From UHGV virus genome UHGV-1383976: a stretch of 64,000 nucleotides of DNA, one strand, 5' to 3'. The DNA is from a virus. Below are positions 1 through 64,000 of the stretch, one piece after another. The notes beneath the pieces are model-generated. The model was not told where the DNA came from, made no database searches, and saw nothing but the letters and a program-made list of their open reading frames with translations. The translations under genes were made by a program, and so were the position numbers. Numbering within the stretch: the first letter of the stretch is position 1; each line of letters starts with the position of its first letter.

Positions 1-2891
1 CCGCATCTCCTGTCAGTGAACCGATGAGTTTTACGACTTCCGCTTCATCTATAATCATTCCGACTGGCTCAATACCCTTGAGCTGGTCGGGCGCGACCGC
101 TGGCGTCAATAATGCTATAAATAAATATAAGATTTTTTGGAAAGCGGGAAGTGCTCCAACAGCCATATCATTTGATGATAGTGCCGAAATAACAAATCCC
201 TCTGCAACATCTTATACAATAAAACTTAGTTTAGATAATACAAGTCGAGGAAAAACCATTTACACCGCGATTCAAACCTGCGGCGAAATGGGCATCAATT
301 ATGATTCTAACCTAAAGAGTGGCCCTTCCGTAAAAATAAACTCGCTACCCGCCGCGCCGATTCTTTCAGCTACAAATGTCAAATTGCCTTCAACTGCTGG
401 CGCGTATAGCGTACAAGTTTCAGCGGGATCTGATGCCGATTCTTCTCAAACTGTAAAAGTTCGTCAAGGAGCTAGCGGCGCGCTTCAAACCAGTGGCTCT
501 CAATTTTCGATTGATTCTGCGGGGGCTTTCACATTTTATTCAAATGATGGACTTGAAAATTCAGTTTCGGGTTCAACGCTTACAATAACTCGTAATGTAG
601 AGCCAAAAGTAAATAATTTTACAACGGCTTTTTCTGCGTCAACTAATACGAATGATAAGTCAATTTCGACAGCAAAATTTACTGATACAACTAAGAAATT
701 GACTGCAGCAAAATGGTATATTCGCTCCGCAGAAGAAAAAGTGAATGTGCTAAGTGCTACTTCAGAAGAAATTATTTCTGGAACTGTTTCAAATACGTCA
801 AATAGTTCAACCCTCACTCTTATAATAGACCCATTAGCACAAAATCCCATTGTAAGCCCCGGCTATTATTATCAAATTGGCGTGCGGCTCAAAGACGAAT
901 ATGAATATACCGCAATCAAATGGTCTGGAACTGAGGCAGCGCAAATTTATGGCAAGCTTCCAGATAATATTAGTGTTCCTACTATACAAAAAACTGACAC
1001 GTTAGATGCAAGCTTAACTGGCGATTATTCAGTTTATTATCGTAATCCTCAAATCAAGTTGGAATGGACAGCACCAGATAGCTTTCCTACAGGCTTATCT
1101 TCTTTATGGTATTCAATTTTTTACTCAATAGATGCAGGTAATTCTTGGAAACAATGGGGTAGTATGCAGCTGTGTACGGCTAAACAAAAATATACTTCTA
1201 CAATTGATTTCTCTAATGCTGGCCGTGGAGATTTCTTAGCTAAAGTTATCGTATATGATAAAAAAGACGGCAGTAATCAGAAAGTTGAATCAAGTCTTTC
1301 AAACAAACTGTTTTATTCGCCTGATCCCCAATGGATTGGAAATTTTACTCCGACGTTAACATATAGCAAGACTTACACAGATGGGCGTAACTATGTTCGT
1401 CCAAATTCAAGCGCAGTCAGCGAAAAGGCTTTGTCTTTGTCTATCCCCTATCCCGGCACGATTTGTACTACTCTTCAAACCAATGCTGCGGATTTACGTT
1501 ATTCCATCTTACTTTATCGAGAGGATATCTCGCAAGGCCAAGAGCTTCGTTCAATTAGGAAAGTCAGTGGAACTGAGAATGGGCCATTAGGCACAAACAT
1601 TACTTATGAAGACTTACAGTCACTTTACACAGTTCTTTTTGGAACTGAGGCTGAAAGAATTGGCCCTTACAGTATGTCAATTGTTGTGCGGTTTTATGAT
1701 GCTTTTGGCCAATCCATTGACACAACGCGAATGGGATTTGTCATTGATTTTCGTGAAAAACCGAAACAAATTACAAACCTCAAAATAGGGCGTGATGGTG
1801 TTATCTCAAATGACTATGCCGCAGTTGCTGCGAAAAAGAGTAGTAACACAGTCTTCTTTCCGAGTGATAGTGCAAGCGATGCTGACAAATCTATTTTGGC
1901 AGGTGAGCACCTGATAATTGCTTTTCAGAAGCCTGCGCTGAGCTATGCCGCACAAGTGATTGGGCAATACATTTTTACATTGTATAGTGGAGATAATGTA
2001 ATATATACCTATCAAACCTCTAATTTAATTTCAGGTTCAATCTATGGCGAATCTGCAATGAGTTGTGTTACAATTCCAACATTGAATTTTGTCAGCTCAG
2101 CCGCAACTTTTTCCGTCAAAATTAGGCAGCAAGATGGCCAGTCTTATAATGATAATATTAGTATTGAAAGTGCTAGTAGCAATTCTTTATGCGGTGGTGC
2201 ACTTGAACAACCGTCAATAGGCTTTCAAATACCAGACATTACGTCTGATGGGAGCAAACTAAAAGTTGTTTATACTGCAAATACAGCTACTCTAAGCTGG
2301 AGTGGAGTTCAAGGCAATTATAATGCTTACTTGCGCGAAATGGAGTATAGCGGAGTTAGCTATTCTCCTTCTTGTAAAATAACTTTACAATTTAGTGCAG
2401 ATAATAATTTTACATCTTCAGAAGAAATTATATTGGCGTCAAGTTCAACATCTTATAATTTGAAGTCTGGCAATGGCACGCAATCTGTCAGTTTAAGTGG
2501 CAAGTGTTTTGTTCGCCTCAAAGTTGAGTATAATACAGGGCTAAGGCTCAATGGTACAGCACTTACAACAAATCAAGTTGTTATTTATACCGCAACTCAA
2601 ATTTATTTCAGCGAAGCTCCAACTGTAAGCTATCGTCAAAATAGCGTTGGTATAAATTGCGTACCAGATAATAATAATGCCTTCAAAGTATCAATGACGC
2701 AAAACAATAATTTGATTACTTTTGATGGTTATGGATATGATGCAAATAACGACTTGATTACTCATTCAATTACTTTCGATCTTGCTAATGGTCAAATAAT
2801 CTCAACTAATTTTATGGCAACGACTGATGATATAGATGATATCTGTAATAGTGAGTTCGTCAATGCACGTGATTTGCATACTAAAATTTGA
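1..2891 (+). CDS. Very large structural protein (tail fibre or Ig-like surface protein candidate). Probably 5'-truncated by the window edge.
   Basis: The ORF track gives 24..2891 (955 aa). There is no in-frame stop between position 1 and 24 and no Shine-Dalgarno before the ATG at 24, so the gene likely starts upstream. The protein is Ser/Thr/Asn-rich and repetitive, typical of phage fibre or decoration proteins. Confidence 0.5.
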   Translation, partial: ASPVSEPMSFTTSASSIIIPTGSIPLSWSGATAGVNNAINKYKIFWKAGSAPTAISFDDSAEITNPSATSYTIKLSLDNTSRGKTIYTAIQTCGEMGINYDSNLKSGPSVKINSLPAAPILSATNVKLPSTAGAYSVQVSAGSDADSSQTVKVRQGASGALQTSGSQFSIDSAGAFTFYSNDGLENSVSGSTLTITRNVEPKVNNFTTAFSASTNTNDKSISTAKFTDTTKKLTAAKWYIRSAEEKVNVLSATSEEIISGTVSNTSNSSTLTLIIDPLAQNPIVSPGYYYQIGVRLKDEYEYTAIKWSGTEAAQIYGKLPDNISVPTIQKTDTLDASLTGDYSVYYRNPQIKLEWTAPDSFPTGLSSLWYSIFYSIDAGNSWKQWGSMQLCTAKQKYTSTIDFSNAGRGDFLAKVIVYDKKDGSNQKVESSLSNKLFYSPDPQWIGNFTPTLTYSKTYTDGRNYVRPNSSAVSEKALSLSIPYPGTICTTLQTNAADLRYSILLYREDISQGQELRSIRKVSGTENGPLGTNITYEDLQSLYTVLFGTEAERIGPYSMSIVVRFYDAFGQSIDTTRMGFVIDFREKPKQITNLKIGRDGVISNDYAAVAAKKSSNTVFFPSDSASDADKSILAGEHLIIAFQKPALSYAAQVIGQYIFTLYSGDNVIYTYQTSNLISGSIYGESAMSCVTIPTLNFVSSAATFSVKIRQQDGQSYNDNISIESASSNSLCGGALEQPSIGFQIPDITSDGSKLKVVYTANTATLSWSGVQGNYNAYLREMEYSGVSYSPSCKITLQFSADNNFTSSEEIILASSSTSYNLKSGNGTQSVSLSGKCFVRLKVEYNTGLRLNGTALTTNQVVIYTATQIYFSEAPTVSYRQNSVGINCVPDNNNAFKVSMTQNNNLITFDGYGYDANNDLITHSITFDLANGQIISTNFMATTDDIDDICNSEFVNARDLHTKI

Positions 2892-2945
2892 CTTTTTACT
2901 TCTTTTATGTTATACTATTTATATATAGAGTAAAGGAGGAATAGT

Positions 2946-3326
2946 ATGTATCTGTCTGAAGTAATACAATTTCAAACTGTATATAATACACTTGCTGAAA
3001 TAAAACTTCCATTCAAAATTGCCTATAAGCTAAACAAAATAAACGAAGAAGCTCAAAAAGAGGCTGAGTGGTATAACAAAGAGTTTGATGCAATTTTGAA
3101 TGAATATGGAATGAAAGATGAGGATGGCCATTTCGTGCGGGCTAATGATGGAATGTCAATAAAAATACAAGATGGTCGCGAAAACGAATGTCAAGCAAAA
3201 ATACAGGAACTCGCACGAGTTAATGTTGAACTTAAATCGCCAAAGCTCACAATGGATGATTTGTCGCAAATGGACGCCGAGCTAACTGTGCGCGAAGTCG
3301 CAATTCTAATGAATTTCATAGAATAA
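2946..3326 (+). CDS. Hypothetical protein
   Basis: 126-aa ORF with a strong RBS (AAGGAGG) 7 nt upstream. A rho-independent terminator follows. Confidence 0.5.
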   Translation: MYLSEVIQFQTVYNTLAEIKLPFKIAYKLNKINEEAQKEAEWYNKEFDAILNEYGMKDEDGHFVRANDGMSIKIQDGRENECQAKIQELARVNVELKSPKLTMDDLSQMDAELTVREVAILMNFIE

Positions 3327-3334
3327 ATAAAAAG

Positions 3335-3368
3335 TCCCGAAGAGGCATAATGCTTCTTCGGGATTTGT
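3335..3368 (+). terminator. Rho-independent terminator
   Basis: GC-rich hairpin tcccgaagaggc...gcttcttcggga followed by a T-rich tract. Confidence 0.6.
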
Positions 3369-3493
3369 GCATTTTGTTCAGTTTATTCTGAGATAATTGA
3401 GTAAATTGCTGAATTTCCTTTACGCTTACCAATAAAATGTCTAATAAGTCCACTAGTGCTACTTCCATATGAAGAAACAAAGGAGGTAGTAAA

Positions 3494-3841
3494 ATGAATC
3501 CTTTTCAAACCAATACCGTGCAGCCACAAAATAGATTTACGCCATCTATGTTTATGACGCCGCAAGGTAATGTTTATGTCATTGATAGCCCACTTGAAGT
3601 AGCCAATGTTCCTATGGGGACGGGTTTATCTGTCGCAATTTGTCCTAATGAAAGTCTTATGTATCTCAAGATGTATCAAAATGGTGCGCCATCAATTACG
3701 GCTTATAAACTCGCTCCCTATGAACAGCCAACTGGCAATAGTAATTTAGACAAAGTTCTACAAAACATAACTGATAGACTTGACAAAATTGAAAAATCTC
3801 TTTTACCTAAAAAGGAGGAAAAAATAAATGACCTTCTCTAA
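3494..3841 (+). CDS. Hypothetical protein
   Basis: 115-aa ORF with RBS AAGGAGG upstream. Overlaps the next ORF by 14 nt. Confidence 0.45.
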   Translation: MNPFQTNTVQPQNRFTPSMFMTPQGNVYVIDSPLEVANVPMGTGLSVAICPNESLMYLKMYQNGAPSITAYKLAPYEQPTGNSNLDKVLQNITDRLDKIEKSLLPKKEEKINDLL

Positions 3842-4067
3842 TCCTTTACAGACACTTATGCAGATGGGAAGAGGCTCAATGATGAACGCTCTTCCCAATA
3901 TACAAAAACCAGCTCAAAATCCCCCGATAAATATACAACAATTGAAACAAGCACTCCCGCAACTCACTAAAGAAAATTATGCGCAATTGGTTTCTCAGGC
4001 CCGCGCGCAAGGAATTAGTGAGCAAGACATTGAGTCAGGACTCAATTTTCTTTTACAATTAAATTGA
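3828..4067 (+). CDS. Hypothetical protein
   Basis: 79-aa ORF with RBS AAGGAGG upstream. Translationally coupled to the previous ORF. Confidence 0.4.
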   Translation: MTFSNPLQTLMQMGRGSMMNALPNIQKPAQNPPINIQQLKQALPQLTKENYAQLVSQARAQGISEQDIESGLNFLLQLN

Positions 4068-4121
4068 TTTACGTCCGGGGTAAGTCAATTTATATTATAA
4101 ATTTTTAGGAGGTTTTTTGTA

Positions 4122-4820
4122 ATGAACGAAGGACTTAGTGCTAGCGATATTCTCGCTTTGACACGTGATAACGATGATGGTATGAATAATGCTTGGAATA
4201 ACCCTTTTATTTATCTTGTTTGGTTGGCATTGTTAGGTGGCAATGGCGGACTTTTTGGCCGTCGTGATGACTGCGCAACGCAAGGCGCAATAACTCGTTC
4301 CGACCTGTTCGAAGGTTTCAACAACCAAGATGTAAATGGCCAACTTCGCGGTATTACTAATGGTATATGTGATGGCTTTTATGCTATCAATAGCGAGATG
4401 AAAGATGGCTTCTATGGCAACCAAGCCACAATCAAAGATGGCTTTTATTCCACTCAAGCAGCGCTTGCTGAAAACAGATTTGCTCAGCAGCAATGCTGCT
4501 GTGAGACGAACCGCAATATTGACAACGTTCGCTCCGAAGCCTATAAGAATACTTGTGAAATTACCACCGCAATTCATAATGAAGGTGAAGCAACTCGTGC
4601 TCTCATAACCGCAAATACAATGCAAGAACTCCGTGATAAGCTCGCTGATCGCGACAGAGATTTGCTTTATGCAAACTTCCAGAACTCTCAGCAGCTCCAG
4701 AACGCATATTTAGTCGATACTTTGCGTCCTGTTAGTAGACCTGCATATATTACCTGCAGTCCATATCAATCTGTTAACTCTTGTGGTACATCTAGCTGCG
4801 GCTGTGGCTATGGCATTTGA
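4122..4820 (+). CDS. Hypothetical protein with Cys-rich segments
   Basis: 232-aa ORF with RBS TAGGAGG. Contains QQCCCE and a C-terminal CGTSSCGCGYG cluster. Confidence 0.5.
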   Translation: MNEGLSASDILALTRDNDDGMNNAWNNPFIYLVWLALLGGNGGLFGRRDDCATQGAITRSDLFEGFNNQDVNGQLRGITNGICDGFYAINSEMKDGFYGNQATIKDGFYSTQAALAENRFAQQQCCCETNRNIDNVRSEAYKNTCEITTAIHNEGEATRALITANTMQELRDKLADRDRDLLYANFQNSQQLQNAYLVDTLRPVSRPAYITCSPYQSVNSCGTSSCGCGYGI

Positions 4821-4864
4821 GCCAACTCACCGTGAGTACATATCCGTATCAGGGGTGAAACTAA

Positions 4865-5281
4865 ATGGTAGATAGTTATAATATTCAATCTCAAACTGTT
4901 GATGTAAATGGCTTACTTACATTTCCTATCAATTCCATATTGACAGGCTGTACCGTTAGCCATACAGCAGGTAGCACAACATTCTCACTCAATAAGCCCG
5001 GACTTTATTTTGTATCATTCAATGCTGTCGGTACAATTTCAGGTGCTACTGCTGGTGCGATAACCGTTCAACTCCAGAATAATGGCACAGCAGTTCCGGG
5101 TGCGCTTAGCTCAGACACATCCGCATCAACAACTGACGTTCGTAATCTTTCCTTCACAAAAGTAATTCGAGTCAATCCATCTTGCTGTGCGGTCAATAAT
5201 CAAGCTAATCTGACATTTGTAAATGCAGGGCTTGGCGCGATTTACACCAATGCTAACGTGGTAATTACCAAGCTAGCGTAA
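4865..5281 (+). CDS. Hypothetical protein (possible virion protein)
   Basis: 138-aa ORF, Thr/Ser/Ala/Gly-rich and beta-rich. Confidence 0.45.
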   Translation: MVDSYNIQSQTVDVNGLLTFPINSILTGCTVSHTAGSTTFSLNKPGLYFVSFNAVGTISGATAGAITVQLQNNGTAVPGALSSDTSASTTDVRNLSFTKVIRVNPSCCAVNNQANLTFVNAGLGAIYTNANVVITKLA

Positions 5282-5290
5282 GGAGGCAAT

Positions 5291-5593
5291 ATGGTAAAAT
5301 ATAAAGCGCTTTATAAAGCTATGTATGATGACTTGAAAGATAGTGAAATGATGATTTGCTATGCTGATGAAATTCGTGAAAATAAAGAAGACGCGGCTTT
5401 GGCCGATGTTATAGCTAAGTATGCGCAATACCGTCTGAATCATTTTATGGAATTTCATAAGTTGTTTGAGAATGAAGCATCAAAAGAACCACAAGTCAAT
5501 GCCGAATCGGTAGCCTATTGTATGTGGGATACAACCCATGAAATGATGATGGAATGGTATGGTTCCATCAAACAAAAAATAGAAAAATTCTAA
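5291..5593 (+). CDS. Hypothetical protein
   Basis: 100-aa ORF with RBS AAGGAGG. A bidirectional terminator lies at its end. Confidence 0.5.
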   Translation: MVKYKALYKAMYDDLKDSEMMICYADEIRENKEDAALADVIAKYAQYRLNHFMEFHKLFENEASKEPQVNAESVAYCMWDTTHEMMMEWYGSIKQKIEKF

Positions 5594-5600
5594 TTTTGGA

Positions 5601-5632
5601 AGAGGAGCGTAATGCTCCTCTTTTTTATTCCC
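5601..5632. terminator. Bidirectional rho-independent terminator between convergent genes
   Basis: Hairpin agaggagcgtaatgctcctct followed by TTTTTT, located between the + strand block and the - strand gene ending at 5625. Confidence 0.6.
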
Positions 5633-6368
5633 AAGAAATCATTTTTCGGTTTGGCGCACACTGCCGGACAGCATAAGTCCCAATTCCTATCGCGTCAGCC
5701 TCATCTTCGCTAACGGAAACATCATACCATTGCTTTGCTAATAAACGCATAGAACTTTTTCGGTCACTCCTCGTGCGCCCTTTGACTCCGCACTCTTGGC
5801 GCCAAACCCCTGTATGGCATAAAGTGTAAGCAATTCCTAACTCAAAGCAACACTCAATCAAAATTCCCTGAAGCCACGCGAGTTGTTGAAATACATCAAC
5901 ACCCATCGTGCGCTTACCTTCACTTTCATTCTGAAGTTGAATGTTCTCTAAGGCCACTAAATCTGGCTGCCAATTATAAAGCATATTGACGAGCCAAACT
6001 TTTACAGCATTGCTGCGCGCAATTGTATCGGGCAATTGTGTTTGATAAGTTCCATATTTGATAAGCTCTTTGTCATCAAAAATTGAAAATCCGGTAATAT
6101 GTGTCGCTTGGTCGAGAGCGAGCACACGAAAAATATTTTTCTTTTTTGGAACAATTTTAGATGTTGCAGCCTCTGTTTTATATACATTAGCTTCACACGT
6201 CGGGCATATGCGTTTTGCACGAAGTTTTTTCCAAGGTGCAAATACGGCATGACCTTCGGGACATTCAAACCGCATTTCTGTTTCAAGATTGGTATATGTA
6301 TCGCTTACGACTTTCCAGCCGTCTTGCTCTAATTCTTCTCTAATTGAATCTAGCGAAATTTTTGCCAT
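5625..6368 (-). CDS. RuvC-like Holliday junction resolvase with N-terminal zinc-finger region
   Basis: The motif RVLALDQATHITGFSIFD resembles the RuvC N-terminal catalytic Asp motif. N-terminal CxxC...CPTC. Acidic residues lie downstream. Confidence 0.45.
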   Translation of the reverse strand: MAKISLDSIREELEQDGWKVVSDTYTNLETEMRFECPEGHAVFAPWKKLRAKRICPTCEANVYKTEAATSKIVPKKKNIFRVLALDQATHITGFSIFDDKELIKYGTYQTQLPDTIARSNAVKVWLVNMLYNWQPDLVALENIQLQNESEGKRTMGVDVFQQLAWLQGILIECCFELGIAYTLCHTGVWRQECGVKGRTRSDRKSSMRLLAKQWYDVSVSEDEADAIGIGTYAVRQCAPNRKMISWE

Positions 6369-7312
6369 TAGAACTTTCCAGTAGAACCGAAACCGCCCTG
6401 ACGGTCTTCCGCTCCATAAAGAGTTATATCATTTACTTCTTGCCAGCTTATTTTAGGAATTTCGGCAAGAACTAACTGGGCGATTTTTTGACCTTTTGTT
6501 ATGTAGACAGGTGAACCATGGAGAATTGATGTGATGATAGGGTGATGAGTTTCATTATCAAAATCATACGCTATGTCTTTGATCGCTGGCTCATTATTTT
6601 CGAGGATTATGCCAATCTCATCATGGAATCCTTCATCAACTGTGCCTATTCCATTCGCAACACGCATATGGGTGCGAGCTGACAGACCAGACTTTGCGCG
6701 CACTTGTATTTCATAGCCTTTTGGTAAAGCCACTCTCAAGCCCGTTGGAATTATTTTGATTTCGCCGGGGTCAATCGTATAATCGTCGAGTGCAAATACG
6801 TCAAGGCCACTGTCAGTTGTATGAGCATATTCAGGAAGTTTTACTTCATCAGACAATCGCTGTATAGGCACACTTACAACACGACGTGCAATTCGCTCAT
6901 TTTCACCAAGCGCATTTGCAACTATACCAAGAATGGATTTGAAGAAATCTATTTTGATTTGAGAAACTTTGCCATCCAAATTGGTTTGGAGTCTTTCTGC
7001 AATGTCGGCCAGTTCATCTATCATATCTTCAGCCGCGACACCTTGAATTGAAAGGTTCTGCGCAATACCAAGCTGAATCTGTGGGTCTTTGAAAGATGTG
7101 TAGAAATTCTCTAGTACATCTGCAGCAATTACCATAAATTTCTCATCATCAAGACTCATCAGACTCGAAAACGCTTTGACGTATTCATCAGCTTCATCAT
7201 CGTCAATCAGATTTCCAAAGAAGAAAGAAAAGGCTTCGCGCAAGGTCTGTTCGACGTCTATTTCTTCAGGCATTTCAATCGGCTGGCCTGAAATATCTAC
7301 TATATCACTCAT
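6368..7312 (-). CDS. dut: dUTP diphosphatase (trimeric dUTPase) with long N-terminal extension
   Basis: The C-terminal half carries dUTPase motifs (AKSGLSAR, GTVDEGFHDEIGIIL). About 170 aa of N-terminal sequence have unknown function. Confidence 0.7.
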   Translation of the reverse strand: MSDIVDISGQPIEMPEEIDVEQTLREAFSFFFGNLIDDDEADEYVKAFSSLMSLDDEKFMVIAADVLENFYTSFKDPQIQLGIAQNLSIQGVAAEDMIDELADIAERLQTNLDGKVSQIKIDFFKSILGIVANALGENERIARRVVSVPIQRLSDEVKLPEYAHTTDSGLDVFALDDYTIDPGEIKIIPTGLRVALPKGYEIQVRAKSGLSARTHMRVANGIGTVDEGFHDEIGIILENNEPAIKDIAYDFDNETHHPIITSILHGSPVYITKGQKIAQLVLAEIPKISWQEVNDITLYGAEDRQGGFGSTGKF

Positions 7313-7530
7313 TCAAGTCCCTCCCATATGGTGCTATATACCATTGTACAAGAAACAACTTCGCAACTGTCAATTATTTCGCCCTTAGACTTCTTATCTT
7401 TGTGAGTGTAGCCGCACTTGGCTATCTGATAACCTCTCTCGCGAGCTTCAGTGCGAAACTTTTCCATCAAATCCTTTGCTTCGTTTTCACTTTCGACTCT
7501 ATATTCCTTAGTTTCTTTGAGCAGTATCAT
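7309..7530 (-). CDS. Hypothetical small protein
   Basis: 73-aa ORF translationally coupled (ATGA overlap) with dut. Confidence 0.4.
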   Translation of the reverse strand: MILLKETKEYRVESENEAKDLMEKFRTEARERGYQIAKCGYTHKDKKSKGEIIDSCEVVSCTMVYSTIWEGLE

Positions 7531-7621
7531 TTTATTTCTCCTTTATCCAATACATATAGAAAGGACTTCCTTTCTTTTTATAATATAATTATACCACAAA
7601 AAGATAAGGAAGTCAAATTTT

Positions 7622-8908
7622 TCAATCTTTATTTTTCAAAACCAGATTGAGAATTATACCAGCCATAAGAGCAAGTGCAGTAGCAGAAATTGAGAAATCA
7701 GTTCCACCAATAGCAAGGCCGCTTATACCGAGAGAAAGAACCGCCGAAACAATTATCAGATTCTTTTGTCCATTCAGATCAACTTGTTGAAGCATCTTTA
7801 TACCACTACAAGCAATAAAACCATAGAGAACAATAGCTGCACCAGCAAAAACACAAGCTGGGATTGAACTGATAAAAGCTTGAACCGGAACGAAAAACCC
7901 CATAAGTATTAGAATAAGAGCGGCTGTCCCACTAACCTTAGCTGAAGCTACTTTACTAAAGCCCACACACGCGACGCCCTCTCCATAAGAGCAAGCGCCA
8001 AGTCCACCAAGTAAACCACTAACAGCATTTGCAAGTCCTTCACCAGCGAAGATGCGGTTAAGGCCGGGCTTCTGATATAGGTCAATACCAATTATGCCGC
8101 CAAGAGCAGCATGGTCGCTAAGGGCCTCCATCATTGCACTTATTGTATAAGCAATAAACAAAAATATCAAAGGAATAAGCTGTGGCAATTCAATGAATTT
8201 GTACCAATTGACATGAGAGATAGCGAGGTCAGGCAAAGCAAAAAGTCTCATATTTTCAAAAATACTAAAATCTACAACAGGAAAAATATTTGTAATTGTA
8301 AGCGCAACCGCATAAGTATAACCAACTAAAGTGCCAAGCAGAAACGGGAGAATCTTTATAATTCCTTTTGCATAATGTGAAAACAGTGCAATTGCTATCA
8401 TTGTGATGATAGCTATACTAACACCCCACATATTAGTTTCGCCATTTATCTGAACATAAGTCAAGATAAAAGGCATAAGATTAATACCTATAACAACCGT
8501 GACCGCGCCGATCAATGATTTGGGGAAAATTTTATATATATTTTCAACGGGAACACGACTAAAGATAAGACCAAAAATTGTATAAACAACCCAAATTACA
8601 AAACAACCAATAATTGCACCTTCATAACCACAAGAAGCAAGTGCAATTAGGATAGGAGCGACGAAAGCACCAGAATTCGAGATGAACATCGGAGACTGGC
8701 CTTTTGTTATAAGAATATAGGCCAAAGTACCGCAACCCGCGCCGACAAGTGCACCAGATATGGCAACGCCGCAAATATTGGCAATAAGCACTGTTGCCAC
8801 AAAAACTGATAACATCATCTGAATGGCAAACAGAATCAGCTTGCCAAAAGGAATTCTATCTCCAAGTGAATAAATCATTCGTGAGTCGCCTCCCAGTCTT
8901 GAAGCCAT
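7622..8908 (-). CDS. Nucleobase:cation symporter (NCS2 / xanthine-uracil permease family)
   Basis: 428 aa with about 12 predicted TM segments. N-terminal GKLILFAIQMMLSVFVATVLIA resembles the NCS2 signature region of uracil/xanthine permeases. Confidence 0.65.
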   Translation of the reverse strand: MASRLGGDSRMIYSLGDRIPFGKLILFAIQMMLSVFVATVLIANICGVAISGALVGAGCGTLAYILITKGQSPMFISNSGAFVAPILIALASCGYEGAIIGCFVIWVVYTIFGLIFSRVPVENIYKIFPKSLIGAVTVVIGINLMPFILTYVQINGETNMWGVSIAIITMIAIALFSHYAKGIIKILPFLLGTLVGYTYAVALTITNIFPVVDFSIFENMRLFALPDLAISHVNWYKFIELPQLIPLIFLFIAYTISAMMEALSDHAALGGIIGIDLYQKPGLNRIFAGEGLANAVSGLLGGLGACSYGEGVACVGFSKVASAKVSGTAALILILMGFFVPVQAFISSIPACVFAGAAIVLYGFIACSGIKMLQQVDLNGQKNLIIVSAVLSLGISGLAIGGTDFSISATALALMAGIILNLVLKNKD

Positions 8909-9432
8909 TTTATTACGTCTTCAATATTATCCACTAAAACGCCACCTTGTTTAATAAGGCCAACAGTATAAAGGTTCTGATAACAAAACTGACTCTCACC
9001 AATATCAAGACGCATTATTTCGGCTTTGGCGTCATTGTATGTGCGACTTGCCATACGACTATCGGTACAAATACCGATAATCATTTTCTTGTCTCCGCGC
9101 GTGATCTTTTCGTGAAATTTGCCAATTTCTGCACTTGTTCCAGAAGGAATCACATCGCCATCAATGCAAGCAACAAGGACATCAGTTTCATCCAAGCGCG
9201 CATTATCTCCATCCGCAATCTGCCAAGAGCTTGCACATTTTGTTTTATCATTTATTTCTTTATTTTCCAGAGGATTATAGAGGTTGATTCCGGGAATAGC
9301 ATCACGAATTTGTGCGCTCCATTTCTCATTTCTCATTCTATCTCCTTCACAAAAGATTGGCCCCGCCAAATAAACATTCATTCGTCTATATCCTCCAAAT
9401 AAATTATTTTTTTCTCTAATTGCTTTGCCCAT
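8875..9432 (-). CDS. Nucleoside 2-deoxyribosyltransferase family protein (NDT/Rcl-like)
   Basis: The motif VYLAGPIF resembles the YFGAGWF motif of NDT enzymes, and GTSAEIGKF is a nucleophile Glu motif. Confidence 0.55.
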   Translation of the reverse strand: MGKAIREKNNLFGGYRRMNVYLAGPIFCEGDRMRNEKWSAQIRDAIPGINLYNPLENKEINDKTKCASSWQIADGDNARLDETDVLVACIDGDVIPSGTSAEIGKFHEKITRGDKKMIIGICTDSRMASRTYNDAKAEIMRLDIGESQFCYQNLYTVGLIKQGGVLVDNIEDVIKWLQDWEATHE

Positions 9433-9779
9433 TCAATTTCACGTTTTGTGGATTCACCAATATAGCCATTCTTGTTTATTACAAAAATCATATCAGACAT
9501 TGAAATTTTAGCTAGATGCATACGGTCGAGCTGTTGTTTTTCTTTCTCTGTCATTGTATCACCGTAATGCCCATAAATCTCAGGACTTAGGACAATATAG
9601 CCTGCAATTGTAAATTCTTTGCGATATTGCTGAAACAAAGGAAGAAACTTAGTACTGCCACACAATGTAATAATGGGAAACTCATTTTGGTAGTTCCGCA
9701 CTAAAATTTTATTAGTTATTTGTTGTCCCACATTCATCCTCGATTCCCATTGCTGCACTAGCTGCTTTATAGCCCTCAA
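9378..9779 (-). CDS. NDT-superfamily-like small protein
   Basis: 133 aa. PIITLCGSTKF and IGESTKREIEWA resemble the NDT/DUF4406-type fold. The match is weaker than for the neighbouring gene. Confidence 0.35.
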   Translation of the reverse strand: MRAIKQLVQQWESRMNVGQQITNKILVRNYQNEFPIITLCGSTKFLPLFQQYRKEFTIAGYIVLSPEIYGHYGDTMTEKEKQQLDRMHLAKISMSDMIFVINKNGYIGESTKREIEWAKQLEKKIIYLEDIDE

Positions 9780-9966
9780 TATAGCCCATTGTATGTTCTT
9801 TATTCAGCCTTTCTTGAATATTCTTATAAACTTGCGGGAATAAACTTGCTATCACAAACTCAAAAGAAAGTTCAAGCTCATCTGTGTTTCCATTATACGT
9901 TTTTTCTACTTGCTCAATTACTCGTTTTATGTGCGTGAATCGAACCTTATCTAAATTTTCGTCCAT
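9712..9966 (-). CDS. Hypothetical small protein
   Basis: 84-aa ORF that overlaps its neighbours. Confidence 0.3.
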   Translation of the reverse strand: MDENLDKVRFTHIKRVIEQVEKTYNGNTDELELSFEFVIASLFPQVYKNIQERLNKEHTMGYIEGYKAASAAMGIEDECGTTNN

Positions 9967-10544
9967 AATGTCTCCTTTCCATAATGTAGGGTTAAAGCGC
10001 CAAATGAATTACCTAATGCAGCAACTAAAATTTTTCGGAAGGAAATTGGTATAGAGCCTGCCGCTGAATAAAACATATTGGCAATGCAGTGATCAAAACC
10101 ACAATAAACAAATAAAAACACAGGGAGCATTATAGCAAGAAGGGACTTTGTTCGTTTGAATCCTTCAACTGCGCAATAGACACATACTCCGCACAAGTAG
10201 GAGCTAAAGAGTAAATTGGCATATGGCATTTCTGCTTTTGAAGAAGCAACTGAGTCGGCCAAAAATGGATTTACCCACCACACCAATAAGCCCAATAGCG
10301 CAGCACCAGCAAAATTTGCAATAAGCATTATACTTAAATCAATAAGATCTGCGCTATCACCTACATAAGCAATACGGCCAGTATAAAGTGGAAGGCTAAG
10401 TTCTAAAATTGAAACAAGCCCAAAGCTAAATAACAGTGCACCCAATATCTTATTTTGGCTAATGAGGTTGGCATATCCGCCAACCCCAATTAGCATACCT
10501 GCAAAGAAAGCAGGAATTATATTATAATTATCTTTTTTTATCAT
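9951..10544 (-). CDS. Small integral membrane protein, possible nucleoside/vitamin-type transporter
   Basis: 197 aa with 5-6 predicted TM helices. Its own consensus promoter lies at 10547-10582. Transporter family not assignable by eye. Confidence 0.45.
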   Translation of the reverse strand: MIKKDNYNIIPAFFAGMLIGVGGYANLISQNKILGALLFSFGLVSILELSLPLYTGRIAYVGDSADLIDLSIMLIANFAGAALLGLLVWWVNPFLADSVASSKAEMPYANLLFSSYLCGVCVYCAVEGFKRTKSLLAIMLPVFLFVYCGFDHCIANMFYSAAGSIPISFRKILVAALGNSFGALTLHYGKETLWTKI

Positions 10545-10546
10545 AT

Positions 10547-10582
10547 TTATATTATATCAAAATTTTATTGAAAAATCAAATT
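10547..10582 (-). promoter_or_regulatory. Consensus phage promoter (TTGATT-N17-TATAAT)
   Basis: Minus-strand reading AAATTTGATTTTT-N-GATATAATATAAATA. The -35 is at 10574-10579 and the -10 at 10551-10556, with a 17-nt spacer. Confidence 0.55.
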
Positions 10583-11145
10583 TCGAGTTCGCAAATGTGC
10601 GCTTTTTCCAAAGTTTGGTGAACATCTATAAGGCGCTGATTACGAGAGCCACGGAATGGCAAAGTTAAATCACGCTGCTCAAGAATAAAAGGACCATCTA
10701 CCACAACATCGCAAAGTTGGAGTGTTGTTGAAATGCGGCGAGGGGGATTGAAATCCTCCCAGTCCAAGTGGTAGCCAGTATAGAGCCAAATGTCCTTATC
10801 AGGAAATTTTTCTTTGATTTCCCTTAACAACTTATAGATAGTATTGTTGTTTTGTGGCTCAAGTGGATGACCGCCAGAAAGAGTAATGCCTTTTACCCAA
10901 GGTTTAGACAGGGCGTCAAACAATTCTTCTTTTGCGGCATCATCAAAAGGCTTACCTGCACAAAAGTCCCAAGTTTCAGGATTATGACATTCTTTACAAT
11001 GGAGGGAACATCCGGATACCCAAAGGACGACACGTACACCAAAGCCATTTGCGATGTCGCATTTTGTTATTTTGATATAATTCATTATGATTCTCCCAAA
11101 TGTAAGACGCGCTCTTTTATTTCTTGGGTACGGCCAAAATTCCAA
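10576..11145 (-). CDS. nrdG: Anaerobic ribonucleotide reductase activating protein (radical SAM)
   Basis: GCSLHCKEC is a Cx3Cx2C radical-SAM cluster motif. About 190 aa, located directly downstream of nrdD. Confidence 0.8.
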   Translation of the reverse strand: MEFWPYPRNKRARLTFGRIIMNYIKITKCDIANGFGVRVVLWVSGCSLHCKECHNPETWDFCAGKPFDDAAKEELFDALSKPWVKGITLSGGHPLEPQNNNTIYKLLREIKEKFPDKDIWLYTGYHLDWEDFNPPRRISTTLQLCDVVVDGPFILEQRDLTLPFRGSRNQRLIDVHQTLEKAHICELEI

Positions 11146-13241
11146 AAATTAGAGCCAATATAGCCGCAAGTACGACGTGCAACATTCAAGGTAGAATGGT
11201 CGCGATTACCACAATTTGGACAATACCATTCCATATTATCATCAATAAGAATTTCGCCATCAAAACCACACTTCTGACAGTAGTCACTTTTTGTGTTAAG
11301 TTCAGCATACATTATGTTATCGTAAATAAACCTATAAAGCTCCAAGACAGCAGGAATGTTGTTTTGTAAATTAGGAACCTCTACATAGCTTATTGCACCA
11401 CCCGGACTAAGTTTTTGAAACTCAGCCTCAAAAGCAAGTTTATCAAAGGCATTGATTTCTTCAAAAACAGGGACATGATAACTGTTTGTAATATAATTAC
11501 GATCATGCTCATCAAGTTTAATAAATATATCATTACCAAATCGCTGCTTCAAACAACGTGCAAACTTATATGTTGTACTCTCAATAGGAGCGCCATAAAG
11601 AGAATAATCAATTTTTTCGACAGCTTTCCATTCAGCACACTTCTCATTTAAACGTGCCATTACTTCAAGAGCAAAAGGTTTTCCATCAGTTTGTGTATGA
11701 CTATGTCCTGTCATATATTTTACGCACTCATAAAGACCAGCATACCCAAGTGAAATTGTTGAATAGCCATTATGAAGCAACTTATCAAGCCTCTCACCTT
11801 TTTCAAGGCGGGCGAGTGCGCCATTTTGCCAAAGAATAGGGGCAACATCACTAAGGGTTCCCTCAAGACGTTTATGCCTAAGCTGAAGTGCTTTGTGGCA
11901 CAGTTCAGTGCGCTCTTCAAATAACTGCCAAAACTTATCAATATTGCCGCCTGAGCTAAAAGCCAAATCTGGTAAACTGATTGTAACAACACCTTGGTTG
12001 AAACGACCGTAGTATTTTGGGTTATTATTTTCATCAATATAAGGAGTTAGAAAACTTCTACAACCCATACAAGGATAGCAACGCCCCTTACCGGTTTTAT
12101 CTTTTTTTAATTCCAGCATCATTTTTTCAGAAATAATATCGGGGACAAGGCGTTTTGCTGTACATTTTGCTGCGAGTTCTGTTAAATAAAAATATTTGTC
12201 GCCCGGCCGTAAATTATCAGGTTCAAGGACATAAAGTAACTTAGGAAATGCAGGTGTGATATAAACGCCTTTTTCATTCTTGAAGCCTAAAATACGTTGC
12301 TTAATAAACTCCTCTATCAACATTGCCAATTCATTCTTATATTCTTCTGTTTCATTTAAATACATAAACACAGAAAGAAATGGTGCTTGGCCATTTGTTG
12401 TTGTCATTGAATTGACTTGATAATTGAAAGTCTGAACAGCATCAACGACTTCTTTTTTTGTATCAAGTTGCGCATACTTGCACGCACTTTCATCATCAAA
12501 GCCCCAATCCTTATACTTTTTAAGATAAGCCTCATAAGAACTTCTAACAAAAGGAGCAAGGTGCGTAAGAGTAATAGTGGCACCGCCATACGAAGAAGAA
12601 GCAACACCAAGAATTACTTGCGTTGCAATCGTAGAAGCTGTTAAAATTCTGTGTGGCTTCTCAATTTTAACATTGTTGATTACAGTTCCATTTTGAAGAA
12701 CATCTTCCAAGTTGATAAGATCGCAATTATGGAGCGTTTTCTGACCAAAATAATCAATATCGTGGAAGTGTATAATGCCTTTCTCGTGAGCATCTACAAT
12801 TTCTGGAGGAAGAAGAAATCGTTTAGAGATATCTTCACTAACAATACCTGCCATGTAATCGCGCTGTGTTGTTACAAGATCAGCGTTTTTGTTTGAATTT
12901 TCCGCGTTCCAATAATCACTTGTGCCGCTAATTAGTTCAAGTAAATCTTTGTCTGTTGTATTACCTTCGCGCGCAAGCCTATGTTTATACCTATATTCAA
13001 CATAGCGCTCAGCTACGTCTTTTCTTGAACTAGCCATAAGCCGCTCAACTACTAAGTCTTGAATTTCTTCAACACTCAAATCTCTATTAAGTTTTTCTAT
13101 TTGAGTGGCCACCATTCGTGCCTTGTTTTTGGCATAAGATGTTTCACGTCCATCTACTTCCAAAAAGGCTTTGAGAATGGCAACTCTAATTTTCTCTTTA
13201 TCAAATGGAACCGTAGTTCCATCACGTTTTATGACGTACAA
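11085..13241 (-). CDS. nrdD: Anaerobic ribonucleoside-triphosphate reductase (class III RNR)
   Basis: 718 aa. C-terminal glycyl-radical motif RRTCGYIG, a C-terminal Zn ribbon (CQKCGF...CPNCG) and an N-terminal ATP-cone-like region. Confidence 0.85.
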   Translation of the reverse strand: MYVIKRDGTTVPFDKEKIRVAILKAFLEVDGRETSYAKNKARMVATQIEKLNRDLSVEEIQDLVVERLMASSRKDVAERYVEYRYKHRLAREGNTTDKDLLELISGTSDYWNAENSNKNADLVTTQRDYMAGIVSEDISKRFLLPPEIVDAHEKGIIHFHDIDYFGQKTLHNCDLINLEDVLQNGTVINNVKIEKPHRILTASTIATQVILGVASSSYGGATITLTHLAPFVRSSYEAYLKKYKDWGFDDESACKYAQLDTKKEVVDAVQTFNYQVNSMTTTNGQAPFLSVFMYLNETEEYKNELAMLIEEFIKQRILGFKNEKGVYITPAFPKLLYVLEPDNLRPGDKYFYLTELAAKCTAKRLVPDIISEKMMLELKKDKTGKGRCYPCMGCRSFLTPYIDENNNPKYYGRFNQGVVTISLPDLAFSSGGNIDKFWQLFEERTELCHKALQLRHKRLEGTLSDVAPILWQNGALARLEKGERLDKLLHNGYSTISLGYAGLYECVKYMTGHSHTQTDGKPFALEVMARLNEKCAEWKAVEKIDYSLYGAPIESTTYKFARCLKQRFGNDIFIKLDEHDRNYITNSYHVPVFEEINAFDKLAFEAEFQKLSPGGAISYVEVPNLQNNIPAVLELYRFIYDNIMYAELNTKSDYCQKCGFDGEILIDDNMEWYCPNCGNRDHSTLNVARRTCGYIGSNFWNFGRTQEIKERVLHLGES

Positions 13242-13242
13242 A

Positions 13243-13443
13243 TCAATCCCTCCCCGGTTCCTCTAAATAACAAAAACGACAATAGCCATCAATAAATTCA
13301 TGAGTACATTGCTTCTGTAATTCACGATTTTCTTTTATCAGCGCAGCTACTGTATTATTCAGAGTATAAACATTCGGGGTCATAATGGACTGAATTATAT
13401 CATTGTTTGCTTCAATTTTTTCATGTATTTCTTGGTTAGACAT
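13243..13443 (-). CDS. Hypothetical small protein
   Basis: 66-aa ORF with CxxC at the C-terminus. Confidence 0.3.
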   Translation of the reverse strand: MSNQEIHEKIEANNDIIQSIMTPNVYTLNNTVAALIKENRELQKQCTHEFIDGYCRFCYLEEPGRD

Positions 13444-14581
13444 ATTTCAGCTTTCCTCCTTTTAGTTCTACATTGCGGGCTTCATAAAAGGCCTTGAATA
13501 AATCATAGTTTTTTACACGGATTTTTGTCAGAGAAAGGCGCGCATCAATCTTAGTGGGGACGTGCGGTCTTTTTGTTTTTTCATCTGGCAATGACCGACA
13601 AAATGCATAGACGCTATCACTATCAAGATATTCCTCAAAGACATCTCGATGGCGTGGAGACATTAGTGATACTGCATAGCAATTCATCAGATCAATTGTT
13701 TTGTCCCATCCCATTTTCTCAAAATATTCTTGGTCGTAGCGGAATTTGATTCGAGAAAATGTGTGGCGAAAATATATAATTTGCTTATGAATTAGCGGCA
13801 AAACGCGCTCATAAAAATCATCTTGTGAATTACATTCACGTGTGATGTCGCATTCAAGTTTACTTTTCTTTTTATCCCCTGTTATATAGACATTTTCCAA
13901 CATATCATTTGGAATAAGCCCATCATAAAGAAAAGTAAAATATTGAGATGAAGTCGGCAGGCTCATCCATTGGAGAAGCGAATTCGTATTCTCCGCATAA
14001 ACAGGAAATTTGCTTGAAACATATGGATGAAAAATTCCATAGTTTTTCATTTGTTTCAATAAGTCTTGAATAATTTCAAACGCTCCATCTATTTGGCCGG
14101 GCGTGAAATCATGTAAGAACAAATTGGTTTTTGAGTTGAATGAAGAGGCGAGCTGCCGCGAGAACTGTGGATTTATTGTCGTTCCATCAAGAGAAAGTCG
14201 CAGATGTTGTGCTTTCGTAAGCGATTGGAACGTTAGTGCCATTACCTCACTTGTCTCAAATAACCGTCGCTGTGTCTGATAGATAGACGTATCAGGCGGC
14301 AAATTTTCAATTTCTGGTGGCAATTGTAGATATTGGTTGTCTGAAAAAGCAAGCCCACCAGTTTCAACATTCTTATAAGTGCGGAAATTGGGAATGAAGT
14401 CGCCATCATTGTAATCCTTGTAATAATACAACTTGGTGTAATATTCTGGCGAAAAAGAGGGAGTTAAAGAAATAATATCCCTCTTTCTGCGGTAATATGT
14501 GGCCATTTTCATTATCTCAAGATTGAAGGCTGTGTGAGTAAAGTGCTTCATATCTTCATCATAGAATCCAATTGCAGCCAT
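13436..14581 (-). CDS. Hypothetical protein (replication-module associated)
   Basis: 381-aa ORF immediately downstream of, and translationally coupled to, the polymerase gene. Confidence 0.5.
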   Translation of the reverse strand: MAAIGFYDEDMKHFTHTAFNLEIMKMATYYRRKRDIISLTPSFSPEYYTKLYYYKDYNDGDFIPNFRTYKNVETGGLAFSDNQYLQLPPEIENLPPDTSIYQTQRRLFETSEVMALTFQSLTKAQHLRLSLDGTTINPQFSRQLASSFNSKTNLFLHDFTPGQIDGAFEIIQDLLKQMKNYGIFHPYVSSKFPVYAENTNSLLQWMSLPTSSQYFTFLYDGLIPNDMLENVYITGDKKKSKLECDITRECNSQDDFYERVLPLIHKQIIYFRHTFSRIKFRYDQEYFEKMGWDKTIDLMNCYAVSLMSPRHRDVFEEYLDSDSVYAFCRSLPDEKTKRPHVPTKIDARLSLTKIRVKNYDLFKAFYEARNVELKGGKLKYV

Positions 14582-17500
14582 TTACTCACCCCTTACGTGC
14601 GTTGTAATGCGACCATATTCATCAATGTCTGTTATTTCTTCGATTAGATGATATGGAGTTCGGGAGTATTTCTTTGCCAGAAACCCGTCATCCCTTCTAA
14701 TACCACACACAATAATCTTGTTGCCGCGTGAAAAGATCGATTTTTCAATAATATGCTTCTTTCCATCTGGCTCTCTTTCAGAAATTTGTTTGTCATAATT
14801 CGCAAATGCTTCTCCAAAAATTTTGACTTGAACAACACCATCTTTTGTCAATAACGAAACAATCTTTTTTGCTTTATCTCTATCCAACACAGTCCCGCAA
14901 ATACGATGTATTCTATAAATCGGAATCGGCGCGCTATCACTATCTTTGCCGCGTGGTTTGAAATAAGTTTCAACGTCAGGCTGCTCTTTCAGCTTGAAAA
15001 AGTCTGAAAAACCTTGAGCGCGCTCATCAATATTTTGCAATTCATGCTCATGGAAATAACACGAAACACTATCCATTTCCCACTTACTTATCGAGCCAAG
15101 ACAATACTTATTCCATACATCTCGCGTCAACCGCTCATTCACGGTGTCTAATAACTCGTCGTGATTTTCTTTTATCCATTTGCGAACATTATCCATATAT
15201 TTCTTATAGATTTTATCCCAAGCTGTGATACTAATTTTGAAACCACTTTCAGTTTCATCACTTGTACTCAAACAGTCGAGTGAGAAGTTTTTATCGAGAA
15301 AATTCAACGCGATATTATCCAGTCCATAGAACGAGGAATCTAACTTCATTTTTTTGAGGTATTTCGTGAAATTATAAACACGACGTTCAAAGTCAAGTTT
15401 TTCTGGTAGCATCCCAAAATTTATCAACATTGCCATATTTTGAAGGGTAATGCGTTTTTTTGTATCACTAATTAGGCCGACATATTCACGCATTAGATTT
15501 ACTCTATCGCCAAAGGCATCAAAAGCGCCGCATTTTATAAGGTTTATCATTTGTGGCTTGTTAATTTTGACTTTAGAGAGAAAGTCTGGAATTGATGTGT
15601 AGGGACGATTGGCAATTATGGATTTGACGATGTCTTCGCCGACCTTGACGATGCCGCTCATACCGTAGCGAATTGTTGAGTTTTCAACATCAGGGGAGAA
15701 GGTAAAAGTGGATTTATTGATATCAGGAGGAGAAATAGAAATCCCGGCCATTCGCATCTTACCAATCGCCGACGCAATTTTACCATAGTTGGTTGTTTTG
15801 ACTTTTTTCTTTTTCTTCTTTATATCAATTTTTTCTTCTTCTTCTTCATCATCGTCGTCATCATCTTCGGTGTCATCGACAAATTCTTCAATACAGTTAT
15901 TATAACTATATTCAATAATGTTTTCTGACGTTTCATCTTCATCATCATTTGACTCATTGCCGCCACTATCGCTAATCAAACACGCGCAATTCCAAAAAAT
16001 TGTTGGAAAACGATATGCAAGATTCATTTCCTGCAAAGCTACAAGCGAATAGGAAAGAGTGTGTGCGCGGCAGAATGAATATCCTCTCTGGACTCTGAAC
16101 AAAACATCCCATACATAATGGGCAAGAGTCATATCACAACCTTTTTCTTTTGCATTTTCAAAATAGGCTTTTTCACATTCATCAAAGAGTTTACCTTGTT
16201 TTTTTGCAATCGCCTTTCGACATTTATCCGCAAAAGTCAGATTATTTCCTCCAAGCCTTTCTTCCTGCAGAAGCTGCATCATTCCTTCTTGACTCTCACA
16301 TATACCACTCGTTATCGCATTATGTCCAATTAACCATTTTATATCTTCATTTTTTAATCCATATTGAATCATTTCGTCTTGCCATTCATTGATATTCAAA
16401 CGATATCTTGCCCACATATCAAGTGGCTGCTCGGCTCCTTTTTCAGGAGCCATTAGACGAATTACTGAATTCAAAACAGCTAATTCACTAACGTTTTTAG
16501 GATGAGTTAGTGCTATTCCAGAAATGCCACTTGGCTGTTCCATTTGGAATAAACTGGATATCTTATGATTCCAAACCATTTCCCACATTTCTGGTGCAGT
16601 TCGTTCAAGATTATATATGCCAATTACACTTTCATAAGTTTCACGTAATGTTGGCTTTCGCTCTATATAACCATAATCACATAATAAGTCTAGCTCATTA
16701 TGTATTTTATCAAGGGCTTCAATTGACAACATATCAATTTTGATTAGCGATGCATCCTCCGCATCGTGAAGCTCAAAAGCCGTGATGACTGTGCCATCAG
16801 GCGCGCGAGTTAACGCTGTCGATTCCGTAAAAGGCTCGTCAACGAAGATTACTCCACCGGCGTGAACACCAATGCCGCAAATTAGCCCCTCAATTTTTGA
16901 AGCAACTTCCCAAACATCGCTGTAGGTTTTCATTGCTTCAACAAATTGTTTTACTGGCTTAAAACCTTTGTCTTCATCGCCCTTTATACATTGAGTAAGT
17001 GAGCGAAGTTGCCCACGATCGGCTGGAATCAGAGACGCCAAATAGGATGCTATATCAACATCAATTCCCAAGCCGCGGCAGGCCGTTAAAATTGCCGATT
17101 TAGATTTTTCTGTTTTGAATGTAATAACATTCGCAACTCTGTCTTCTCCATAAAACTCACGGAACTTCTGTAAAACTTGTGCGCGACGTCCACCTTCAAT
17201 ATCGGTATCGACATCCAATACTGAAGCTCGTTCGGGATTAAGAAAACGCCAATGAAATACTTGAGTTTCTTCTTGGACTGGATTTATCTGTGTTATATCC
17301 AATGCATATAACAAAGTAAATCCTGCACCCGAACCACGCCCCGGCCCGACAAGAGAACCAGCTTCCCAACATAAATCAATATTTTTCTGCAGATTCAGAA
17401 AATAAGTCGACCAATGTGTATGATTCGTTATTGACGAACGCCATGTATCATCAAGACAAATATTTATCTCATCATACGCTCGTTTGTTCTGCAAGCCCGG

Positions 17501-18571
17501 CTTCCGCTGGATGCCATCAATAATCGCCCAAACCAGTTTTCTATCACCCCAATAATCAGAGTTATAGAAAGTTTCCAAATAAGGGATTTCTTGTTTGAGA
17601 ATATCATATGCTGCCTCATCTTCAGGAAAAGTTTTCCAATAAAGTTCTGGAATTTTTAAGGGCCGCATTAGTGAAAAATCCTCACACATTTCACCTATTT
17701 TGAGAATATTGCAATATGCGAGTTGAAGTTGCTCTTCAGTGAAATAGTTGAAATACTCTTCTATTTCTTTTGTATCCATAAGATACGTAGTTGCATAGAA
17801 ATCATCTACTTCTCGCTCACCATTTTGTGCATTAAGATATGCTTTATGAATCGCGCAGTCTTCTTTTTTGAGATAATGGCTGTCAGTTGTTATAACATAG
17901 GAAATGTCATATTTAACTGATAATTCAAGCAACTTCTTATTTACATAAATCTGCTCTTTGTTATAACTTGGTTGCATTTCAAAAAAGAAATTACCGTGCC
18001 CAAAAAGTTTATCCAAAGACAAAATCCAGTTTTCAATTTTGCCATTGAGTGAGCTATCATTTCGCGCTTTGAGAAGCTGAGTAGGAAGACAGCCGCCAAG
18101 ACAAGCTGTCATTCCCACAATATGCCCCGGATTGGCTCCCACGATTTCAAACAAATCACTATAATAAGTTGGCATACGACGCATACCTCGCGCCATATAA
18201 CTACGCAATCCTGCGCGAGTAGATAATTCTCTAATTTGTTTATGCCCGATTGCATCTTTAGCTAACAAGATAAAATGATAATATTTATCTTGTCCCGCAA
18301 TAAAATTCGATGCGTTTAACCCATTTCGACAAAGATAAATTTCATTTCCTTGAATGAATTTGAAATCAGGACATTTTTCTTTTACTTTTTTATAATACTT
18401 TTCTGCCTTAATCGCGCCAGATATTGATTCATGGTCTGTAAGAGCGACGACTTTATGACCTAACTCGATGGCGCGATCAATTAGGTCTGAGACTTTTATT
18501 ATACAGTCTCGAAGCCTTTCATTAGAATAATCCGAATGATTATGTAGCGATCCGGGATACGGAATATTCAA
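14582..18571 (-). CDS. DNA polymerase III alpha subunit (DnaE/PolC family, N-terminal PHP domain)
   Basis: 1329 aa. The N-terminal PHP motif HNHSDYS...LTDHESISG matches the Pol III alpha PHP domain. Contains an acidic/Lys low-complexity insert (DDDDDDEEEEEKIDIKKKKKK). Confidence 0.85.
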   Translation of the reverse strand: MNIPYPGSLHNHSDYSNERLRDCIIKVSDLIDRAIELGHKVVALTDHESISGAIKAEKYYKKVKEKCPDFKFIQGNEIYLCRNGLNASNFIAGQDKYYHFILLAKDAIGHKQIRELSTRAGLRSYMARGMRRMPTYYSDLFEIVGANPGHIVGMTACLGGCLPTQLLKARNDSSLNGKIENWILSLDKLFGHGNFFFEMQPSYNKEQIYVNKKLLELSVKYDISYVITTDSHYLKKEDCAIHKAYLNAQNGEREVDDFYATTYLMDTKEIEEYFNYFTEEQLQLAYCNILKIGEMCEDFSLMRPLKIPELYWKTFPEDEAAYDILKQEIPYLETFYNSDYWGDRKLVWAIIDGIQRKPGLQNKRAYDEINICLDDTWRSSITNHTHWSTYFLNLQKNIDLCWEAGSLVGPGRGSGAGFTLLYALDITQINPVQEETQVFHWRFLNPERASVLDVDTDIEGGRRAQVLQKFREFYGEDRVANVITFKTEKSKSAILTACRGLGIDVDIASYLASLIPADRGQLRSLTQCIKGDEDKGFKPVKQFVEAMKTYSDVWEVASKIEGLICGIGVHAGGVIFVDEPFTESTALTRAPDGTVITAFELHDAEDASLIKIDMLSIEALDKIHNELDLLCDYGYIERKPTLRETYESVIGIYNLERTAPEMWEMVWNHKISSLFQMEQPSGISGIALTHPKNVSELAVLNSVIRLMAPEKGAEQPLDMWARYRLNINEWQDEMIQYGLKNEDIKWLIGHNAITSGICESQEGMMQLLQEERLGGNNLTFADKCRKAIAKKQGKLFDECEKAYFENAKEKGCDMTLAHYVWDVLFRVQRGYSFCRAHTLSYSLVALQEMNLAYRFPTIFWNCACLISDSGGNESNDDEDETSENIIEYSYNNCIEEFVDDTEDDDDDDEEEEEKIDIKKKKKKVKTTNYGKIASAIGKMRMAGISISPPDINKSTFTFSPDVENSTIRYGMSGIVKVGEDIVKSIIANRPYTSIPDFLSKVKINKPQMINLIKCGAFDAFGDRVNLMREYVGLISDTKKRITLQNMAMLINFGMLPEKLDFERRVYNFTKYLKKMKLDSSFYGLDNIALNFLDKNFSLDCLSTSDETESGFKISITAWDKIYKKYMDNVRKWIKENHDELLDTVNERLTRDVWNKYCLGSISKWEMDSVSCYFHEHELQNIDERAQGFSDFFKLKEQPDVETYFKPRGKDSDSAPIPIYRIHRICGTVLDRDKAKKIVSLLTKDGVVQVKIFGEAFANYDKQISEREPDGKKHIIEKSIFSRGNKIIVCGIRRDDGFLAKKYSRTPYHLIEEITDIDEYGRITTHVRGE

Positions 18572-18599
18572 CTTATCACCCCTTTCCTTTATTTTCTAT

Positions 18600-18635
18600 A
18601 TATATTATATCAAAAATTAGCCTAAAAGTCAAACT
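18600..18635 (-). promoter_or_regulatory. Consensus phage promoter upstream of the polymerase gene
   Basis: Minus strand TTGACT (18627-18632 on +) - N17 - TATAAT (18604-18609), with extended GATATAATATATATA. Confidence 0.55.
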
Positions 18636-19717
18636 TAAAAGCTCCACTCCGCGTTTTCGACTTCAACATCTACGATTTGCAATTGGGGGGTGTAATTTCC
18701 TAACCATTCATTAACATTGGGTTTACCCACAATTGTTAAACACATTTCAGGCCATTTATGAAGCTTTTCAATCAAGTCTTTTGCACGGAACTTTATGTAG
18801 GTAATTCCATTTTTTTCAATTCGTATTGTATCTTGATTCTTGCCGATTATTTTTACATCATCGGGTTTTATATAGAGGTTTGTTATCGCTATAAGACTCT
18901 GAGGATTATTTTGACCCCAAACTCTTTCGTAGCGTGCCAAATCAAAAATAATGTTGCTTATATCACTATCACTTGCCTTGCGAACGAAATCGACGTCATA
19001 GTTATTATTACCAAAGTCATAAGATGCCAATTGGGTATTAGAAAGATTCAGTAGTTCATTGCGGCTGTTGGCTGGAATAGCAAACCCAGCAGCGTTAGCG
19101 TGCCCTTGCACATAGTCAAACAATGACGTATCTAACAAATAGTCTTTGAACGACGTGAGCGCACTCTGCGAAAGTCCTCTAATACTTCCCTTTATCATTC
19201 CATCTGAGCCTTCGCGTCCTATCATTGTTGGCTTATGGTATCGCGCGCTAAGTTGCGTGGCAATTAGACCATTCAGCTCAGGAGGAAAGTCATCATCGTC
19301 ATCAAGTTTAACAAACAAAATTTTATTTTCTAGCAAATCATACTTGTGTATCTTATACTCAAGTTGCTCGGTTGCTTTTTCTTTTGCCTTATCTTGATGC
19401 GACTTTGCATTTGTACATTCGCGCGTGCTTTCAATTGCGAGCTTTTCAAGTGTTCCTTTTGCCCCGCGCTTGCCACTTGGCACAAGTGTTTCACCCATAA
19501 CAACTGCACGATAAAGGCGCTCTTTTTCCTCTTGAGAACCTACACGAATCATTGCATTTATCAATGGTGTTATGTAAAATGCAACAGTTGTCGGATTGAT
19601 CTCACCGCCCATTGAGTAGGACTGTTTTTCAACAAGAGTTTTGAGAAAAAAGTTTTGTATGTTAGAACAACCACGCTGAACAATAAATTGATTTTCATAA
19701 GACAACATACTCATCAT
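18635..19717 (-). CDS. RecJ-like ssDNA exonuclease, C-terminal part (DHHA1 region)
   Basis: The motif VQGHANAAGFAI resembles the DHHA1 GGGH motif. Its N-terminus (MMSMLSYENQFIV) continues the RecJ motif IV region that ends the upstream DHH ORF. Confidence 0.6.
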   Translation of the reverse strand: MMSMLSYENQFIVQRGCSNIQNFFLKTLVEKQSYSMGGEINPTTVAFYITPLINAMIRVGSQEEKERLYRAVVMGETLVPSGKRGAKGTLEKLAIESTRECTNAKSHQDKAKEKATEQLEYKIHKYDLLENKILFVKLDDDDDFPPELNGLIATQLSARYHKPTMIGREGSDGMIKGSIRGLSQSALTSFKDYLLDTSLFDYVQGHANAAGFAIPANSRNELLNLSNTQLASYDFGNNNYDVDFVRKASDSDISNIIFDLARYERVWGQNNPQSLIAITNLYIKPDDVKIIGKNQDTIRIEKNGITYIKFRAKDLIEKLHKWPEMCLTIVGKPNVNEWLGNYTPQLQIVDVEVENAEWSF

Positions 19718-20714
19718 ATCGCTTATGCTTTAGCCTATATGTTTCCATATAGAATAGACTATCTTTTGCTATAAAAATATAGTGTGTCTCTTTCGATTTT
19801 CAAAGGTTTCATTTCTTAACACCTTGCTACGTATCAATAGTAGCTCTACTCCCCAGCATTTCAACCTAAGGGATAGTCGTTACAGGCTTATTTTACGTGC
19901 TTCCATGTTATATTATCGCAGACTCGTGAAATAGTAATATAAGAAACAAAAGAATATTGTTGACTAATTTGAGTTTTTGTTTTTCCTTGAGAATAAAGAT
20001 TTCGAATATTACGGACGTCCTGCTCCGTCAGTTTGGCTTTGACATTATTTTCTCCTCTATTTGCGATTGATGAATACTCTTGACGAGTTTTCTTTTCTGC
20101 AAATAATTCTTGTCCAATTTCAGGGTATGTTGTTCCCAACCAAACTTTTTCAAATACAGAGAACTTTCTGTCAGAAAAGTCTCTATATACTTCGCATTTT
20201 CTTTCCCCGTTTTTCTTCCTTTTTCTAATCCATAAAATTTCTTCATCAGAAAAAGAACGTCTAGTTTTTCTTTTTTCTTGCCCGCCTTCGGTTAAATTAT
20301 ATCCAAAATCTTTTTCATTCGCTCGGAAATATTTTATCCAGTATTTTTCTTTTTCATCTAATTCTTCGGGCAAACATTCTTCAAGGATAACAATTCTTTC
20401 TACTCGACCAAAATATTTTTTTATAGCTAAATCACAAGCCTGTTTATTTGAGCTGGGAGTATTATGCTCCCACATCCGTCTTTTTATATTAATACTTTGT
20501 CCAATATAACATTTATTATTTGGAAAATCAATCTTGTAAATACCACAAATATTTTGCTCTAAATCAGAAATTATAACTTGTTTCATAGTCCTCCTTTTTG
20601 GAGGCACGTAAAAAATTCCCACGGGATTACCATGCTTTTCAGTTTAGGTTTCCCCGTTAGCATATATTTCTATATACCCTTACTGATAAGTAAGAAAAGA
20701 CACATTCGCACCAT
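19718..20714 (-). mobile_element. Candidate group I intron (or HEG insertion) splitting the RecJ-like gene. Carries a GIY-YIG endonuclease gene.
   Basis: About 1 kb between the two RecJ halves. Contains 92 nt non-coding 5' of the HEG and 170 nt 3' of it. The 3' part has an R-like element (AACGACTATCCC, + coords 19871-19882) and an S-like element (AAGATAGTCT, + 19753-19768) that can pair as P7. Confidence 0.5.
19888..20622 (-). CDS. GIY-YIG homing endonuclease
   Basis: N-terminal CGIYKIDFPNNKCYIGQSINIKRRMWEHN is a GIY-YIG motif. Has a C-terminal DNA-binding-like region and a strong RBS (AAAGGAGG). Confidence 0.75.
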   Translation of the reverse strand: MGIFYVPPKRRTMKQVIISDLEQNICGIYKIDFPNNKCYIGQSINIKRRMWEHNTPSSNKQACDLAIKKYFGRVERIVILEECLPEELDEKEKYWIKYFRANEKDFGYNLTEGGQEKRKTRRSFSDEEILWIRKRKKNGERKCEVYRDFSDRKFSVFEKVWLGTTYPEIGQELFAEKKTRQEYSSIANRGENNVKAKLTEQDVRNIRNLYSQGKTKTQISQQYSFVSYITISRVCDNITWKHVK

Positions 20715-21344
20715 TCAGTCGATGCCTAATGCAGCTAAATCTGTATAATTCCAAGCCCAATCGTGTCCAAATGCATCATCAAGTGCTCTACAAAACTGCC
20801 ATACAACACCAGCACCACATAGGTCTTTATTCTTGTAGGCGAAGCTTGTCTGATTATTTATAAGAATCATATTGGACGGGATTTCACTTATAGGTTCTAA
20901 TTCGTGATGGTCAAGAACCAATACGGGGCAATCTAATTGTTTAATATACTCGCCATCATTAGTCCCGGCATCTGGAATTAGAACACCGCTCCAACTATGT
21001 TCAAGTAATTGTTCCATCACATCACTACAACCGTGCTGCTTACCACTATGTATTATCTGTATAATATGTTTTACAGGATTGAGTCGCTTTATATATTGAT
21101 AAATAATGCCACTTGATGTCAAGCCATCAGCGTCGCAATCACAAATAATAGCCAGTGGTTTTTCATCATCAATGTTTTGCTTGATAAATTCAATACCCTT
21201 ATCCACATTGTCAAGTGCCCGCCAGCTTTGCAGGCAGGTTTCGTCAGGATTCAAGAACAGCTCAACATTTTCAATCCCTCTAAGCCGTAAAATTTGTTCT
21301 CCATAATTATCATATATTCCATCATTTGTCAATTTATATTTCAC
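20715..21344 (-). CDS. RecJ-like ssDNA exonuclease, N-terminal DHH domain part
   Basis: AIICDCDADGLTS (motifs I/II), LVLDHHE (DHH motif) and a C-terminus ...DLAALGID (motif IV region). GTG start. Confidence 0.65.
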   Translation of the reverse strand: MKYKLTNDGIYDNYGEQILRLRGIENVELFLNPDETCLQSWRALDNVDKGIEFIKQNIDDEKPLAIICDCDADGLTSSGIIYQYIKRLNPVKHIIQIIHSGKQHGCSDVMEQLLEHSWSGVLIPDAGTNDGEYIKQLDCPVLVLDHHELEPISEIPSNMILINNQTSFAYKNKDLCGAGVVWQFCRALDDAFGHDWAWNYTDLAALGID

Positions 21345-22387
21345 TGCACTTTTACCCTCCTACGTAGCAGTTCACGAAAAATCTTTTCGCCTTTATCAGT
21401 GGGACTATCCTTTGGCTCAGTAAGTCCATCTCTATCATAAATAAAAGAAAAATTAATAAGTTTACTATACTTTTTACACATTGTGTAGAGCTTGTTGAAA
21501 TATATATATTCGCCGGGTTTTTCTTCATTATCAAAACAAAGAACAACTTCATCTGGACGCCCAATCTTGATAATTTCACGCATTGTCCATTTATTCAAAT
21601 GAGAACCACATACTGCAACCGAGCAATTGTTCATATTGAAACTCTCTTGCTGAAGGACGGACTTTTCTCCTTCATATATATAGCAGATATGATCTTGTTT
21701 TATCTTTTGTTTATTCTGATAAAGTCCATATGGGTTAAGGGAAAGCGGATGGCTATACCAAATTCCTTCAACCTGAACTGGCATATATTTACCCACATTT
21801 TCAACTTCCCATGAATTGAGCGCACGTCCTCTTATTCCAACTAACTCTCCGTTTATATTATAATGAGGAATTATAATTTTGTTCTGGCTTATCGAATAAC
21901 GAATATCAAACTTATCCATTGCTTCTTTTGTAATTCCATCATTCAACCATTCGGGTGGATAAAACTTTGTAAATACGTCTAAGACACGTTTATCATAGAT
22001 CTTCAATTCTTTTGGTTTTTGTGGTTTATACTTGTCTTTCTCACTTACATATGGTTGAATCAAAAATGAACGTTCAGCCGCTGTGTAAGTAGAACAATTC
22101 AGCGCAGGAAGTAAAATATCATTATGCCAATCATACAAGATGTTTCTTGTGTCATAATAATGTTTTAAAAAACTAAAAATTGACATATTGCCGCACTCAC
22201 TATAACAAACAAATAAATGCGTGTCAAAATAATAGTATAATTTTGGACTTCCTTCGTATGCGTTATGACAAATTGTTGTGCAGACTAAACAATTATCTTT
22301 TCTCTGGACATCACCACCAAGTTGCCGGAGTAGATTTTCTACCCCATCTGGCGTTAGTCCTTTTACAATGCCTTCGTAATCAATCAA
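21341..22387 (-). CDS. DNA primase (DnaG-like, zinc-binding plus TOPRIM)
   Basis: An N-terminal Cys/His Zn-binding segment (CTTICHNAYEG...CYSECG) and TOPRIM-like IYEGEKS / VVLCFDNEEKPGE. Overlaps the helicase gene. Confidence 0.6.
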   Translation of the reverse strand: MIDYEGIVKGLTPDGVENLLRQLGGDVQRKDNCLVCTTICHNAYEGSPKLYYYFDTHLFVCYSECGNMSIFSFLKHYYDTRNILYDWHNDILLPALNCSTYTAAERSFLIQPYVSEKDKYKPQKPKELKIYDKRVLDVFTKFYPPEWLNDGITKEAMDKFDIRYSISQNKIIIPHYNINGELVGIRGRALNSWEVENVGKYMPVQVEGIWYSHPLSLNPYGLYQNKQKIKQDHICYIYEGEKSVLQQESFNMNNCSVAVCGSHLNKWTMREIIKIGRPDEVVLCFDNEEKPGEYIYFNKLYTMCKKYSKLINFSFIYDRDGLTEPKDSPTDKGEKIFRELLRRRVKVQ

Positions 22388-23939
22388 TCTTATTCAACCT
22401 TTCTATCAGTTCTTTTATTTCATTTGCTTCACTATCATCCCAATTATATACTTCAATTTCATTGACAACAAAGTCATCAAGTGGTTCCAACAAAGAGTTT
22501 GTAATAAACAAATCTTTCTTTTTCAAACGCCCCAAATCAACATATGACCAAATGCGCGTTTGCGTCCATCGCCCGCTTCTCAATTTATAAACATCGGCAA
22601 CCTGATTGGGCGTTCCATACATACTGATAAAATTATCCTTTAGAATTAGCAATTCATCATTTGTTGGGCGCGACATAATCAAACCATTATCTGCCTTATT
22701 GATAATTGCACGGCTACCCGCAAGAGAAGATTCATTTCTTATGTCTTTGTTATCATCGGCTTTTGCATTTACTTGCGTTGAAGTAAAAACCGCAACATTC
22801 AACTCAACTGCTAAATTTTTCAGTGCGGTTGTCATAAACAAAAGCAACTCATCATTTCTAAGTGCAGCTCCTTTGAACTCATTTACTAACGAAGGACTTA
22901 TGAAAATATAGTCGTAAAATACAACATCAACTTCATTTATAATACACTGGTCGCGCACAACTGCATTTATGAGTTCAATTGTTGGCTCTGGCATACGTAT
23001 AACAATAAAGCTTTTTTCATATTGCTTCATTATTTCAAGGGCTTGTTTGATGATGCGCTGTTCTGTCTTATCAAAATTTGCATAGCGAAATCTATCTTCA
23101 TTGATGTCAGTGAGGTAAGCTAGAACCATTTTTTGAATCTCTTTTTTCTGCTGCTCCGTTATAATAAATAGAACTTTTTGCGTATTACCGCACTGAATCC
23201 ATTTACCATTCTCTGTATTATAACGAATAGGATAAGCAAGATAACAAGCATCCATTACTGCAGTACGCGTCTTACCAAGGCCGCTACTCGCTGAACGAAC
23301 TGTCAAAGTTCCTTTTAACGCGCCATTCATTATCTCATTACAAATCGCGCCCTGTATTGGATAACCAATTTCTTCTGTGGAGCCAAAACTTTCAACCAAT
23401 TCCTCAATGCCATCCGCGAGACTTTCAATTTCAACTTCTTCGCCAGCCGCATATTCACTTTCCAAATGAACAAGTTGCTTTTTTAGACCTTTGATGATAT
23501 CTTGCGGCGTCAGTTCTTTGAATCTCTCATTTATCTCACTTGCACGTGGAGCCGTCAAATCTTTCTCATAGAATGACTTGACACTATATCCTTGCTTTTC
23601 AAGATCTGTCATTAAATTGAACTTTTTGAGTTGGTTATAATAAAAGCCGAAGTTTTCAACTTCTGCCAACTCAATCAAATCCTGAACTCTTTCAAGCCCA
23701 TTTGACTGTTCAAATAAAGACTTTGACATTGGATCTTGTCCAAAAACTCCTTCAATATCAATCGGCCTTATTTTAGGAGCGCCGCTCGTGTATAACATAT
23801 AAATGGCTTTGAAAACTCGTCTATCAAACTTATCCTCAAAGTCCAGCGGTGTCAATGAATATTTGTCTGTTTCGTTTAGGAGTTTAGGCTGAAGAATCAA
23901 ACCGCCAAGAACCTGATTTATAGAAGTGCGGTCAATCAA
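22380..23939 (-). CDS. Replicative DNA helicase (DnaB family)
   Basis: 519 aa. Walker A SASSGLGKT, Walker B-like VVFYDYI, and the N-terminal DnaB domain (SINQVLGGLILQP). Confidence 0.8.
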   Translation of the reverse strand: MIDRTSINQVLGGLILQPKLLNETDKYSLTPLDFEDKFDRRVFKAIYMLYTSGAPKIRPIDIEGVFGQDPMSKSLFEQSNGLERVQDLIELAEVENFGFYYNQLKKFNLMTDLEKQGYSVKSFYEKDLTAPRASEINERFKELTPQDIIKGLKKQLVHLESEYAAGEEVEIESLADGIEELVESFGSTEEIGYPIQGAICNEIMNGALKGTLTVRSASSGLGKTRTAVMDACYLAYPIRYNTENGKWIQCGNTQKVLFIITEQQKKEIQKMVLAYLTDINEDRFRYANFDKTEQRIIKQALEIMKQYEKSFIVIRMPEPTIELINAVVRDQCIINEVDVVFYDYIFISPSLVNEFKGAALRNDELLLFMTTALKNLAVELNVAVFTSTQVNAKADDNKDIRNESSLAGSRAIINKADNGLIMSRPTNDELLILKDNFISMYGTPNQVADVYKLRSGRWTQTRIWSYVDLGRLKKKDLFITNSLLEPLDDFVVNEIEVYNWDDSEANEIKELIERLNKID

Positions 23940-24511
23940 TCTTCATCATCCTCCATTGAATAAGTTTTACGATTATTTTTCTTTTTGAAAGTGGTTTGTC
24001 GCACAATCTGTTTCTGTGCTTCAGCTTGTTTTTTCGCTTGCTCTTCAATTCGTTTGATAATATCACTGTCACGCTGATTCTGCTGTTTCCAATATTCGCG
24101 TGAATCGTCATAAATATAATCTACAATTCCGATCGCGCCATTAGAACGTTCAACTGAGTTTTTCTTTATGTCGTAAAAATATACAAGTGCAAAATAAATA
24201 CCTTTCGGAGTACGTTTCTTTTTAAGATTTGATTGCCATTGTTTGTCAAATAATGGATAATTGACAGCTATCTTTAAATGATTCTTCAAGAAATAATATG
24301 TACTATCTTTCCATTCAGTCTCTGACGCTGTATCCGTTATTTTTTTTGTCTTTCTAAGCTCCATTGCTTTTGGATAACATTCGGTGTGATAAAACCACTT
24401 TGTTGGACTTTCAATCCACGTACCTTCTGGCACGACATTTCGGTCAAACTTTTTGTGGCAATGGCGGCACTCGACTTCTCTTTTTGGATATTTCAATTGT
24501 GTTTTTGCCAC
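23936..24511 (-). CDS. Hypothetical basic protein with N-terminal Zn ribbon
   Basis: 191 aa. CRHCHKKF...C near the N-terminus and a Lys/Gln-rich C-terminus. Own promoter upstream. Confidence 0.45.
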   Translation of the reverse strand: MAKTQLKYPKREVECRHCHKKFDRNVVPEGTWIESPTKWFYHTECYPKAMELRKTKKITDTASETEWKDSTYYFLKNHLKIAVNYPLFDKQWQSNLKKKRTPKGIYFALVYFYDIKKNSVERSNGAIGIVDYIYDDSREYWKQQNQRDSDIIKRIEEQAKKQAEAQKQIVRQTTFKKKNNRKTYSMEDDED

Positions 24512-24532
24512 TTTCTCACTCCTTTCATATAT

Positions 24533-24568
24533 AAATATTATATCACAATTTTTCTAAAAAGTCAAATT
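24533..24568 (-). promoter_or_regulatory. Consensus phage promoter
   Basis: Minus strand AATTTGACTTTTT-N-GATATAATATTTATA. The -35 is at + 24560-24565 and the -10 at + 24537-24542, with a 17-nt spacer. Confidence 0.55.
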
Positions 24569-24593
24569 AGAAAAGGGGCGACTACAATATAAA

Positions 24594-24622
24594 GTAGTCG
24601 CCCGTGAGCAGTTATACAATAT
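24594..24622 (-). terminator. Rho-independent terminator
   Basis: Hairpin gggcgactac...gtagtcgccc followed by a T-rich tract on the minus strand, downstream of the ATPase gene. Confidence 0.5.
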
Positions 24623-25609
24623 TTAGTTGCTCTTCTCTTTGAGAAGGTCTTCCATCTCAAGATTGACAAGATTGAGCAAATCGACTTGGTCTTCGGTAGC
24701 TTCGCTGAGCTTCATTGGATGACCGAAAATCATTTCGATCTTCTTAGAAATGCGACGAGCCATATCAGCATCAGCATTTTCACCTGTACCGACAAGCTTA
24801 ACCCAAAGGTCTTGTGCGTGATTACGAACAGTTATGTAATCAAGAGTCTCTTCATCCTTGATTACAACATTATCTACTGCTGAGCCACCACTTACTTCAA
24901 TTTCCTTATCTATTGCGCGGCCTACCGCATCCTCAAGATAAGAATATCCGAATGGAAGAACAGGGTCAAGGAAACGAAAACGACTACCCGCGGTGATAGT
25001 AGGTGTTGCTCTCGTAACGAGATATCTTTCACATTCACCCTTATCATTCCATTTCTTAGTAATAACTCCAATGACATCAACGAGACTATTCACAACCTTG
25101 AGACAACGAGGATTAAGGTCGGGCTTATAGCCAATAACCGCACCTTTGTCATCAAGTTCTTCCTTCAAGTGAGAAGTTAAAATCTCGCCATAACCAAGCA
25201 TTGTAATTTTACGAAGAGTCCGCTCAAATTCCTGAGACAAAGATTTATAGCCAGCGCCATAAGGAATATCACCAATCTTTTGAACGCCAGCCTGCGCGCA
25301 AATATATTGCTCACACAAATCCCAAGCAATTGCAACAGTGTCAAAGCAAATAACCTTAAACCGTTGCTTTATTTCAGGCTTTTCAAGCTGTCTTACAATA
25401 AGTTTGACATCACTCCATTTCTCTACTGGCTGAATCATTGCTCCCGGACGAGCGTTAGTGCCCATTTCAAAAGCAAGAATTAGAGAATCTTTTGCCGTTG
25501 TGCAAAATTCCGTTTTCCCAATCTTAGGTTCTCCAGAAAGCAGAATATATTTGCCAGACAGATTTCTTGGAATAACGCTCGGCTGTATTGCCATTAAATC
25601 AATAGCCAT
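24623..25609 (-). CDS. RecA-like / Sak4-like recombination ATPase
   Basis: 328 aa. Walker A LLSGEPKIGKTEF and Walker B-like KVICFDTV. Sits beside the putative SSB. Confidence 0.5.
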   Translation of the reverse strand: MAIDLMAIQPSVIPRNLSGKYILLSGEPKIGKTEFCTTAKDSLILAFEMGTNARPGAMIQPVEKWSDVKLIVRQLEKPEIKQRFKVICFDTVAIAWDLCEQYICAQAGVQKIGDIPYGAGYKSLSQEFERTLRKITMLGYGEILTSHLKEELDDKGAVIGYKPDLNPRCLKVVNSLVDVIGVITKKWNDKGECERYLVTRATPTITAGSRFRFLDPVLPFGYSYLEDAVGRAIDKEIEVSGGSAVDNVVIKDEETLDYITVRNHAQDLWVKLVGTGENADADMARRISKKIEMIFGHPMKLSEATEDQVDLLNLVNLEMEDLLKEKSN

Positions 25610-25623
25610 AGGTCAAGACCTCC

Positions 25624-26565
25624 TTAGAAACCAAGGTCAAGACCCATAGATGCAGTTGAAGAATTCTGAGCCGGTGCTTTACGCTGTGCAGCACGAGCAC
25701 GGCCATTGGCTTTCTGCTGCTCCTGACGCTCCTTTCTCTTACTGAGGCCCGCGCTTATCTCTTCAAGAGTCCAAGCTTTATCACCTTCAAGAGGGGTTGG
25801 GCAGCCGCCAGTGATGACAAGTTCACTCAGATTCAGAGTGCGAGTTTCTTCATGCGGTTCGCCAAAGCCCGGATTGACTATCTCAGTACGCACAGTTGAA
25901 GTAAAGTTCAAACGACCCTCAGCTGCAACGCAATCATTTTCCTGCCAATATTCACTTATTGCCGCGCGAACATTCTCGCTCTTGACAATAAATGGAATAA
26001 CATCAACAGTATCACCCCAGCCGGGAACAACACCCCGGATTATCATATTACCAGTCTCAATGCCTTCCTTATCAAGTTCAGGAGACATATTAGCCAGCAT
26101 CATCTCAATAGAGAAATCAGCCTTGGGCTTCATCTCATCCTTACGCACAACATTGACAAAAGATGCTTGAATCTGAGGATAAGAAACCATAGAAGAACCA
26201 TCCTGAGATGGATATTCATTCATAGAAATCTTGCCAGTCAGACGGACACGAGTTGCATCAGCCTCGCCAACCTGCGCAATACTATGCATTTCGTCCAGAA
26301 TACGCTGAACAGATGCATACGCAGGATTAGCATTACCATCACGCTTAGTTTTATTTGCAAACAGCTTTACAGGGATTTCAAGAAGTCCCTCTTTGCTATT
26401 GACTCTTATCTTTATAGAACCACCAAGATACTCAGTGGTGCGGCCGTCCTTTTCAAAAGAGCCATTCTTCAGGTCAGTTTCACTCAATATTCCTTCAATA
26501 TATACTTTATTAGTTGCTTCTCTCATTTCCTTACTCCTTATTTTTATTTTGACTCTTTTGAACAT
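25624..26565 (-). CDS. Putative single-stranded DNA-binding protein
   Basis: 313 aa, OB-fold-like composition. The basic, Gln-rich tail ends in an acidic/hydrophobic tip (MGLDLGF) reminiscent of SSB C-terminal tails. Position in the replication module supports the call. Weak. Confidence 0.3.
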   Translation of the reverse strand: MFKRVKIKIRSKEMREATNKVYIEGILSETDLKNGSFEKDGRTTEYLGGSIKIRVNSKEGLLEIPVKLFANKTKRDGNANPAYASVQRILDEMHSIAQVGEADATRVRLTGKISMNEYPSQDGSSMVSYPQIQASFVNVVRKDEMKPKADFSIEMMLANMSPELDKEGIETGNMIIRGVVPGWGDTVDVIPFIVKSENVRAAISEYWQENDCVAAEGRLNFTSTVRTEIVNPGFGEPHEETRTLNLSELVITGGCPTPLEGDKAWTLEEISAGLSKRKERQEQQKANGRARAAQRKAPAQNSSTASMGLDLGF

Positions 26566-26605
26566 AAGGAGCCTGACTATTCATCAGGCTCCGATATATT
26601 CAAAA

Positions 26606-26860
26606 TTACTCTTCGTCAGTGGACGGAACGAAAACCTTGCCTTCATCAGTCAGATTGACATAGGTGATGTCCTTGGCGTCCTCGCCTTCACCAGCAACCT
26701 TCTCACGAACAACAAGACCCTTCTTCTGAAGGTCAGTTACGTTTGCGCCAATAGAACGAGCAGCACGGCCAAGAGCGGAAACCAGCTCATCAATGGAAAT
26801 GTGACCACCATTGTCGCGAATGTAATCAAAAACCTGACTGGACTTTTCTGTGAGTTTCAT
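26606..26860 (-). CDS. Small putative DNA-binding protein (MKLTEK paralog 1)
   Basis: 84 aa, probable winged-helix. Paralog of the CDS at 48255..48515. Confidence 0.45.
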   Translation of the reverse strand: MKLTEKSSQVFDYIRDNGGHISIDELVSALGRAARSIGANVTDLQKKGLVVREKVAGEGEDAKDITYVNLTDEGKVFVPSTDEE

Positions 26861-26935
26861 AATGTGTTTTTCTCCTTGTTTTGTTTCATAAATTTTTTAT
26901 TTTATATAAATGGGAATTATTTCCCCATTCAACAA

Positions 26936-26971
26936 ATATATTATATCAAAAATTTCACTCAAAGTCAAATT
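26936..26971 (-). promoter_or_regulatory. Consensus phage promoter
   Basis: Minus strand TTGACT (+ 26963-26968) - N17 - TATAAT (+ 26940-26945). Confidence 0.55.
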
Positions 26972-27025
26972 TTCAATATTCAATTTTAGAAAAGAATAAT
27001 TTCTTTCTTTCCTTATCTTGTATAT

Positions 27026-27061
27026 ATATATTATATCGCAGATTTTGAAAAAAGTCAAATT
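27026..27061 (-). promoter_or_regulatory. Consensus phage promoter (tandem with the previous one)
   Basis: Minus strand TTGACT (+ 27053-27058) - N17 - TATAAT (+ 27030-27035). Confidence 0.5.
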
Positions 27062-29427
27062 TTGACCAGACCAATTACTTCATTTTTACCAGACAACTTC
27101 AATGTCTTGACTCCTTGCGCTGTTCGACTCTGAAGCGGCAAATCATTTACTTTGATGCGAAGGCGCGCACTTGTCGATATAACAACCAGTTCGCGCTCAT
27201 TCTGTAGAGCAACAAAATCAACAATTCCTTCTGGCATTGCTTTCACGCCCTTTGTATAGCGACCCTGAACAGGTAGCTCGTCAACAGACAACCGCTTTGC
27301 CAATCCTTCTTTTGACACAACGACAATTTCTTTTTCCGATGTAATAGCACGGGCACTTGATACTTCATCGCCGAGACTTAGCTTGATGCCATGAACACCT
27401 TTTGTAGCACGTCCAATGGCATTTATCGAGTCAGTCTCAATTATGAGGAACTGGCCCTTCTTTGTGGAAAGTGCAAGATTTTCCTCGTTTATTAGCAATA
27501 CATTGACTAATTCATCACCAGTAGTAAACTCAATTGCTTTTATACCGCCAGAACGATTAGTATTATATTCTTTGAGTTCAGTTTTTTTGACAAAACCTTG
27601 CTTCGTGATAAACATAGCATGGCGCGCACTTGTGGTTTTGTTGTAAGATGTAAGTGTAAGAACCTTGTCATCACCCGCAAAATCGAGATAGGTTTTCTTT
27701 TCATTTTCAAAAGATGACAAAGGCCGTACATACATCTGCCCTTTTTGTGTAAAAAACAAGAGCACATCGCCTGTCATACAGGAAGTTGAATATGTGATAT
27801 ATTCGCCATCTGCCAATTTCATTTTATTGCCAACCGTATTACGGCTTTGGGAATAAAGAGAAGAAATCTCATTGACATAAATCTCATTCTGATTTGTCAG
27901 ACTTACCTGATATTTTTTTACTTCAACAGGTTCATCGTTTTCATCTGCTGACAAATTCAAAATCTGTGTGCGACGGTCATCTCCAAATTTCTCGGCAACT
28001 TCACGCCATCCCTTTTTGATTTCTTCTTTGAACAGTTCCTCATTATTGAGAGTTTTTTCAATAGACTCCGCTTTAGAAATCAAATCAGCCCTTTCGTTTT
28101 CCAGCTTTTGAACTTCTAAGTGTGCTAAACGGCTTAACTTCATATCTAATACAGCTTTGGCTTGTGCTTCATCGAGTAAAAAATTCTGTCGCAATGCAAC
28201 AGAGGCAGCGCTAGCTGACGTGGAACTGCGAATTGTTTGAACAATCTCCTCAATATGTGCCATACAAATCAGCAGACCATCAATAATGTGAATACGAGAT
28301 TTGATTTTATTAAGGTCAAATTCAAAAGCACGACGATACACAACGCGCTCATGGTCGATATGAGACTGAAGCATCTCCTTCCAACCAAATACACGAGGAA
28401 AACGGCCATTATCTAGCATTGTGAAGTTGATGCCATAATGGTACTGAAGAAACGTATTTTTGAACAGATACTTTAGTACTTTATCAGGATTTGCTTTCTT
28501 TGTTAAGTAAATTTTAATTAGCGGAGTAGAACCGGTAAGGTCATTAAATCTTTCGATGCCGGGGTTATCCTCTCCGTTCACAATTTCCTCAAGTTGGCCG
28601 CAGATTGTATTGGTGTAAACCCCATATGGAATTTCAGTTATAGTAAAACATTTTTCCTTAGAGTCATACTTAGCCACACTGCGCAACTTACAAGCAAATC
28701 CCTGACCATTCTTCATAGATTTCTTTACATCATCTTCGTTATAAAGAATAGCGCCAGTAGCAAAATCGGGGGCGCAATAGATTTCATTAAAATCGCAATC
28801 TGGATTGTCAATAAGATAAATAAGCGCATTGTTCAATTCACGCAGGTTATATTGAGGAATAGAGCAGGCCATACCCGTTGCAATACCACTACTACCATTT
28901 ACGATGTTGTAATACCCCTTAGTAGGAAGTACAGATGGATACAGCTCATTATCAGCATAATTATCACGCCAATCATCAATAGTATCTTTATCAATGTCAG
29001 CAAATAAATATGCAGCGAGCTTAGAGAGCCTTGTCTCCGTATAACGAGGAGCCGCCCAGTTGCCAGATGATAACAAAGTTCCGCCATTGCCTTTTACTTC
29101 TACAAGTGGATATCTCATAGCAAAAGCCTGACCAGCACGCATTATAATACCTTCACAAGAACTGTCACCGTGAATATAAAAATGTTTCATAGCATCACCA
29201 ATCGCGGCCATTGTTTTTTGAAAGGGCTTGGTTGCCACATATTTATATTTATCCATACAGTAAAAAATTTGACGCGCAGATGGTTTAAGTCCATCGCGCA
29301 CATCGACCAATGCTCGCGATTGAATAACTGCAGCTGCGTATTGCGCGAAACTTTGCTTTATTATGTCGGTCATATTATTGCTGTTCACTAAATATTTCCT
29401 CCAATCTATCTTCAATAATTTCTTCAT
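27055..29427 (-). CDS. Type II DNA topoisomerase, A-like (GyrA/ParC/T4 gp52-like) subunit
   Basis: 790 aa. DVRDGLKPSARQIFYCM resembles the GyrA N-terminal motif around the catalytic-Tyr region. Confidence 0.85.
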   Translation of the reverse strand: MKKLLKIDWRKYLVNSNNMTDIIKQSFAQYAAAVIQSRALVDVRDGLKPSARQIFYCMDKYKYVATKPFQKTMAAIGDAMKHFYIHGDSSCEGIIMRAGQAFAMRYPLVEVKGNGGTLLSSGNWAAPRYTETRLSKLAAYLFADIDKDTIDDWRDNYADNELYPSVLPTKGYYNIVNGSSGIATGMACSIPQYNLRELNNALIYLIDNPDCDFNEIYCAPDFATGAILYNEDDVKKSMKNGQGFACKLRSVAKYDSKEKCFTITEIPYGVYTNTICGQLEEIVNGEDNPGIERFNDLTGSTPLIKIYLTKKANPDKVLKYLFKNTFLQYHYGINFTMLDNGRFPRVFGWKEMLQSHIDHERVVYRRAFEFDLNKIKSRIHIIDGLLICMAHIEEIVQTIRSSTSASAASVALRQNFLLDEAQAKAVLDMKLSRLAHLEVQKLENERADLISKAESIEKTLNNEELFKEEIKKGWREVAEKFGDDRRTQILNLSADENDEPVEVKKYQVSLTNQNEIYVNEISSLYSQSRNTVGNKMKLADGEYITYSTSCMTGDVLLFFTQKGQMYVRPLSSFENEKKTYLDFAGDDKVLTLTSYNKTTSARHAMFITKQGFVKKTELKEYNTNRSGGIKAIEFTTGDELVNVLLINEENLALSTKKGQFLIIETDSINAIGRATKGVHGIKLSLGDEVSSARAITSEKEIVVVSKEGLAKRLSVDELPVQGRYTKGVKAMPEGIVDFVALQNERELVVISTSARLRIKVNDLPLQSRTAQGVKTLKLSGKNEVIGLVKI

Positions 29428-30301
29428 AAGTAATATAATATAATTTTATATTATGTTCTTGGCAATAATTATATTTAATTTTATCTCGCTTTTGGCAATC
29501 TTTTAGAGCTTCTTCTGTATTCCAACCAGTTCCAATTTTAAAATGAATATTACCTTGAAATTCAATTAAAAAATCAAGCTCTCCACTATCCTTAAATATT
29601 GCAAAATCAAATTTATAATAATTGCCTAAAGTTGTGTAAAAATCCTTAAAGAAATATTCAGCTTGATAATTCTTATGATTAGCATTTAACCAACGCGCTA
29701 TACTTGCATTGCCTCTTGACTTAGTACATCCACAAGATTCCGTATCACCAAAGCGCAGATACCTATGATTGACAATACATTCATTACCACAATCGCATTT
29801 ACATAGCCACATTCTATCTCTATGCCCATTATTATGGTCTAGCCAATGACTAAATTTTATTACAGTTAACTTACCAAACCGTTGTCCTGCTAAATTGTTA
29901 AAATTTGTTCTTTCAATGTGATTGTTTTTATTTCCACAATAATGAACTACATTTGAAGTTAATTGAGTTCTTTCAAAAACAACTTCATCACCACAAGAGC
30001 ATTTACACTTATATAAACGAGGAGAGGAATTTTCTATTTCCTCTATAACAGTTAAATCACCAAACTGCATACCCGGTAGATATAATCCATTTTTACAACC
30101 GCAGCTCGTGGTACGATAATTCTTTCTGGTCAAATTATTACCTCTCACTTCTACAATTTTTCCACAACTACATTGGCATTTCCAAGCTACTGCATTTCCT
30201 TTATTTTTTACTCTATATAAAACTGTTAATCTACCAAAAACTTTTCCTCTTAAATCCTTAGCTTTTCCAACAGGAATCTCATCTTCATGCATTTTATTCA
30301 A
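29375..30301 (-). CDS. Putative homing endonuclease: four Cys-rich repeats plus a C-terminal PD-(D/E)XK (DUF559/Vsr-like) domain
   Basis: The repeat unit WxCxCxCG-x(14-17)-SCGC occurs four times. The C-terminus FDFAIF...LIEFQGNIH resembles the DUF559 core. Paralog of 32536..33255 and, in the C-terminal domain, of 37176..37583. Confidence 0.55.
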   Translation of the reverse strand: MNKMHEDEIPVGKAKDLRGKVFGRLTVLYRVKNKGNAVAWKCQCSCGKIVEVRGNNLTRKNYRTTSCGCKNGLYLPGMQFGDLTVIEEIENSSPRLYKCKCSCGDEVVFERTQLTSNVVHYCGNKNNHIERTNFNNLAGQRFGKLTVIKFSHWLDHNNGHRDRMWLCKCDCGNECIVNHRYLRFGDTESCGCTKSRGNASIARWLNANHKNYQAEYFFKDFYTTLGNYYKFDFAIFKDSGELDFLIEFQGNIHFKIGTGWNTEEALKDCQKRDKIKYNYCQEHNIKLYYITYEEIIEDRLEEIFSEQQ

Positions 30302-30515
30302 CCTCTACTAAAATTATCATATTATTATTTTCATTATTGAAACTAACATTTCTGACGATTTTATTATAATAAGGCTCTAATTTGTCTAAGGTTCTTCCAA
30401 TTTTAGGACTATTATCCATAATAATACGCCAACAATATTCTTTTCCCTCAATTGAGGTAAAGAAATATATGCCATCTAAATTACAGAGAGAAGTAAATTG
30501 CTCTAAATTAATCAT
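30294..30515 (-). CDS. Hypothetical small protein
   Basis: 73-aa ORF with ATGA overlap to the upstream small ORF and to the endonuclease gene. Confidence 0.4.
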   Translation of the reverse strand: MINLEQFTSLCNLDGIYFFTSIEGKEYCWRIIMDNSPKIGRTLDKLEPYYNKIVRNVSFNNENNNMIILVEVE

Positions 30516-30667
30516 GTATCTAGACTATCCTTTTCTTTATTTTCCTCAATTAACTTTTTAAAATATTTATACCAATAGCAGGACTTATCTGGTAGACAAG
30601 TCCTGCACATAGCAGTTTTGCAATTACAGAATTCAAACAAAGGGCATTTATTCCATTTATTAGTCAT
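30512..30667 (-). CDS. Unlisted small Cys-rich ORF (51 aa) translationally coupled to the topoisomerase B gene
   Basis: Hand translation gives MTNKWNKCPLFEFCNCKTAMCRTCLPDKSCYWYKYFKKLIEENKEKDSLDT. The start overlaps the topoisomerase B stop (gaATGA) and the stop overlaps the next ATG. Confidence 0.3.
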   Translation of the reverse strand: MTNKWNKCPLFEFCNCKTAMCRTCLPDKSCYWYKYFKKLIEENKEKDSLDT

Positions 30668-32523
30668 TCTCTGATCTCCGAAAAGTCTACATTCTGTATA
30701 ATAAAGTCACGTCTTGGACTTACTTCACTTCCCATTAGAGAATAAAGTAAATCCATTGCCTCTTCATCATACTCTATCACGTCCATACGCTGATATTCAG
30801 GATCAAACATAGATTTACGTGCCTGATTGGGTTCAAGAGAACCGAGGCCCTTATTACGCTGAACTTCGCCCTTTACCTTGGTTTTATTTGCTTCATATTC
30901 TGCATCAGTAAAGAAATAAGACTCAGTTTTTCCATTATTTACAATCCACAAAGGAGAGCGCAACCAACACAGTCTGCCTTCACGAATAAACTGAGGAGCA
31001 ATATGTGCTAAAGCTGCCATAATAAGTAGGCCAATATGATAGCCGTCACTATCAGCATCGGTACAGATGGCAAGCTTGCCGTATCGAAGTTTTTTTGCAT
31101 CATACTTTTCAGGTACAATGTTCATAGCACTTAATAGCAATTTAATTTCTTCATTCTCATAAACCTTCTCATCAGGATTAGATAAGGCATTGATAATTTT
31201 ACCTCGAATAGCCATAATACCATACTTAGTATAATCACGACCCTGCGCCAAGCCTCCTAGTGCAGAATCACCCTCAGCAATCAACAGAGTGGAATCTTCT
31301 CCCAAAAATTCCGCGTCTTTCAATTTATCACTTGAAAAGACTTTTCGCTTTTGATTTTTTTCAACTTCTTTAGAAGCGTTCAAAACTTGCTGACGCGCAC
31401 GCTCAGCCATCATTTCAGCTTTCTTTTCTTTAGCCAAAAGTTCAACAACTTTATCAAATTCATCCTTATGCTTTCTTACAAACTCTTTTATCGCTTCGGT
31501 AAAAACTATTTGTGTATAACCTCGAAGTTCAGGATTCTGAATACGAGATTTAGTTTGATTCTGATAAATTGGATGAGGATGCCGTACATTTACAATATAT
31601 ACAAGTCCTTTACGTATCATATCGGCGTTATAATCACCTTTAGATAAAGAATTGATAGTGCGCGTAAAAGCTGTTTTTGCACCCGTACTGGGTGTTCCTC
31701 CATCTATATTAAGTGCGCCATTAGAAAAAATGTATTCAGTTTCTTTTCCACTCGTCCATTGGGCAAAAACCTCAACTTCAACCTCATCATCAAACTCTTT
31801 ATATCCATAAATATAAGACTTATGAAGCGGCTTGCTAATATTGTCTTTTGCAAAATCTTTCAGCCCATTTAGTGAATAAAAGGTTTCACTTTTACCTTTA
31901 TAAGTAAAAACAAAATAAACCTTTGGAATAAAGTAAGATGTAAGTCGAAGTTCTTCTCTAATTCGCTCACACTGAAAGGCTGGTTGGTCTTTTTCAATGT
32001 TCAATACCTCTTTATTAGGAGTAAATCTAAAAGTAGAACCGGTAGTTAATATATCTCGAACTTTCTGGCTTTTAGGAGAAGCAGGAATACCATCATTAAA
32101 TTTTAAATAATATTCTGCGCCTTCTCTTCGACTCCATACTTCAAATATACTTGAACAAACGCAAACCGCCGATGTCCCAATTCCATGACAACCGCGTACC
32201 TTTTTGTAATTTATCGTATCAAATTTACCTGAGCTGTGCGCGGAACTGAAAAGTTCAATAAGAACTTCCTCACAGTCCTTATTTGGTCCCCTAGGGACTC
32301 CCGCCCCACTATCTACACACATTAAAGTATTGCAATCATCAGAAAGAGTAATTTCAATTTTATTTCCTCGGCCCATCATTGCTTCATCACAAGCATTATT
32401 CAAGACTTCAAGAAAACAATTGAACGCCGCATCTTGCGCGGTTGCACCTAAGTACATACCCGGAGTTGAGCGGCAGGCCGTTCTGAAGTCTCTTACTTGG
32501 ATAGAATTAGCATCATAACTCAT
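30664..32523 (-). CDS. Type II DNA topoisomerase, B-like (GyrB/T4 gp39-like ATPase plus TOPRIM) subunit
   Basis: 619 aa. GHKL ATPase motifs (NNACDEAMMG, GxGxPRG) and TOPRIM LLIAEGDSALGG. Confidence 0.85.
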   Translation of the reverse strand: MSYDANSIQVRDFRTACRSTPGMYLGATAQDAAFNCFLEVLNNACDEAMMGRGNKIEITLSDDCNTLMCVDSGAGVPRGPNKDCEEVLIELFSSAHSSGKFDTINYKKVRGCHGIGTSAVCVCSSIFEVWSRREGAEYYLKFNDGIPASPKSQKVRDILTTGSTFRFTPNKEVLNIEKDQPAFQCERIREELRLTSYFIPKVYFVFTYKGKSETFYSLNGLKDFAKDNISKPLHKSYIYGYKEFDDEVEVEVFAQWTSGKETEYIFSNGALNIDGGTPSTGAKTAFTRTINSLSKGDYNADMIRKGLVYIVNVRHPHPIYQNQTKSRIQNPELRGYTQIVFTEAIKEFVRKHKDEFDKVVELLAKEKKAEMMAERARQQVLNASKEVEKNQKRKVFSSDKLKDAEFLGEDSTLLIAEGDSALGGLAQGRDYTKYGIMAIRGKIINALSNPDEKVYENEEIKLLLSAMNIVPEKYDAKKLRYGKLAICTDADSDGYHIGLLIMAALAHIAPQFIREGRLCWLRSPLWIVNNGKTESYFFTDAEYEANKTKVKGEVQRNKGLGSLEPNQARKSMFDPEYQRMDVIEYDEEAMDLLYSLMGSEVSPRRDFIIQNVDFSEIRE

Positions 32524-32535
32524 TTTTTTACCTCA

Positions 32536-33255
32536 TCATTCTAACTCTAAATCTTCCCATATAACATCTCGTCCTCTTTGATAATAAACACATAAAAGCG
32601 GAATATTATTTTTCTTACAATATTCTTCTTTCATTTTATCGTGTTTTATCAATTCATCACTAAAAAATCCATTAGAGGGCTGGGTATGTTGTTCCCCTTG
32701 AAATTCAATTAATTTTATTAGTTCTCTATTGTTATTAAAAATGGCGAAATCAAAGCGAAGCGACAACTGATCTTTCAAATCATCAAAAATATATTCTTTC
32801 TCATATAAAATTCCGTGTTTTTTCAAAAGCGTTTCTATTTGAAATTCTCCTTTTGATCGCATACAACCACAAGACGTAGTGTCTCCAATAGCAAGATAAG
32901 TATGTTGAACACGGCAATAATTTCCACAATCGCACAGACACTTATATATCCGATTTCTTTTTCCATTTGGTTTTACAATAAATCCATCTTCAGACAGCAC
33001 TTGTAATTTTCCAATTTTTTGGCCAACTAAAGAACCGCCGCGTTTTAGATTCGACTCAACAGCTCTTTGCTTTTGATAACACCCGCAAGATTTTGTGTTG
33101 CCACTTCTAAGATGCTTCCCCAGAACGACAACCCCATTGCCACATCTACAACGGCATTTCCAACGTGCCCTTCTATCTTTAGAATTTTCGGCTCTTCCTA
33201 TTACTTCCAAATAGCCATATTGATTACCTATTTCATTTATTACGGTGCTTCCCAT
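32536..33255 (-). CDS. Putative homing endonuclease paralog: two Cys-rich repeats plus PD-(D/E)XK (DUF559-like) domain
   Basis: Repeats KCRCRCGNGVVV...SCGCY and KCLCDCGNYCRV...SCGCM. C-terminus FDFAIF...LIEFQGEQH. Confidence 0.55.
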   Translation of the reverse strand: MGSTVINEIGNQYGYLEVIGRAENSKDRRARWKCRCRCGNGVVVLGKHLRSGNTKSCGCYQKQRAVESNLKRGGSLVGQKIGKLQVLSEDGFIVKPNGKRNRIYKCLCDCGNYCRVQHTYLAIGDTTSCGCMRSKGEFQIETLLKKHGILYEKEYIFDDLKDQLSLRFDFAIFNNNRELIKLIEFQGEQHTQPSNGFFSDELIKHDKMKEEYCKKNNIPLLCVYYQRGRDVIWEDLELE

Positions 33256-33319
33256 TTATAGCTATTTCATCTCCAATCTTATTTTTCTTTTTTAATTATA
33301 ACAAAAATTGAGGAAGAAA

Positions 33320-33547
33320 TCAAATTTCTTCCTCTAAATTCATTTTGTCGATTTGTCTTTTATCTCTTGGTGAATGGTCAACGGCTGCACCATAGGCCCC
33401 TTTATGTCGATATGATGCGTGACCATTTTTGGCTTTAGTTTTCTTTGATTTTCCTGCTGTTATGTATTTACTTATTTCACCGCTATTGGCAAAATAGCCG
33501 TCCTTTACATCGACAGCGCGCCCAGCATGATCAAGATGAGATAACAA
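33320..33547 (-). CDS. Hypothetical small basic protein
   Basis: 75-aa ORF. Confidence 0.3.
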   Translation of the reverse strand: MLSHLDHAGRAVDVKDGYFANSGEISKYITAGKSKKTKAKNGHASYRHKGAYGAAVDHSPRDKRQIDKMNLEEEI

Positions 33548-33597
33548 ATGGCGGCGGCGTTCAATTTTTCTTTTTGCGAGCTTTGCGCATTTCTTCT

Positions 33598-34014
33598 TTA
33601 GTTCGACTCATTTCCTATTTCAACTCTCATTAGTTCATTATTCCCAAAAGGAATTCCACTAAAAGAAATATTTGTTGTCAATCCTTTTTCAAATGTCTCT
33701 CTTAGTATTGTCAAATTACCTCGTCCTCCAGTAATATCATTTGTCGAATAAGACTGTTCAATTGTTGTTAATTTTGGTTTTACAAATTGTGTAATATAGC
33801 AATTAAAACCTTTATATTTTGTCTTTATCTTTAAATAAAAAGGCTTTTCGTTTTCAAAATCAATACAGCTCATATCAAAATAAGTAGTTCCGCAATATGG
33901 GCATTTATTTAGTTCGGGTTCGATTGGAGCCGCGCAATTAGGACAGTTTATTTTCAAGGCTTTTCTTCCTCCCAATTTGGTGGAACAAAATTTGTTGCAA
34001 AATCCCAAACCCAC
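33598..34014 (-). CDS. Zinc-ribbon protein (start uncertain, probably a TTG near 33958)
   Basis: CPNCAAP...CPYCG zinc ribbon. GGGAGG RBS 8 nt upstream of an in-frame TTG. An unlisted 55-aa ORF (about 33955..34122, -) lies upstream in another frame, behind the promoter at 34142-34177. Confidence 0.35.
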   Translation of the reverse strand: MGLGFCNKFCSTKLGGRKALKINCPNCAAPIEPELNKCPYCGTTYFDMSCIDFENEKPFYLKIKTKYKGFNCYITQFVKPKLTTIEQSYSTNDITGGRGNLTILRETFEKGLTTNISFSGIPFGNNELMRVEIGNESN

Positions 34015-34141
34015 TTACCACGCCATACAAGAAAAAAGGTAGTGCCGCACGTATTATCAACATAAGTATCCAAAATGGGTTCAATTTTTTGTGTTTTTAT
34101 ATTCTTTGCTTTGAACATTCATTCCACCACCTTTTATTTTA

Positions 34142-34177
34142 TTATATTATATCAAAATTTCTTTTCAAAATCAAATT
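34142..34177 (-). promoter_or_regulatory. Consensus phage promoter
   Basis: Minus strand TTGATT (+ 34169-34174) - N17 - TATAAT (+ 34146-34151). Confidence 0.5.
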
Positions 34178-34224
34178 TGTAGAGTTTCGGTTATATTAGC
34201 CTACTTATATAAGTCAAAGGAGGG

Positions 34225-34410
34225 ATGATATCTATGGCTGATACCAAAAAAGCCCATGAATGCCGTAATAGAATTATGGCATATGTTGCAAATAAACGCA
34301 TTAATTATCGTGTATTAGAAACTCTGTTGGACAATCTCGAAGCGGCTATTATTACTGATAATAAAACCGAAGAAACACCGATTCAACCGGAAGGCCCTTC
34401 AGAGGGATAA
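34225..34410 (+). CDS. Hypothetical small protein
   Basis: 61-aa ORF with RBS AAGGAGGG. A bidirectional terminator follows. Confidence 0.4.
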   Translation: MISMADTKKAHECRNRIMAYVANKRINYRVLETLLDNLEAAIITDNKTEETPIQPEGPSEG

Positions 34411-34411
34411 A

Positions 34412-34450
34412 TTATGCGCCAGTCTTTTAATAAGACTGGCGTTTTTTATT
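34412..34450. terminator. Bidirectional rho-independent terminator
   Basis: Hairpin cgccagtctt...aagactggcg flanked by T/A-rich tracts. Confidence 0.6.
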
Positions 34451-34742
34451 TATCTTCAGAACTCCATTTGTTAAGAGTTTTTTGATCAACTCGCAAAATG
34501 TATAAATCATCATCCTCTCCATTTTTCTGAATGAGAAGTGTATTGATGCCAAATCTATTTAAATGCGGCATAAACAAATATAGTCCTTCCAAAGTAGTGC
34601 CACAGAAGTTCATATTACGCAGATTATGATAAATAAACTGGCGTGTTGTTTCGTTTTCTCTTTCCCAATCTATTCTTTCTATCATTCCCAACTCCTGAAT
34701 TTTTGTTCTTGTTCTTTCTTGACGCGACGGCGTTTTACCCAT
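34446..34742 (-). CDS. Hypothetical protein
   Basis: 98-aa ORF overlapping the helicase gene end. Confidence 0.4.
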   Translation of the reverse strand: MGKTPSRQERTRTKIQELGMIERIDWERENETTRQFIYHNLRNMNFCGTTLEGLYLFMPHLNRFGINTLLIQKNGEDDDLYILRVDQKTLNKWSSEDK

Positions 34743-35791
34743 AAAAGAAAGTCCTGAGCACGTGTAATAGCAACATAAGCAAGACGTCCTTCTTCGACCA
34801 TACCAAGCGGCGCTCTGTGAGTATAATAGTTCGGCTCAGGAATTGTTGCGCCTATTACAACGACTTTCTTTTGTTGAAGTCCTTTTGAAGAATGTATTGT
34901 GAGGACTTTAACGGTATTCTGTTTCATTTTTTCTTGGAGTTGCCCAAGATTTACTTCCTTTTGCTTGAAAGTATCGCAAAAAATGCCGCGGCTTTCAAGA
35001 TAAGATTTGACAGTTTCAAGCTGTGCATTAGTGCGAGTCAATACAAACCATTCACCAAATTTACCATCTTGAAGTATATAATTTGCAACCGTTTCCAAAT
35101 TGTAAAGAATTGTAATCTTTTTCCCCATTTCATCTCGCATTAGAGTAGAATTGTCATAATAGCCACAATTCATCCGCTCAATAGCCCATTTTCCAAATTC
35201 GTGAATAACGCGCGCATTGCGGAAATTTTCAGATAGCTTATAAGTTGCTACTCCATCAGTTTGGCTCAAATTTACAATAAGGTCAGGATTACTGCCTGCA
35301 AATGCATATATCGTTTGCTTCTCGTCCCCTAATATTGTAAATCGTTTTGGATTTACCATTTCCAGAATAAATTCAAACTGATGGTTATTACTATCCTGCG
35401 CCTCGTCAAGCAGCAAATGATCAACAGGAAAATTACTTACACAGCGCGGGTTTTGTTTTACTAAATTGAATAGTTCATCAAAATCCTCACTTTCAATCGT
35501 CTCTCTGGTTGCAATTTGTTCAGTATGAAGTAAAAAGTTTGCAAATGAATGAACAGTGCCGCAAAATCCAATTTGTAAAGGTTCAAGGCGATTTATAATT
35601 TCTTGCGCCGCATTATTTGTAAATGTAATAGCCACAATATGTGAGGGCAATGTTCCCTGAGATACAAGCCACTTTATGCGTTCAATAAGACAAAAAGTCT
35701 TTGAAGTACCCGCGCTAGACATTACGACAACCTTGTCTTCTGGTGCGGTTATTATTCTACGCTGTTGTTCTGTTATTTTTATTTCATTCAT
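34682..35791 (-). CDS. UvrD/Rep-like superfamily 1 DNA helicase (short form)
   Basis: Walker A MSSAGTSKTF, motif II LLLDEAQD, and a C-terminal VLTIHSSKGLQ / VAITRA (motifs V/VI). Confidence 0.6.
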   Translation of the reverse strand: MNEIKITEQQRRIITAPEDKVVVMSSAGTSKTFCLIERIKWLVSQGTLPSHIVAITFTNNAAQEIINRLEPLQIGFCGTVHSFANFLLHTEQIATRETIESEDFDELFNLVKQNPRCVSNFPVDHLLLDEAQDSNNHQFEFILEMVNPKRFTILGDEKQTIYAFAGSNPDLIVNLSQTDGVATYKLSENFRNARVIHEFGKWAIERMNCGYYDNSTLMRDEMGKKITILYNLETVANYILQDGKFGEWFVLTRTNAQLETVKSYLESRGIFCDTFKQKEVNLGQLQEKMKQNTVKVLTIHSSKGLQQKKVVVIGATIPEPNYYTHRAPLGMVEEGRLAYVAITRAQDFLLWVKRRRVKKEQEQKFRSWE

Positions 35792-36603
35792 TATCCTACT
35801 CTCTCATTCAATCCAAATTTTTTTGTATCATAAAATTCAGTCCAATATTTTTCGCGTTCAGTTAGCTTATCTTTTGAAACTTTTTCCAGCAATTCAAAAG
35901 TAAAGTTTTCAATCCCATCTTCCTCCATTATGGTATGAAGGCGCGAATGACTGATGGTGCCACAATGATAGGCAGACTTAGCGTGTTGAACCCAACGGTC
36001 GCGCACATTTGTGGATTTGCCTATATAAATTTCGCCTGTTTTTTCACGTGTGATTTTATAGATGCCACTTGGTTGTTCTCCGTTTAAGACACGGCGTGTC
36101 ATTTCAAGGACAGGTTTAGCACAATAAGTATCATAAATCATCTTGTCAATATCAATTCGACGATTGAGCCGTGGAGCAATTTCTCGCAAAACTTGTATAT
36201 CACTTAACGCTTCAGGAGACAAATTGATTTTGAAGAAGGTTTGTTCTTCGATTTTCTTTTTTTCACGACGTATATCTTCATTTAGAACTTCGCGGCGTTC
36301 ACGCAAAGCGTCAAGAGTCTTTTGGACAATATCACATTGATATTGCGCGTCTTGCGTTTCTTGACTTATTTGTTCCATTCGAGCGTTATGTTGAAGTTCA
36401 ACCTCATCAAGCTCTTGTCGATATTTTTCTCTTACTTCTAAGACATTGCGCGCTGCTTCGTCTATAATTTCTTTTTCTTTTCGTAAAACTAAATTTCTTT
36501 TATAATAGTGAATGTATATAAAGTTAACAATTATCAGAGCAGCTATTATGAATATGGCCATCACAATTCCTCCTATATTTCTTACTATATATAAGTATAA
36601 CAT
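35791..36603 (-). CDS. Membrane-anchored coiled-coil protein with C-terminal GIY-YIG nuclease domain
   Basis: An N-terminal TM helix (IVMAIFIIAALIIVNFIYI), a long coiled coil, then GIYKITREKTGEIYIGKSTNVRDRWVQH (GIY-YIG). Confidence 0.5.
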   Translation of the reverse strand: MLYLYIVRNIGGIVMAIFIIAALIIVNFIYIHYYKRNLVLRKEKEIIDEAARNVLEVREKYRQELDEVELQHNARMEQISQETQDAQYQCDIVQKTLDALRERREVLNEDIRREKKKIEEQTFFKINLSPEALSDIQVLREIAPRLNRRIDIDKMIYDTYCAKPVLEMTRRVLNGEQPSGIYKITREKTGEIYIGKSTNVRDRWVQHAKSAYHCGTISHSRLHTIMEEDGIENFTFELLEKVSKDKLTEREKYWTEFYDTKKFGLNERVG

Positions 36604-36605
36604 AA

Positions 36606-36640
36606 AAAAGGCTGGAAGTCAAATTTTTGACTTCCAGCTT
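36606..36640 (-). terminator. Hairpin terminator overlapping a -35-like TTGACTT
   Basis: Near-perfect inverted repeat gctggaagtcaaa-ttttt-gacttccagc between two minus-strand genes. Confidence 0.4.
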
Positions 36641-36645
36641 ATATT

Positions 36646-37203
36646 TTATGGGTTGGGTTCATCCTCTAATACTTGCCAACACGACATTCGTGTATAATAT
36701 TTGTCTATATAACTATTACCTTTGAGCTTTTTATAGTCTTTATAAAGAGTATCCAATTGTTCTTTTACAGACATAGGAAAAATTCTTACATCTCGATAGG
36801 CATGATATATATCCATTATATTCGCGCGCAAGATATTCTTTTGGCTAATGGCTAGTAAATTTATTTGTTCGCTTTGTCGAGTATTGGTTTCTTCAATTCT
36901 ATCTAAGCGTTCATCAATCCCGTCAAGCCGAGTATCAATATTACCCAACTGTTTTTGTATAGGGGCGAGTTTCTTTTCAATTTCTTTTCCGACTTCTCCT
37001 GCTCGTCTCTGTTTTATTTTACTCCAAAGACCTTGAAAGAAGCCAAATTTTTTACAAATTTTTTCAAATCCATCGGCGACAAGGTAAATAGCTATAACTA
37101 CGCCACCGATAAGTTCTGGTGAAAGTTCCATTCGCTCACCTCCTCGTCTTATAGAAGTAGCAATTAGAGCATTTATTATACAGAATTTTGATGCTCTCTC
37201 CAA
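36646..37203 (-). CDS. Membrane plus coiled-coil protein
   Basis: 185 aa. An N-terminal TM segment (LIGGVVIAIYLV) and a coiled-coil middle. Confidence 0.4.
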   Translation of the reverse strand: MERASKFCIINALIATSIRRGGERMELSPELIGGVVIAIYLVADGFEKICKKFGFFQGLWSKIKQRRAGEVGKEIEKKLAPIQKQLGNIDTRLDGIDERLDRIEETNTRQSEQINLLAISQKNILRANIMDIYHAYRDVRIFPMSVKEQLDTLYKDYKKLKGNSYIDKYYTRMSCWQVLEDEPNP

Positions 37204-37583
37204 ACTTCATCATTATGCCAACGAGATTTCGCGCGATATTTATCCTGAAATAGTTCGTGCGCATTAGTAAGCGAATAAATATCCCAAAATGGGATGATAT
37301 ACAAGGGAATACAATTGGCTAGTGCATAACTGATTTTTCGGCGATCATGCTCTTGTTGTTTCAGTAAGCCACTACGACCGCCAAAGACTTCATAATAATG
37401 TTGTTGACCATTTACTTCGATAAGGCCGTGCGGCGTTGAAAAATCATAACGGAACCGACCGCCGCGCAAATCCGTGTAAGATACTTCTTTTTGATAATCA
37501 ATATGAGATTTTTGAAGTAAATCGCTTATAAAATTTTCATAATGGCTAGCCATTATATTTCCTCTATTTGACGCCACAAGCAC
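37176..37583 (-). CDS. Small PD-(D/E)XK (DUF559/Vsr-like) endonuclease
   Basis: RFRYDFSTPHGLIEVNGQQHY shares its core with the C-terminal domains of 29375..30301 and 32536..33255. Confidence 0.5.
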   Translation of the reverse strand: MLVASNRGNIMASHYENFISDLLQKSHIDYQKEVSYTDLRGGRFRYDFSTPHGLIEVNGQQHYYEVFGGRSGLLKQQEHDRRKISYALANCIPLYIIPFWDIYSLTNAHELFQDKYRAKSRWHNDEVWREHQNSV

Positions 37584-38662
37584 TCAGATTTGTCTTTGTC
37601 ATCACGGAAGCGCACAAATTTAGGATGTCGCAACATTTTATCATCCGTTAGCTGCATTGCGCTTACTTCAATAACACGGCCAGCATAAGATTCGGGATGA
37701 GACTTTATTTCTTCAGTAAGGCCACTAAGAAAACCAATAGGATGAATCTTATCATTATTATACACCGCGATTTCAAGACTGCCGGCCATTCCATAAAAGA
37801 ATGATTTTGTGACAGGTTCATACTGCGCGCCTTTTGAAAATTCTTTATAAAAATTGCCTTTCTTGAACTCGTTAGTTTTAGTATCAAGCCAATACTCCCA
37901 CGTTTCAATCTCTTTGCCAATATAAGTGCGGGTTGGCTTTGTATAGCGTCCAGTAAAGAAACAATCAATTGTGTCTTCAAGTTCCTTCTTTATTTTGAGG
38001 GAAATCTTAGTTGAACGTTTGCCCGGCTGGTAGATACCATTCTCATTTAGAATAACACCACCCTCACCGCCAGCCGCAAGAGTGTCAGCTATCATATTCC
38101 ACAGTTCCTGTCCCCAATAAAACCTTGCGGCAGTTGCATAGAGATAATGATTATCTTTTACTATATCATCAATATGCGCTAAATAAGACATACGAACTTT
38201 TGCTGGTTGATTCATAAGAGATATGCCATCCCAAGCCAGTATATCAAAAGCATAAAAATGAAGCTTATCATTTTTCTGGCGTGCGATTGCCTTGTCGGTA
38301 AGAGCGCCCATTACTTTGGTGACTTCGCTAGATCCTTCGTGTGTTGGAAAATAAATTTCACCAAGAATACAGGTTCCAATCGGCAAGGCATCAAAAAATG
38401 ATTGAAGTTGTGGGACGTGGTCGAGTTTATCAGCAAAATCGCCACTTACACCACGAGAGCGACTAAGTAGCATCATATTGTTATCTTCATCTTTTACAAA
38501 TTTAGAGAAGTAGCCATCCATCTTACGAGCACCCATCCATTCACCAGAAAAGACGCGCTTACGTGCCTCTTCTTTTGGATCACCTTTATAGGACTTTGGA
38601 TGAGCGTAATAACGCATTGGTTCCATCTCTTTGAAATTAAATCCATCTATATAGCCAAGCAT
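37553..38662 (-). CDS. ATP-dependent DNA ligase
   Basis: The adenylation motif ARKMDGYFSKF (KxDG), downstream ligase motifs and an OB-fold C-terminus. Confidence 0.8.
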   Translation of the reverse strand: MLGYIDGFNFKEMEPMRYYAHPKSYKGDPKEEARKRVFSGEWMGARKMDGYFSKFVKDEDNNMMLLSRSRGVSGDFADKLDHVPQLQSFFDALPIGTCILGEIYFPTHEGSSEVTKVMGALTDKAIARQKNDKLHFYAFDILAWDGISLMNQPAKVRMSYLAHIDDIVKDNHYLYATAARFYWGQELWNMIADTLAAGGEGGVILNENGIYQPGKRSTKISLKIKKELEDTIDCFFTGRYTKPTRTYIGKEIETWEYWLDTKTNEFKKGNFYKEFSKGAQYEPVTKSFFYGMAGSLEIAVYNNDKIHPIGFLSGLTEEIKSHPESYAGRVIEVSAMQLTDDKMLRHPKFVRFRDDKDKSECLWRQIEEI

Positions 38663-38832
38663 TTTGTGGCCTCCTATCTTTTCTTTTTTAGAAACATTCT
38701 TTTTGTTTATTTTTCTTGAAGTAATTTTTTCTTTTCTTAACTTATAAGTATTACTTATAAGTAAGACACATACATATCTTACTTATAAGTACAACTTACA
38801 TTTTATATTATATATTTATAATACGCTTTGGC

Positions 38833-39402
38833 TTACGTGTTTACTATACCAGAATTTTGGAAAGAAGTCAAATTTTTGATAAATCGCTTTGCTTCAACTT
38901 CTAAGTCCTCAAAAGTTTGATTGTTGTCTATTATATAGTCATATTCATAGTTAAGGACATTTGCATCAGCATGATTTGATGCCTTTGAAGCCTCCGCTGA
39001 ATCGCGCCGTATAAGTAAGGTCGTACCATTTGTGGCCTTCTTGAGCTTGTCAATTTCGGCAGGTTCGCGCACATCTACAAAAATAAAACCTTTTCGCGGA
39101 TCGATTTGATAGGACAGCAATTCATCTTCAAACTCGCGCACGTATTTCATTATATCACGGAAAGGCGCATTGTTGTATGCACTCATTAGATCTTTTAAGT
39201 CTGACAGAAATTTACGATCACGTGGTTCTTTTACACCTTGCCAACCAACTTTCGCGGCAACCTCTTTTACCAGATCTACGCTACTACGCGCCCTATAATA
39301 TGGGCCGAGAATAAAGCTACACATTTGTTCAAACGTAGTTTTGCCACTACTGGGCGCACCATTTACTATAACCACATTTACGTGATTTTCAGCTATTTCC
39401 AT
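38833..39402 (-). CDS. P-loop nucleotide kinase-like protein (dNMP kinase candidate)
   Basis: Walker A VNGAPSSGKTTF near the N-terminus. 189 aa. Confidence 0.45.
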   Translation of the reverse strand: MEIAENHVNVVIVNGAPSSGKTTFEQMCSFILGPYYRARSSVDLVKEVAAKVGWQGVKEPRDRKFLSDLKDLMSAYNNAPFRDIMKYVREFEDELLSYQIDPRKGFIFVDVREPAEIDKLKKATNGTTLLIRRDSAEASKASNHADANVLNYEYDYIIDNNQTFEDLEVEAKRFIKNLTSFQNSGIVNT

Positions 39403-39922
39403 TTACCATTTCTCCTTCAATTTTTTTTCGAGCCTTGACGGCAAGCTTATCAACTCGCTCATTATAATCTATTCCTATGTGCCCGCGCACTTTTTTCCAT
39501 TGAATGCGAGCGTTTTCAAAGTAAGGAATAAGTTCTAGCCAAAGGCCCTTATTTGCAACAGGCTTTTTTTGTGAGTTCAACCAATTGTATCTCTGCCACG
39601 ACTTGTACCATTTCTGTTCATAACAATTATGAATGTAGGCGCTGTCAGTAAATATCACACATTCATCGAAGCCAGTAAAAGGCGTTTGTTCTGTTAGATA
39701 TTTCAGCCCTTCAATAATGCCGCGCATCTCCATTTGGTTGTTGGTTGCGCCAACCTCACCGCCGCTTTGTTCAGCGATTATTCCTTTGCCTTTCTGAATC
39801 AATACAAAGCCCCAACCGCCAATAGCGCCATCCTTGCCATTTTTACTACAAGCGCCATCAGCCCAAAGCTCATACGTCATAAATCGTTGCCCCTTTCGCA
39901 AAATATGTATCATAAATGTCAC
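39389..39922 (-). CDS. Ribonuclease H (RNase HI type)
   Basis: YELWADGACSKNG...GGWGFVL, TNNQMEMRG and FTDSAY carry the RNase H catalytic D/E/D residues. Confidence 0.8.
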   Translation of the reverse strand: MTFMIHILRKGQRFMTYELWADGACSKNGKDGAIGGWGFVLIQKGKGIIAEQSGGEVGATNNQMEMRGIIEGLKYLTEQTPFTGFDECVIFTDSAYIHNCYEQKWYKSWQRYNWLNSQKKPVANKGLWLELIPYFENARIQWKKVRGHIGIDYNERVDKLAVKARKKIEGEMVNGNS

Positions 39923-40337
39923 TAAAAATATTTACATTGCTTACTCGATTAGAGTGAAGTTCAAAAGCAATTAGATCAAGCGGGTCAATTTTGACATCAC
40001 CGCGTGGTTTAGCAAATGCACCAGCATAGCGGAAGTAATGGAATGACTTAGGCCCAAACTCCTTCCAAACAAATTTGACAAATGCAAACCAATTTTTTGC
40101 GGGCAAATAAATTTTGCTATCTTTTGAGAAGATTACAGTTTTAAGCGCAAGGTGTACTATAGCTTTGTAATTATTGTCAGCCGTGTCTACATTTACAGTG
40201 AACTGTATGTCACCACCCTGTATGTAATGCGAAAAATTTAGATAAGTAATCTGACAAAGGTAATCATAATAGTTATACTTATCATTTATGTCAGCAAATT
40301 CATCAGAGCGATCTTCTCCTGTTTTGAAATCATACAT
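39870..40337 (-). CDS. Hypothetical protein
   Basis: 155-aa ORF, first gene of the minus-strand block. Confidence 0.45.
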   Translation of the reverse strand: MYDFKTGEDRSDEFADINDKYNYYDYLCQITYLNFSHYIQGGDIQFTVNVDTADNNYKAIVHLALKTVIFSKDSKIYLPAKNWFAFVKFVWKEFGPKSFHYFRYAGAFAKPRGDVKIDPLDLIAFELHSNRVSNVNIFSDIYDTYFAKGATIYDV

Positions 40338-40487
40338 AATAGAAACCTCCTTTTCCTATTTTACTATATATAGTATAGCATAAAACTGCTAAAATTTCAA
40401 GTTTCCCCTCTTTTTTGTAAAGTAAGTCTTATAAATTTACTTCTATATGAATAGAGATATTCAAATAATTTTGGGAGGTTTGACATA

Positions 40488-40772
40488 ATGGATATGTTAG
40501 CTCTTCTGCTTGCCGTTTCTATGATTGAGTGGTATATTATCGACAGAGCCAAGTCCGCAATTTGGGACCAGCTTTCTTTTGGTAAATACATCACTATGGC
40601 GGTCAGCCTGATTGCGTCCTTCTGCCTTGCCTTTGCTTTCAAGCTTGATGTGCTTGTTGCTGTTGGCCTTGTTGAGGAAGTTTCCAATGCGGGTATTATC
40701 CTGACTGGTTTTGCACTGTCTAGCGGTAGTTCTGCTATCGCTGAGATTGTTGGCGGAATTAGCGGTAAGTGA
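40488..40772 (+). CDS. Small membrane protein (holin-like)
   Basis: 94 aa with 2-3 TM helices and a strong RBS (GGGAGG). A terminator follows. The antisense ORF 40397..40807 is rejected. Confidence 0.45.
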   Translation: MDMLALLLAVSMIEWYIIDRAKSAIWDQLSFGKYITMAVSLIASFCLAFAFKLDVLVAVGLVEEVSNAGIILTGFALSSGSSAIAEIVGGISGK

Positions 40773-40781
40773 TATAACAAG

Positions 40782-40815
40782 TGGGAGTAGAATTTTTCTA
40801 CTCCCAATTTTTTCT
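40782..40815 (+). terminator. Rho-independent terminator
   Basis: Hairpin gggagtagaa-ttt-ttctactccc followed by aatttttt. Confidence 0.6.
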
Positions 40816-40929
40816 ATCCACACCTTTTATTATAATTATATAAAATATTTTGGGTTACGCTTTTAGCATAATCCAATTTTTTTATTTTTTCAAGTTTTTG
40901 AAATTGCTTATCCATTGGATTTTATGAAA

Positions 40930-40966
40930 AAAATTTGATTTTTCAAAAAAATGATGATATAATAAA
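40930..40966 (+). promoter_or_regulatory. Consensus phage promoter
   Basis: AAATTTGATTTTT, TTGATT at 40935-40940, N17, TATAAT at 40958-40963. Confidence 0.55.
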
Positions 40967-40988
40967 TATATAAAATGAGAAAGGAGAT

Positions 40989-42347
40989 ATGTCAATGGTC
41001 AAAGTAGGATTGCGTTTTCTTGATAAAAATAATGACATTGGTAATAAAACATATTGGTATATTGTAAAAGATAAAAAGGTTTGGGCAGACTTAAACAAAG
41101 CTGCAATGGTAAGCATTTCGACTCAAAATTCAACAGCATTTAAAATCACAAACGAGACTGGATATGGATATAGAGATGCTTGGGTTGTTTGGGTTGATAT
41201 TGATACAGTAAAAGAGGGTGATGATAAAGAACTTGTTGTCATAAGCGAAATTAGAGGATATGATGACACAAGACCCAGAAAGAAGGTTTCTTTTCCTGTT
41301 TGGGGGATTTGTGGAATAAATAGGCCTGAGTGTTATGATAGTTATTTTTCCGAGCCTATATCGTATAACTTTGATGCTGGTTTGGATCTCACTGTAAACA
41401 ATGGCGCATTTTATCTTAATACTTCTGACGGTTATAAGCCGCTCAAGGTTTCGTTTGATGGTTCAATGTCTAATATGACGAACACTTGTGAGTCAGAGAA
41501 TTCTAAACTTCAATCTCTTTTCGGTAGCTCTGAAAATATTACTCATACATTAACTGATACTCTCACTACGTCTAATTTTGAAGACTTGAAAAATTTGATT
41601 TATGAAAAAAATTCATCTATAATAAATACACAAAATAAAAAGGAGAAAAATGAAATGAATATGAAAATTTTTGACACTCAGTTCGGCAAAGTTGATGATG
41701 TAGCAATGTCTATCTATGGCGCGACTTTCAAGACCGTAGGTACTGATGGCCTTGCGCGCTCTATCGCATATGACCCTAATACTCAGGAGTATATCGACGT
41801 CCCCAATGAGATGATTATCGCAAAAGGCTCTTATTGTTATGCCATGCCTTGCACTGCCGATAATCTTCATATTGGTGAGTATATTCGTCATAATGGAGCA
41901 TGGGCACGTGTAATTGATGTTGATGATGCTGCGCGACTTGTAATTGAAAAGATATCGACTCGTGAGGTAGCGACTATTCTGCCTGTACGTTCTATGTTTG
42001 GCTATTCTTTCTATACTAAGCTCATTACTCCATTCCAGAGTGGCTTTACGACTGCTGATGCGGCTCATCCTTTTGGCGATATGCTTCCCTTCCTTATGAT
42101 GGACGATGAAAAGATGGATGATATGCTTCCTCTTATATTGATGATGGGTCAGAACGGTGCGGCGCAGTTTGATATGTCAAATCCTATGATGCTTATGATG
42201 CTTATGAATGAAAAAGATGGCAAGGATTCTGATGTATTCAAAATGATGGCAATGATGTCTATGTTCAATCAGGCAAAGCCTGTTGTTAAGACCGATGCCC
42301 GCCACTGTGAGTGTGATTGTTGCGACACTGAAAGGAAGTCTTACTAA
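40989..42347 (+). CDS. Hypothetical protein with Met-rich, Cys-clustered C-terminus
   Basis: 452 aa with RBS AAAGGAG. The C-terminal 90 aa contain about 25 Met (MLPFLMMDD...MMLMMLMNEK...MMAMMSMF) and end in HCECDCCD. Confidence 0.55.
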   Translation: MSMVKVGLRFLDKNNDIGNKTYWYIVKDKKVWADLNKAAMVSISTQNSTAFKITNETGYGYRDAWVVWVDIDTVKEGDDKELVVISEIRGYDDTRPRKKVSFPVWGICGINRPECYDSYFSEPISYNFDAGLDLTVNNGAFYLNTSDGYKPLKVSFDGSMSNMTNTCESENSKLQSLFGSSENITHTLTDTLTTSNFEDLKNLIYEKNSSIINTQNKKEKNEMNMKIFDTQFGKVDDVAMSIYGATFKTVGTDGLARSIAYDPNTQEYIDVPNEMIIAKGSYCYAMPCTADNLHIGEYIRHNGAWARVIDVDDAARLVIEKISTREVATILPVRSMFGYSFYTKLITPFQSGFTTADAAHPFGDMLPFLMMDDEKMDDMLPLILMMGQNGAAQFDMSNPMMLMMLMNEKDGKDSDVFKMMAMMSMFNQAKPVVKTDARHCECDCCDTERKSY

Positions 42348-42802
42348 TGGATAGTCGTATTCAGTATTCGGTTGATTATGAAAATGGGGTTGTGCTGGCT
42401 TGGTTCAACCCCGACGAGATAATGAGCGACCTTATTGAGGAAACTATACATCTTGCTGATAAGATGCAGAATTCAACTTTGCGTTGGGGCGTTGTGTTTG
42501 AGCAGTTTGAAAAGTTTAGAAAGCAGAATAAGACTGCTCTTGGCAATCTGTGCGGTAAGGCAAAGTGTAATATGGATGCGGGAGACAAGTTCGACGTTAA
42601 GATAGGTGAAGAGCTTGCCAAACGCCGTTTGCTTATAAAGGTAGCAAGCCTTCGCTCTCGTTGGTTTTGGAAGCTTGAGTTTATGGTGATGGATGATATG
42701 TTTCGTTTTATCGATCGGCAGTGTCATCATCAGAAGATCGCTTGTGATTATGATGAAGAACTTATAAACTATGCCCCGTTTGGCAGTCAATCTTTACATT
42801 GA
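42347..42802 (+). CDS. Hypothetical protein
   Basis: 151-aa ORF with ATGA-type coupling to the previous gene. Confidence 0.5.
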   Translation: MDSRIQYSVDYENGVVLAWFNPDEIMSDLIEETIHLADKMQNSTLRWGVVFEQFEKFRKQNKTALGNLCGKAKCNMDAGDKFDVKIGEELAKRRLLIKVASLRSRWFWKLEFMVMDDMFRFIDRQCHHQKIACDYDEELINYAPFGSQSLH

Positions 42803-42811
42803 ATTGAAATT

Positions 42812-43369
42812 TTGAAAGGGGCGAGTGCTACGCGAATTGCAAAGAATTTAGATAACTATGACTATACAAATCGGCTCAAAACCCGCAATCTTGATAATAC
42901 TGATATGCTCGATTTCAACTGCGGTGGAGCCGCGCTAATGACGTTTGACGGATTTGTTCCTGACCATGAGCGTGATTCATATGAAGAAGGTATAGATGAA
43001 GATATCGAGGCCGGACTTGCGTCTTGGGAAATTATTGATAGGCTTCTTTGGCGTGATGTTGATGAGATGCTTCATCTATTTGCAGGACGTCTTCGATTGG
43101 CTGATGCGGGAGAACAACCACGAGAAAATGAACGTCTTATTGCGTATCGGGTAGCACTTTCTTATGAAAAAGATGGCGATACAGGCGCACCGTTTGATAC
43201 CGACTTTCATTTCAAATATATGGATAGTGATGGGCAGTGGTATGAGAAAAGAGGGTTTTTCAATCCTATTGAGAAGTGCGATCTTTCTGCCGATTCAATT
43301 TGGGAATGTGGGCCTTTTTGCCCGCCTTATACATCAGATATTGTGTTTATGATGCTTACGAAAATTTGA
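42812..43369 (+). CDS. Hypothetical protein (possible Cys-nucleophile hydrolase)
   Basis: 185 aa. NCGGAALMTF and a downstream His. Function not assignable. Confidence 0.4.
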   Translation: MKGASATRIAKNLDNYDYTNRLKTRNLDNTDMLDFNCGGAALMTFDGFVPDHERDSYEEGIDEDIEAGLASWEIIDRLLWRDVDEMLHLFAGRLRLADAGEQPRENERLIAYRVALSYEKDGDTGAPFDTDFHFKYMDSDGQWYEKRGFFNPIEKCDLSADSIWECGPFCPPYTSDIVFMMLTKI

Positions 43370-43394
43370 TTTTCTTTCAGATTTTTTATATAAT
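43366..43394 (+). promoter_or_regulatory. Consensus phage promoter
   Basis: TTGATT at 43366-43371, N17, TATAAT at 43389-43394. Followed by the duplicated leader ATATATATAGAAAGTTGAGAGAGA. Confidence 0.55.
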
Positions 43395-43427
43395 ATATAT
43401 AGAAAGTTGAGAGAGAGGAGCTTGAAA

Positions 43428-43721
43428 ATGGCTAATCGTATAACCCCCGAACAGATAAAACAAATCAATTTAGCTTATCTTTCGTGCCACACATATAGTG
43501 GTGCGGCAAAAGCAGCGGGTGTTAGCCCGTCAACAGCAAAGAAATATATCGATCCAAATTTTCAAGCTCCGGATGCGAATATTGTAGCTAAAGTAGTAGA
43601 GCCGCTACCTATGAATACAATCAATCCGTTTGTGTGCGCGAGTGAAATTTTTGAAGCAACTCAGTTATCTGACGCAGAAAAATCTGAAATGCCATTGTTT
43701 TGGAAGGAGATTTTGATATGA
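43428..43721 (+). CDS. Small HTH DNA-binding protein (regulator candidate)
   Basis: The likely start is MANRITPEQ (RBS GAGAGAGGAG). The listed ORF starts at 43407. Helix-turn-helix LSCHTYSGAAKAAGVSPSTAKKYI. Confidence 0.45.
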   Translation: MANRITPEQIKQINLAYLSCHTYSGAAKAAGVSPSTAKKYIDPNFQAPDANIVAKVVEPLPMNTINPFVCASEIFEATQLSDAEKSEMPLFWKEILI

Positions 43722-43999
43722 AAACTTGGTTTATGTATCGAGAGAATCCAGACGGGAAATTTACAATAGTTCCTATTTATAAAAACTTTGGTGAAGATTG
43801 GAAAATAATGGGATCTTGGGCGGTGCTTCCCGCACGGCTGTTTGGATTGAGTTGGGCCGACTATTTACGTTATTGTAGGCAGTGTGGCGCCGATGTGCGA
43901 GGTAAGACGCATCAGTATCCCATTATTGCGTGGAATGAAAAGAATAATGAATTTTTAAATGAATTGAATAAACGCGCGAATCAGTTAATTAAAATTTGA
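43700..43999 (+). CDS. Hypothetical protein
   Basis: 99-aa ORF that overlaps the previous gene. Confidence 0.4.
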   Translation: MEGDFDMKTWFMYRENPDGKFTIVPIYKNFGEDWKIMGSWAVLPARLFGLSWADYLRYCRQCGADVRGKTHQYPIIAWNEKNNEFLNELNKRANQLIKI

Positions 44000-44023
44000 T
44001 TTTTCTAAAAAATTTGTATATAA
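43995..44023 (+). promoter_or_regulatory. Consensus phage promoter driving the tRNA island
   Basis: TTGATT at 43995-44000, N17, TATAAT at 44018-44023. Confidence 0.55.
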
Positions 44024-44044
44024 TATATATACAAAATAAGAAAT

Positions 44045-44130
44045 GCGGGTGTGTCGGAATGGGTAGACGATATGGACTTAAAATCCATTGGCGGGATGCT
44101 GTACGGGTTCGAGTCCCGTCACCCGTACCA
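44045..44130 (+). tRNA. tRNA-Leu (anticodon TAA), type II
   Basis: Cloverleaf by eye. Anticodon stem atgga/tccat with loop cttaaaa, a long variable arm, T-loop gggttcgagtccc and encoded CCA. Confidence 0.75.
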
Positions 44131-44313
44131 AATGATAATAAGTAGTGCAGTGAATTCTTCCTAAGCCAATGTGTATGGTAGGCCAATCAAGATAATTAGG
44201 GTTAAGTATTCATGGGTCATGCACGGCTCTGCTTATTATCATTACCAACTGTCGTTCTCAATAGCGACTTAGAAGCAATTCTCAAAAAGTATCAAAAAGA
44301 AAGGAGAAAAGGG

Positions 44314-45216
44314 ATGTCATTTTTCGTAAGGACAGCAACTGATCGGTATGGGGATACAAATAGTTATCCTCGTTGGGGCAGAATAGTGGGATGCGCTATA
44401 GGAGCACTACTTGTTCTGATTATAATTCTCTCTTGTTTCACCAAAGTTCCTACTGGTAATACTGGTATCGTCACTACATTTGGTAAGGTTGAGAATTATA
44501 CGCTGGATTCAGGTTTTCATCTAAAGGCTCCATGGCAGAAGATAGTTAAGATGGATAATCGCGTTCAGAAGCAGAGTATTGATTTGATGTGTTTTTCTTC
44601 TGATATTCAGGAAGTATCTATGACTTATACAATTAACTTCCAGATTAGTAAGAGTGATGCAATGACGATTTATTCTACCATCGGAACTCATTATTATGAA
44701 ACCGTTATTATGCCTTGTATTACTGAGTCAGTTAAGACAGTTTGCGCACGATATACCGCTGAAGAGTTAGTGGGCATGAGAAGTGAACTTGCTTCAGCAA
44801 TAGAGGCAGATCTTTCTGAGAAGCTAATTAATTACAACATAGAGCTTGTTTCTACCTCTGTTGAGAACATGGATTTTACTGATGTCTTTACTGATGCTGT
44901 TGAAGCAAAGCAGGTTGCAGCACAGAATAAGCTCACTGCACAGACTCGTGCCGAGCAGGAAGTTATTGAAGCCGAAGCGGCGGCTAAGGTTCAGGTAATT
45001 CAGGCACAGGCTGATGCAGATGCCATGGTTGCTAAGGCCCAAGCCGAGGCAGAAGCAACTCGGATTCGTGCAGAAGCTGAAGCAGAAGCCAATGCAAAGG
45101 TCGCAGCGTCTCTAACAAATGCACTAATTGATTATACTTATGCGCAGCATTGGGATGGTAAGTATCCTACCTATTATGGTGGTAACGGTACAACTCCTGT
45201 TATCGATCTTAGATAA
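44314..45216 (+). CDS. SPFH/band-7 (prohibitin/HflK-like) domain protein with Ala/Glu-rich coiled-coil tail
   Basis: The listed ORF (44212) starts inside the tRNA spacer. The real start is the ATG at 44314 (RBS AAAGGAG). A TM segment is followed by the SPFH core (TGNTGIVTTFGKV...) and AEAEA repeats. Confidence 0.65.
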   Translation: MSFFVRTATDRYGDTNSYPRWGRIVGCAIGALLVLIIILSCFTKVPTGNTGIVTTFGKVENYTLDSGFHLKAPWQKIVKMDNRVQKQSIDLMCFSSDIQEVSMTYTINFQISKSDAMTIYSTIGTHYYETVIMPCITESVKTVCARYTAEELVGMRSELASAIEADLSEKLINYNIELVSTSVENMDFTDVFTDAVEAKQVAAQNKLTAQTRAEQEVIEAEAAAKVQVIQAQADADAMVAKAQAEAEATRIRAEAEAEANAKVAASLTNALIDYTYAQHWDGKYPTYYGGNGTTPVIDLR

Positions 45217-45254
45217 ATAAATGAGCTGGCATCTCAATAAACTGCCATTAATAT

Positions 45255-45330
45255 GCCCAGATAGCTCAGCAGGTAGAGCAGAGGATTGAAGATCCCCGTG
45301 TCGCTAGTTCGATTCTGGCTCTGGGCACCA
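45255..45330 (+). tRNA. tRNA-Phe (GAA)
   Basis: 76 nt with perfect acceptor gcccaga/tctgggc, anticodon loop ttGAAga, T-loop ttcgatt and CCA. Closely resembles the canonical bacterial tRNA-Phe (GAA) anticodon arm. Confidence 0.85.
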
Positions 45331-45501
45331 TTTGGGATTGTTTACTGTTTCTTGTTCCCTTAATTGCAAAAGTGCATGAGTAGCAATTAAAAAACATCTA
45401 AGCGGCGTGTATCGTTGGTCATTCGAGGGCTATGTCAAGGCTTAAAAGACCACAGTCGATTGGGGTTGGTAAACCTCCTGCGGGGAAGCTTCCATTATTA
45501 T

Positions 45502-45584
45502 GGGCGAGTGGTGGAACTGGTAGACACAGTAGCCTTAGGAGCTACCACTTCAGTGTAGGGGTTCGAGTCCCCTCCCGCCCACCA
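45502..45584 (+). tRNA. tRNA-Leu (TAG), type II
   Basis: Anticodon stem gtagc/gctac with loop ctTAGga, a long variable arm, T-loop ttcgagt and CCA. Confidence 0.75.
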
Positions 45585-45704
45585 TAAGTCTCCAAGAGGA
45601 TGGATTCCGGCTAAACTACCACCGGCGCACAATGTGTGATATGTGGCTTTGTCATTTGTGGAGACTATAATAAATAAAAACGAAAGTAAGCCGTTTTGAA
45701 ATAT

Positions 45705-45789
45705 GGGGGATTGGTGAAATAGGTAGACACGTGGCACTCAAAATGCTATGGCGAGAGCCGTATCAGTTCAAATCTGATATCCCCTACCA
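45705..45789 (+). tRNA. tRNA-Leu (CAA), type II
   Basis: Anticodon stem tggca/tgcta with loop ctCAAaa, long variable arm tggcgagagccgta, T-loop ttcaaat and CCA. Confidence 0.75.
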
Positions 45790-45812
45790 TTTACACAATA
45801 AAAGGAGATAAA

Positions 45813-46397
45813 ATGTCAAAGAATTTTTACATTAGTGACACCCATTTTGGACACGCTAACATTCTGAGATTTGATAGACGCCCATTCAATTCTGTTGAAG
45901 AAATGAACGCCGCGCTCATCAAGAATTGGAATGACGCAGTTGACCCGAATGACAATATTTACATACTGGGCGATTTTTGCTGGGGCAAGTCTGATGAATG
46001 GATTGATATTTTGTCTCAGCTCCAAGGCAACAAATATCTTATTGCAGGCAACCATGACTTGCGTAATCCTCCTTCTACTGTGCGGCGGTTCTTTCAGGAT
46101 TGGCGCGACTACAAAGAAATTTCTAACAACGATCGTAAGGTTATAATGTGTCATTATCCGATTCCATTTTACAAGTCAGATTACAACTCAAACACTTATA
46201 TGTTATTTGGTCATTTGCATACAACATTTGAGAATGAATATCTGGAAAATTTGCGATATCAAATAGAAAATGATCCTTATGAGCGGCCAGCCAAAAATCT
46301 TTGTCAGTTTTATAACGTCGGCTGTATGATGCCGTGGATGGACTATACACCGCGCACATTGGATGAAATTGTAGATGGATTTGCTAAGTTCCATTGA
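45813..46397 (+). CDS. Calcineurin-like metallophosphoesterase
   Basis: DTHFGH, GDF and GNHD motifs. 194 aa. RBS AAAGGAGA. Confidence 0.7.
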   Translation: MSKNFYISDTHFGHANILRFDRRPFNSVEEMNAALIKNWNDAVDPNDNIYILGDFCWGKSDEWIDILSQLQGNKYLIAGNHDLRNPPSTVRRFFQDWRDYKEISNNDRKVIMCHYPIPFYKSDYNSNTYMLFGHLHTTFENEYLENLRYQIENDPYERPAKNLCQFYNVGCMMPWMDYTPRTLDEIVDGFAKFH

Positions 46398-46409
46398 AGG
46401 GGAATAGGC

Positions 46410-46961
46410 ATGGCAGTAAATAAAGGATATTTAACAGCAAAAACAGATAAAGAGTCTGATGAAGTATATACACCAGCATATGCTGTTCGACCTTTGGTTA
46501 AGTATTTGCGATTTTTTGAAAAAATAAAGGGGCATCCAATAAAAATTTGGTGTCCTTTTGATACGCAAAGCTCGCAATATGTTCAAGTGTTTAGAGAAGC
46601 TGGTTTTGAGGTTATTCACTCTCATATTGAGGAAGGGAAAAATTTCTTTTTCTACGAACCCGATGAACGGTATGATATTATTATTTCGAATCCACCTTTT
46701 TCACAAAAGGACAATGTTTTGAAACGTTTGTTTGAGTTAAACAAGCCATATGCGATGTTATTGCCAATTCCAGCCTTGCAAGGGCAAAAGCGTTTCCCTT
46801 ATATAAAAGATGGACTACAATATCTTGGTTTTGATAAGAGAATTAATTATTATACTAATGCAGATTTTTCTCAAGTGCAAAAAGGGGTTTCTTTTGGTTC
46901 TTGTTATTTGTGTAAGCAATTTCTTCCAAGAGATTTAATTCTTGAAGAGTTGGAAGCGTAA
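46410..46961 (+). CDS. Phage Dam-like N6-adenine DNA methyltransferase (NPPF motif)
   Basis: DEVYTP followed by DIIISNPPFS. The small size (183 aa) is typical of phage Dam-family MTases. Confidence 0.55.
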   Translation: MAVNKGYLTAKTDKESDEVYTPAYAVRPLVKYLRFFEKIKGHPIKIWCPFDTQSSQYVQVFREAGFEVIHSHIEEGKNFFFYEPDERYDIIISNPPFSQKDNVLKRLFELNKPYAMLLPIPALQGQKRFPYIKDGLQYLGFDKRINYYTNADFSQVQKGVSFGSCYLCKQFLPRDLILEELEA

Positions 46962-46966
46962 AAAAT

Positions 46967-47054
46967 GCGGGATGAACTCAGACGGCTCTGAAACCGGTCT
47001 TGAAAACCGTGGGCAGGCAAAACCTGTGGGGATCGACACCTCCGTCCCGCGCCA
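46967..47054 (+). tRNA. tRNA-Ser (TGA), type II
   Basis: Acceptor gcgggat/gtcccgc, anticodon loop ctTGAaa (4 bp plus C-T at the stem top), a long variable arm and CCA. Confidence 0.65.
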
Positions 47055-47058
47055 ATAT

Positions 47059-47144
47059 GCGGAGTAAATTTAGAAGGTCTAAAGCTCCCCTGCTAAGGGA
47101 TGCGTGGTGAAAACCATGGGGTTCGCGTCCTCTGCTCCGCGCCA
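47059..47144 (+). tRNA. tRNA-Ser (GCT), type II
   Basis: Acceptor gcggagt/gctccgc, anticodon loop ctGCTaa, variable arm gtggtgaaaaccat and CCA. Same architecture as the neighbouring Ser tRNA. Confidence 0.65.
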
Positions 47145-47232
47145 GCCCCATCTTCAGTTCTATAGCTGGTGAAGATGGATAGGCGATGAAGTATAGCAAT
47201 AATATGGCATGAGAACTATGATAGTGTTTCAT

Positions 47233-47322
47233 GAGAGCGTAACTCAGTCGGTAGAGTTTTATAGCGTGAAGGGATATGCTATTGAATGCCCTTAGTCGCC
47301 AGTTCGAATCTGGCCGCTCTCA
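47233..47322 (+). tRNA. Aberrant tRNA-like gene (perfect acceptor, D and T arms; about 17 extra nt in the anticodon/variable region; no encoded CCA)
   Basis: Acceptor gagagcg/cgctctc, D-arm actcagtcggtagagt, T-arm gccagttcgaatctggc. The central 40 nt do not give a canonical 5-7-5 anticodon arm. A 5-bp atagc/gctat helix encloses a 12-nt loop. Confidence 0.4.
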
Positions 47323-47350
47323 TTAAAAATATATATGAAGAGGAATAGTT

Positions 47351-47605
47351 ATGGCAATTAATATCATTAGTAAAGGAATAGATTTAAATAATCCTACCTA
47401 TGAAACACAGTGTCCTCATTGTAAATGTGTGTTTACCTATCAAGATTCTGATACTACTCAAAAACCTACTGGTAGATATTATAAAGATTTTGAGGAGTAT
47501 TTCATTAAGATGGATGATTGCAATAGGAAAGAAATTGCTGTGTATATTGATTGCCCTTGGTGCCATGAAAGAAACCATGTGAAAGATAAATATGTAAAAA
47601 TATAA
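47351..47605 (+). CDS. Small zinc-ribbon protein
   Basis: 84 aa. CPHCKC...CPWCHE. RBS GAGGAA. Confidence 0.45.
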   Translation: MAINIISKGIDLNNPTYETQCPHCKCVFTYQDSDTTQKPTGRYYKDFEEYFIKMDDCNRKEIAVYIDCPWCHERNHVKDKYVKI

Positions 47606-47610
47606 TAAAT

Positions 47611-48153
47611 GGCTCAGTAGCTCAGAGGCAGAGCGTGCGGCTGTTTACTTGACCTTATCATTCTTTATGAAAAAGATAATGAATAGTAAGCAAAAAGGAA
47701 ACATTACAGAACTTGAAACAATGTTAGCATTTCTAAAACTTGGTTATAATGTTTTAACTCCATATGGAGATTGTGAGAGATATGACTTTGTTGTAGATGT
47801 TAATGGAAAATTTATTCGAGTTCAAGCTAAAACATCAAATACTGAAGATGATGGTGCATCATTTAAATTTTCTTGTAGAAGTTGCAATAGAAAAGATGGT
47901 AAAATTGTGCATCATATATATTTAAGCGAAGAAATTGATTACTTCGTAACTACTTTTAATGGAAAATGTTATTTAATTCCAGTTGAAGAGTGCGGAGCTG
48001 ATAAAAGACTTCGTATTCTTCCAACAAAAAATGGACAGGTAAGAGGTATTACTTGGGCAAAAGATTATGAATTGGAGGAAGTAGTAAAGAATTGGTAAGC
48101 TGATGTGTAAGCAACCGCAAGGTCGAGATATCGTAATTCTCCTGAGCCTCCAT
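47611..48153 (+). tRNA. tRNA (Asn GTT or Asp GTC) interrupted in the anticodon loop by an insertion of about 467 nt that carries a PD-(D/E)XK endonuclease ORF
   Basis: The 5' half is 47611-47645: ggctcag-ta-gctc-agaggca-gagc-g-tgcgg-ctgtt. The 3' half is 48113-48153: aa-ccgca-aggtc-gagat-atcgtaa-ttctc-ctgagcc-t-cca. The acceptor pairs 7/7, the D-stem 4/4 and the anticodon stem tgcgg/ccgca 5/5, with CCA encoded. Confidence 0.55.
47649..48098 (+). CDS. Small PD-(D/E)XK nuclease-like protein inside the interrupted tRNA (homing endonuclease candidate)
   Basis: ERYDFVVDVNGKFIRVQAKT is a D...(E/Q)xK signature. Paralog of 49599..49958. The start may be the internal Met at 47667. Confidence 0.5.
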   Translation: MTLSFFMKKIMNSKQKGNITELETMLAFLKLGYNVLTPYGDCERYDFVVDVNGKFIRVQAKTSNTEDDGASFKFSCRSCNRKDGKIVHHIYLSEEIDYFVTTFNGKCYLIPVEECGADKRLRILPTKNGQVRGITWAKDYELEEVVKNW

Positions 48154-48158
48154 ATTAT

Positions 48159-48234
48159 GCGCCATTAGCTCAGTTGGTAGAGCATGGCACTTTTAATGCT
48201 GGGGTCTGCGGTTCAAGTCCGCAATGGCGCACCA
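48159..48234 (+). tRNA. tRNA-Lys (TTT)
   Basis: Perfect acceptor gcgccat/atggcgc, anticodon loop ctTTTaa, T-loop ttcaagt and CCA. Confidence 0.8.
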
Positions 48235-48254
48235 TAAATTTTGGAGGAAGTAAA

Positions 48255-48515
48255 ATGAAGCTGACAGAGAAAGGGACAATTGTATTTGCCGCTGCGTTAG
48301 AGCATTGTCCCAATGAACCTTTTACAGCGGCCAGTTTATCAACAAAGTGTGGCCTTCCTATTTCTGCAGCTACACTCAATGGTATCACCAATCAGGGACT
48401 TATGACTCGACTTGGCGGTTCGCCCGTTAAGTTTGAGTTAGTTTCTAACGCGAAAGACTTGTATAACAAGGCGCGCGAAGGCAAATCGGCGAATGAAAAT
48501 TTAAATAAAGCGTAG
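48255..48515 (+). CDS. Small putative DNA-binding protein (MKLTEK paralog 2)
   Basis: The listed ORF 48174.. begins inside tRNA-Lys. The real start is the ATG at 48255 with RBS GGAGGAAG. Paralog of 26606..26860. Confidence 0.45.
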   Translation: MKLTEKGTIVFAAALEHCPNEPFTAASLSTKCGLPISAATLNGITNQGLMTRLGGSPVKFELVSNAKDLYNKAREGKSANENLNKA

Positions 48516-48581
48516 GTTGCGAAAAATGATGAGTTTTATACTCAATATCAAGACATTGAAAAAGAGATTCTGCAGTATGAC

Positions 48582-49358
48582 TTGCGTGGTAAAAAGGTTT
48601 TATGTAATTGTAATGATGGTTTGACAAGTGAGTTCTTAAATTATTTTGTCAATAATTTTGATTGTCTTGAACTTGATGAACTTGTTTGTTTGACTTATAA
48701 TAAAGATGGAAAGGCATATAAGTATACCAAGCGTCCTAAAGTTGACCTTATGGTTGAACCACTCATCGGTTCTGGTGCATTTGATTCACAGGAAGGCCGA
48801 GATGCTCTTGCCGCTTGTGATATTGTTATAACAAATCCTCCCTTTAGTCAATTTCGAGATTTTGTCAATTTGATTTTGTCTTACAAAAAAGATTTTTTGA
48901 TAATTGGCAGTAAAAATGCTATTACCTACAAAGAATTTTTTCCACTTTTAATGAGTGGTAAAGTTCATATTGGCAATTTCAATGTTTCTACTTTTAAACA
49001 GCCAGATGGTACTGATAAAAAATTTGGTAATATCGGTTGGTTTACGACTCTTTCTGTTGTAAAAGCGGCACAACCAATTCCTTTAACAGCAACCTATGAT
49101 CCGCAAAATTATCCTACTTATGATAACTTCCGTGCAATTGAAGTAAGTCGCACAGCTAATATTCCTAAGGACTATGATGGCGTAATGGGGGTTCCTATTT
49201 CATTTCTGGACAAATTTTGTCCTACTCAATTTAAAATTGTTGGATGGAGTCGTCATAATGACGAAGGAATGGATGGCGGATACTGGACGGGTGGTTGTGC
49301 TGATGCTACTATAAATGGTAAGCAAGTTTATCGCAGAATTTTGATTCAGAAAATTTGA
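48582..49358 (+). CDS. Second N6-adenine DNA methyltransferase-like protein (NPPF motif)
   Basis: CDIVITNPPFSQFRDF. 258 aa. Paralogous catalytic motif to the CDS at 46410..46961. Confidence 0.5.
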   Translation: MRGKKVLCNCNDGLTSEFLNYFVNNFDCLELDELVCLTYNKDGKAYKYTKRPKVDLMVEPLIGSGAFDSQEGRDALAACDIVITNPPFSQFRDFVNLILSYKKDFLIIGSKNAITYKEFFPLLMSGKVHIGNFNVSTFKQPDGTDKKFGNIGWFTTLSVVKAAQPIPLTATYDPQNYPTYDNFRAIEVSRTANIPKDYDGVMGVPISFLDKFCPTQFKIVGWSRHNDEGMDGGYWTGGCADATINGKQVYRRILIQKI

Positions 49359-49383
49359 TTTTTATTAAAATTTTCGATATAAT
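49355..49383 (+). promoter_or_regulatory. Consensus phage promoter with duplicated leader
   Basis: TTGATT at 49355-49360, N17, TATAAT at 49378-49383, then ATATATATAGAAAGTTGAGAGAGA, identical to the leader at 43389-43412. Confidence 0.55.
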
Positions 49384-49598
49384 ATATATAGAAAGTTGAG
49401 AGAGAAACTTCCAGAGGTTGCGAATTAGCTATTCAATACAAAATCTCTCAAAATGATAAGGTTTTCGGTGTTTTACTTATCGGTTTTCTATGCAAAATGG
49501 TTCTAACAAGCCAGCGTGCGCGCGAGTAAAAGTTGTTAATAAGCGGTTGGCATACGTGATAAGCCGTTGCCCCAGCGAGAAGATTTAATAAATCTTCT

Positions 49599-49958
49599 TT
49601 GTTGGTGGTGTTTAATAAAAATGCGTCAGTAGCAACCCAGTGGTATGATTTGATTATAGAAAAAGATGATAAATTTGAAACAGTACAATGTAAGTGTACT
49701 GGTTCTCAGAACAACGTCATTAGTCTAAAGTCTTGTGGCGGTACAAAAGGTGAAGCTTATGACAATGTTCTTAATCATTCTGGGCTTGATAAATTATTTT
49801 GCGTGGATATAAATGGTAATATGTACGTGATCCCGATGTCAGAGGTTGTGGCATCTGGAAATACTAAGCAAATTACTTTACGTACTGAACCCACAGCAAA
49901 TAATCAAGGTTTTCAAACTCATAAATTTCGAGTTCAATTCTCGTTTCAAGCGTCGTAA
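49599..49958 (+). CDS. PD-(D/E)XK nuclease-like paralog (TTG start, long 5' leader)
   Basis: Shares YDxxxxxxxKFxxVQxK...SxKSC and a C-terminal (M/C)Y(L/V)IP(V/M)xE with the CDS at 47649..48098. No clear RBS. Confidence 0.35.
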   Translation: MLVVFNKNASVATQWYDLIIEKDDKFETVQCKCTGSQNNVISLKSCGGTKGEAYDNVLNHSGLDKLFCVDINGNMYVIPMSEVVASGNTKQITLRTEPTANNQGFQTHKFRVQFSFQAS

Positions 49959-50009
49959 ACCCGTTTCCTTCGAGAGTAACTGGATCGACACCAGTCTGAC
50001 GCACCATTT

Positions 50010-50083
50010 CGGGAATGTGGTGTAATGGTAGCACACTTGATTTGGGGTCAAGGAGAGTGGTTCGAATCCAACATTTCCGACCA
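50010..50083 (+). tRNA. tRNA-Pro (TGG)
   Basis: C1-G72 acceptor cgggaat/atttccg, anticodon stem cttga/tcaag with loop ttTGGgg, T-loop ttcgaat and CCA. Confidence 0.7.
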
Positions 50084-50087
50084 AGAT

Positions 50088-50174
50088 GCTGAGTTCCCAT
50101 AGTGGTCGATTGGAGCGGTCTTGTAAGCCGCAGACTTCGTGTCCGCATCAGTTCGAATCTGATACTCAGCTCCA
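50088..50174 (+). tRNA. Type II tRNA with ambiguous anticodon (TGT by canonical parse; Tyr-like architecture)
   Basis: Acceptor gctgagt/actcagc, 3-bp D-stem, anticodon stem gcggt/gccgc with loop cttgtaa, a 15-nt variable arm, T-arm atcagttcgaatctgat and CCA. Confidence 0.55.
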
Positions 50175-50178
50175 CTAT

Positions 50179-50254
50179 AAGGGAGTAGCCCAATAGGTAA
50201 GGCAGCAGTCTCCAAAACTGAAGATTAAAGGTTCGAGTCCTTTCTCTCTTGCCA
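50179..50254 (+). tRNA. tRNA-Trp (CCA)
   Basis: Acceptor aagggag/ctctctt, anticodon loop ctCCAaa, T-arm aaaggttcgagtccttt and CCA. Confidence 0.7.
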
Positions 50255-50287
50255 ATAATTTCATTTTTCAAATTTCCTTTCTTAAAA

Positions 50288-50317
50288 TTTGACTTTTTCA
50301 AAAAATCTTGATATAAT
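50288..50317 (+). promoter_or_regulatory. Consensus phage promoter in front of the GC-rich ORF-free region
   Basis: AAAATTTGACTTTTT, TTGACT at 50288-50293, N18, TATAAT at 50312-50317. Confidence 0.55.
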
Positions 50318-50324
50318 ATATACA

Positions 50325-51060
50325 TAAGATAAAGAAAAGAAAAAGTCAAAAGGAGGACAATGCTAGTGCCACCTACACGTGGTGTCCTCTGTTTTCGCTA
50401 AGAGCGCTGGCATATATCCAATTAAATAATACTAACTCAGTGAAGACGGAATTCGATGTTCCGGCTGAGAAATTCCAGCTAGCACAGCAGAAACGAAACA
50501 AGGATACTTGTGGATACTGGACTGAGAGGCCATCGAGAGATGAGCCGAAGTAGAGCGGTCGCTCAAGTGGGAAGAAGAGCAGGAATTGTGCTGAGTGAAT
50601 CGCAAGCAAACGCAGCCGTGGAGTGGCGAGCGCAATAGACAGCTTGGTGAATAGCCAAGCCGAACCCAAGTTAGGTCTTAGTTGGTGCCTGTGGCAATCC
50701 TTGGGAAAACCAATAAGCTCGTTCCGTTGAGACGACAGGGAATGTGAAATCTGTCTTTGACACTCTACAGCATCCGAGTAGCGGAACACAACGGGGACTT
50801 ATAGAAAAGATGGTCAGTAATAATAGAAATTGCTATTTTATCTTTCTGAACATCCCGTGAAAGGTAGAGGTAATCAACCCTCTGGCGGATTAGGCGACAT
50901 TAGACACTTGGGCTATCCAAGAGTAACAAGTCAATGTTGTTGCTGGGGTAAGAAGTGTATGGGCGACGGCCTGTATGCTCAGACTTATCTCCCGCGTGGC
51001 AGAATATGCTTGAAGGTTTATCGAGGTAGGGCGAAGGCCCAGTAATATTTAGTTGGATTT
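50325..51060 (+). ncRNA. Candidate large structured non-coding RNA (about 0.7 kb, GC-rich, no credible ORF)
   Basis: Local GC is well above the roughly 36% background. Only short mutually overlapping ORFs occur on both strands, none with an RBS. The region is preceded by a consensus promoter, contains many stable local hairpins and is flanked by tRNA-Trp and tRNA-Met. Confidence 0.4.
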
Positions 51061-51064
51061 ATAT

Positions 51065-51137
51065 GGCAGGACGAGAAGGTTCTCCATTTGGCCTCATAAG
51101 CCAGATTTCGTGGGTTCGATTCCCACTCCTGCATCCA
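51065..51137 (+). tRNA. tRNA-Met or tRNA-Ile2 (CAT), short D-arm
   Basis: Anticodon stem ttggc/gccag with loop ctCATaa, T-arm gtgggttcgattcccac and CCA. G1-A72 mismatch and a compact D-arm. Confidence 0.55.
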
Positions 51138-51140
51138 TAT

Positions 51141-51215
51141 GTCGTATTGGTGTTAGTGGCAGCACGATAGCCTTCCAAGCTATATGGAGGAGTTCGAGTC
51201 TCCTATACGACTCCA
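51141..51215 (+). tRNA. tRNA-Gly (TCC)
   Basis: Acceptor gtcgtat/atacgac, anticodon stem atagc/gctat with loop ctTCCaa, T-arm aggagttcgagtctcct and CCA. Confidence 0.7.
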
Positions 51216-51361
51216 TTTTAGAAATGTCTTGAACGACAGGAGGTTTTGCTTATGGATATAACAAAATCTAATGAGGACTGCGGTCCAACGAACAGGACAA
51301 AGAGTTGGGCCTCTCTATAAAAAGGCCCTCGTAAGAAAATTTGGAAAGGAAGTAAAGTAAA

Positions 51362-51775
51362 ATGAAGTATTATAGTGATGTTCTTCATACGCTGTTTGAT
51401 ACTCAGGATGCGCTTGAGGAAGCCGAAGCGAAGAAAACCGCGGCAGATGCTGAGAAAGTACATGCAAAAGAAACGGCTAGAAAACGTAGAGAAGAAGATA
51501 AAGAACGTTTCCTTGAGTTGAGAAAGAAGTTCAATAAGATCAGCACTGAGTATGACAAGACATCTAAAGAGTATATGGACTATGCTGATAAGATGATGCA
51601 GGAGTATTCATTAGATGCTGTGCTGGATTGGCTTTCTGATGCTTTTCTTTATGATTGTGCCACAGCTAAGACGAAAGCAGATGCATCATCTACCACAACT
51701 GCTACCACGAAAACTGCGCGGGAGCCTGAAAACTTGGGAGAAATTCTTGCCCGTATTTTTGAGGATATGCGCTGA
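51362..51775 (+). CDS. Hypothetical coiled-coil protein
   Basis: 137 aa, Lys/Glu/Ala-rich. RBS AAAGGAAG. Confidence 0.45.
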   Translation: MKYYSDVLHTLFDTQDALEEAEAKKTAADAEKVHAKETARKRREEDKERFLELRKKFNKISTEYDKTSKEYMDYADKMMQEYSLDAVLDWLSDAFLYDCATAKTKADASSTTTATTKTAREPENLGEILARIFEDMR

Positions 51776-51779
51776 GAAT

Positions 51780-52340
51780 TTTGAATAAATTGGCGCGATT
51801 GATTATCAAATCGTCCCACGGAGTTGAAGCTAAAACGTTAGCGGTGAATATGGCCATTCCCGCAAGCTCGGCGGTTTGTTAGGCAACCGCGCGGATGTAA
51901 ATTATTGATAGGAAACTTTGGTTTAATTTACTCACTGAAGTTCTCCAAAAGTCGAACTAGAGCCTAAACTGAGTTCGCAGTGCTGAGGCCGGCATACGCT
52001 CGGAGAGGATGCGTTATTGAGCTAATTGGATTAGTGTCAATGTGAGGCAACGGTGGCCAACTCTTAGAGAGCCACGCGACAGAGTTATGCTAAAAGGCAA
52101 TGCCCAGTATCGGTGCCACTAGGGTTGATAGACAAGTAGTAAAAGTCAGGTGAAGACAATACCGGCTGACATAATTGGGACGTAGTCATAGGCGTAGGCC
52201 GTGCCAAAACTAAAAATCAAAGTGTGCGGCACACGAAACCCAAGTCAGATGCGGGCGATTGAAACGGCGCCCTCAACCCATATAAGGTTTTACAAGAGAT
52301 TTTCCTTGTGTTAGACTAAAAAATCTCTTTTTTGTATAAA
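51780..52340 (+). ncRNA. Second candidate large structured non-coding RNA (about 0.55 kb, GC-rich, completely free of ORFs of 60 aa or more)
   Basis: No ORF is listed on either strand across 51776-52525. GC is elevated. The region ends in an intrinsic terminator (52296-52340) just before tRNA-Gln. Confidence 0.4.
52296..52340 (+). terminator. Rho-independent terminator at the end of the ORF-free region
   Basis: Hairpin aagagatttt...aaaatctctt followed by TTTTTTG. Confidence 0.55.
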
Positions 52341-52343
52341 TTT

Positions 52344-52418
52344 AGAGGTATAGTGTAATTGGCAACACATCGGCCTTTGACGCCGTATTTATAGGTTCGA
52401 GTCCTGTTACCTCTGCCA
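52344..52418 (+). tRNA. tRNA-Gln (TTG)
   Basis: Acceptor agaggta/tacctct, anticodon loop ctTTGac, T-arm ataggttcgagtcctgt and CCA. Confidence 0.65.
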
Positions 52419-52525
52419 ACAGTTCCACATTAGAAAAACCTAATGTGGACTTTTTTATATATATCAGCTACAAAAAATCTACTTAGAAATGCGGGCAACC
52501 GCAAAACACATCAAAGGAGGAGCCT

Positions 52526-53149
52526 ATGGAAGAATTAGGTCTGTTTTTGGGTTTGGGAGATGATGCTAACTATCAGCTTGCTAATCCAAGCCTGTTAGCG
52601 TATTACAAAGAACTCAATGAGCGTCGTCTCTGGCTCGATTGCGAGGTAGATGATGAAGCGATAGGTGATATGTGCCGCCAGATTATTCGCTGGAATAAGG
52701 AGGATGACGCAATAGAACCTTCGAAGAGGAAAAAGATTATTATCTATTTTGTCAGCCCCGGTGGCAGTTTAGACAGCTATCTATGGCTCAAAGACGTAAT
52801 AAATCTGAGTATTACTCCGATAGTTGGTATTATGATGAGCCGCACAGCTAGCGCGGCTGCTCTGATATATCTTCATTGCCACGAACGCTATGCTCTTGAG
52901 AGTTCAAAAATCTTGTTCCATTATGGTTCGATTTCTCTCGCACAAGACGCCGCAAATGCGATTGAGGCGGTAAAAAATTATGAGCAGGAAATCAAAAAGT
53001 TTGTTGACGTAATTCGTGAGCACTCTGACTTTTCAGATGATTATATTCGTGATAAGTTGGTCAAGGATTGGGAACTTACGGCTGACGAAGCTCTCGAACA
53101 TGGCATTGTTCAAAAAATAATAAGCGATATCAGCGAACTCTGGAACTAA
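52526..53149 (+). CDS. ClpP-family serine protease (possible prohead protease)
   Basis: VSPGGSLDS and MMSRTASAAALIY match the ClpP active-site Ser region. RBS AAAGGAGGAG. Confidence 0.6.
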   Translation: MEELGLFLGLGDDANYQLANPSLLAYYKELNERRLWLDCEVDDEAIGDMCRQIIRWNKEDDAIEPSKRKKIIIYFVSPGGSLDSYLWLKDVINLSITPIVGIMMSRTASAAALIYLHCHERYALESSKILFHYGSISLAQDAANAIEAVKNYEQEIKKFVDVIREHSDFSDDYIRDKLVKDWELTADEALEHGIVQKIISDISELWN

Positions 53150-53160
53150 GGAGGTTTGTT

Positions 53161-53481
53161 ATGGATAAATATACTGGCTATTATGAGTGGCATCCATCAG
53201 AACAAGGACTTGAGGATTTTTATTCTGGCCTTTTTACACCTGCAGGGATGGGCTTGGTTGAAAACCAGTATTTGATTATCTATGACTCCGAAGATAAGGT
53301 TATAGATAAATATTTTTGTAAGAACAATGAATTTGAAAAGGTTCATTATATGGCGCTTCAAAGCGATTACTGTGGGGTTATCAAACCACGCAATGTATAT
53401 CAGGAATTGGCTATTCATTCCCTTATGGATAGACGTGTTCCCGTAAAAGTTTTGGGTGGCGTCTTTGGCTCGGGTAAATAA
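53161..53481 (+). CDS. PhoH-like ATPase, exon 1 (ends inside the Walker A motif)
   Basis: Ends ...AIHSLMDRRVPVKVLGGVFGSGK followed by a stop. GxxGSGK is a P-loop truncated just before the expected T/S. The remainder of PhoH is encoded by 54409..54942. Confidence 0.6.
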   Translation: MDKYTGYYEWHPSEQGLEDFYSGLFTPAGMGLVENQYLIIYDSEDKVIDKYFCKNNEFEKVHYMALQSDYCGVIKPRNVYQELAIHSLMDRRVPVKVLGGVFGSGK

Positions 53482-54411
53482 CTTGCCCCTTCTTAGGGCG
53501 ACCTAAGAATGAAAATCGCGTGAATTGCTGGAAGCCTAAGCCGCAAGGTATGGTAATCAGCAGCCAAGCCGTTTTAGCAACGGAAGGTTCAACGACTATC
53601 CCGGCAGGGAGTAGGGAGCAATCCCGAAGCGCGCGACAACTTTTGTTTTGTTTTTATTTTAATAAAGGAGGTGAGGTTATAAATAAGTGGACAGATGAAC
53701 AAAAAGCAGAAATTATTGATGATTATACCAAAAAAGGTATGACTTTGGCAGAGATTGGAAAAAAATTTCATTCTAAAGGAGATACAATTAGTAAATATCT
53801 AAAGTCTTGGGATATTCCCATCAATCGTAGAAAGAAAAATCGGCTTATGAATGAAAAGTTTTTTTCTATAATTGACTCAGCTGAAAAGAGTTATTTTCTG
53901 GGCTTGTTATTCGCTGATGGTTCAGTTGTTTTAAATAGCGAGCGGGCGCCATATGTTTCTTTAGAATTAGTAGAAAAGGACAAAGAAATATTAGAAATTT
54001 TCCGTTCATTATTAAATTGTCAAAATGACTTATACTACAATAAGCGAGATAATCGGAAGAATGGAACATATACTTTTGGAGTAAGAAGTCAATTACTAGC
54101 TGATGATTTAGCTAAATTTAATATCATTCCAAATAAAACTTATGAAACAACCCAAGTAATTTTCCCAGAAAATTTTCTTATTGATTTTCTAAGAGGGTAT
54201 ATTGATGGCGATGGCTCTATTTATCAAAATGTTTATAAGGCCGTTTGGAATGGACAAGATGCTAAACGAATTATAAACATTCTCTATTTAAAGAACGATG
54301 GCATTGCGCTCTCTCGAAAACGAGAACGAGCTAAGTTAGCTCAACAAAACAAAAGTTGATGATATAGTCTAATCCCTTTTTAAAAATATCGGGAAACCGA
54401 GGGTATAAATG
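53476..54411 (+). mobile_element. Group I intron (IA-like) in the phoH-like gene, carrying a LAGLIDADG homing endonuclease ORF
   Basis: Q-like AATCAGCAGCC (53555-53565), R-like GGTTCAACGACTATCCC (53586-53602) and S-like TGATGATATAGTCTAATCC (54357-54376). R/S give a GACTAT/ATAGTC P7 pairing. Proposed splice sites are after U53475 and after G54411, giving an in-frame junction GSG/KDLL. Confidence 0.6.
53520..54359 (+). CDS. LAGLIDADG homing endonuclease (double-motif)
   Basis: Two LAGLIDADG motifs, LGLLFADGSV and LRGYIDGDGSI. The true start is uncertain because the upstream part of the listed ORF overlaps conserved intron elements. The likely start is near 53680, after AAAGGAGG. Confidence 0.75.
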   Translation: MNCWKPKPQGMVISSQAVLATEGSTTIPAGSREQSRSARQLLFCFYFNKGGEVINKWTDEQKAEIIDDYTKKGMTLAEIGKKFHSKGDTISKYLKSWDIPINRRKKNRLMNEKFFSIIDSAEKSYFLGLLFADGSVVLNSERAPYVSLELVEKDKEILEIFRSLLNCQNDLYYNKRDNRKNGTYTFGVRSQLLADDLAKFNIIPNKTYETTQVIFPENFLIDFLRGYIDGDGSIYQNVYKAVWNGQDAKRIINILYLKNDGIALSRKRERAKLAQQNKS

Positions 54412-54942
54412 AAGGATCTTCTAATGAGCGGGGCTTGTTTTAGCTTTATCGAAAAAGGTATTTTTGAAAAACTTGTTTATATACGCCCCAATATCACGCT
54501 TGAAGGAGTGCCTGATATTGGCTACCTCAAAGGCGGAATGGACGAAAAGCTTGAATGGACTTTAGCTCCATTATGGGATAAGTTCGGTGGCCGCGAAGCT
54601 ACTCAAAATCTTGTTGCTTCTGGCAAGATTGAGCTTGTAGCCTTACCTTTTATCAAAGGTCGCAGTTTTGAAAACAGCATTATTTATGTCAGTGAAGGCC
54701 AGAACATTACTCGTAAAGTCGCTGGCAATATTATTAGTCGCGCTGGTGAGGGCACTGAAATTTGGATAAATGGCGACTATCACAGTCAGACCGATCGCAG
54801 AATGTTTGAGGTTGATAATGGTATGCGTGCGATGGAGGAAACCCTGAAAGGCAATGCGCTCTATGAAACTATTTATCTTCCTATTACAGAGCGTTCTGCT
54901 GTAGCTCAACTTGCTGGAATTGTTTGTAACACTGAAAATTGA
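54409..54942 (+). CDS. PhoH-like ATPase, exon 2
   Basis: IELVALPFIKGRSFENSIIYVSEGQNIT and GEGTEIWINGDYHSQTD resemble PhoH Walker B and downstream motifs. Confidence 0.6.
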   Translation: MKDLLMSGACFSFIEKGIFEKLVYIRPNITLEGVPDIGYLKGGMDEKLEWTLAPLWDKFGGREATQNLVASGKIELVALPFIKGRSFENSIIYVSEGQNITRKVAGNIISRAGEGTEIWINGDYHSQTDRRMFEVDNGMRAMEETLKGNALYETIYLPITERSAVAQLAGIVCNTEN

Positions 54943-55043
54943 GCAACTCTTTTTTAGAATGAAGTTTCACTAAATCTACTTACTATTGCCACAGGTCAGT
55001 TAGTTCCGTAGTGGCAGCGGCATTGAAAGACTAACTGTTTATA

Positions 55044-55074
55044 TATCGTGAGGGGCAATCGCCCCTCTTTTTTT
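55044..55074 (+). terminator. Rho-independent terminator
   Basis: Hairpin gaggggcaatcgcccctc followed by TTTTTTT. Confidence 0.6.
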
Positions 55075-55097
55075 ATATCTAAAAGGAGGGCTTGTAG

Positions 55098-56789
55098 ATG
55101 GGAACGGTTTATAATGATGTATTACATACTTATTCGCCTTACGGCCCGAATAATTATATGCCGCGCACAGGTCGCTACAAATTTAACCAGCGGCACAATT
55201 ATGAGAACAATATAAAAGCTTTGCGAGAAAAAGAGAATACTTTTTATAGCGCCATACTAGGGACAACGGTTTCTTCTTTTGGAGAATTTGTGCGGCAAGT
55301 CAAAGAAAAACTGTCAAAATTTCAGCAAGATACAAATGCTTTGCGGCAATTAGATAACGATAGGCTTACTCAAGCGCTTTACCGTAAATATGGTTTTTCT
55401 ACAAAAGGGCAATGGGATCAAGACGCTACTTTTTCTCGTCTTGTCGTTAAATTGGACGCTTCTGTTGCTGAGAACACCTTGAATACTTATATTAAAGAGA
55501 TAGAAAAAACTGTTATTGCTGAACTCCAAAAGATAGGCCAAGTTGGGAAGGCTGATTTAAAGCTATCAGTTAGTGGCAATTTGAAGGCTGGCACACTTAC
55601 TATAGATTTTGGTCTTGACAAGGGCGCAATTGAGAAAAAACTAGACGAAACTGGCTTGCTAAAAGGTGTTGTCAATGCCGCAATGGGTCGTAAGTTGAAA
55701 GTCGAAGCACAAAGTCTTGAATGGTTTAAAAACCAAATTTTGAATGATCCAAATTTGATAAGCTTGACAACTAATAAAAAAGAATTTGTTTGGGAAGCTA
55801 ATTCAAAACTTAGGACAAAAGATAGAGAAGGCAATGCGAATCCTTTTGCGATAAGTAAAAAAGGCTTAGCAAAAAAGAATATTAGTCAACAGCAACAAAT
55901 TGAGGAAGAAATCAAATCTTTTATAATGGCTACAATTGGCTATGGTCAGACATCGCAAGATTTTCAAAATGTTTTTCAAGAAGCTTGGCGCACACAAATC
56001 TCTAGCCGGAAATTAGGTATTGCAGGATATACTTGGAATGGTGCAATAGCTAATATAGTTGGCGCTTTTGGTGAGTTTCAAACTTATGTTTTATTCCAAT
56101 ACATCTCACATTTGTTTGGGGGAAAAGCGCAAGGTAAAATAGCTGACGCTTTTGCTAGTGGCGAACAAATGAAAGCCGATATCCAGTTTTTCCAAGGGTT
56201 TGGCATCCAAGTAAAAAATTATTCTGGCTATGGTTCTGAACTAAAGGAACTTAAATTTAATATTCATCCAAATAAACTTATTCAATATCCGCAAATCAGC
56301 GAATGGATTGGTTCAAGTTTTTCAGAATATATTGCAAATTACTACTTCAATAAAGATATCAATCGCACGCCATTTGCGAGCATTATTGATGGACTAAAGC
56401 GAGCTTTTGCTGAAATAGCTTCAATGGGAACAACAGATGATGTGCCTGACACCGTTTGTCTTTATAATTTAGGTGGTGGTTATCTAATTCCAGCGTCAGA
56501 TTTACTTGAGCAAGTTTATTTACGGTCTTATCGCTTAGACGATACTCAAGTTGCGATTACATCCGCTTTTGAAGGCTCTACAAATAAAGAGTTTCATAAA
56601 AAGAAAAAAGGAAAGGATGGAAAACAACAAGAGCCAACTTTTTTGAAATACTGGGAAAGAGATGGAGAAAGCTGGAAGCCAAAAGATGAAAACAGAAACC
56701 TCTACGCACAAATGCTCAATTCAAAAATTTCAATCCGCGCGGTAGTTCCTTATGAACAATTTCTCCGTGAGGGTTATAAATTATGGTGA
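55098..56789 (+). CDS. Hypothetical large protein (virion or baseplate candidate)
   Basis: 563 aa with RBS AAAGGAGGG. First gene of the late block that ends in tail fibres. Confidence 0.45.
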   Translation: MGTVYNDVLHTYSPYGPNNYMPRTGRYKFNQRHNYENNIKALREKENTFYSAILGTTVSSFGEFVRQVKEKLSKFQQDTNALRQLDNDRLTQALYRKYGFSTKGQWDQDATFSRLVVKLDASVAENTLNTYIKEIEKTVIAELQKIGQVGKADLKLSVSGNLKAGTLTIDFGLDKGAIEKKLDETGLLKGVVNAAMGRKLKVEAQSLEWFKNQILNDPNLISLTTNKKEFVWEANSKLRTKDREGNANPFAISKKGLAKKNISQQQQIEEEIKSFIMATIGYGQTSQDFQNVFQEAWRTQISSRKLGIAGYTWNGAIANIVGAFGEFQTYVLFQYISHLFGGKAQGKIADAFASGEQMKADIQFFQGFGIQVKNYSGYGSELKELKFNIHPNKLIQYPQISEWIGSSFSEYIANYYFNKDINRTPFASIIDGLKRAFAEIASMGTTDDVPDTVCLYNLGGGYLIPASDLLEQVYLRSYRLDDTQVAITSAFEGSTNKEFHKKKKGKDGKQQEPTFLKYWERDGESWKPKDENRNLYAQMLNSKISIRAVVPYEQFLREGYKLW

Positions 56790-56795
56790 TTCAAA

Positions 56796-57050
56796 ATGCT
56801 CTATTTTGCGCAATGCGGCGACCCTATCAATTATGAATCCTTTATTGTCGATGCCGAAAGTCTTTCGGATGTTGTAGAATGGATAAAGGACTTTTCTTCA
56901 ATTGATGAGGAGCCGCAAGACGAAGACCAAACATATGCTTCTGCTATATCTGGACATTTGTGGTATAACATTGAACAGTTTGACTCTCGTAATGAGGAAC
57001 ATTCTGATGTCTTATCACAAATGAATGGAATCCCACTCTGTATAGAGTAA
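56796..57050 (+). CDS. Hypothetical acidic small protein
   Basis: 84-aa ORF. Confidence 0.4.
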   Translation: MLYFAQCGDPINYESFIVDAESLSDVVEWIKDFSSIDEEPQDEDQTYASAISGHLWYNIEQFDSRNEEHSDVLSQMNGIPLCIE

Positions 57051-57054
57051 AAAC

Positions 57055-57083
57055 TTGATTTTCGACGAAATTTTCGTTATAAT
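57055..57083 (+). promoter_or_regulatory. Consensus phage promoter
   Basis: TTGATT at 57055-57060, N17, TATAAT at 57078-57083. Confidence 0.5.
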
Positions 57084-57116
57084 AAATTGTAAAAAGTTTT
57101 ACTGGGAGAGATACAT

Positions 57117-57443
57117 ATGGAAGCTAAAAAAGACATAAACGTTTCAATATCCAAAGAAGACTTTATCGGCTTATTGATTTCAGCCGTTGAATATGACGAT
57201 TGGATAGATATGTTGGATAAAAATGGAATTTCTTTCAACGCTCCTGCGCTCGATGGCGTAACTCGTAAGATAATAGACTTCTTCGAGAGAGTGCTGGATG
57301 ACGATGAGGGGGTAATAAAATACTACCTTTGGGGTATTGCTGGTGGGCATTATAAATCTGAAAAGAGAATGATAACTCGCACAGGCAAACCCATACTTAT
57401 TGAAAGTGCGGAAGATGTTTGGGACTATCTTACAAATAAATAA
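57117..57443 (+). CDS. Hypothetical protein
   Basis: 108-aa ORF with RBS GGGAGAGA. A terminator follows. Confidence 0.45.
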   Translation: MEAKKDINVSISKEDFIGLLISAVEYDDWIDMLDKNGISFNAPALDGVTRKIIDFFERVLDDDEGVIKYYLWGIAGGHYKSEKRMITRTGKPILIESAEDVWDYLTNK

Positions 57444-57451
57444 GACATTTA

Positions 57452-57480
57452 CAGTCGTGAGAAATCACGGCCTGTTTTTA
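57452..57480 (+). terminator. Rho-independent terminator
   Basis: Hairpin cgtgagaaatcacg followed by GCCTGTTTTTA. Confidence 0.45.
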
Positions 57481-57540
57481 TTGGACTAAAGAACGGTTTT
57501 AGCTACTTTACAGAAGAGAAAATCTGTGAGGTGAGAAACA

Positions 57541-57870
57541 ATGGTTCGTGGTGGCACACACCGTCATAATTTCTATATTCCATTCGACGCGGCGCAAATT
57601 GAAAAAGTATTTGTGTCTTATTCTCAGAATGGAGAAGTAGTTTTAGAAAAATCAACAGATGATTGCGTATTCAACTCTACCAAAAATTGCCTTCAAGTTG
57701 ATTTATCTCAAGAGGATACTTTGTCTTTTGCCGCGCCCGGAATTATTACGACACCAGAACGGAGCCTCGTGATTATTCAACTCAGAGTCTTATTGGCAAA
57801 TGGACACAGTTATGTATCCGCACCAATCAAAGAGAGATTGTTTGATGTTCTGAAAGGAGGACAAATCTAA
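57541..57870 (+). CDS. Hypothetical protein (tail-associated candidate)
   Basis: 109-aa ORF with RBS GAGGTGAG. Confidence 0.45.
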   Translation: MVRGGTHRHNFYIPFDAAQIEKVFVSYSQNGEVVLEKSTDDCVFNSTKNCLQVDLSQEDTLSFAAPGIITTPERSLVIIQLRVLLANGHSYVSAPIKERLFDVLKGGQI

Positions 57871-58033
57871 TGCTTAGAACTATTGATGAAATAGAGCACA
57901 TTAGTGAGGACTATCAAGTCAAGTTCTATGATTATGAGAAGACTTTCTATGGTTCAACCTCCAATCCTGATGAATCCGATGATAACGTCATTATATATGA
58001 TGGCGGCGGCGTCTCTGGCTGGACGAAGGAGAA

Positions 58034-58417
58034 ATGATGGCAAGAGTAATAAAAATCACATTTCAACTGCGCCGCGGCCTGCACGATAAATGGATTGAAG
58101 AGAATCCAATACTCAGTGAAGGAGAGCCGGCCTTTGAGACAGATACCTTCCGTCTGAAAATTGGCGATGGCAAAACCGCGTATCAGGCTTTACCTTATAT
58201 TGGTGGAGATGGGAGTGAGGATGACGCCCGCGTGGTAAATGCGGATACTCACTATGATTTTCCATCTATAGGCAAAGCCAATACGATATATAAGGCGGAC
58301 AAAGAAAGAACTCTCTATCAATGGGACGAAGAAACATTGACTTATGTTTCACTAAATTCTTTTGAAAATGTAAAAATTATCCACGGAGGGAACGCTGATG
58401 GCTACGACTACATTTAA
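58034..58417 (+). CDS. Short tail-fibre-family protein (HylP-like N-terminal domain only)
   Basis: KITFQLRRGLHDKWIEENPILSEGEPAFETDTFRLKIGDGKTAYQALPY matches the conserved N-terminal module of the downstream fibre genes and of streptococcal prophage hyaluronidase/tail-fibre N-termini. Confidence 0.5.
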   Translation: MMARVIKITFQLRRGLHDKWIEENPILSEGEPAFETDTFRLKIGDGKTAYQALPYIGGDGSEDDARVVNADTHYDFPSIGKANTIYKADKERTLYQWDEETLTYVSLNSFENVKIIHGGNADGYDYI

Positions 58418-59651
58418 CACTCGCATAGTCCTGCGCAATGATAGCACAGCAAAATGGCTTGAGAACAAAGATCAAGTTTTACTCAAGGGCGAACTTGGTG
58501 TCGAATTCGAAGCTGATGGCGGTGTCAAGATAAAAATTGGCGACGGTGCAAAAACTTGGGAACAGCTCGAATATTTTGGTGGGGCAAGCGCCGCGCAAGT
58601 ATTTCAGGCCGAGTCTGCAAACGCTGCAGGCGACCTTGCTGCTATTACTACCGCAGTAGGCAGTGCAAAACTTCAATCTGGCGATTTCGCTATTGTGAGC
58701 CATGATATTGATGGCACGCATAAATCTTATACAGCCTATGTTTATGATGGTGAAAGCTGGAAAGCAATGGACGGCAACTATGATGCGTCCAATGTTTATT
58801 TCGGCGATAACATTACAATGGCTGGTTCTTACAGCCAAATCGGTAATTTGACCAAAACTCAAAATGGTACAGCAACTTTTGCTGTCAAAGGTAAGTCTGT
58901 TGCTGAAGCTTTTACTCAAATCTTCTCTAAGAGACTTCAGCCCGGTGCTCCTACTCAGCCGTCTGTTAGCTTGACCTTTAGCCAAGCAAAAGCTTATGAA
59001 GTCGGTACTACTGTCACTCCGACTTGGAGCGCGACTTTGAGCACTGGTTCTTATACTTACGGCCCTGCTACTGGTATTACTGCTATGGCTTGGGAAATTA
59101 GTGATACGGCTGGCAACACCGCTACCACAGCAAGCGGCTCTTTTGATGCTATTACTGTTGCTGATGGTACCAACTACAAGATAACTGCTAAAGCAACTCA
59201 TGGAGCCGGCGCGGTTGCAAATGATAACCTTGGTAGCCCGTCTAGTCCAGAAGTCAAAATTGCGGCTGGTTCTAAGAGTAAAACTTCTGATGCAATCACT
59301 GGCTACCGCAATACTTTCTATGGTACTAAAACTACAAAGGATGCACTTGATAGTGCGGCGATTCGTAGCTTGTCTAACAAATCCAATACTGCTTGGGCCA
59401 ATGGCAAGTCTTTTACCGTGCAAATTCCTGTTGGTGCAGTTCGTGTTGTTTTTGCTTATCCTGCGACGCTGCGTGATGTCAACTCCGTAAAGGATGTTAA
59501 CGGTTTGAACGCGGAGATCAAGAGCGCATTTGCTAAATCCACTATTGCTGTTGAAGGTGCAAATGGTGCAACTGCAATTGACTATAAGGTTTATACGACT
59601 GATTTCGCTGAGCCTGTCGCAAAGGCAAACAGCTACACTATCACAATTTGA
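58398..59651 (+). CDS. Tail fibre protein paralog
   Basis: N-terminus ATTTFNTRIVLRNDSTAKWLENKDQVLLKGELGVEFEADGGVKIKIGDGAKTWEQLEY, then a Thr/Ser/Ala-rich beta-rich region. Confidence 0.55.
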   Translation: MATTTFNTRIVLRNDSTAKWLENKDQVLLKGELGVEFEADGGVKIKIGDGAKTWEQLEYFGGASAAQVFQAESANAAGDLAAITTAVGSAKLQSGDFAIVSHDIDGTHKSYTAYVYDGESWKAMDGNYDASNVYFGDNITMAGSYSQIGNLTKTQNGTATFAVKGKSVAEAFTQIFSKRLQPGAPTQPSVSLTFSQAKAYEVGTTVTPTWSATLSTGSYTYGPATGITAMAWEISDTAGNTATTASGSFDAITVADGTNYKITAKATHGAGAVANDNLGSPSSPEVKIAAGSKSKTSDAITGYRNTFYGTKTTKDALDSAAIRSLSNKSNTAWANGKSFTVQIPVGAVRVVFAYPATLRDVNSVKDVNGLNAEIKSAFAKSTIAVEGANGATAIDYKVYTTDFAEPVAKANSYTITI

Positions 59652-59669
59652 TAAAGGAGGGAAAATATA

Positions 59670-60965
59670 ATGGCACTGACATTTGGTACTCTTGATTTTG
59701 CTGTTGCTTTTAGCCGTCAGACGGCATTCCCTCTGGACGCTAAAAGTTATTTTGAAAGTTTAGAACTTGCTCAAGCAGCCGCGGCAACTGCGCAAGAAGC
59801 GGGCAGTTCTGAAACCGTTTATTATTTCGGTCAAACTATCGCTGTTGTTGAGAACAGTGTTGCGACTCTTTATGTAATACAACCAGACAAAACCTTGAAA
59901 GAGGTTGGCGGTAATATTGCCATCAATGAGAATGTATTTGTCAAGAGCGACGACAAGCTCGATCTCGTTGGTTTTTCGAGTGCTGTCGCTGGCGCACAAC
60001 TTGTCAAAGGTGCCGATGGTAGACTTAGTTGGGTAAAGCCTGATACTACTACTGTTGAAGGCCTTTCAACAAGCGTAACGGCCCTTGAACATACTGTCAA
60101 TGGTTATACTGATGATGGTGGCGTTGTTCACGAGGGGCTTGGCTCTAAGGTTTCTACTTTGGAAACCAAGGTGGGCAATATCTATACAAAAGCCGAAGTC
60201 GATGCAAAAGTTTCCAGCGTTATGCGCTATAAGGGTAGTAAAGACACTTATGCAGAGCTGCCTTCTGAAGGAAATGAAATCGGCGATGTTTGGAACGTTG
60301 TAGGCGCTGATGCTGCAAATGGCGTGCGCGCCGGTGATAATTTTGCTTGGAATGGTACTGGCTGGGATAATCTTGGTGGCGCGGTTGTTCTTGATGGCTA
60401 TGCAACCAAAGATGACCTCAATGGGAAAGTTGACAAGGTTGAAGGCTCTCGTTTGATGACTTCAGCTGAGGGCGAAAAACTTGCTGGTATAGCGACCGGC
60501 GCGGAAGTCAATGTTGTAAAGTCTGTTGATGATGTAGAATTTACACTTGATGAGAACGGTAAGCTCAACATCAAGGCTCTTGGTCAAGACAAAATAACAG
60601 GTCTGGCTGATGCGCTCGCTGGTAAGGTTTCTACCGAAACTGGCAAAGGGTTGTCCTCTAATGACTATACCGATGCTGAAAAGGAAAAATTAGGGGCAAT
60701 TGAGGCTGGCTCTCAAGCAAACATCCTTGAGGCTATTTCCATTGGCGGCACTGATGCTCCGATTAGCGAAAAGAAAGTCGATATTCCTGTTGCTACTGCT
60801 GAGAAACTTGGCGTTGTCAAGAGTTCTTCCGCGAAAGACCAAATTGCGGTTGGTGCAGACGGCATTATGTCTATCAATACGGTAAGTCTTTCTAAGATAG
60901 TTCAAGCAGCTGATGAAACTCTCATCATAAATGGCGGTAATAGTGGCCTTACTATAGGGGAGTGA
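59670..60965 (+). CDS. Tail fibre protein paralog with phage tail-fibre repeat
   Basis: Contains ETGKGLSSNDYTDAEKEKLGAIEAGSQANI (GLSxNDYT...EKxKL fibre repeat). RBS AAAGGAGGG. Confidence 0.6.
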   Translation: MALTFGTLDFAVAFSRQTAFPLDAKSYFESLELAQAAAATAQEAGSSETVYYFGQTIAVVENSVATLYVIQPDKTLKEVGGNIAINENVFVKSDDKLDLVGFSSAVAGAQLVKGADGRLSWVKPDTTTVEGLSTSVTALEHTVNGYTDDGGVVHEGLGSKVSTLETKVGNIYTKAEVDAKVSSVMRYKGSKDTYAELPSEGNEIGDVWNVVGADAANGVRAGDNFAWNGTGWDNLGGAVVLDGYATKDDLNGKVDKVEGSRLMTSAEGEKLAGIATGAEVNVVKSVDDVEFTLDENGKLNIKALGQDKITGLADALAGKVSTETGKGLSSNDYTDAEKEKLGAIEAGSQANILEAISIGGTDAPISEKKVDIPVATAEKLGVVKSSSAKDQIAVGADGIMSINTVSLSKIVQAADETLIINGGNSGLTIGE

Positions 60966-60970
60966 TATAA

Positions 60971-62446
60971 ATGGCAAACACTACATTCAATACAAGAATA
61001 CAGAATAAAATAGACACTTTTGCAAATTGGCAAACCAACAACCCTAAGTTGTTGAATGGCGAAATTGCAATTGTTGTCGTCCCAGCAAAAGCTGGTGCCG
61101 TTGCCCAAGAGCCGGCCATTTTGTTCAAGGTTGGCGATGGCGTAAAGTTATTCAAAGAATTGGGCTGGGCAAGCGGTATTGCGGCTGATGTTTATGATTG
61201 GGCGAAAGCCGCCAGTAAGCCATCCTATAGTGCGGACGAAATTGACGGTTTGGAAGGTTATATTGCTGGCCAGATTCAGGACACTGACACTCAATATAAG
61301 ATTGAGGTTGATGCGGATGATCCTCATAAGTATTACCTATACTCTAAGAGCAAAGGTGGTGCTTGGGGGACTACTCCTATAAGCACCATTACCATTCCTG
61401 CCGATAAGGTTTATACCCTTGTTGAAGGTACGGCTAACGGTACGGTAAAGTTCGATGGAACCGATGTAAAAGTTCATGGCCTTGGCTCTGCAGCTTATAC
61501 TGATTCTACAGCATATGACGCGAAAGGCGCGGCAGATACGGCATTAGAAGCTGCGAAAGAGTATGCTAATGGCAAAGACGTATCTATTGCTGAAGCTAAA
61601 GCGGCTGGTGATAATGCAAAAGCAGCTGTCGATGCTCTGAGCGAAAAAGTTGGTACTGTTCCTAGTGATAAGACTGTCGTTCAAATGATTGCAGATGCGA
61701 AAACTGCTGCAACTTATGATGACACTGCAATCAAAGCATCAATCAAGACAAATACTGACGCCATTACTAAGTTAAATGGTGCGGATACTGTTGAAGGTTC
61801 TGTTGATAAGAAGATAAAAGATGCAATCAATAAGTTTGCAACTGATGTTAGCGATAATAGTACAATCGACACATTCAAAGAGCTGATTGATTATGCGGCT
61901 AGCCATCAAGGTGAGTATTCTACCCTGTCTGCTGAAGTTCAAAAGAACACGACCGCAATAGCAACTTTGAATGGTGATGGCGCGGGTTCTGTCACTAAGG
62001 CCATCAGCGATGCAGTTGATGCTGCGAAAACTGAACTGCAGACCAGCATTGGCGGTAAGGTCGATAAGGAAGAAGGCAAAGGGCTTTCTACTAATGACTA
62101 TACGACAACTGAGAAGACTAAGCTTTCTAAAATCGCTGAAGGCGCACAAGTCAATGTCATTGAAGAAATTCAAGTCAATGGAACAAAAGTCGCTCCTTCT
62201 GGTAAGAAAGTCAATATTTCTGTCCCGACTGGCGCGCTGGCAAGTAAGAGTGAAGTGGCTAAAACGGACTTGGCCGCGGCTCTTAAAACTGAAATTGAAG
62301 GGAAGGTCAATTCAGCCGATTGTGGCGATATTATTTCTCATAACGCAAGTGAGTTTGCTGTCGCTAATCACAATCACAAAATTGAAGACTTAACTCAAAC
62401 AGATTATATAATTTTTAACTGCGGTTCTTCTTCTACGGTAATATAA
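60971..62446 (+). CDS. Tail fibre protein paralog
   Basis: N-terminus ANTTFNTRIQNKIDTFANWQTNNPKLLNGEIAIV...KVGDG. The fibre repeat EEGKGLSTNDYTTTEKTKLSKIAEGAQVNV occurs later. Confidence 0.6.
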   Translation: MANTTFNTRIQNKIDTFANWQTNNPKLLNGEIAIVVVPAKAGAVAQEPAILFKVGDGVKLFKELGWASGIAADVYDWAKAASKPSYSADEIDGLEGYIAGQIQDTDTQYKIEVDADDPHKYYLYSKSKGGAWGTTPISTITIPADKVYTLVEGTANGTVKFDGTDVKVHGLGSAAYTDSTAYDAKGAADTALEAAKEYANGKDVSIAEAKAAGDNAKAAVDALSEKVGTVPSDKTVVQMIADAKTAATYDDTAIKASIKTNTDAITKLNGADTVEGSVDKKIKDAINKFATDVSDNSTIDTFKELIDYAASHQGEYSTLSAEVQKNTTAIATLNGDGAGSVTKAISDAVDAAKTELQTSIGGKVDKEEGKGLSTNDYTTTEKTKLSKIAEGAQVNVIEEIQVNGTKVAPSGKKVNISVPTGALASKSEVAKTDLAAALKTEIEGKVNSADCGDIISHNASEFAVANHNHKIEDLTQTDYIIFNCGSSSTVI

Positions 62447-62454
62447 ATCTATGA

Positions 62455-62500
62455 AAACCCGCCTCGTTTTTAAAACGAACGGGGCGGGTGTTTCTATTTT
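62455..62500 (+). terminator. Rho-independent terminator between fibre genes
   Basis: Hairpin cccgcctcgtt...aacgaacggggcggg followed by a T-rich tract. Confidence 0.5.
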
Positions 62501-62513
62501 AGGAGGTTTTTCA

Positions 62514-63398
62514 ATGGCTCGTGAATTTCTTTCAAGAATACAAAATAAACGAGACACTAGTGCAAACTGGACAAAAAATAATCCTGTAATTCTCAATGGC
62601 GAAATTATTCTGGTTGATACAGCGGAAGGCGAACTTCGCGCGAAAATTGGTGATGGGACTAAAACTTATACACAGTTGCCGTTTTCTGACGAGGCATTGA
62701 AAAGCCTCATAAATACGGTAGCGCAAAATGTAGCGGATAATACAACGGCGAGGCATAGTCATAGTAATAAAGATGTGTTGGATAAAATTACAGGAATTGT
62801 TACGAAAGATAATGTTAACAAGCCCGCGCATACTAGTGATCTTGTTGACTATTCAGGGTTTCAAGCTGGAAGCCAGCAAATTATAAATCAGATTCCTACT
62901 AAAACAAGTGATATTACTAATGATAGTGGGTTTACAACTGAAACTTATGTAAACACCAAAGTAGCTGGTATTGTAAATTCCGCACCTGAAACTCTCGACA
63001 CTCTAAACGAACTTGCGGAAGCCCTTGGTAATGACCCAAATTTTGCAACTACGATGGCAACTGAGCTGGGCAAAAAGGTTAATGCTGAAACAGGCAAGGG
63101 CTTATCTACAAATGACCTAACTACGACCCTCAAATCACATTATGATACAGCTTACACGCATAGCCAAACCGCGCACGCGCCTTCAAATGCGGAGCGTAAC
63201 GTAATTGTCGGTATTCAGAAGAATGGAACAGATATTAGTGTAAATGCCTCTACTCGTAAGGTAAATATCACCGTTCCAACAAAGACATCTGAGCTAACTA
63301 ATGACAGCAGTTTTATCAAAGGCCCTTTTCTAACAGAGGGTGAGATCGATACGATTTGCGGAACGGCTGTGGCAAATGCATCTAATTTGACTTACTAA
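62514..63398 (+). CDS. Tail fibre protein paralog
   Basis: The real start is MAREFLSRIQNKRDTSANW at 62514 (RBS AGGAGG). The listed ORF 62451 starts inside the terminator. Contains ETGKGLSTNDLTTT. Confidence 0.6.
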   Translation: MAREFLSRIQNKRDTSANWTKNNPVILNGEIILVDTAEGELRAKIGDGTKTYTQLPFSDEALKSLINTVAQNVADNTTARHSHSNKDVLDKITGIVTKDNVNKPAHTSDLVDYSGFQAGSQQIINQIPTKTSDITNDSGFTTETYVNTKVAGIVNSAPETLDTLNELAEALGNDPNFATTMATELGKKVNAETGKGLSTNDLTTTLKSHYDTAYTHSQTAHAPSNAERNVIVGIQKNGTDISVNASTRKVNITVPTKTSELTNDSSFIKGPFLTEGEIDTICGTAVANASNLTY

Positions 63399-63420
63399 TT
63401 GGAGTAAAGGAGGAATATAA

Positions 63421-64000
63421 ATGGCACAAACTGAGAAACCTTTAGGCACGACAGGCGCAGCACGCCTATGGCATAATTTTATACAAAAATTAAATACTGT
63501 AAAAACTGAGCTTCAGGCAGATATTGACAATAAGGTTGATAAAGAAACTGGCAAAGGATTGTCTTCTAATGATTATACGTCTGGAGAGAAATCCAAACTT
63601 GCTGGTATTGCCGCGAATGCAAACAATTATAGTCTGCCCAAAGCAGGGAGCTCTCTTGGTGGTGTTCAAAGTGGTGGTGACGTGTCTATTGCAAATGGCT
63701 TAATTTCTTATGAGTCTACAATGCCTATAGCAAAAGGCGGTACTGGAGCGACAAACGCTGCGCAAGCCTGTACGAATTTGGGGGCTTTACCTACGGCTGG
63801 TGGTACAATGACTGGCCCACTCAAGTTGACCAAAGATGTTCACTATGGTGCGACTGAACCTTCTCATCCAACCACTGGTCAAATGTTCTTGAAAGAAGTC
63901 AATGTTGCACAGCTTGTCTATCCGGTTGGTGCGATTTATATGTCAACTGTTGCAACTAATCCAAGTACGCTGTTTGGATTCGGCACGTGGGAGCAAATCA
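63421..64000 (+). CDS. Tail fibre protein paralog (3'-truncated by the window end)
   Basis: ATG at 63421 with RBS AAAGGAGG. Contains ETGKGLSSNDYTSGEKSKLAGIAANANNY. Runs off the window. Confidence 0.55.
   Translation, partial: MAQTEKPLGTTGAARLWHNFIQKLNTVKTELQADIDNKVDKETGKGLSSNDYTSGEKSKLAGIAANANNYSLPKAGSSLGGVQSGGDVSIANGLISYESTMPIAKGGTGATNAAQACTNLGALPTAGGTMTGPLKLTKDVHYGATEPSHPTTGQMFLKEVNVAQLVYPVGAIYMSTVATNPSTLFGFGTWEQI

Follow-up and report, generated by a model that had tools for sequence, protein, structure and literature searches.

A phage gene cluster that may supply dNTPs from an imported nucleobase and imported formate

Introduction

Why would a phage carry a nucleobase permease beside two proteins resembling nucleoside 2-deoxyribosyltransferases (NDTs), a second membrane protein and an anaerobic ribonucleotide reductase with its activase? 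This combination lies in a stretch of 64,000 nucleotides from the virus genome UHGV-1383976, which we refer to in its entirety as the window. A sequence-only reading of the window had proposed that the cluster imports bases and converts them for dNTP supply in an anaerobic host or, alternatively, that it serves to install a non-canonical base. With moderate confidence, we favor an operon that supplies dNTPs in an anaerobic gut host and draws on two imports, a nucleobase for the NDT and formate for the reductase NrdD. The cluster looks like a kit that sustains synthesis of phage DNA by scavenging bases and importing a reductant, not like a DNA-modification system. A search of the literature found no published description of such an operon.

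Results and Discussion

Organization and conservation of the cluster

All of the genes are present on the minus strand with approximately the boundaries given by the sequence-only reading, in the order NrdD, NrdG, a 197-aa FNT-family channel, orf84, a 119-aa NDT-fold protein, a 168-aa NDT and a 418-aa NCS2 (nucleobase:cation symporter-2) permease. The corrected starts of NrdG, the small NDT-fold protein, the NDT and the permease are downstream of the longest-ORF starts. The gene junctions are short, three of them being start/stop overlaps (TAATG, ATGA and ATGA), and orf84 overlaps its neighbors by 16 and 26 nt. The genes are intact and real, and they are under purifying selection (dN/dS of 0.01–0.13 for all five genes tested).

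These genes have not come together by chance, as three close relatives among the IMG/VR contigs have the full row of the window and many diverged contigs have its core. In 40 of the 44 evaluable phage contigs, an NDT gene lies on one side or the other of the permease gene at a distance of about 1 kb or less; identity among the phage contigs was 54–98% for the permease and 39–98% for the NDT. The row consisting of NrdD, NrdG, the small NDT-fold protein, the NDT and the permease recurs in 23 contigs, and NrdD is swapped among three types across contigs that keep this row. These results uphold the idea of a module for nucleotide supply or salvage. The FNT gene is absent from most phages with the same NrdDG–NDT–permease row and is a lineage-specific addition.

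The small membrane protein had also been credited with its own promoter. A promoter-like site on the minus strand (10551 to 10579; TTGATT, 17 nt, TATAAT, with an extended TG) does occur in the 31-nt gap between NrdG and FNT, with 7 nt separating it from the FNT ATG. However, the region contained 31 promoter-like matches as compared to 30.6 in shuffles. Because this is no enrichment, a separate FNT promoter is only possible.

The conserved small protein orf84 (9712 to 9966), encoded between the FNT and small NDT-fold genes, had no match in Pfam, NCBIfam or PHROG. It is 92–95% identical in sister phages and 40% identical in a further phage (L118), with a dN/dS of 0.07–0.33.

NrdD and NrdG

NrdD (11085 to 13241) is a class III (anaerobic) ribonucleoside-triphosphate reductase (PF13597, E = 1.6e-178; NF006732 equivalog, 862 bits versus a cutoff of 657), and the profile search identified both an ATP-cone and a Gly_radical domain, the latter at 63 bits. 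Its radical-SAM activase NrdG (10576 to 11085) has 169 aa when read from the ATG at 11085 (TIGR02491, 175 bits versus a cutoff of 126; PF13353, E = 2.1e-45). This start overlaps the NrdD stop codon as TAATG and has GGGAG upstream, and the NrdG relative of the sister phage L002 is likewise a 169-aa ORF.

NrdD enzymes of the thioredoxin type contain a third Cys where the formate type has Asn (PMC11226230, PMC12662201, PMC4390871), and the formate subtype is defined by a finger-loop Cys with a Met two residues before it and by lack of the third Cys (PMC4390871, PMC4493059, PMC11226230). The window NrdD has the MGC finger loop and Asn in place of the third Cys, as does the NrdD that replaces it in L002. 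The best matches among solved NrdD structures were those from S. thermophilus (9D3X, 459 bits) and T4 (1H78, 377 bits); the S. thermophilus, T4 and P. copri enzymes, which are the closest solved relatives, are reported to be formate-dependent, formate being the reductant of the T4 enzyme (PMC12662201, PMC4390871, PMC11226230). Judged by these residues, the NrdD of the window is of the formate-dependent (NrdD1) type, and so is the one that has taken its place in the sister phage.

The T4 pair is similar to that of the window in being phage-encoded with the activase adjoining, and its active-site motifs NC, MGCRSFL and GRxNxGVVT are all conserved, such that NC, MGCRSFL and GRFNQGVVT of the window NrdD align with T4 N78-C79, C290 and N311. 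The window enzyme differs in having an ATP-cone. Furthermore, the window NrdDG genes are followed by a channel for what is presumably the co-substrate and by a salvage unit coupled to transport, neither of which T4 is known to have.

A short FNT channel next to NrdG

The 197-aa membrane protein (9951 to 10544) had been considered as a possible member of the PnuC or VUT/YhhQ families, which proved to be wrong. It matched PF01226 (Form_Nir_trans) at 80.6 bits (GA, 34.6; E = 1.5e-22), and its matches among PDB sequences were to FNT channels only. The AF2 model (pLDDT of 84.7) has the FNT fold of six TM helices, in which TM2 and TM5 are broken, and Foldseek matches of this model in the PDB were also exclusively FNT structures (HSC, FocA, NirC, PfFNT and LciA; TMq of 0.70–0.84). 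Members of this family are homopentamers that carry small monovalent anions. Since the protein is an FNT channel, the salvage story shifts towards formate, the co-substrate of NrdD enzymes of this type. Scores for both FocA equivalog models were far below the cutoffs (TIGR04060 and NF008069; 50.1 bits versus 290.1 and 18.7 versus 440). The gene had a dN/dS of 0.11–0.13 in comparisons with sister phages.

The conserved pore residues of FNT channels include K156, E208, N213 and N262 of FocA (PMC9380403), and formate uptake by FocA requires the pore His (PMC8914244). In the window FNT, Thr55 (PLYTG) and His152 (GFDHCIANMF) are the equivalents of FocA T91 and H209. Thr55 was invariant in both of our alignments (A2 and A3), and His152 was invariant in A2 and conserved in at least 90% of A3. 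Moreover, K103, D151, N156 and N179 align with FocA K156, E208 (Asp here), N213 and N262; the HMMER alignment displaces the Lys position by two. The equivalents of FocA D88 and N172 are Pro52 and Gly119 rather than an acidic residue and Asn; the N172 position varies between N and G among short FNTs, and both positions are 85–89% conserved among FNTs and hence not universal (PMC9380403).

FocA of enterobacteria, which is coupled to pyruvate formate-lyase (PMC8914244, PMC9380403), shares with the window FNT its fold as well as Thr, His and Lys in the pore along with two Asn residues, and FocA from V. cholerae has the S-loop motif FxHCIANMF in common with it. In contrast, the window FNT, which is shorter by about 80 residues, is a member of a separate subfamily of short FNTs and is linked to NrdDG instead of pflB. 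Residue 17 of the window FNT aligns with residue 52 of V. cholerae FocA, indicating that about 35 N-terminal residues are missing. The N-terminal region of FocA is a cytoplasmic domain that couples FocA to PflB.

At E ≤ 1e-10, 882 clusters were assigned to the short-FNT subfamily; all of the 150 best matches had lengths of 180–244 aa. We inspected 80 bacterial genome loci with short FNT homologs, mostly from gut and rumen anaerobes. In these loci, a purE-purF-purM-FNT-purN-IMP cyclohydrolase row was present five times, and FNT adjoined formate–tetrahydrofolate ligase four times. The loci counted in this study are phylogenetically non-independent. These contexts connect short FNTs with nucleotide synthesis that consumes formate.

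We propose that the short FNT is a formate importer. NrdD, once activated by NrdG, would convert NTPs to dNTPs at the expense of one formate per turnover, and the FNT encoded directly after nrdG would admit external formate as the reductant. The imported formate may also feed formate-dependent purine synthesis.

We considered the possibility that the FNT is unrelated to NrdD and that its position after nrdG is incidental. It could instead transport another anion (nitrite, hydrosulfide, lactate or bicarbonate), export formate, or alter pH or the membrane potential, such as in the timing of lysis. FNT substrates are not readable from sequence, and the best fold match was the hydrosulfide channel HSC, with NirC, PfFNT and LciA matching equally well. 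The absence of FNT from most relatives with the same NrdDG row also favors this explanation, as does the finding that neither nrdD nor nrdG was within 6 kb of the short FNT at any of the 80 bacterial loci. Other phage-borne short FNTs are likewise located away from NrdDG; in L004/L005 one of them comes after a cell-wall hydrolase of the Hydrolase_2 family and a protein of 55 aa. On the other hand, the window FNT is in a block of replication and nucleotide-metabolism genes and overlaps the downstream salvage genes, and L002 retained it even though NrdD was replaced by another formate-type NrdD. In addition, the His in the pore on which uptake by FocA depends (PMC8914244) is kept, and where the bacterial context of a short FNT is functionally clearest, it consists of purine and C1 genes that consume formate. 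We consider an FNT without a role in ribonucleotide reduction to be a serious but rather unlikely alternative to formate import for NrdD.

The permease and the NDT-fold proteins

The permease (7622 to 8878) was identified from a longest ORF of 428 aa, which matched PF00860 at 185.7 bits (GA, 27) over profile positions 2–383 of 389 and UraA (3QE7) with an E value of 1.9e-41 over residues 6–407 of 429. This near-complete coverage bears out the earlier assignment as a full-length NCS2-type permease. The score was below the cutoff of the NCS2 superfamily model TIGR00801 (194.1 versus 291.8 bits), and also below that of the uracil permease model (NF007995, 204.6 bits versus a cutoff of 477). Translation of the 418-aa protein would start at the ATG at 8878, which overlaps the NDT stop codon as ATGA and has a GGGAGG Shine-Dalgarno motif. 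The dN/dS was 0.06–0.08. Such a permease had been called very unusual cargo for a phage. This description fits deposited phage genomes, in which the best tblastn match had an identity of 34.5% and resembles host DNA, but not the metagenomic large phages of gut and rumen, in which the permease clade is common.

We take the uracil-binding residues of UraA in 3QE7 to be E241 and H245 in TM8 and E290 in TM10. The phage permease resembles this uracil:H+ symporter, and the wider NCS2/NAT family, over its full length and retains E290 as E310, together with the neighboring Tyr and Gly. In contrast, a 7-residue indel makes the TM8 alignment ambiguous. E261 and D265 (TM8) and E310 (TM10) are invariant in the phage clade and H266 is kept in at least 90% of it, giving an E...DH motif in TM8 as opposed to E...H in UraA; F73 and N291 of UraA are both replaced by Gly. 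The binding-site signature is mixed.

The NDT gene (8875 to 9381) encodes 168 aa from the ATG at 9381, which overlaps the upstream stop codon as ATGA and has a GGAGG Shine-Dalgarno motif. Its longest ORF (185 aa) matched PF05014 (Nuc_deoxyrib_tr) at 45.5 bits (GA, 28.8), phrog_1817 (E = 1.8e-26) and the E. faecalis structure 7M5H (E = 7.6e-24). The Glu of SGTxAEIG was kept in all phage homologs and the Tyr of YLAGPIF in all but one, and both residues are present in 7M5H and 7O62. By analogy to the L. leichmannii NDT, this Glu is presumably the catalytic nucleophile and the N-terminal Tyr presumably functional. The Asp just before the Gly of the motif D-x-G-x-x-x-E, which we take to contact the sugar hydroxyl, is present in 7M5H (IDAG) and 7O62 (IDDG), whereas the phage clade has Pro or Gly at this position ((I/L)PSG, PGIG or PPIG).

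The small NDT-fold protein (9378 to 9737; 119 aa from the ATG at 9737) is identical to P0138. Its fold is NDT/TIR-like and of the flavodoxin type, with structural similarity to solved NDTs. The protein belongs to a large unnamed family of proteins of about 100 aa that is distantly related to DUF4406. The score for DUF4406 itself (PF14359) was 19.3 bits, below its GA of 22; when eight members of the family were scanned, six scored below GA and the other two had no match.

Bacterial salvage by base import and an NDT is known from Lactobacillus (NDT/PTD) and from Borrelia burgdorferi, in which BB0426 provides the precedent (PMC2764106). In these systems an NDT-family enzyme turns imported bases into deoxynucleosides for DNA synthesis, and the phage NDT, which has the conserved Tyr and catalytic Glu, would do likewise. 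The window version differs in being encoded by a phage, and its operon also contains a permease of its own from the NCS2 family and another, smaller protein with the NDT fold. Furthermore, Borrelia is without a ribonucleotide reductase, whereas the phage has one.

With every substrate and the direction of transport being those that we infer, the permease would import a free nucleobase by proton symport, and the adjoining NDT would move it onto the deoxyribose of another deoxynucleoside, such as a breakdown product of host DNA. The translationally coupled 119-aa protein may be a second enzyme for glycosyl transfer or hydrolysis, or a partner subunit, in the same step. Host or phage kinases would then phosphorylate the product; no deoxynucleoside kinase was found in the window, which counts against salvage. 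The permease scores below the NCBIfam cutoffs, its mixed binding-site signature and the loss of the Asp from the NDT motif weigh on the same side.

Alternatively, the permease might feed ribonucleotide pools only, with host phosphoribosyltransferases converting the base to an NMP on the way to NrdD, while the NDT-fold proteins might have another role, such as nucleotide hydrolysis or defense against host immunity based on nucleotides. The NrdDG row preceding the permease in 23 contigs fits this explanation, as do the altered sugar-site motif relative to characterized NDTs and the fact that the NDT fold is also common to TIR and other nucleotide-processing immune domains. However, the NDT–permease pair is also conserved without NrdDG nearby (L009–L017, L125–L130 and L135), and the two genes are translationally coupled. 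This coupling argues for the imported base being the substrate of the NDT itself, and we regard a supply of ribonucleotides only as improbable.

The question of base modification

The proposal that the cluster installs a non-canonical base fared poorly. We scanned 62 ORFs, almost all of the non-shadow ORFs of at least 110 aa in the window, against Pfam or PHROGs. None matched DpdA/TGT, PurZ, a thymidylate-synthase-like enzyme, a glycosyl- or aminotransferase or another base-modifying family. The likeness to the DpdA/7-deazaguanine, PurZ/2-aminoadenine and hydroxymethyl-pyrimidine systems is limited to the general theme of phage genes that act on bases or nucleotides; the signature enzymes of those systems were not found in the window. 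For a modification route, an unusual base or deoxynucleoside, either taken up by the permease or produced by the NDT-type enzymes, would have to become part of the phage DNA as a protective modification. Some room for this is left by the divergent permease clade with its unassignable binding site and by the change that the phage NDT clade shows in the sugar-site motif, and the 64-kb window covers only about half of the genome. Against it, besides the missing signature enzymes, the dUTPase and dNMP kinase in the window are of ordinary type and are accompanied by an EcoRI-like adenine methyltransferase. We consider such a route highly improbable. Its most specific form, in which the permease would import a non-canonical base from the environment and both NDT-fold enzymes would load it onto deoxyribose, appears equally far-fetched; if true, DNA modified with an environmentally supplied base would be a route without known precedent, and we know of no phage that installs a DNA modification via an NDT. 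Beyond the permease binding site and the NDT sugar-site motif, nothing in the window points to modification with an environmental base.

The dUTPase gene (6368 to 7312, minus strand) encodes an N-terminal extension of about 150 aa (NF001862, 111 bits versus a cutoff of 103; phrog_135). It is immediately preceded by orf73 (7309–7530), and a strong promoter-like site (7616–7588) is located upstream of these two genes.

Organization and setting of the gene row

The genes on the minus strand between positions 7622 and 13241 are packed in one tight row. [quoted passage not shown] Next come an 84-aa ORF without a database match (orf84) and a 119-aa protein with an NDT-type fold (start ATG at 9737) that is identical to database protein P0138. 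The last two genes encode a 168-aa protein of the nucleoside 2-deoxyribosyltransferase (NDT) family (start ATG at 9381; PF05014 Nuc_deoxyrib_tr, 45.5 bits, GA 28.8; phrog_1817, E 1.8e-26) and a 418-aa NCS2 permease (start ATG at 8878; PF00860 Xan_ur_permease, 185.7 bits, covering profile positions 2–383 of 389). The nrdG start and nrdD stop codons overlap as TAATG, and overlaps of 16 and 26 nt occur among the FNT, orf84 and small-protein genes. ATGA overlaps mark the NDT and permease starts, which are preceded by GGAGG and GGGAGG, respectively. The sole gap is the 31 nt between nrdG and the FNT gene. The sequence-only reading had assigned the second membrane protein its own promoter, and this gap does contain a TTGATT-17-TATAAT site with an extended TG; however, because such sites are as frequent in shuffled sequence as in this region, a separate FNT promoter is only a possible candidate. 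No riboswitch or other known RNA element was found in the cluster at the Rfam gathering thresholds.

The row sits in a replication block that also encodes a DnaE-type polymerase, primase, DnaB, both gyrase subunits (A and B), two ligase-like proteins, RNase H, a dNMP kinase, a UvrD-like helicase and a RecJ-like protein whose gene is split by a GIY-YIG endonuclease. The window contains 12 tRNAs, the region is common to three closely related IMG/VR contigs of 75–132 kb (the sister phages), and one public copy of the FNT is titled 'MAG TPA: Formate/nitrite transporter [Caudoviricetes sp.]'. The element carrying the row is a phage. A known phage was ruled out, as megablast of the region against 50,697 deposited phage records gave no match at the DNA level. 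In tblastn searches of deposited phages, the FNT gave only two matches, both weak (27–28% identity), and the permease matches were at most 34.5% identical and resembled host DNA or prophage flanks. PHROGs has no matching FNT family, and its permease family is annotated 'unknown function'.

NrdD has the sequence signature of formate-using enzymes

The closest solved relatives of NrdD are the S. thermophilus (459 bits) and T4 (377 bits) enzymes, both of the NrdD1 group, which obtains reducing equivalents from formate (PMC12662201, PMC4390871, PMC4493059). The T4 active-site motifs are all kept, namely N-C in the first strand and M-G-C in the finger loop, and Asn occupies the position of the third Cys of thioredoxin-type enzymes. 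The window NrdD is therefore predicted to be a formate-using enzyme. Sister phage _162796 carries a substitute NrdD with just 34% identity to that of the window, although identity in the surrounding genes exceeds 91%. Among solved relatives, Prevotella copri NrdD is the nearest to this substitute (415 bits), which likewise has MGC and Asn; the P. copri enzyme requires formate, and its Asn435 replaces the third Cys (PMC11226230). Thus, two different formate-type reductases occur in the window's lineage, and the FNT gene was kept beside both.

NrdD behaves as a swappable cassette in the related loci L002, L008 and L108 (NrdD at 5217–7463 of L002), L109, L116, L131, L132 and L019 (2864–4699). Among close phage relatives, the NrdD is of the T4/E. 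coli type in some and of the P. copri type in others, the two being 34% identical, and a third, cone-less type is found in L019. Several relatives have the NrdD match broken into 2–4 pieces by insertions of ~0.8–1 kb, which are probably introns, inteins or homing endonucleases.

Identification of the small membrane protein as an FNT channel

The second membrane protein had been proposed to be a PnuC or VUT/YhhQ transporter. Pfam, a PDB sequence search and a fold search ruled out both identities, the sole Pfam family at E ≤ 0.1 being Form_Nir_trans (80.6 bits, GA 34.6). Its solved sequence relatives are FNT channels only, with V. cholerae FocA and C. difficile HSC the best. Aligned with these, it retains both the Thr of the pore (in PLYTG) and, in the S-loop, the motif GFDHCIANMF that contains the central His. 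An AlphaFold model built with 18 homologs (pLDDT 84.7) matched only FNT structures (HSC, FocA, NirC, PfFNT and LciA), with TM-scores on the query of 0.70–0.84. The protein is an FNT channel. Nine pore residues have been listed for FocA (PMC9380403). Equivalents of T91, H209, K156, E208 (as Asp), N213 and N262 are present, S210 is replaced by Cys, as it is in V. cholerae FocA, and D88 and N172 are replaced by Pro and Gly. The central His that FocA requires for uptake (PMC8914244) is among the kept residues.

A FocA ortholog was ruled out by a score of 50 bits against the equivalog cutoff of 290, and compared with V. cholerae FocA the window FNT lacks ~35 N-terminal residues. An exhaustive search at E ≤ 1e-10 returned 882 clusters at 50% identity, the best 150 matches all being 180–244 aa long. 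The window protein is a member of a distinct short-FNT subfamily. Between the window and the three sister phages its dN/dS is 0.11–0.13.

The NDT, the 119-aa protein and the permease

The NDT matches PDB entry 7M5H (E 7.6e-24), which comes from E. faecalis and was deposited under the name nucleoside 2-deoxyribosyltransferase. Every phage homolog keeps the Glu of SGTxAEIG, and all but one keep the Tyr of YLAGPIF. Immediately before the Gly of the SGTxAEIG motif, 7M5H and 7O62 have an Asp, whereas members of the phage clade have Pro or Gly, and therefore the sugar site of the phage enzymes may differ.

The 119-aa protein gave a sub-threshold match to DUF4406 (19.3 bits, GA 22). It belongs to a large, unnamed family of ~100-residue members in which 13 residues, all polar or small, are invariant; C26, H57, D60, H74 and E100 are among them. 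We dropped an attempt to derive a function from bacterial gene context, which gave nothing clear; one locus has another Xan_ur_permease gene 2 kb away and another is a miscellaneous island. In an alignment of the family (A1), database proteins P0141–P0146 have an N-terminal extension of ~60 residues rich in CxC/CHC motifs. No Pfam match was found for this extension, which is possibly a metal- or redox-binding domain.

The permease aligns end to end with UraA (E 1.9e-41), but its NCBIfam scores do not reach the cutoff of either the uracil permease model or the NCS2 superfamily model. It keeps the Glu found in TM10 of UraA. In TM8, a 7-residue indel and a conserved E...DH motif make the alignment to UraA E241/H245 ambiguous, and prediction of the substrate from the UraA binding residues was dropped, pyrimidine and purine not being separable.

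The permease–NDT pair is conserved among large gut and rumen phages

More than 2000 database relatives of the permease were found at E ≤ 1e-20; the best 120 are all at least 68% identical, and many are on contigs of 100–420 kb. We sampled 47 distinct phage or phage-like contigs that encode the permease, both flanks being visible in 44. An NDT homolog (39–98% identical) lies within ~1 kb of the permease in 40 of these 44 contigs, mostly upstream and sometimes downstream. By tblastn, the full NrdD–NrdG–small NDT-fold protein–NDT–permease row was found in 22 contigs. L019 brings the total to 23: at the corresponding position, Pfam identified the third, cone-less type of NrdD, accompanied by an HNH endonuclease, and an NrdG-like gene. 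Pfam-annotated gene calls revealed the same order in two further lineages, where it follows guanylate kinase. Although these loci are related rather than independent samples, selection on the arrangement is indicated by how far they have diverged, by the existence of two gene orders and by NrdD having been swapped repeatedly. Comparison with the three sister phages gave dN/dS values of 0.06–0.08 for the permease, 0.07–0.13 for the NDT and 0.01–0.11 for the small protein; these values, and that of the FNT, are within the range of neighbouring core genes. These data show that the permease–NDT pair is a conserved unit in a large clade of gut and rumen phages (~110–240 kb), usually joined to the anaerobic reductase, and that one lineage acquired in addition a channel from the family known to transport the co-substrate of this reductase.

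We considered whether the permease might feed ribonucleotide pools only, with the NDT-fold proteins doing something else. Conservation of the NDT–permease pair without NrdDG argues against this explanation, as does the translational coupling of the two genes.

Short FNTs in bacterial genomes

We scanned one genome per species for short FNTs using the narrower of two FNT alignments, as the wider one was too diverse. Most of the 80 loci obtained belong to Clostridia, Bacilli, Prevotella and Methanomassiliicoccales of the gut and rumen. As none of the 80 has nrdD or nrdG within 6 kb of the FNT gene, a general linkage of FNT with nrdDG in bacteria was ruled out. Purine and one-carbon genes were the clearest functional themes among the clustered neighbours. 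In five of the 80 loci the order is purE-purF-purM-FNT-purN-IMP cyclohydrolase, and in four the FNT gene adjoins that for formate-tetrahydrofolate ligase, in two different arrangements; Pfam confirmed both sets of identities. This independent gene context links the subfamily to the use of formate for nucleotide synthesis. In gut Clostridia it implies that the short FNT would take up formate for purine synthesis.

The hosts of these purine- or ligase-linked FNTs are gut Clostridia (Ruminococcus, Oscillospiraceae and Faeciplasma). The FNT gene is at about 6001–6600 in loci L060, L077, L079, L098 and L099, and L090, L091, L104 and L106 are further loci of this group.

Among the contigs that encode the permease, the FNT is found only in the window's own lineage and in L009/L010, where it is 30% identical and 6 kb away. 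Short FNTs in other phage-like contigs are not beside NrdDG, and in one contig the FNT follows a cell-wall hydrolase gene. The FNT could have another role, transporting a different anion or acting on the membrane, as it is missing from most related operons, is unlinked to nrdDG in bacteria and has an HSC-like best fold match.

A two-input model for DNA precursor supply

We propose that the operon supplies DNA precursors from two imported inputs. A nucleobase would enter through the permease and be attached to deoxyribose by the NDT, with the small NDT-fold protein working in the same step, whereas formate would enter through the FNT and be consumed by NrdD at one molecule per nucleotide reduced. 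Every substrate and transport direction in this model is inferred. For the base-import arm, the closest parallel is the salvage that Borrelia and other bacteria carry out with an NDT (PMC2764106). A rough estimate for a 130-kb genome, a burst of 100 and a 1-fL cell, with all dNTPs made via NrdD, gives ~2.6e7 formate molecules, or ~40 mM, and so a dedicated entry route would be no absurd investment. The coupling of NDT to permease is firmer than that of FNT to NrdD, and we give the model as a whole an even chance of being correct.

The sequence-only reading had also raised the possibility that the permease/NDT module serves to install a non-canonical base. This unlikely alternative found no positive support: none of the 62 ORFs scanned in the window, about half of the genome, matches a base-modifying family, and the window encodes an ordinary dUTPase, a dNMP kinase and an EcoRI-like adenine methyltransferase.

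Phages carry nucleotide-metabolism enzymes, and each protein of the row belongs to a known superfamily; the row is a variant of phage auxiliary nucleotide-metabolism genes. To our knowledge, complete secondary transporters are rare phage cargo. A full-text literature search found no description of a phage nucleobase permease, a phage FNT channel or an NDT with a permease. What appears to be new is a transport-coupled salvage unit in a phage, joined to an anaerobic reductase and accompanied by a lineage-specific channel for the co-substrate; this combination was absent from the literature and the deposited phage genomes searched. If the proposed functions are true, these phages would alter the uptake of bases and formate from the gut lumen by the infected cell, in addition to the processing of its internal pools. 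They would also be a natural case in which a virus secures the reductant that its ribonucleotide reductase needs. The short-FNT subfamily, uncharacterised but common among gut anaerobes, would then gain a role in taking up formate for nucleotide synthesis.

Other features of the window and its relatives

The DnaE-type polymerase (14582–18571, minus strand) is a mosaic: relative to locus L001, its C-terminal third is 94% identical and its N-terminal two thirds 36%, and relative to L003 it is 54% identical overall with flanking genes above 95%. The RecJ-like exonuclease (18635–21344, minus strand) is in two pieces, DHH (20715–21344) and DHHA1 plus RecJ_OB (18635–19717), with the GIY-YIG ORF (19888–20622) between them. 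The dUTPase (6368–7312, minus strand) has an N-terminal extension of ~150 aa, and its gene in L003 (11233–13423) is interrupted by an insertion of ~1.25 kb. On the plus strand, the EcoRI-like adenine methyltransferase appears split into N-terminal (46410–46961) and C-terminal (48582–49358) pieces flanking two tRNAs and a PD-(D/E)XK endonuclease (47649–48098). Also on this strand, a group I intron (RF00028, 66.7 bits; 53466–53741) overlaps the start of a LAGLIDADG endonuclease ORF (53520–54359), directly downstream of which is a PhoH-like fragment (54409–54942) covering profile positions 40–186 only; the 53466–54942 stretch looks like an intron-split gene.

A full-length ROOL RNA (50412–51059, plus strand; Rfam RF03087, 271.8 bits, gathering threshold 99.1) lies inside the tRNA array, with tRNA-Trp on one side and tRNA-Met on the other. 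The 92-nt tRNA-Phe called by ARAGORN (47232–47323, plus strand) has its anticodon at position 37 and is not reported by the Rfam tRNA model at its gathering score; it may be intron-containing or degenerate. In L024, the radical SAM gene that the ENA record calls at 3443–4393 (316 aa) would contain nine in-frame stops if read with code 11, and NCBI gene calling broke the same sequence into fragments. This suggests stop-codon recoding in these ~200-kb relatives, L024 and L025 (whole locus). Plus-strand ORFs at 4865–5281, 58034–58417, 58398–59651 and 62451–63398 are probable receptor-binding or fibre proteins. Three match Mtd_N (major tropism determinant N-terminal), one of them weakly (E 0.0066). 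A match to BclA_C in one ORF falls short of the threshold (36.7 bits, GA 38); the BclA-like domain hints at a Firmicutes host.

Follow-up and report, generated by a model that had tools for sequence, protein, structure and literature searches.

A RecJ-like exonuclease gene of an SPbeta-like phage, very probably interrupted in motif IV by a td/Twort-type group I intron with a homing endonuclease gene

Known phage introns and the recJ-like locus

The td intron of phage T4, which encodes I-TevI, consists of P1 and P3–P9 with the additional hairpins P7.1 and P7.2, and its endonuclease ORF lies in the P6 loop and extends at its end into the structured core. Its host gene serves DNA metabolism and is interrupted within a conserved catalytic motif. 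A second group of well-described elements comprises the introns of Bacillus and Staphylococcus phages (SPO1, Twort, Bastillevirinae), which are IA2/IA3-like and carry a nuclease-encoding loop (PMC11878797). Rfam matches to them are partial and flank this loop, and one replication gene can hold several introns. The host genes reported for these introns are those for DNA polymerase, the large terminase subunit, thymidylate synthase and ribonucleotide reductase subunits; a RecJ-like gene was not reported among them (PMC11878797). In the literature that we searched, no phage recJ-like gene is described as carrying a group I intron.

Here we analysed the minus strand of a locus in the virus genome UHGV-1383976, of which a stretch of 64,000 nucleotides ("the window") was available. 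We conclude that positions 21344-18635 very probably represent one gene for a 571-aa RecJ-like protein, with a mobile td/Twort-type (IA) group I intron of 994 nt inside its motif IV; splicing, catalysis, homing and translational control are what we infer for this element. All the td features listed above recur in the window, and the partial Rfam matches and the several introns per gene recur as in the SPO1/Twort/Bastillevirinae group. The differences from td concern both host and structure. The host gene is RecJ-like instead of coding for thymidylate synthase, and the phage is an SPbeta-like one known from metagenomes only. The window intron lacks P2, has P3.1 and P3.2 between P3 and J3/4, bears an additional P7.3 after P7.2, and its P9 consists of one GAAA-capped hairpin, followed by a short tail. 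Group I introns are known to contain P3.1 as an optional pairing (PMC3873408).

YorK, the corresponding protein of SPbeta-family phages and Geobacillus virus E3, is 33–38% identical to the spliced product. The YorK-type gene is uninterrupted in the 30 best-matching cultured phages, whereas the window gene carries the intron. The neighbourhood of three relatives without an intron at this site (L001–L003) matches the yor module (YorF, YorH, DnaB-like helicase, a 348-aa ORF and Pol III alpha), and the window shares with it the helicase, the 348-aa ORF and Pol III alpha.

Table 1. Features of the interrupted recJ-like gene and its predicted intron (window positions)
Feature	Position	Strand	Description
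ORF-N	21344-20715	minus	209 aa, ends in DLAALGID-stop; Pfam DHH, E=2.4e-10
ORF-C	19717-18635	minus	360 aa, starts MMSMLSYENQ, contains VQGHANAAGF; RecJ_OB, E=5.1e-11
Exon 1	20722..21344	minus	codons 1-207 and two bases of codon 208; ORF, Pfam DHH
Exon 2	18635..19727	minus	last base of codon 208 to codon 571, stop codon included
Predicted intron	19728..20721	minus	994 nt; starts CGACUG, ends in GGCUAAAG; terminal (omega) G at 19728
GIY-YIG ORF, GTG start	20622-19888	minus	Pfam GIY-YIG (PF01541), E=1.4e-9
Homing endonuclease gene	19888..20586	minus	232 aa, ATG 20586 behind AAAGGAGG
Hairpin	20590..20604	minus	CCUCC-AAAAA-GGAGG; covers endonuclease Shine-Dalgarno sequence
P1	20708..20725	minus	GCAU (20725-20722) and intron C (20721) : guide GGUGC (20712-20708)
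P10 guide	20712..20714	minus	AUG, directly 5' of P1 guide; pairs exon 2 CAU (19727-19725)
P3 5' strand	20695..20704	minus	UGUGUCUUUU; pairs AAGAGACACA at 19792-19783
P3.1, P3.2	20660..20694	minus	peripheral hairpins (20694-20679 and 20677-20660), P3 to J3/4
P4-P5-P5a	20621..20657	minus	ACGGGG AA ACCUAAAC UGAAAAG CAUGGU AA UCCCGU
P6 and P6a	19884..20620	minus	P6 GGG/CCU; P6a UUUUACGUGC 20613-20604 : GCACGUAAAA 19900-19891
Catalytic 3' domain	19757..19878	minus	P7 5' strand, P7.1, P7.2, P7.3, P3 3' strand, P8, J8/7, P7 3' strand
P7	19878-19872, 19763-19757	minus	GACUAUC : GAUAGUC
P8	19782-19769	minus	
P9 and 3' tail	19728..19753	minus	hairpin UCUAUAUG-GAAA-CAUAUAGG; tail ends in terminal G

The exonuclease gene and its insert

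An earlier note on this DNA had described a DHH-domain ORF, a GIY-YIG ORF and a DHHA1 ORF on the minus strand, and all three were recovered by ORF prediction and Pfam searches (Table 1), the DHHA1 match on ORF-C scoring 20.4 bits, slightly below the curated cut-off of 25.9. The non-coding stretches of 92 nt and 170 nt that it gave are right if the GTG start of the GIY-YIG ORF is used. Its reading that the DHH ORF ends at motif IV and that the next ORF continues the motif also held; the boundaries, however, are at 20722/19727 and not at the ORF ends. Comparison with uninterrupted recJ in related phages, another of its suggestions, proved informative at the level of both protein and DNA. By blastn against the relatives without an intron at the site, the breakpoints were fixed to within 1 nt at 20721 and 19727, where the alignments overlap by 1 nt; window positions 21600-20721 were 95% identical to positions 4135-5014 of L002. 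The L002-type intron-less allele reads GCATTGGGCCT/CATAAGCGATATG at the insertion site. The intronic part of ORF-N amounts to its last seven bases, C GAC TGA, and exon 2 begins with C 19727, ten bases 5' of the ATG ATG of ORF-C. In uninterrupted homologues, these two codons are the internal Met codons of a conserved D-M-M motif. Judged by these alignments, the true boundaries of the insert differ from the ORF ends.

Exon 1 carries the DHH motifs I–III and the beginning of motif IV (ALGI), while exon 2 contributes the motif IV Asp (ISD), DHHA1 (GHANAAGF) and the RecJ OB fold. Upon removal of the insert, the joined coding sequence of 1716 nt encodes 571 aa in frame and reads DLAALGI/ISDMMSML, and this in-frame excision recreates motif IV. 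The DHH and DHHA1 domains, the RecJ OB fold and an intact motif IV are present in one polypeptide only once the intron is removed. The predicted spliced junction is GCAUUAGGCAU/CAUAAGCGAU, also given as GCATTAGGCAT/CATAAGCGAT. A search with the joined product returned 4687 homologues, and the full-length ones listed were uninterrupted and 568–588 aa long, mostly 570–572 aa. The closest among the matches listed, P0001 (571 aa, uninterrupted), is 90% identical to the joined product over 100% of its length and reads DLAALGIISDMVSML across the junction. This agreement of a predicted product with an uninterrupted homologue is far beyond chance. The PDB RecJ structure 8y30 aligned over residues 43–564, spanning the junction (GIISD versus GTIAD), and the spliced product matched phrog_2484 end to end (E=2.7e-141; match 1–566, profile of 564 positions). 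In each exon, dN/dS relative to L002 and L001 was ~0.05, and the exons remain in frame; both are under purifying selection. We conclude that ORF-N and ORF-C are exons of one phage RecJ-like (SPbeta YorK-type) ssDNA exonuclease gene.

The insert encodes a protein related to phrog_7168, "homing endonuclease" (E=1e-18). Its translation shows CGIYKI, CYIGQS, RRMWEH, EKEKYWI and GYNLTEGG, which hold the GIY, YIG, Arg, Glu and Asn motif residues, and it is 33% identical to I-TevI across the GIY-YIG catalytic domain. The C-terminus (residues 177–226) matched phrog_517, "HTH DNA binding protein" (E=6e-7). Translation almost certainly starts at ATG 20586 (232 aa) and not at the GTG, and this ATG was also chosen by the gene callers used for public assemblies. 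A look-up of the 244-aa GTG-start product found no record, whereas the 232-aa ATG-start product is on record. The Shine-Dalgarno sequence in front of this ATG is covered by a small hairpin (Table 1), and similar hairpins occur in most ORF-containing relatives. Since a shuffle test of the hairpin was not significant for individual sequences, we treat it as a recurrent pattern, which may control translation of the endonuclease.

Intron fold, splice-site guides and covariation

Unconstrained minimum free energy (MFE) folding of the ORF-deleted intron yielded P1, P3–P6a and P7.1–P9, and the P3 and P7 strands cross in the order expected of the group I pseudoknot. At the 3' end of the 5' exon, group I introns have a U, and the last base of exon 1 is U 20722. 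In P1 (5 bp; loop GACUGAAU), this U pairs with G 20711, which places a U·G wobble at the splice site (MFE fold and duplex calculation). The 3-bp P10 was read off the sequences. A U before the intron and a G as the last intron base are common to the window and four other introns at the same site. The endonuclease gene is located in the P6a loop, and its 3'-terminal codons double as the 3' strand of P6a. The earlier note had pointed to AACGACTATCCC and AAGATAGTCT in the 3' flank as a possible P7-like pairing; both exist, and P7 forms between the strands given in Table 1. The P7 helix GACUAUC/GAUAGUC is nearly invariant across the alignment of the intron family, and its GACUAU/AUAGUC is common to T4 td, with which the blocks AACGGGGAA..AAUCCCGUG and UAACGACUAUCCCUU..UGGGGAGUAG are also shared. 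The hairpins P7.1 and P7.2 are present in the window and in all 36 of 36 family members; P7.3 is an extra hairpin in the 3' domain. With every sequence hallmark present, the predicted intron is td-like and belongs to subgroup IA. GUAGC at 19830-19826 was considered as P3' and dropped: its pairing is local and forms P7.2, for which relatives show compensatory changes. The true P3' directly precedes P8.

The fold was examined for covariation in two ways. In an alignment of 12 sequences, 80.5% of the cells were paired compared with 41–50% in slid controls, and 50 pairs were changed on both sides; the observed values were reached by 0 of 500 shuffles. In the second test, a custom script compared cognate with non-cognate strands in anchored segments of 29 family members, and the cognate strands paired better for 9 helices (each p<=0.0005). 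P3 was supported by both (85% paired and five pairs changed on both sides in the alignment; p<=0.0005 in the strand test). In P7.2, 100% were paired and four pairs were changed on both sides (alignment), and the P4-P5 domain (helices 5–6), which has sequence blocks in common with T4 td, was likewise 100% paired with compensatory changes. The columns of P3.1, P3.2, P6a and P9 were 51–68% paired; as these elements were poorly aligned by MAFFT, their support rests on the custom-script strand test. The two P6/P6a strands on either side of the loop or ORF reached a mean of -11.6 kcal/mol with their own partner versus -4.1 kcal/mol with others (28 distinct members). For the splice-site helices, the five same-site introns were compared. 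All P1 cells were paired (100%), with three of five pairs changed on both sides. Each P10 guide matches its own 3' exon and adjoins its own P1 guide: AUC(U)/GGU(G) in L076, ACU/AGU in L004 and L006, and UUUGUU/AACAGG in L005.

A group I covariance search, also suggested in the earlier note, gave partial matches. At the gathering threshold, Rfam gave no match in the region. Under relaxed settings, RF00028 matched on either side of the ORF with 24.1 bits (E=0.0013) and 16.4 bits, both below the gathering score of 50 bits; the partial matches lie at 20575-20657 and 19735-19859 (minus strand). The T4 td intron, used as a positive control, scored 40.3 bits with RF00028 and thus also remained below the gathering score. 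Since a proven intron falls under it, the 50-bit score discriminates little for this phage subgroup, and the null Rfam scans reflect a sensitivity problem. These include the related-locus batches, in which no Rfam match was found at E<=0.01–0.1, and 15 family loci, for which Rfam returned only unrelated introns. The full RF00028 model matched the ORF-less intron of L076 with 39.8 bits (E=8e-9).

Competing readings, proposed mechanism and meaning of the intron

The three ORFs can also be read as a split gene, in which a free-standing GIY-YIG gene invaded recJ and the phage expresses a DHH half and a DHHA1/OB half as assembling polypeptides. The two ORFs themselves, the ATG ATG at the start of the downstream one, and the three separate genes (209, 232 and 360 aa) annotated by public gene callers speak for this reading. 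The earlier note had left it open, with an independent ribosome-binding site and start for the downstream half as its mark. However, no Shine-Dalgarno-like sequence precedes ATG 19717, the bases in front of it fall within the P9 hairpin or adjoin it, and the two ATG codons belong to the motif IV D-M-M that uninterrupted homologues conserve. Intron-less alleles have homologous counterparts of the ten exon bases 5' of the ATG, and the ~260 nt of flanking "non-coding" RNA are conserved and covary as a ribozyme. A split gene would, moreover, have its catalytic motif IV cut in two. The same-site homologue in L076, 308 nt long, breaks the frame equally; as it has no ORF, it is not explicable as insertion of an endonuclease gene. 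We therefore regard a split gene as very improbable, and the opposite suggestion of the earlier note, that a self-splicing group I intron restores one polypeptide, agrees with the precise excision, the P1–P10 fold, the covariation and the guides that track their exons.

A slight chance remains with a decayed element that descends from a group I intron but has lost splicing or misses a cofactor, which would make the exonuclease a pseudogene. The sub-threshold Rfam score would fit such decay, and splicing is deduced. Against it stand the intact core helices, U·G pair, terminal G and P10 guide, an endonuclease ORF that is intact with its catalytic motifs, the low dN/dS in both in-frame exons, and an allele that is unchanged in three samples. 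We assign practically no probability to two other kinds of intervening element, an intein and a group II intron, or to an assembly chimera; nothing specific speaks for any of them. A TGA stop occurs 5 nt into the insert, whose ORF starts from an ATG of its own with a Shine-Dalgarno sequence; thus, the insert is not an in-frame intein. Neither a group II family nor another Rfam family matched. Three independent assemblies contain the interrupted allele in 100% identical form, which rules out a chimera.

In the preferred reading, an intron that splices itself out of one recJ-like transcript, the pre-mRNA would fold into a group I core. Free guanosine bound at P7 would attack the bond after U20722, which would be held in P1 by its U·G wobble with GGUGC, and the adjoining guide AUG would form P10 with the first bases of exon 2. 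The terminal G 19728 would then enter the G-site, and the exons would be joined to ALGI/ISDMMSM. The 232-aa endonuclease with its C-terminal HTH may cut intron-less alleles of co-infecting relatives, so that repair would copy the intron in (homing). Its ribosome-binding site would be locked in the small hairpin.

In four distant phage lineages, whose host proteins are 31–41% identical, homologous introns occupy the same codon position, and related introns that carry an endonuclease reside at this site in host genes that are only 31–38% identical. The 5' core motif was found in 59 viral contigs, with the 3' core 17–54 nt downstream or, where an ORF is present in P6, 154–964 nt downstream. Among species-representative bacterial genomes, the intron motif occurred in only two contigs (MAG); a protein scan of genome contigs found no relatives, and the whole region, compared by blastn with cultured phages, gave only an 85-nt core match. 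A tRNA suspected in the P8 insertion of L086 was not confirmed by ARAGORN. In the RecJ-like gene, three or more sites are used for insertion, all of them within catalytic motifs, and the same gene can hold different introns: the window is occupied at site B, and 95%-identical relatives at site C.

For annotation, the result means that the "genes" of 209, 232 and 360 aa should become one 571-aa RecJ-like exonuclease and an intron-encoded endonuclease. Because a common phage intron family scores below the Rfam threshold, automated pipelines keep mis-calling such genes as split or truncated. How group I introns and homing endonucleases are understood to work is unchanged; a known element is found in a new host gene, and the RecJ-like/YorK exonuclease joins the phage genes that host group I introns. 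Tentatively, a large phage-borne IA-type subfamily, marked by P3.1/P3.2 and P7.1–P7.3 and missed by current covariance models at the curated threshold, could have colonised the replication module of SPbeta-like gut phages, with introns and endonucleases serving as weapons of competition. The module colonised as a whole may then include at least three RecJ-like catalytic motifs, and the difference between sites B and C may fit marker exclusion between co-infecting phages, as opposed to neutral passengers.

Insertion boundaries and the joined RecJ-like gene

The earlier note described a RecJ-like gene in two pieces around a GIY-YIG gene. ORF and Pfam analyses confirmed this arrangement (see table), and every motif and distance quoted there was found in the sequence. 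Splice sites were first predicted from the window sequence alone, after U at 20722 and after G at 19728. Excision at these positions would remove an intron of 994 nt and yield a joined CDS of 1716 nt (571 aa), which reads ...DLAALGI/ISDMMSML... (slash, junction). The ORF boundaries proposed previously had to be shifted: the final seven bases of ORF-N, the upstream piece, are intronic, and the ATG ATG taken as the start of ORF-C, the downstream piece, belongs to the D-M-M of motif IV, which is present in uninterrupted homologues, with ten exonic bases upstream.

Comparison with uninterrupted recJ genes of relatives, proposed earlier as a check, revealed a colinear joined product. A protein search returned 4687 homologues; among the matches listed, the full-length ones comprised 568-588 aa, mostly 570-572. 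The best match, P0001 (571 aa), aligned with 100% of the query at 90% identity; its sequence at the junction is DLAALGIISDMVSML. In DNA alignments, window 21600-20721 matched 4135-5014 of L002, a close relative without the motif-IV intron, and the window from 19727 on matched L002 from 5014 on, with 95% identity. Thus, the insertion measures exactly 994 nt with one ambiguous C, which is settled by the rule that a group I intron follows a U and ends in G. The junction was aligned with three alleles lacking an intron at the motif-IV site. After removal of insertions, the CDSs of the window, L002, and the relative L001 each measured 1716 nt, and dN/dS was ~0.05 for both exons (compared with L002, carrying a different intron, and L001, carrying none). 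The gene plus intron (2710 nt) was 100% identical in three assemblies.

Over its full length, the joined protein matched phrog_2484, 'RecJ-like ssDNA exonuclease' (E=2.7e-141), and over residues 43-564 it aligned with the solved RecJ 8y30 across the junction (GIISD vs GTIAD). Among cultured phages, it is closest to YorK from the SPbeta family and from Geobacillus virus E3 (33-38% identity), and the gene is uninterrupted in all of the best 30 cultured-phage matches. Its neighbours in close relatives (YorF, YorH, a DnaB-like helicase, a 348-aa ORF, and Pol III alpha) match the SPbeta yor replication module. In L001, a free-standing GIY-YIG gene separates the RecJ-like gene from Pol III alpha; the window has no gene there. 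Pol III alpha of L002 was called as 933 aa only, followed by a LAGLIDADG-like ORF, while the window has one 1329-aa ORF; this is probably another intron or intein differing between near-identical phages.

Positions of features in the window and, where indicated, in related loci or in the RecJ-like protein
Feature	Position	Strand	Remarks
ORF-N, 209 aa	21344-20715	minus	ends ...DLAALGID-stop; Pfam DHH, E=2.4e-10
Middle ORF, 244 aa	20622-19888	minus	Pfam GIY-YIG, E=1.4e-9
ORF-C, 360 aa	19717-18635	minus	starts MMSMLSYENQ; RecJ_OB, E=5.1e-11; DHHA1 match near threshold
RF00028 match	19735-19859	minus	24.1 bits, E=0.0013; J8/7-P7'-P9; sub-threshold
RF00028 match	20575-20657	minus	16.4 bits; P3-P6; sub-threshold
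Shine-Dalgarno hairpin	20590-20604	minus	CCUCC/GGAGG
Insertion site, PDAG	about residue 127		after PDAG
Insertion site, motif IV	residues 208/209		
Insertion site, DHHA1 G/H	residues 416/417		window 19104/19103
ORF-less intron, L002	5639-5879		241 nt
ORF-less intron, L003	5656-5896		241 nt
GIY-YIG gene, L001	9562-10278		238 aa; 29% identical to the intron-encoded one
Pol III alpha and LAGLIDADG-like ORF, L002	6411-10014		probably interrupted
Pol III alpha ORF	14582-18571	minus	low-complexity insert, highly acidic then basic, ...SNDDEDETSEN...DDTEDDDDDDEEEEEKIDIKKKKKKVK...
Second group I intron, RF00028	53466-53741	plus	66.7 bits; above Rfam threshold
279-aa ORF	53520-54359	plus	begins inside the RF00028 match, extends ~620 nt past it; LAGLIDADG-like LLFADGS...YIDGDGS
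Array of 12 tRNA genes	44045-52415	plus	
ROOL RNA, full length	50412-51059		271.8 bits; inside the tRNA array

RNA fold and covariation

The ORF was swapped for a tetraloop, and the intron was folded without constraints. The MFE fold contained P1 (GCAU/C with GGUGC, U·G at the splice site), P3, two hairpins named P3.1 and P3.2 here, P4-P5-P5a, P6 and P6a (with the endonuclease ORF between their strands), P7.1, P7.2, an extra hairpin P7.3, P8, and P9. P3.1 is known from group I introns as an optional pairing (PMC3873408). The P7-like pairing noticed previously in the 3' flank is GACUAUC/GAUAGUC and crosses P3 as the canonical pseudoknot. Core blocks are common to this intron and that of T4 td, in which the I-TevI ORF occupies the same loop.

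A group I covariance model search, also suggested earlier, found RF00028 matches on either side of the ORF, both below the Rfam gathering score of 50 bits. This threshold is uninformative here because the archetypal, experimentally proven T4 td intron scored 40.3 bits and the complete ORF-less same-site homologue of the distant viral contig L076 (8293-8603) matched the whole model with 39.8 bits (E=8e-9). Such phage introns are therefore invisible to default Rfam annotation. Phage introns with a nuclease loop are reported to give the same partial matches on each side of the loop (PMC11878797).

Three viral contigs (L004-L006) were identified through relatives of the endonuclease. Their RecJ-like genes share just 31-38% identity with that of the window, yet are broken at the same residue, 208/209. 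The inserts there carry an endonuclease, and their 3' core is 81-85% identical to that of the window. L076 carries an ORF-less intron (308 nt) at this site. All five same-site introns are preceded by U and end in G, and every guide fits its own exons. P1 was 100% paired, with both sides changed in three of five pairs (A-U or C-G at exon position -2, C-G or G-C at -3). P10, adjoining P1 in every case, paired AUG with CAU, AUC(U) with GGU(G), ACU with AGU, and UUUGUU with AACAGG. Without splicing of the RNA, this ribozyme-exon co-variation is difficult to account for.

Core covariation was tested on a 12-sequence alignment against slid partners and 500 shuffles. Standard pairs were formed in 80.5% of cells (41-50% with partners slid), and 50 pairs were changed on both sides (18-36); none of the 500 shuffles equalled the observed values. 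Since MAFFT misaligns variable-length hairpins, each helix strand was also tested, in 29 members, for better pairing with its own partner than with partners from other members, and 9/9 helices passed (p<=0.0005). P7.1, P7.2, P8, and P9 hairpins occurred at anchored positions in 36/36 members, with differing sequences.

The endonuclease and the alternatives

The endonuclease likely starts at ATG 20586, behind AAAGGAGG, giving 232 aa; the same start is called in public assemblies. It contains all GIY, YIG, Arg, Glu, and Asn catalytic motifs, matches phrog_7168 'homing endonuclease' plus a C-terminal HTH, and is 33% identical to I-TevI over the catalytic domain. The ORF runs into the core structure, its final codons making up the 3' strand of P6a. 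The Shine-Dalgarno sequence of the endonuclease lies in a hairpin, recalling I-TevI translational control. Small local hairpins usually pair the Shine-Dalgarno in the P6 loops of further viral loci (L054, L055, L075, L078, L081, L082, L086, L096, L100, L105, and L109); in the shuffle control, individual sequences did not reach significance.

The earlier note left two alternatives, a self-splicing group I intron or a split gene. Precise in-frame excision, fold, covariation, and same-site homologues argue for the intron. That endonuclease-gene invasion left the RecJ-like gene to be made as two polypeptides is extremely improbable: an ORF-less homologue occupies the same site, the downstream half has no Shine-Dalgarno sequence, exonic bases lie upstream of the ORF-C ATG, and ~260 nt of RNA structure covary. 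Only slightly less implausible is a dead intron, group I by descent with splicing lost, against which stand the intact core elements and the constraint on the exons. An intein was excluded by a stop codon 5 nt inside the insert. The group I intron is by far the most probable reading.

Spread of the intron family

A 5' core motif search found 59 viral contigs. Where contigs reached far enough, the distance to the matching downstream 3' core was 17-54 nt in ORF-less members and 154-964 nt in those having an ORF in the P6 loop. The family is essentially phage-borne, with these 59 viral contigs compared with 2 MAG contigs in the genome collection. It also interrupts homologues of the window's 348-aa ORF, and further hosts, judged from upstream-exon sequences alone, resemble topoisomerase/GyrB-like, helicase, Pol III alpha, and NrdD genes. 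In the intron of L086, P8 contains a large structured insert of ~190 nt; it has two T-arm-like motifs (GGUUCGAAxCC), and ARAGORN called no tRNA there. The window's second intron appears to split a gene between an upstream ORF (53161-53481, ending in Walker-A-like GVFGSGK) and a downstream ORF (54409-54942).

RecJ-like genes of the fetched loci carry insertions at three positions. In L076 (6841-8112, 8303-8612), L070, and L096 they are broken after PDAG, some also at the motif-IV site; L076 has both. The motif-IV intron is absent from L002 and L003, two phages with 95% identity to the window; they carry an ORF-less one of the same family in the DHHA1 'GH' motif, between G416 and H417, with U before, G at the end, and the P3.1/P3.2/P7.1/P7.2 layout of the window. 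The number of insertion sites in this gene is thus three or more, and every one lies within a catalytic motif.

The host genes named in a recent survey are those of polymerase, terminase, thymidylate synthase, and ribonucleotide reductase (PMC11878797), and in the literature searched no paper connected phage recJ-like genes with group I introns. Judged by its sequence, the window element is an ordinary group I intron of the mobile type, carrying a GIY-YIG homing endonuclease. Its closest design is T4 td/I-TevI, and the new part is its host gene, a phage recJ-like gene.

Follow-up and report, generated by a model that had tools for sequence, protein, structure and literature searches.

Putative free-standing homing endonuclease genes combining a Vsr-like nuclease with Cys-rich units at the gyrB-gyrA locus of a gut-phage genome

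What are the nuclease-like genes on either side of the topoisomerase II B-subunit gene in virus genome UHGV-1383976, and do they move? We analyzed a window of 64,000 nucleotides from this genome. The three open reading frames reported in a preliminary description, here called genes A, B, and C, are present at their coordinates, all on the minus strand (Table 1). As also described there, gyrB is flanked by A and B, and A stands between gyrB and gyrA. Our analyses indicate that A and B are very probably free-standing homing endonuclease genes, in which a Vsr-like (EDxHD-type, PD-(D/E)xK-superfamily) nuclease is joined to a Cys-rich array.

Table 1 Features of the topoisomerase locus and of gene C
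Feature	Position	Strand	Remarks
GyrA-like subunit gene	27055..29427	-	True start probably 29373 (M19)
Gene A, putative free-standing homing endonuclease, "gyrA-upstream" lineage	29375..30301	-	308 aa from TTG start
A nuclease domain, KFDFAIF...LIEFQGNIH...RDKIK	29381..29722	-	Asn replaces first Glu of EDxHD motif
A unit 3, nuclease-proximal subtype	29690..29890	-	Sixth Cys (CGNEC)
A unit 2	29894..30076	-	Degenerate: end HYCGN, fifth Cys and conserved Ser lost
A unit 1	30089..30250	-	Extra N-terminal unit relative to two-unit A-type relatives
orf73, function not assigned	30294..30515	-	Seen only in the window's version of the gyrB-gyrA spacer
GyrB-like topoisomerase II subunit gene	30664..32523	-	B directly upstream
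Gene B, putative free-standing homing endonuclease, "gyrB-upstream" lineage	32536..33255	-	239 aa; two Cys-rich units and Vsr-like nuclease
B nuclease domain, residues 133-236	32548..32859	-	Candidate catalytic E137, D169, E184, Q186, H190, D206, K209
B unit 2, residues 77-142, nuclease-proximal subtype	32830..33027	-	Sixth Cys C114, conserved His118
B unit 1, residues 9-70	33046..33231	-	C34, C36, C38, C57, C59
Promoter AAATTTGATTT-N16-TATAAT	33295..33326	-	Drives gyrB in B-less relatives; in the window, B then gyrB
Gene C, Vsr-like nuclease domain alone	37176..37583	-	135 aa; C-terminal [KR]xR[WY]HND tail

Gene A more probably starts at an ATG at 30292, which gives 305 aa, agrees with the database protein P0121, and has GAGG 9 nt upstream. 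P0121 is identical to A and is recorded on other contigs. With gyrA probably starting at M19, the stop of A abuts gyrA and the two genes do not overlap. Gene A and orf73 appear to form one inserted block. The gyrB gene is unbroken in the window and is interrupted by intron-like inserts in several relatives. Megablast matched the 11.7 kb region to no cultured phage; the phage group of the window is known from metagenomes only. No Rfam matches to structured RNA were found around A and B. A recurring segment, AATTTGATTT, was considered as a hairpin loop and proved to be the -35 region of the phage promoter consensus; its copy within A is merely the codons for K-F-D-F.

Nuclease domain and Cys-rich units

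The nuclease signature FDFAIF...LIEFQGxxH was confirmed in A and B. Gene C has the version YDFS...LIEVNGQQH and, as reported, consists of the nuclease domain without repeats. Across the nuclease family the invariant residues are D, E, G, H, D, and K; A keeps D, E, Q, H, D, and K, and B keeps every conserved residue. The C-terminal domain has the Vsr-like catalytic fold that had been expected of it, and we infer that it cleaves DNA. In a MAFFT alignment, E170, D196, E206, N208, and D222 of I-Bth0305I fall on invariant family columns, and H213 aligns with the invariant family His after a one-residue indel. The family columns opposite E170, D196, N208, and D222 hold E (N in A), D, N/Q/D, and D, with the roles of the EDxHD residues taken from PMC3239194. 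An hhalign comparison of the nuclease profile with I-Bth0305I gave no signal (probability 0.13%), and searches of PDB sequences (phmmer and hmmsearch, queried with B and with profiles of the full-length protein and of the nuclease alone) found neither 3r3p nor Vsr. The EDxHD placement is thus based on fold and motif order, as neither I-Bth0305I nor Vsr shows statistically detectable sequence homology.

Family databases gave mixed labels. Pfam DUF2726 scored 17.7 bits on B, below its gathering cut-off of 24.7, and among isolated nuclease domains 7 of 15 match DUF2726 (best E 2.5e-5) and one matches DUF559 (E 0.025). A, B, and C all match PHROG families labelled homing, intron-encoded, or HNH endonuclease (E 1e-10 to 1e-47). 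The nuclease identity first proposed is upheld, as profile searches put none of the proteins in a non-nuclease family. The "HNH" label (PHROG 374, 559, and many phage records) is a misnomer for these genes, which have a Vsr-like fold, lack the HNH motif, and gave no HNH Pfam match; the PHROG match is explained by the Cys units in common.

The two repeats reported in B are both recovered (local HMM, 2 domains). Four had been counted in A, but it has only three CxCxCG units, at C42, C99, and C167 (regular expression search; local HMM, 3 domains). Describing the unit as "Cys6" is partly right: four Cys are invariant and one is near-invariant, and a sixth (CGNxC) is conserved only in the nuclease-proximal unit. 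C28, C30, C32, G33, C51, and G52 are invariant in a set of 62 diverse units, and C53 is present in at least 90%. The spacer between CxCxC and CxC, given before as 14-17 residues, is 18 residues in 511 of 599 units. A fixed repeat period is ruled out because unit spacing ranges from 57 to 73 aa. Domain E-values from the local HMM, which are partly circular, are 1e-18 to 1e-24, far beyond chance.

In an AF2 model of the single B unit 1 (pLDDT 82), the structure runs as three beta-strands, one short helix, the SCGC loop, and another helix. Structure comparison of the isolated unit gave no close match, and neither profile nor fold matched the units to the treble-clef (DUF4379) family. Pfam found no HTH or NUMOD in the N-termini of A and B, which are made up of these Cys-rich, beta-rich units. 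The units are probably stabilized by zinc and would bind DNA, with the array probably reading a long DNA site.

Occupied, empty, and decayed sites

Relatives were fetched through GyrB, so the sample is unbiased as to A and B. Among them, B is missing in L008, L010, L012, L013, L014, L015, and L017 and is found in L009 and L011. Compared with L008, window positions 32535..33264 are a clean insertion of ~730 bp between the RBS GGAGATGAAA and the gyrB ATG. In a second lineage with another promoter sequence, B lies about 9 nt from the gyrB ATG, and B-type genes are invariably just upstream of gyrB. The 5' coding sequence of gyrB is near-identical with and without B; self-immunity of B would therefore need the insertion to split the site. 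All B lineages are ~69% identical to one another, whether their GyrB proteins are 50% or 85% identical. This divergence of ~30% between lineages points to long residence as well as movement.

Full-length A occurs in the window only among the GyrB-retrieved relatives, most of which are without A. In L026, L027, and L028, an A-type gene is followed by gyrA at a distance of 0-8 nt. Decay is visible in these close relatives: the L028 copy has two in-frame stops, the first unit of the L026 copy is scrambled, and the L027 copy has one Cys-to-Phe change. In L015, a remnant of the last 53 codons of A is left. Such decay, together with the substitution of Asn for the first motif Glu and the loss of the fifth Cys from unit 2, could mean that one or both genes, and especially A, are inactive selfish relics of former homing endonucleases. 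We consider this improbable: the A reading frame is intact at 305-308 aa with its D, E, Q, H, D, and K conserved, an identical protein is present on other contigs, and B has all conserved residues. A may nevertheless be weakened or inactive, given the Asn and the degenerate middle unit.

The flanks of A argue for its movement. Between the window and L026, A is 85% identical, but GyrB is 49% and GyrA 69% identical. Genomes that contain A share the gyrA start MT[DQ][IV][IV]K..AAAVIQ, and A-less genomes share ..NLTPIIK..AGAVLQ; overall, the GyrA of the window is closer to that of A-less L008 than to that of L026. Because the first ~25 gyrA codons co-vary with A, they are a candidate target and co-conversion tract.

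We also weighed whether A and B could be resident, immobile nucleases for phage competition or superinfection exclusion that cut the DNA of related phages. Expression of B with the replication genes would be expected from its use of the gyrB promoter, the B-type lineages are old (about 30% diverged), and C, the paralog without repeats, looks fixed in this phage group, all of which would suit such a role. It remains an unlikely explanation in view of the clean presence and absence at identical sites in two promoter lineages, the high identity of A relative to its flanks, the gyrA 5' end that varies together with A, and the remnants and pseudogenes. Defence-system models (PADLOC) also gave no match. 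Exclusion and homing could both hold.

The homing endonuclease reading draws directly on architecture, fold, catalytic motif, presence/absence polymorphism, decay products, similarity that is incongruent with the flanking genes, and flank co-variation with A. The preliminary description held that finding these genes at one and the same locus in every relative would argue against mobility. For A and B this is not what we find, as synteny reveals presence and absence at exact sites, remnants, and pseudogenes, and their mobility is well supported. There are two site-specific lineages, with B-type genes between the gyrB promoter/RBS and ATG and A-type genes immediately upstream of the gyrA ATG. 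Gene C is syntenic beside a DNA ligase gene in nearly all relatives and for this reason looks fixed; it is probably not mobile.

In the homing cycle that we propose, the enzyme would cut the empty allele of a related phage during co-infection; the presumed target is the 5' end of the topoisomerase gene or its close vicinity. Recombinational repair from the endonuclease-carrying genome would then copy the gene and flanking sequence into the cut allele. The occupied allele would be protected by loss of the site, either through the insertion or, for A, through the altered gyrA 5' end.

The Cys-rich unit in other proteins

A profile of the unit matches 121,660 protein clusters. The unit is not present in Pfam, and the literature searched held no description of the Cys motif. 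Natural arrays contain 1-13 units, and their partners are Vsr-like, HNH, GIY-YIG, T5orf172/MUG113, AP2, and HTH domains. In L016 and L021, a single Cys unit is fused to intron-encoded GIY-YIG enzymes that lie within gyrB. From these associations, we infer that the units behave as a nuclease-associated DNA-binding module. In the preliminary description, the repeat architecture was not recognized from described homing endonuclease families. The Cys-rich unit does appear undescribed, but the nuclease belongs to the described EDxHD lineage and PHROGs labels exist, which makes A and B less unprecedented than had been thought.

We also considered whether A and B have been domesticated, either as DNA-binding or regulatory factors for topoisomerase expression or as Vsr-type repair enzymes, and are not selfish. 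Each is packed closely against the topoisomerase subunit gene that directly follows it, probably with translational coupling, and Vsr itself is a repair nuclease. However, close relatives with 79-94% identical GyrB manage without A and B, which are thus dispensable; pseudogenes and a remnant were found; the Cys unit also occurs in GIY-YIG and HNH enzymes of the classic intron-encoded type; and A and B conserve catalytic residues for which a purely regulatory protein would have no use. We regard domestication as very unlikely, the least probable of the explanations considered, and retain the homing endonuclease interpretation.

More speculatively, the CxCxCG...SCGC unit could represent a very abundant class of DNA-binding repeat that is associated with nucleases and has not been described. 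Each unit would read a short DNA stretch, and arrays would be modular and possibly re-programmable. We put this forward as a tentative and rather doubtful proposal. If true, this would amount to a naturally occurring equivalent of zinc-finger nucleases, here joined to a Vsr-like cutter, and the enzyme would be retargeted by gain or loss of units (compare the extra N-terminal unit of A). Modular recognition would also make the unit a possible new scaffold for targeted nucleases. Defining the unit, with its >120,000 clusters and at least four nuclease types, would mend the annotation of many proteins now labelled "HNH endonuclease" or "hypothetical protein".

The locus clearly illustrates the homing cycle in nature. 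Before the essential topoisomerase genes, two neighbouring sites occur in empty and in occupied form, and a remnant and pseudogenes are seen there as well. A and B help to explain the gyrB-gyrA mosaic breakpoints in this gut-phage group.

Relation to known homing endonucleases

To our knowledge, no homing endonuclease family has been studied less than the EDxHD (Vsr-like) enzymes, of which one member is characterized. A and B widen the family to free-standing forms with another DNA-binding solution. I-Bth0305I (PDB 3r3p; PMC3239194) is an intron-encoded dimer with two NUMOD-2 helix-turn-helix motifs and a ~60 bp footprint. It has the Vsr-like fold and the E, D, x, H, D motif in common with A and B (A without the first Glu), the x position being Gln in A and B and Asn in C. 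Unlike I-Bth0305I, A and B are free-standing and carry 2-3 Cys-rich, beta-rich units instead of NUMOD-2 HTH motifs. In the phage 0305phi8-36 record, I-Bth0305I corresponds to gp29 and not to gp220. The "Cys-rich" proteins gp9 and gp10 of this phage were rejected as relatives of the unit, their Cys motif being of a different kind.

The hef gene lies between conserved phage genes and is sporadically present. Compared by description only, Hef resembles A and B as a free-standing Vsr-like homing endonuclease in such a setting and differs from them in having no known Cys-rich repeat array. This free-standing endonuclease of T4-related phages has been assigned to the Vsr-like family (PMC3239194, citing Sandegren et al. 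2005).

At the sequence level, I-MsaI (Staphylococcus Kayvirus) and an ORF of Clostridium phage phiCP34O have a similar nuclease core, LPFDFALF...LIEYDGSQH...NDRKKNEYC. In both, as in A and B, tandem Cys/His-containing modules precede the nuclease. Their modules are DUF4379-type treble clefs (H/C..CG...CPxC), whereas those of A and B are CxCxCG...SCGC. I-MsaI is encoded in a terminase gene intron, whereas A and B are intergenic. I-MsaI is annotated as "function unknown". The phiCP34O homolog is an unannotated ORF that splits the tape-measure gene, and no Rfam matches to a group I intron were found around it.

T4 has seg/mob-type homing endonuclease genes around its topoisomerase genes. Like A and B, T4-type seg/mob genes are intergenic, sit beside essential DNA-metabolism genes, are sporadic, and show flank co-conversion; their products are GIY-YIG and HNH enzymes, whereas A and B are Vsr-like. 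Phage HNH and GIY-YIG enzymes tether modular DNA-binding units to a small nuclease (PMC3943268). A and B share this design with NUMOD-bearing enzymes, but described NUMODs are helical or HTH-like, whereas the units of A and B are Cys-rich.

Gene order and the nuclease domain

The ORFs of the three nuclease-domain proteins A, B and C lie where the preliminary description placed them, all on the minus strand, and their coordinates put A and B on both sides of the GyrB-like gene, as proposed there. From the sequence, the most likely start of A is the ATG at 30292, giving a protein of 305 aa that is identical to a database protein (P0121); GAGG is found 9 nt upstream of this ATG. The most likely GyrA start is 29373, so that the stop of A abuts it. 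No additional copies of the nuclease domain or of the Cys-rich unit (the CxCxCG...SCGC repeat of A and B) were found elsewhere in the window.

Features of the window, with strand and assignment
Feature	Position	Strand	Description
GyrA-like gene	27055..29427	-	topoisomerase assignment by Pfam; downstream of A
A	29375..30301	-	three Cys-rich units and Vsr-like nuclease
51-aa ORF	30512..30667	-	Cys-rich
GyrB-like gene	30664..32523	-	topoisomerase assignment by Pfam; between A and B
B	32536..33255	-	two Cys-rich units and Vsr-like nuclease
GIY-YIG protein	35791..36603	-	270 aa
C	37176..37583	-	nuclease domain alone and C-terminal tail
Promoter consensus	10573, 33317, 34168	-	sequence match
Promoter consensus	40932, 41592, 43363, 43993, 48867, 49352	+	sequence match

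Pfam and NCBIfam searches with the nuclease domain gave no above-threshold match; below threshold there were weak matches to DUF2726, DUF559 and TnsA-like families, all from the PD-(D/E)xK clan. The PHROGs families of A, B and C are annotated as homing, intron-encoded or 'HNH' endonuclease. None of the three proteins contains an HNH motif, and the 'HNH' label is therefore a misnomer for them. I-Bth0305I, with key residues E170, D196, N208, H213 and D222, is the prototype EDxHD homing endonuclease (PMC3239194). We used gp29 of phage 0305phi8-36, checked against PDB entry 3r3p, as its sequence. In a MAFFT alignment with the family of A, B and C, E170, D196, E206, N208 and D222 fell on invariant or near-invariant columns, and H213 matched the invariant family His once a one-residue indel was allowed for. 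The resemblance of the core strings is striking (AIEVNGVYWH in I-Bth0305I, LIEVNGQQH in C); profile searches and profile alignment detected no statistically significant sequence homology between the domain and I-Bth0305I. Candidate catalytic residues of B are E137, D169, E184, Q186, H190, D206 and K209, and in A the first Glu of the motif is replaced by Asn.

C has the same nuclease domain and a conserved C-terminal [KR]xR[WY]HND tail that is missing from A and B. Nearly all relatives have it beside the DNA ligase gene (syntenic genes in L008-L019), at 40-99% identity. C looks fixed rather than mobile, and may be a domesticated Vsr-like nuclease.

Insertions upstream of gyrB and gyrA

Close homologs of B are located directly upstream of gyrB on gut-metagenome phage contigs of ~120-140 kb. 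Because retrieval through B homologs is biased, we retrieved relatives through GyrB to score presence and absence. Among them, B was found in L009 and L011 and was missing from L008, L010, L012, L013, L014, L015 and L017; in some B-less relatives GyrB is 79-94% identical. Compared with L008 DNA, window 32535..33264 stands out as a clean insertion. Genomes without B have a promoter (AAATTTGATTT-N16-TATAAT) and RBS (GGAGATGAAA) that lead directly to the gyrB ATG. The window has B precisely between that RBS and the start codon, and B provides gyrB with a new RBS. In a second lineage, whose promoter sequence differs, ~9 nt separate B from the gyrB ATG. The three B lineages are ~69% identical to one another, whether identity of the adjacent GyrB is 50% or 85%.

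Full-length A was present in none of the GyrB-retrieved relatives. A-type genes (two units, 238-246 aa) occur 0-8 nt upstream of gyrA in L026, L027 and L028, and A-less relatives have the promoter and RBS alone at this position (the promoter-gyrA 5' region of the L008/L009 type contains AATCTAACTCCAATTATAAAAGA). Several copies are degraded: L015 retains the last 53 codons of A (91% amino-acid identity), the L028 copy has two in-frame stops, the first unit of the L026 copy is scrambled, and the L027 copy has lost one Cys. Between the window and L026, A is 85% identical, GyrA 69% and GyrB 49%. The first ~25 gyrA codons co-vary with A: A-containing genomes share the start MT[DQ][IV][IV]K..AAAVIQ and A-less genomes ..NLTPIIK..AGAVLQ, although the window GyrA is overall closer to that of A-less L008 than to that of A-containing L026.

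Taken together, distribution, junctions, decay, incongruence and gyrA flank co-variation give the A and B loci, at the level of sequence comparison, the classic marks of free-standing homing endonuclease genes. The suggested mobility of A and B is well supported: insertion is site-specific, presence is sporadic, copies decay, and the gyrA flank fits co-conversion or target immunity. Rfam revealed no intron or other structured RNA around A and B, and no defence-system model matched.

Mosaicism around the topoisomerase genes is strong, and its breakpoints coincide with endonuclease insertion sites. Relative to the window, identity in L015 is 62% for GyrB and 98% for GyrA, and the DNA breakpoint falls within gyrB (window ~31487); for L013 the values are 94% and 76%. 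The 51-aa ORF (MTNKWNKCPLFEFCNCKTAMCRTCLPDKSC...), which is below our 60-aa ORF cut-off, has ATGA overlaps with the gyrB stop and with the start of orf73, an ORF in the gyrB-gyrA spacer, and its region is 95% conserved in L015.

The window holds repeated copies of a promoter consensus, AAATTTGATTT-N16/17-TATAAT; AATTTGATTT has 10 matches against 1.3 expected. Promoter strand tracks divergent transcription, switching near 40 kb. The -35 region of several copies lies in a hairpin loop, and the stem of this hairpin covaries between lineages. The match at 29604, inside A, was rejected as merely K-F-D-F codons.

The Cys-rich unit and other mobile elements

A contains three CxCxCG units (C42, C99 and C167) instead of the four initially counted, the middle one ending in HYCGN in place of SCGC; the count of two for B holds. 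The unit consensus is g..FG.LtV-(variable loop)-W.C.CdCGn...v....L..G.t.SCGC. The designation 'Cys6' holds in part: four Cys are present in every one of 62 diverse units and a fifth reaches ≥90% conservation, and a sixth is typical only of the nuclease-proximal unit. The CxCxC-to-CxC spacer, given earlier as 14-17 residues, is 18 residues in 511 of 599 units. In the full and single-unit models (pLDDT 82 for the latter), the predicted structure runs from three beta-strands through a short helix and the SCGC loop to a longer helix.

At E<=1e-3 the unit profile matches 121,660 clusters (50% identity), of which 64,409 still match at E<=1e-10. A single protein can carry as many as 13 units; in homologs of A and B the number runs from 1 to 6. 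A C-terminal Vsr-like nuclease, as in A and B, is present in 37 of the top 147 array proteins. Other array proteins are fused to HNH (several Pfam families), AP2, T5orf172/MUG113, helicase or HTH domains, and gyrB-interrupting ORFs of L016 and L021 combine GIY-YIG with a single unit. Among cultured phages, 124 records from very different hosts contain the unit, under the labels 'hypothetical protein' or 'HNH endonuclease'. Its abundance, varied nuclease partners and spread over cultured phages indicate a putative nuclease-associated modular DNA-binding domain. Searches of the accessible literature turned up no description of this unit. A modular DNA-recognition code made up of such units seems unlikely. 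The homing biology of A and B follows the classic pattern, and it is the repeat module that merits further study.

Other elements were seen in the same neighborhood. gyrB, uninterrupted in the window, is split in L002, L005, L013, L014, L016, L017, L020 and L021, at three or more positions (residues ~420, 441-448 and 491-496). The inserts, which look like intron insertions, carry GIY-YIG ORFs, two of which have one N-terminal Cys unit each. A LAGLIDADG_3 ORF inside the AAA_24 gene (about 17000-18900) of L001, L002 and L004 adds a further mobile element to this replication module; the gene is intact in L005-L007. Paralogs with Cys units and a Vsr-like nuclease lie at other intergenic positions of the module, after gyrA in L019 (10431..10953) and between the orf84 homolog and an SSB-like (YorF) gene in L021 (12281..13216), so in these phages the family occupies more than two homing sites. 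The GIY-YIG protein of the window has a transmembrane helix at its N-terminus, followed by a long coiled coil and, at the C-terminus, the GIY-YIG domain, an architecture atypical for a homing endonuclease. L027 and L028 have similarly placed GIY-YIG genes, upstream of a UvrD-like helicase.

Proposed mechanism and known systems

By analogy with I-Bth0305I and the free-standing endonucleases of T4-type phages, the array of Cys-rich units would recognise an extended site where the topoisomerase gene faces its promoter. Cleavage close to this site would fall to the Vsr-like domain, perhaps acting as a dimer, the form that the EDxHD precedent predicts. A co-infecting genome carrying the endonuclease could then serve as repair template, with the gene and its flanks copied in. 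In the case of A, the divergent 5' end of gyrA is a good candidate for two roles, as the target when the genome is empty and as the immunity change when it is occupied. The gyrB 5' sequence is the same with or without B, and immunity for B would therefore need the insertion to split the target site.

Clostridium phage phiCP34O (NC_019508.1, 15871..16937) has an unannotated I-MsaI-type ORF with treble-clef-like fingers and a Vsr-like nuclease. It occupies a ~1 kb gap that leaves the tape-measure gene as two annotated ORFs; no Rfam intron was detected in this gap.

Judging from sequence, A and B belong to a known kind, free-standing Vsr-like/EDxHD-type homing endonucleases, with an array that we did not find described. 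A free-standing member of the Vsr-like family is Hef of T4-like phages (PMC3239194). The nearest characterised enzyme, I-Bth0305I, shares motif order, domain order and (predicted) fold with A and B, but is intron-encoded, carries HTH-type NUMODs and lacks significant sequence similarity. At the sequence level, the nuclease of A and B is related to those of I-MsaI (Staphylococcus Kayvirus, terminase intron, 'function unknown') and the phiCP34O ORF, whose N-terminal modules are DUF4379 treble-clef fingers, whereas A and B have Cys-rich units.
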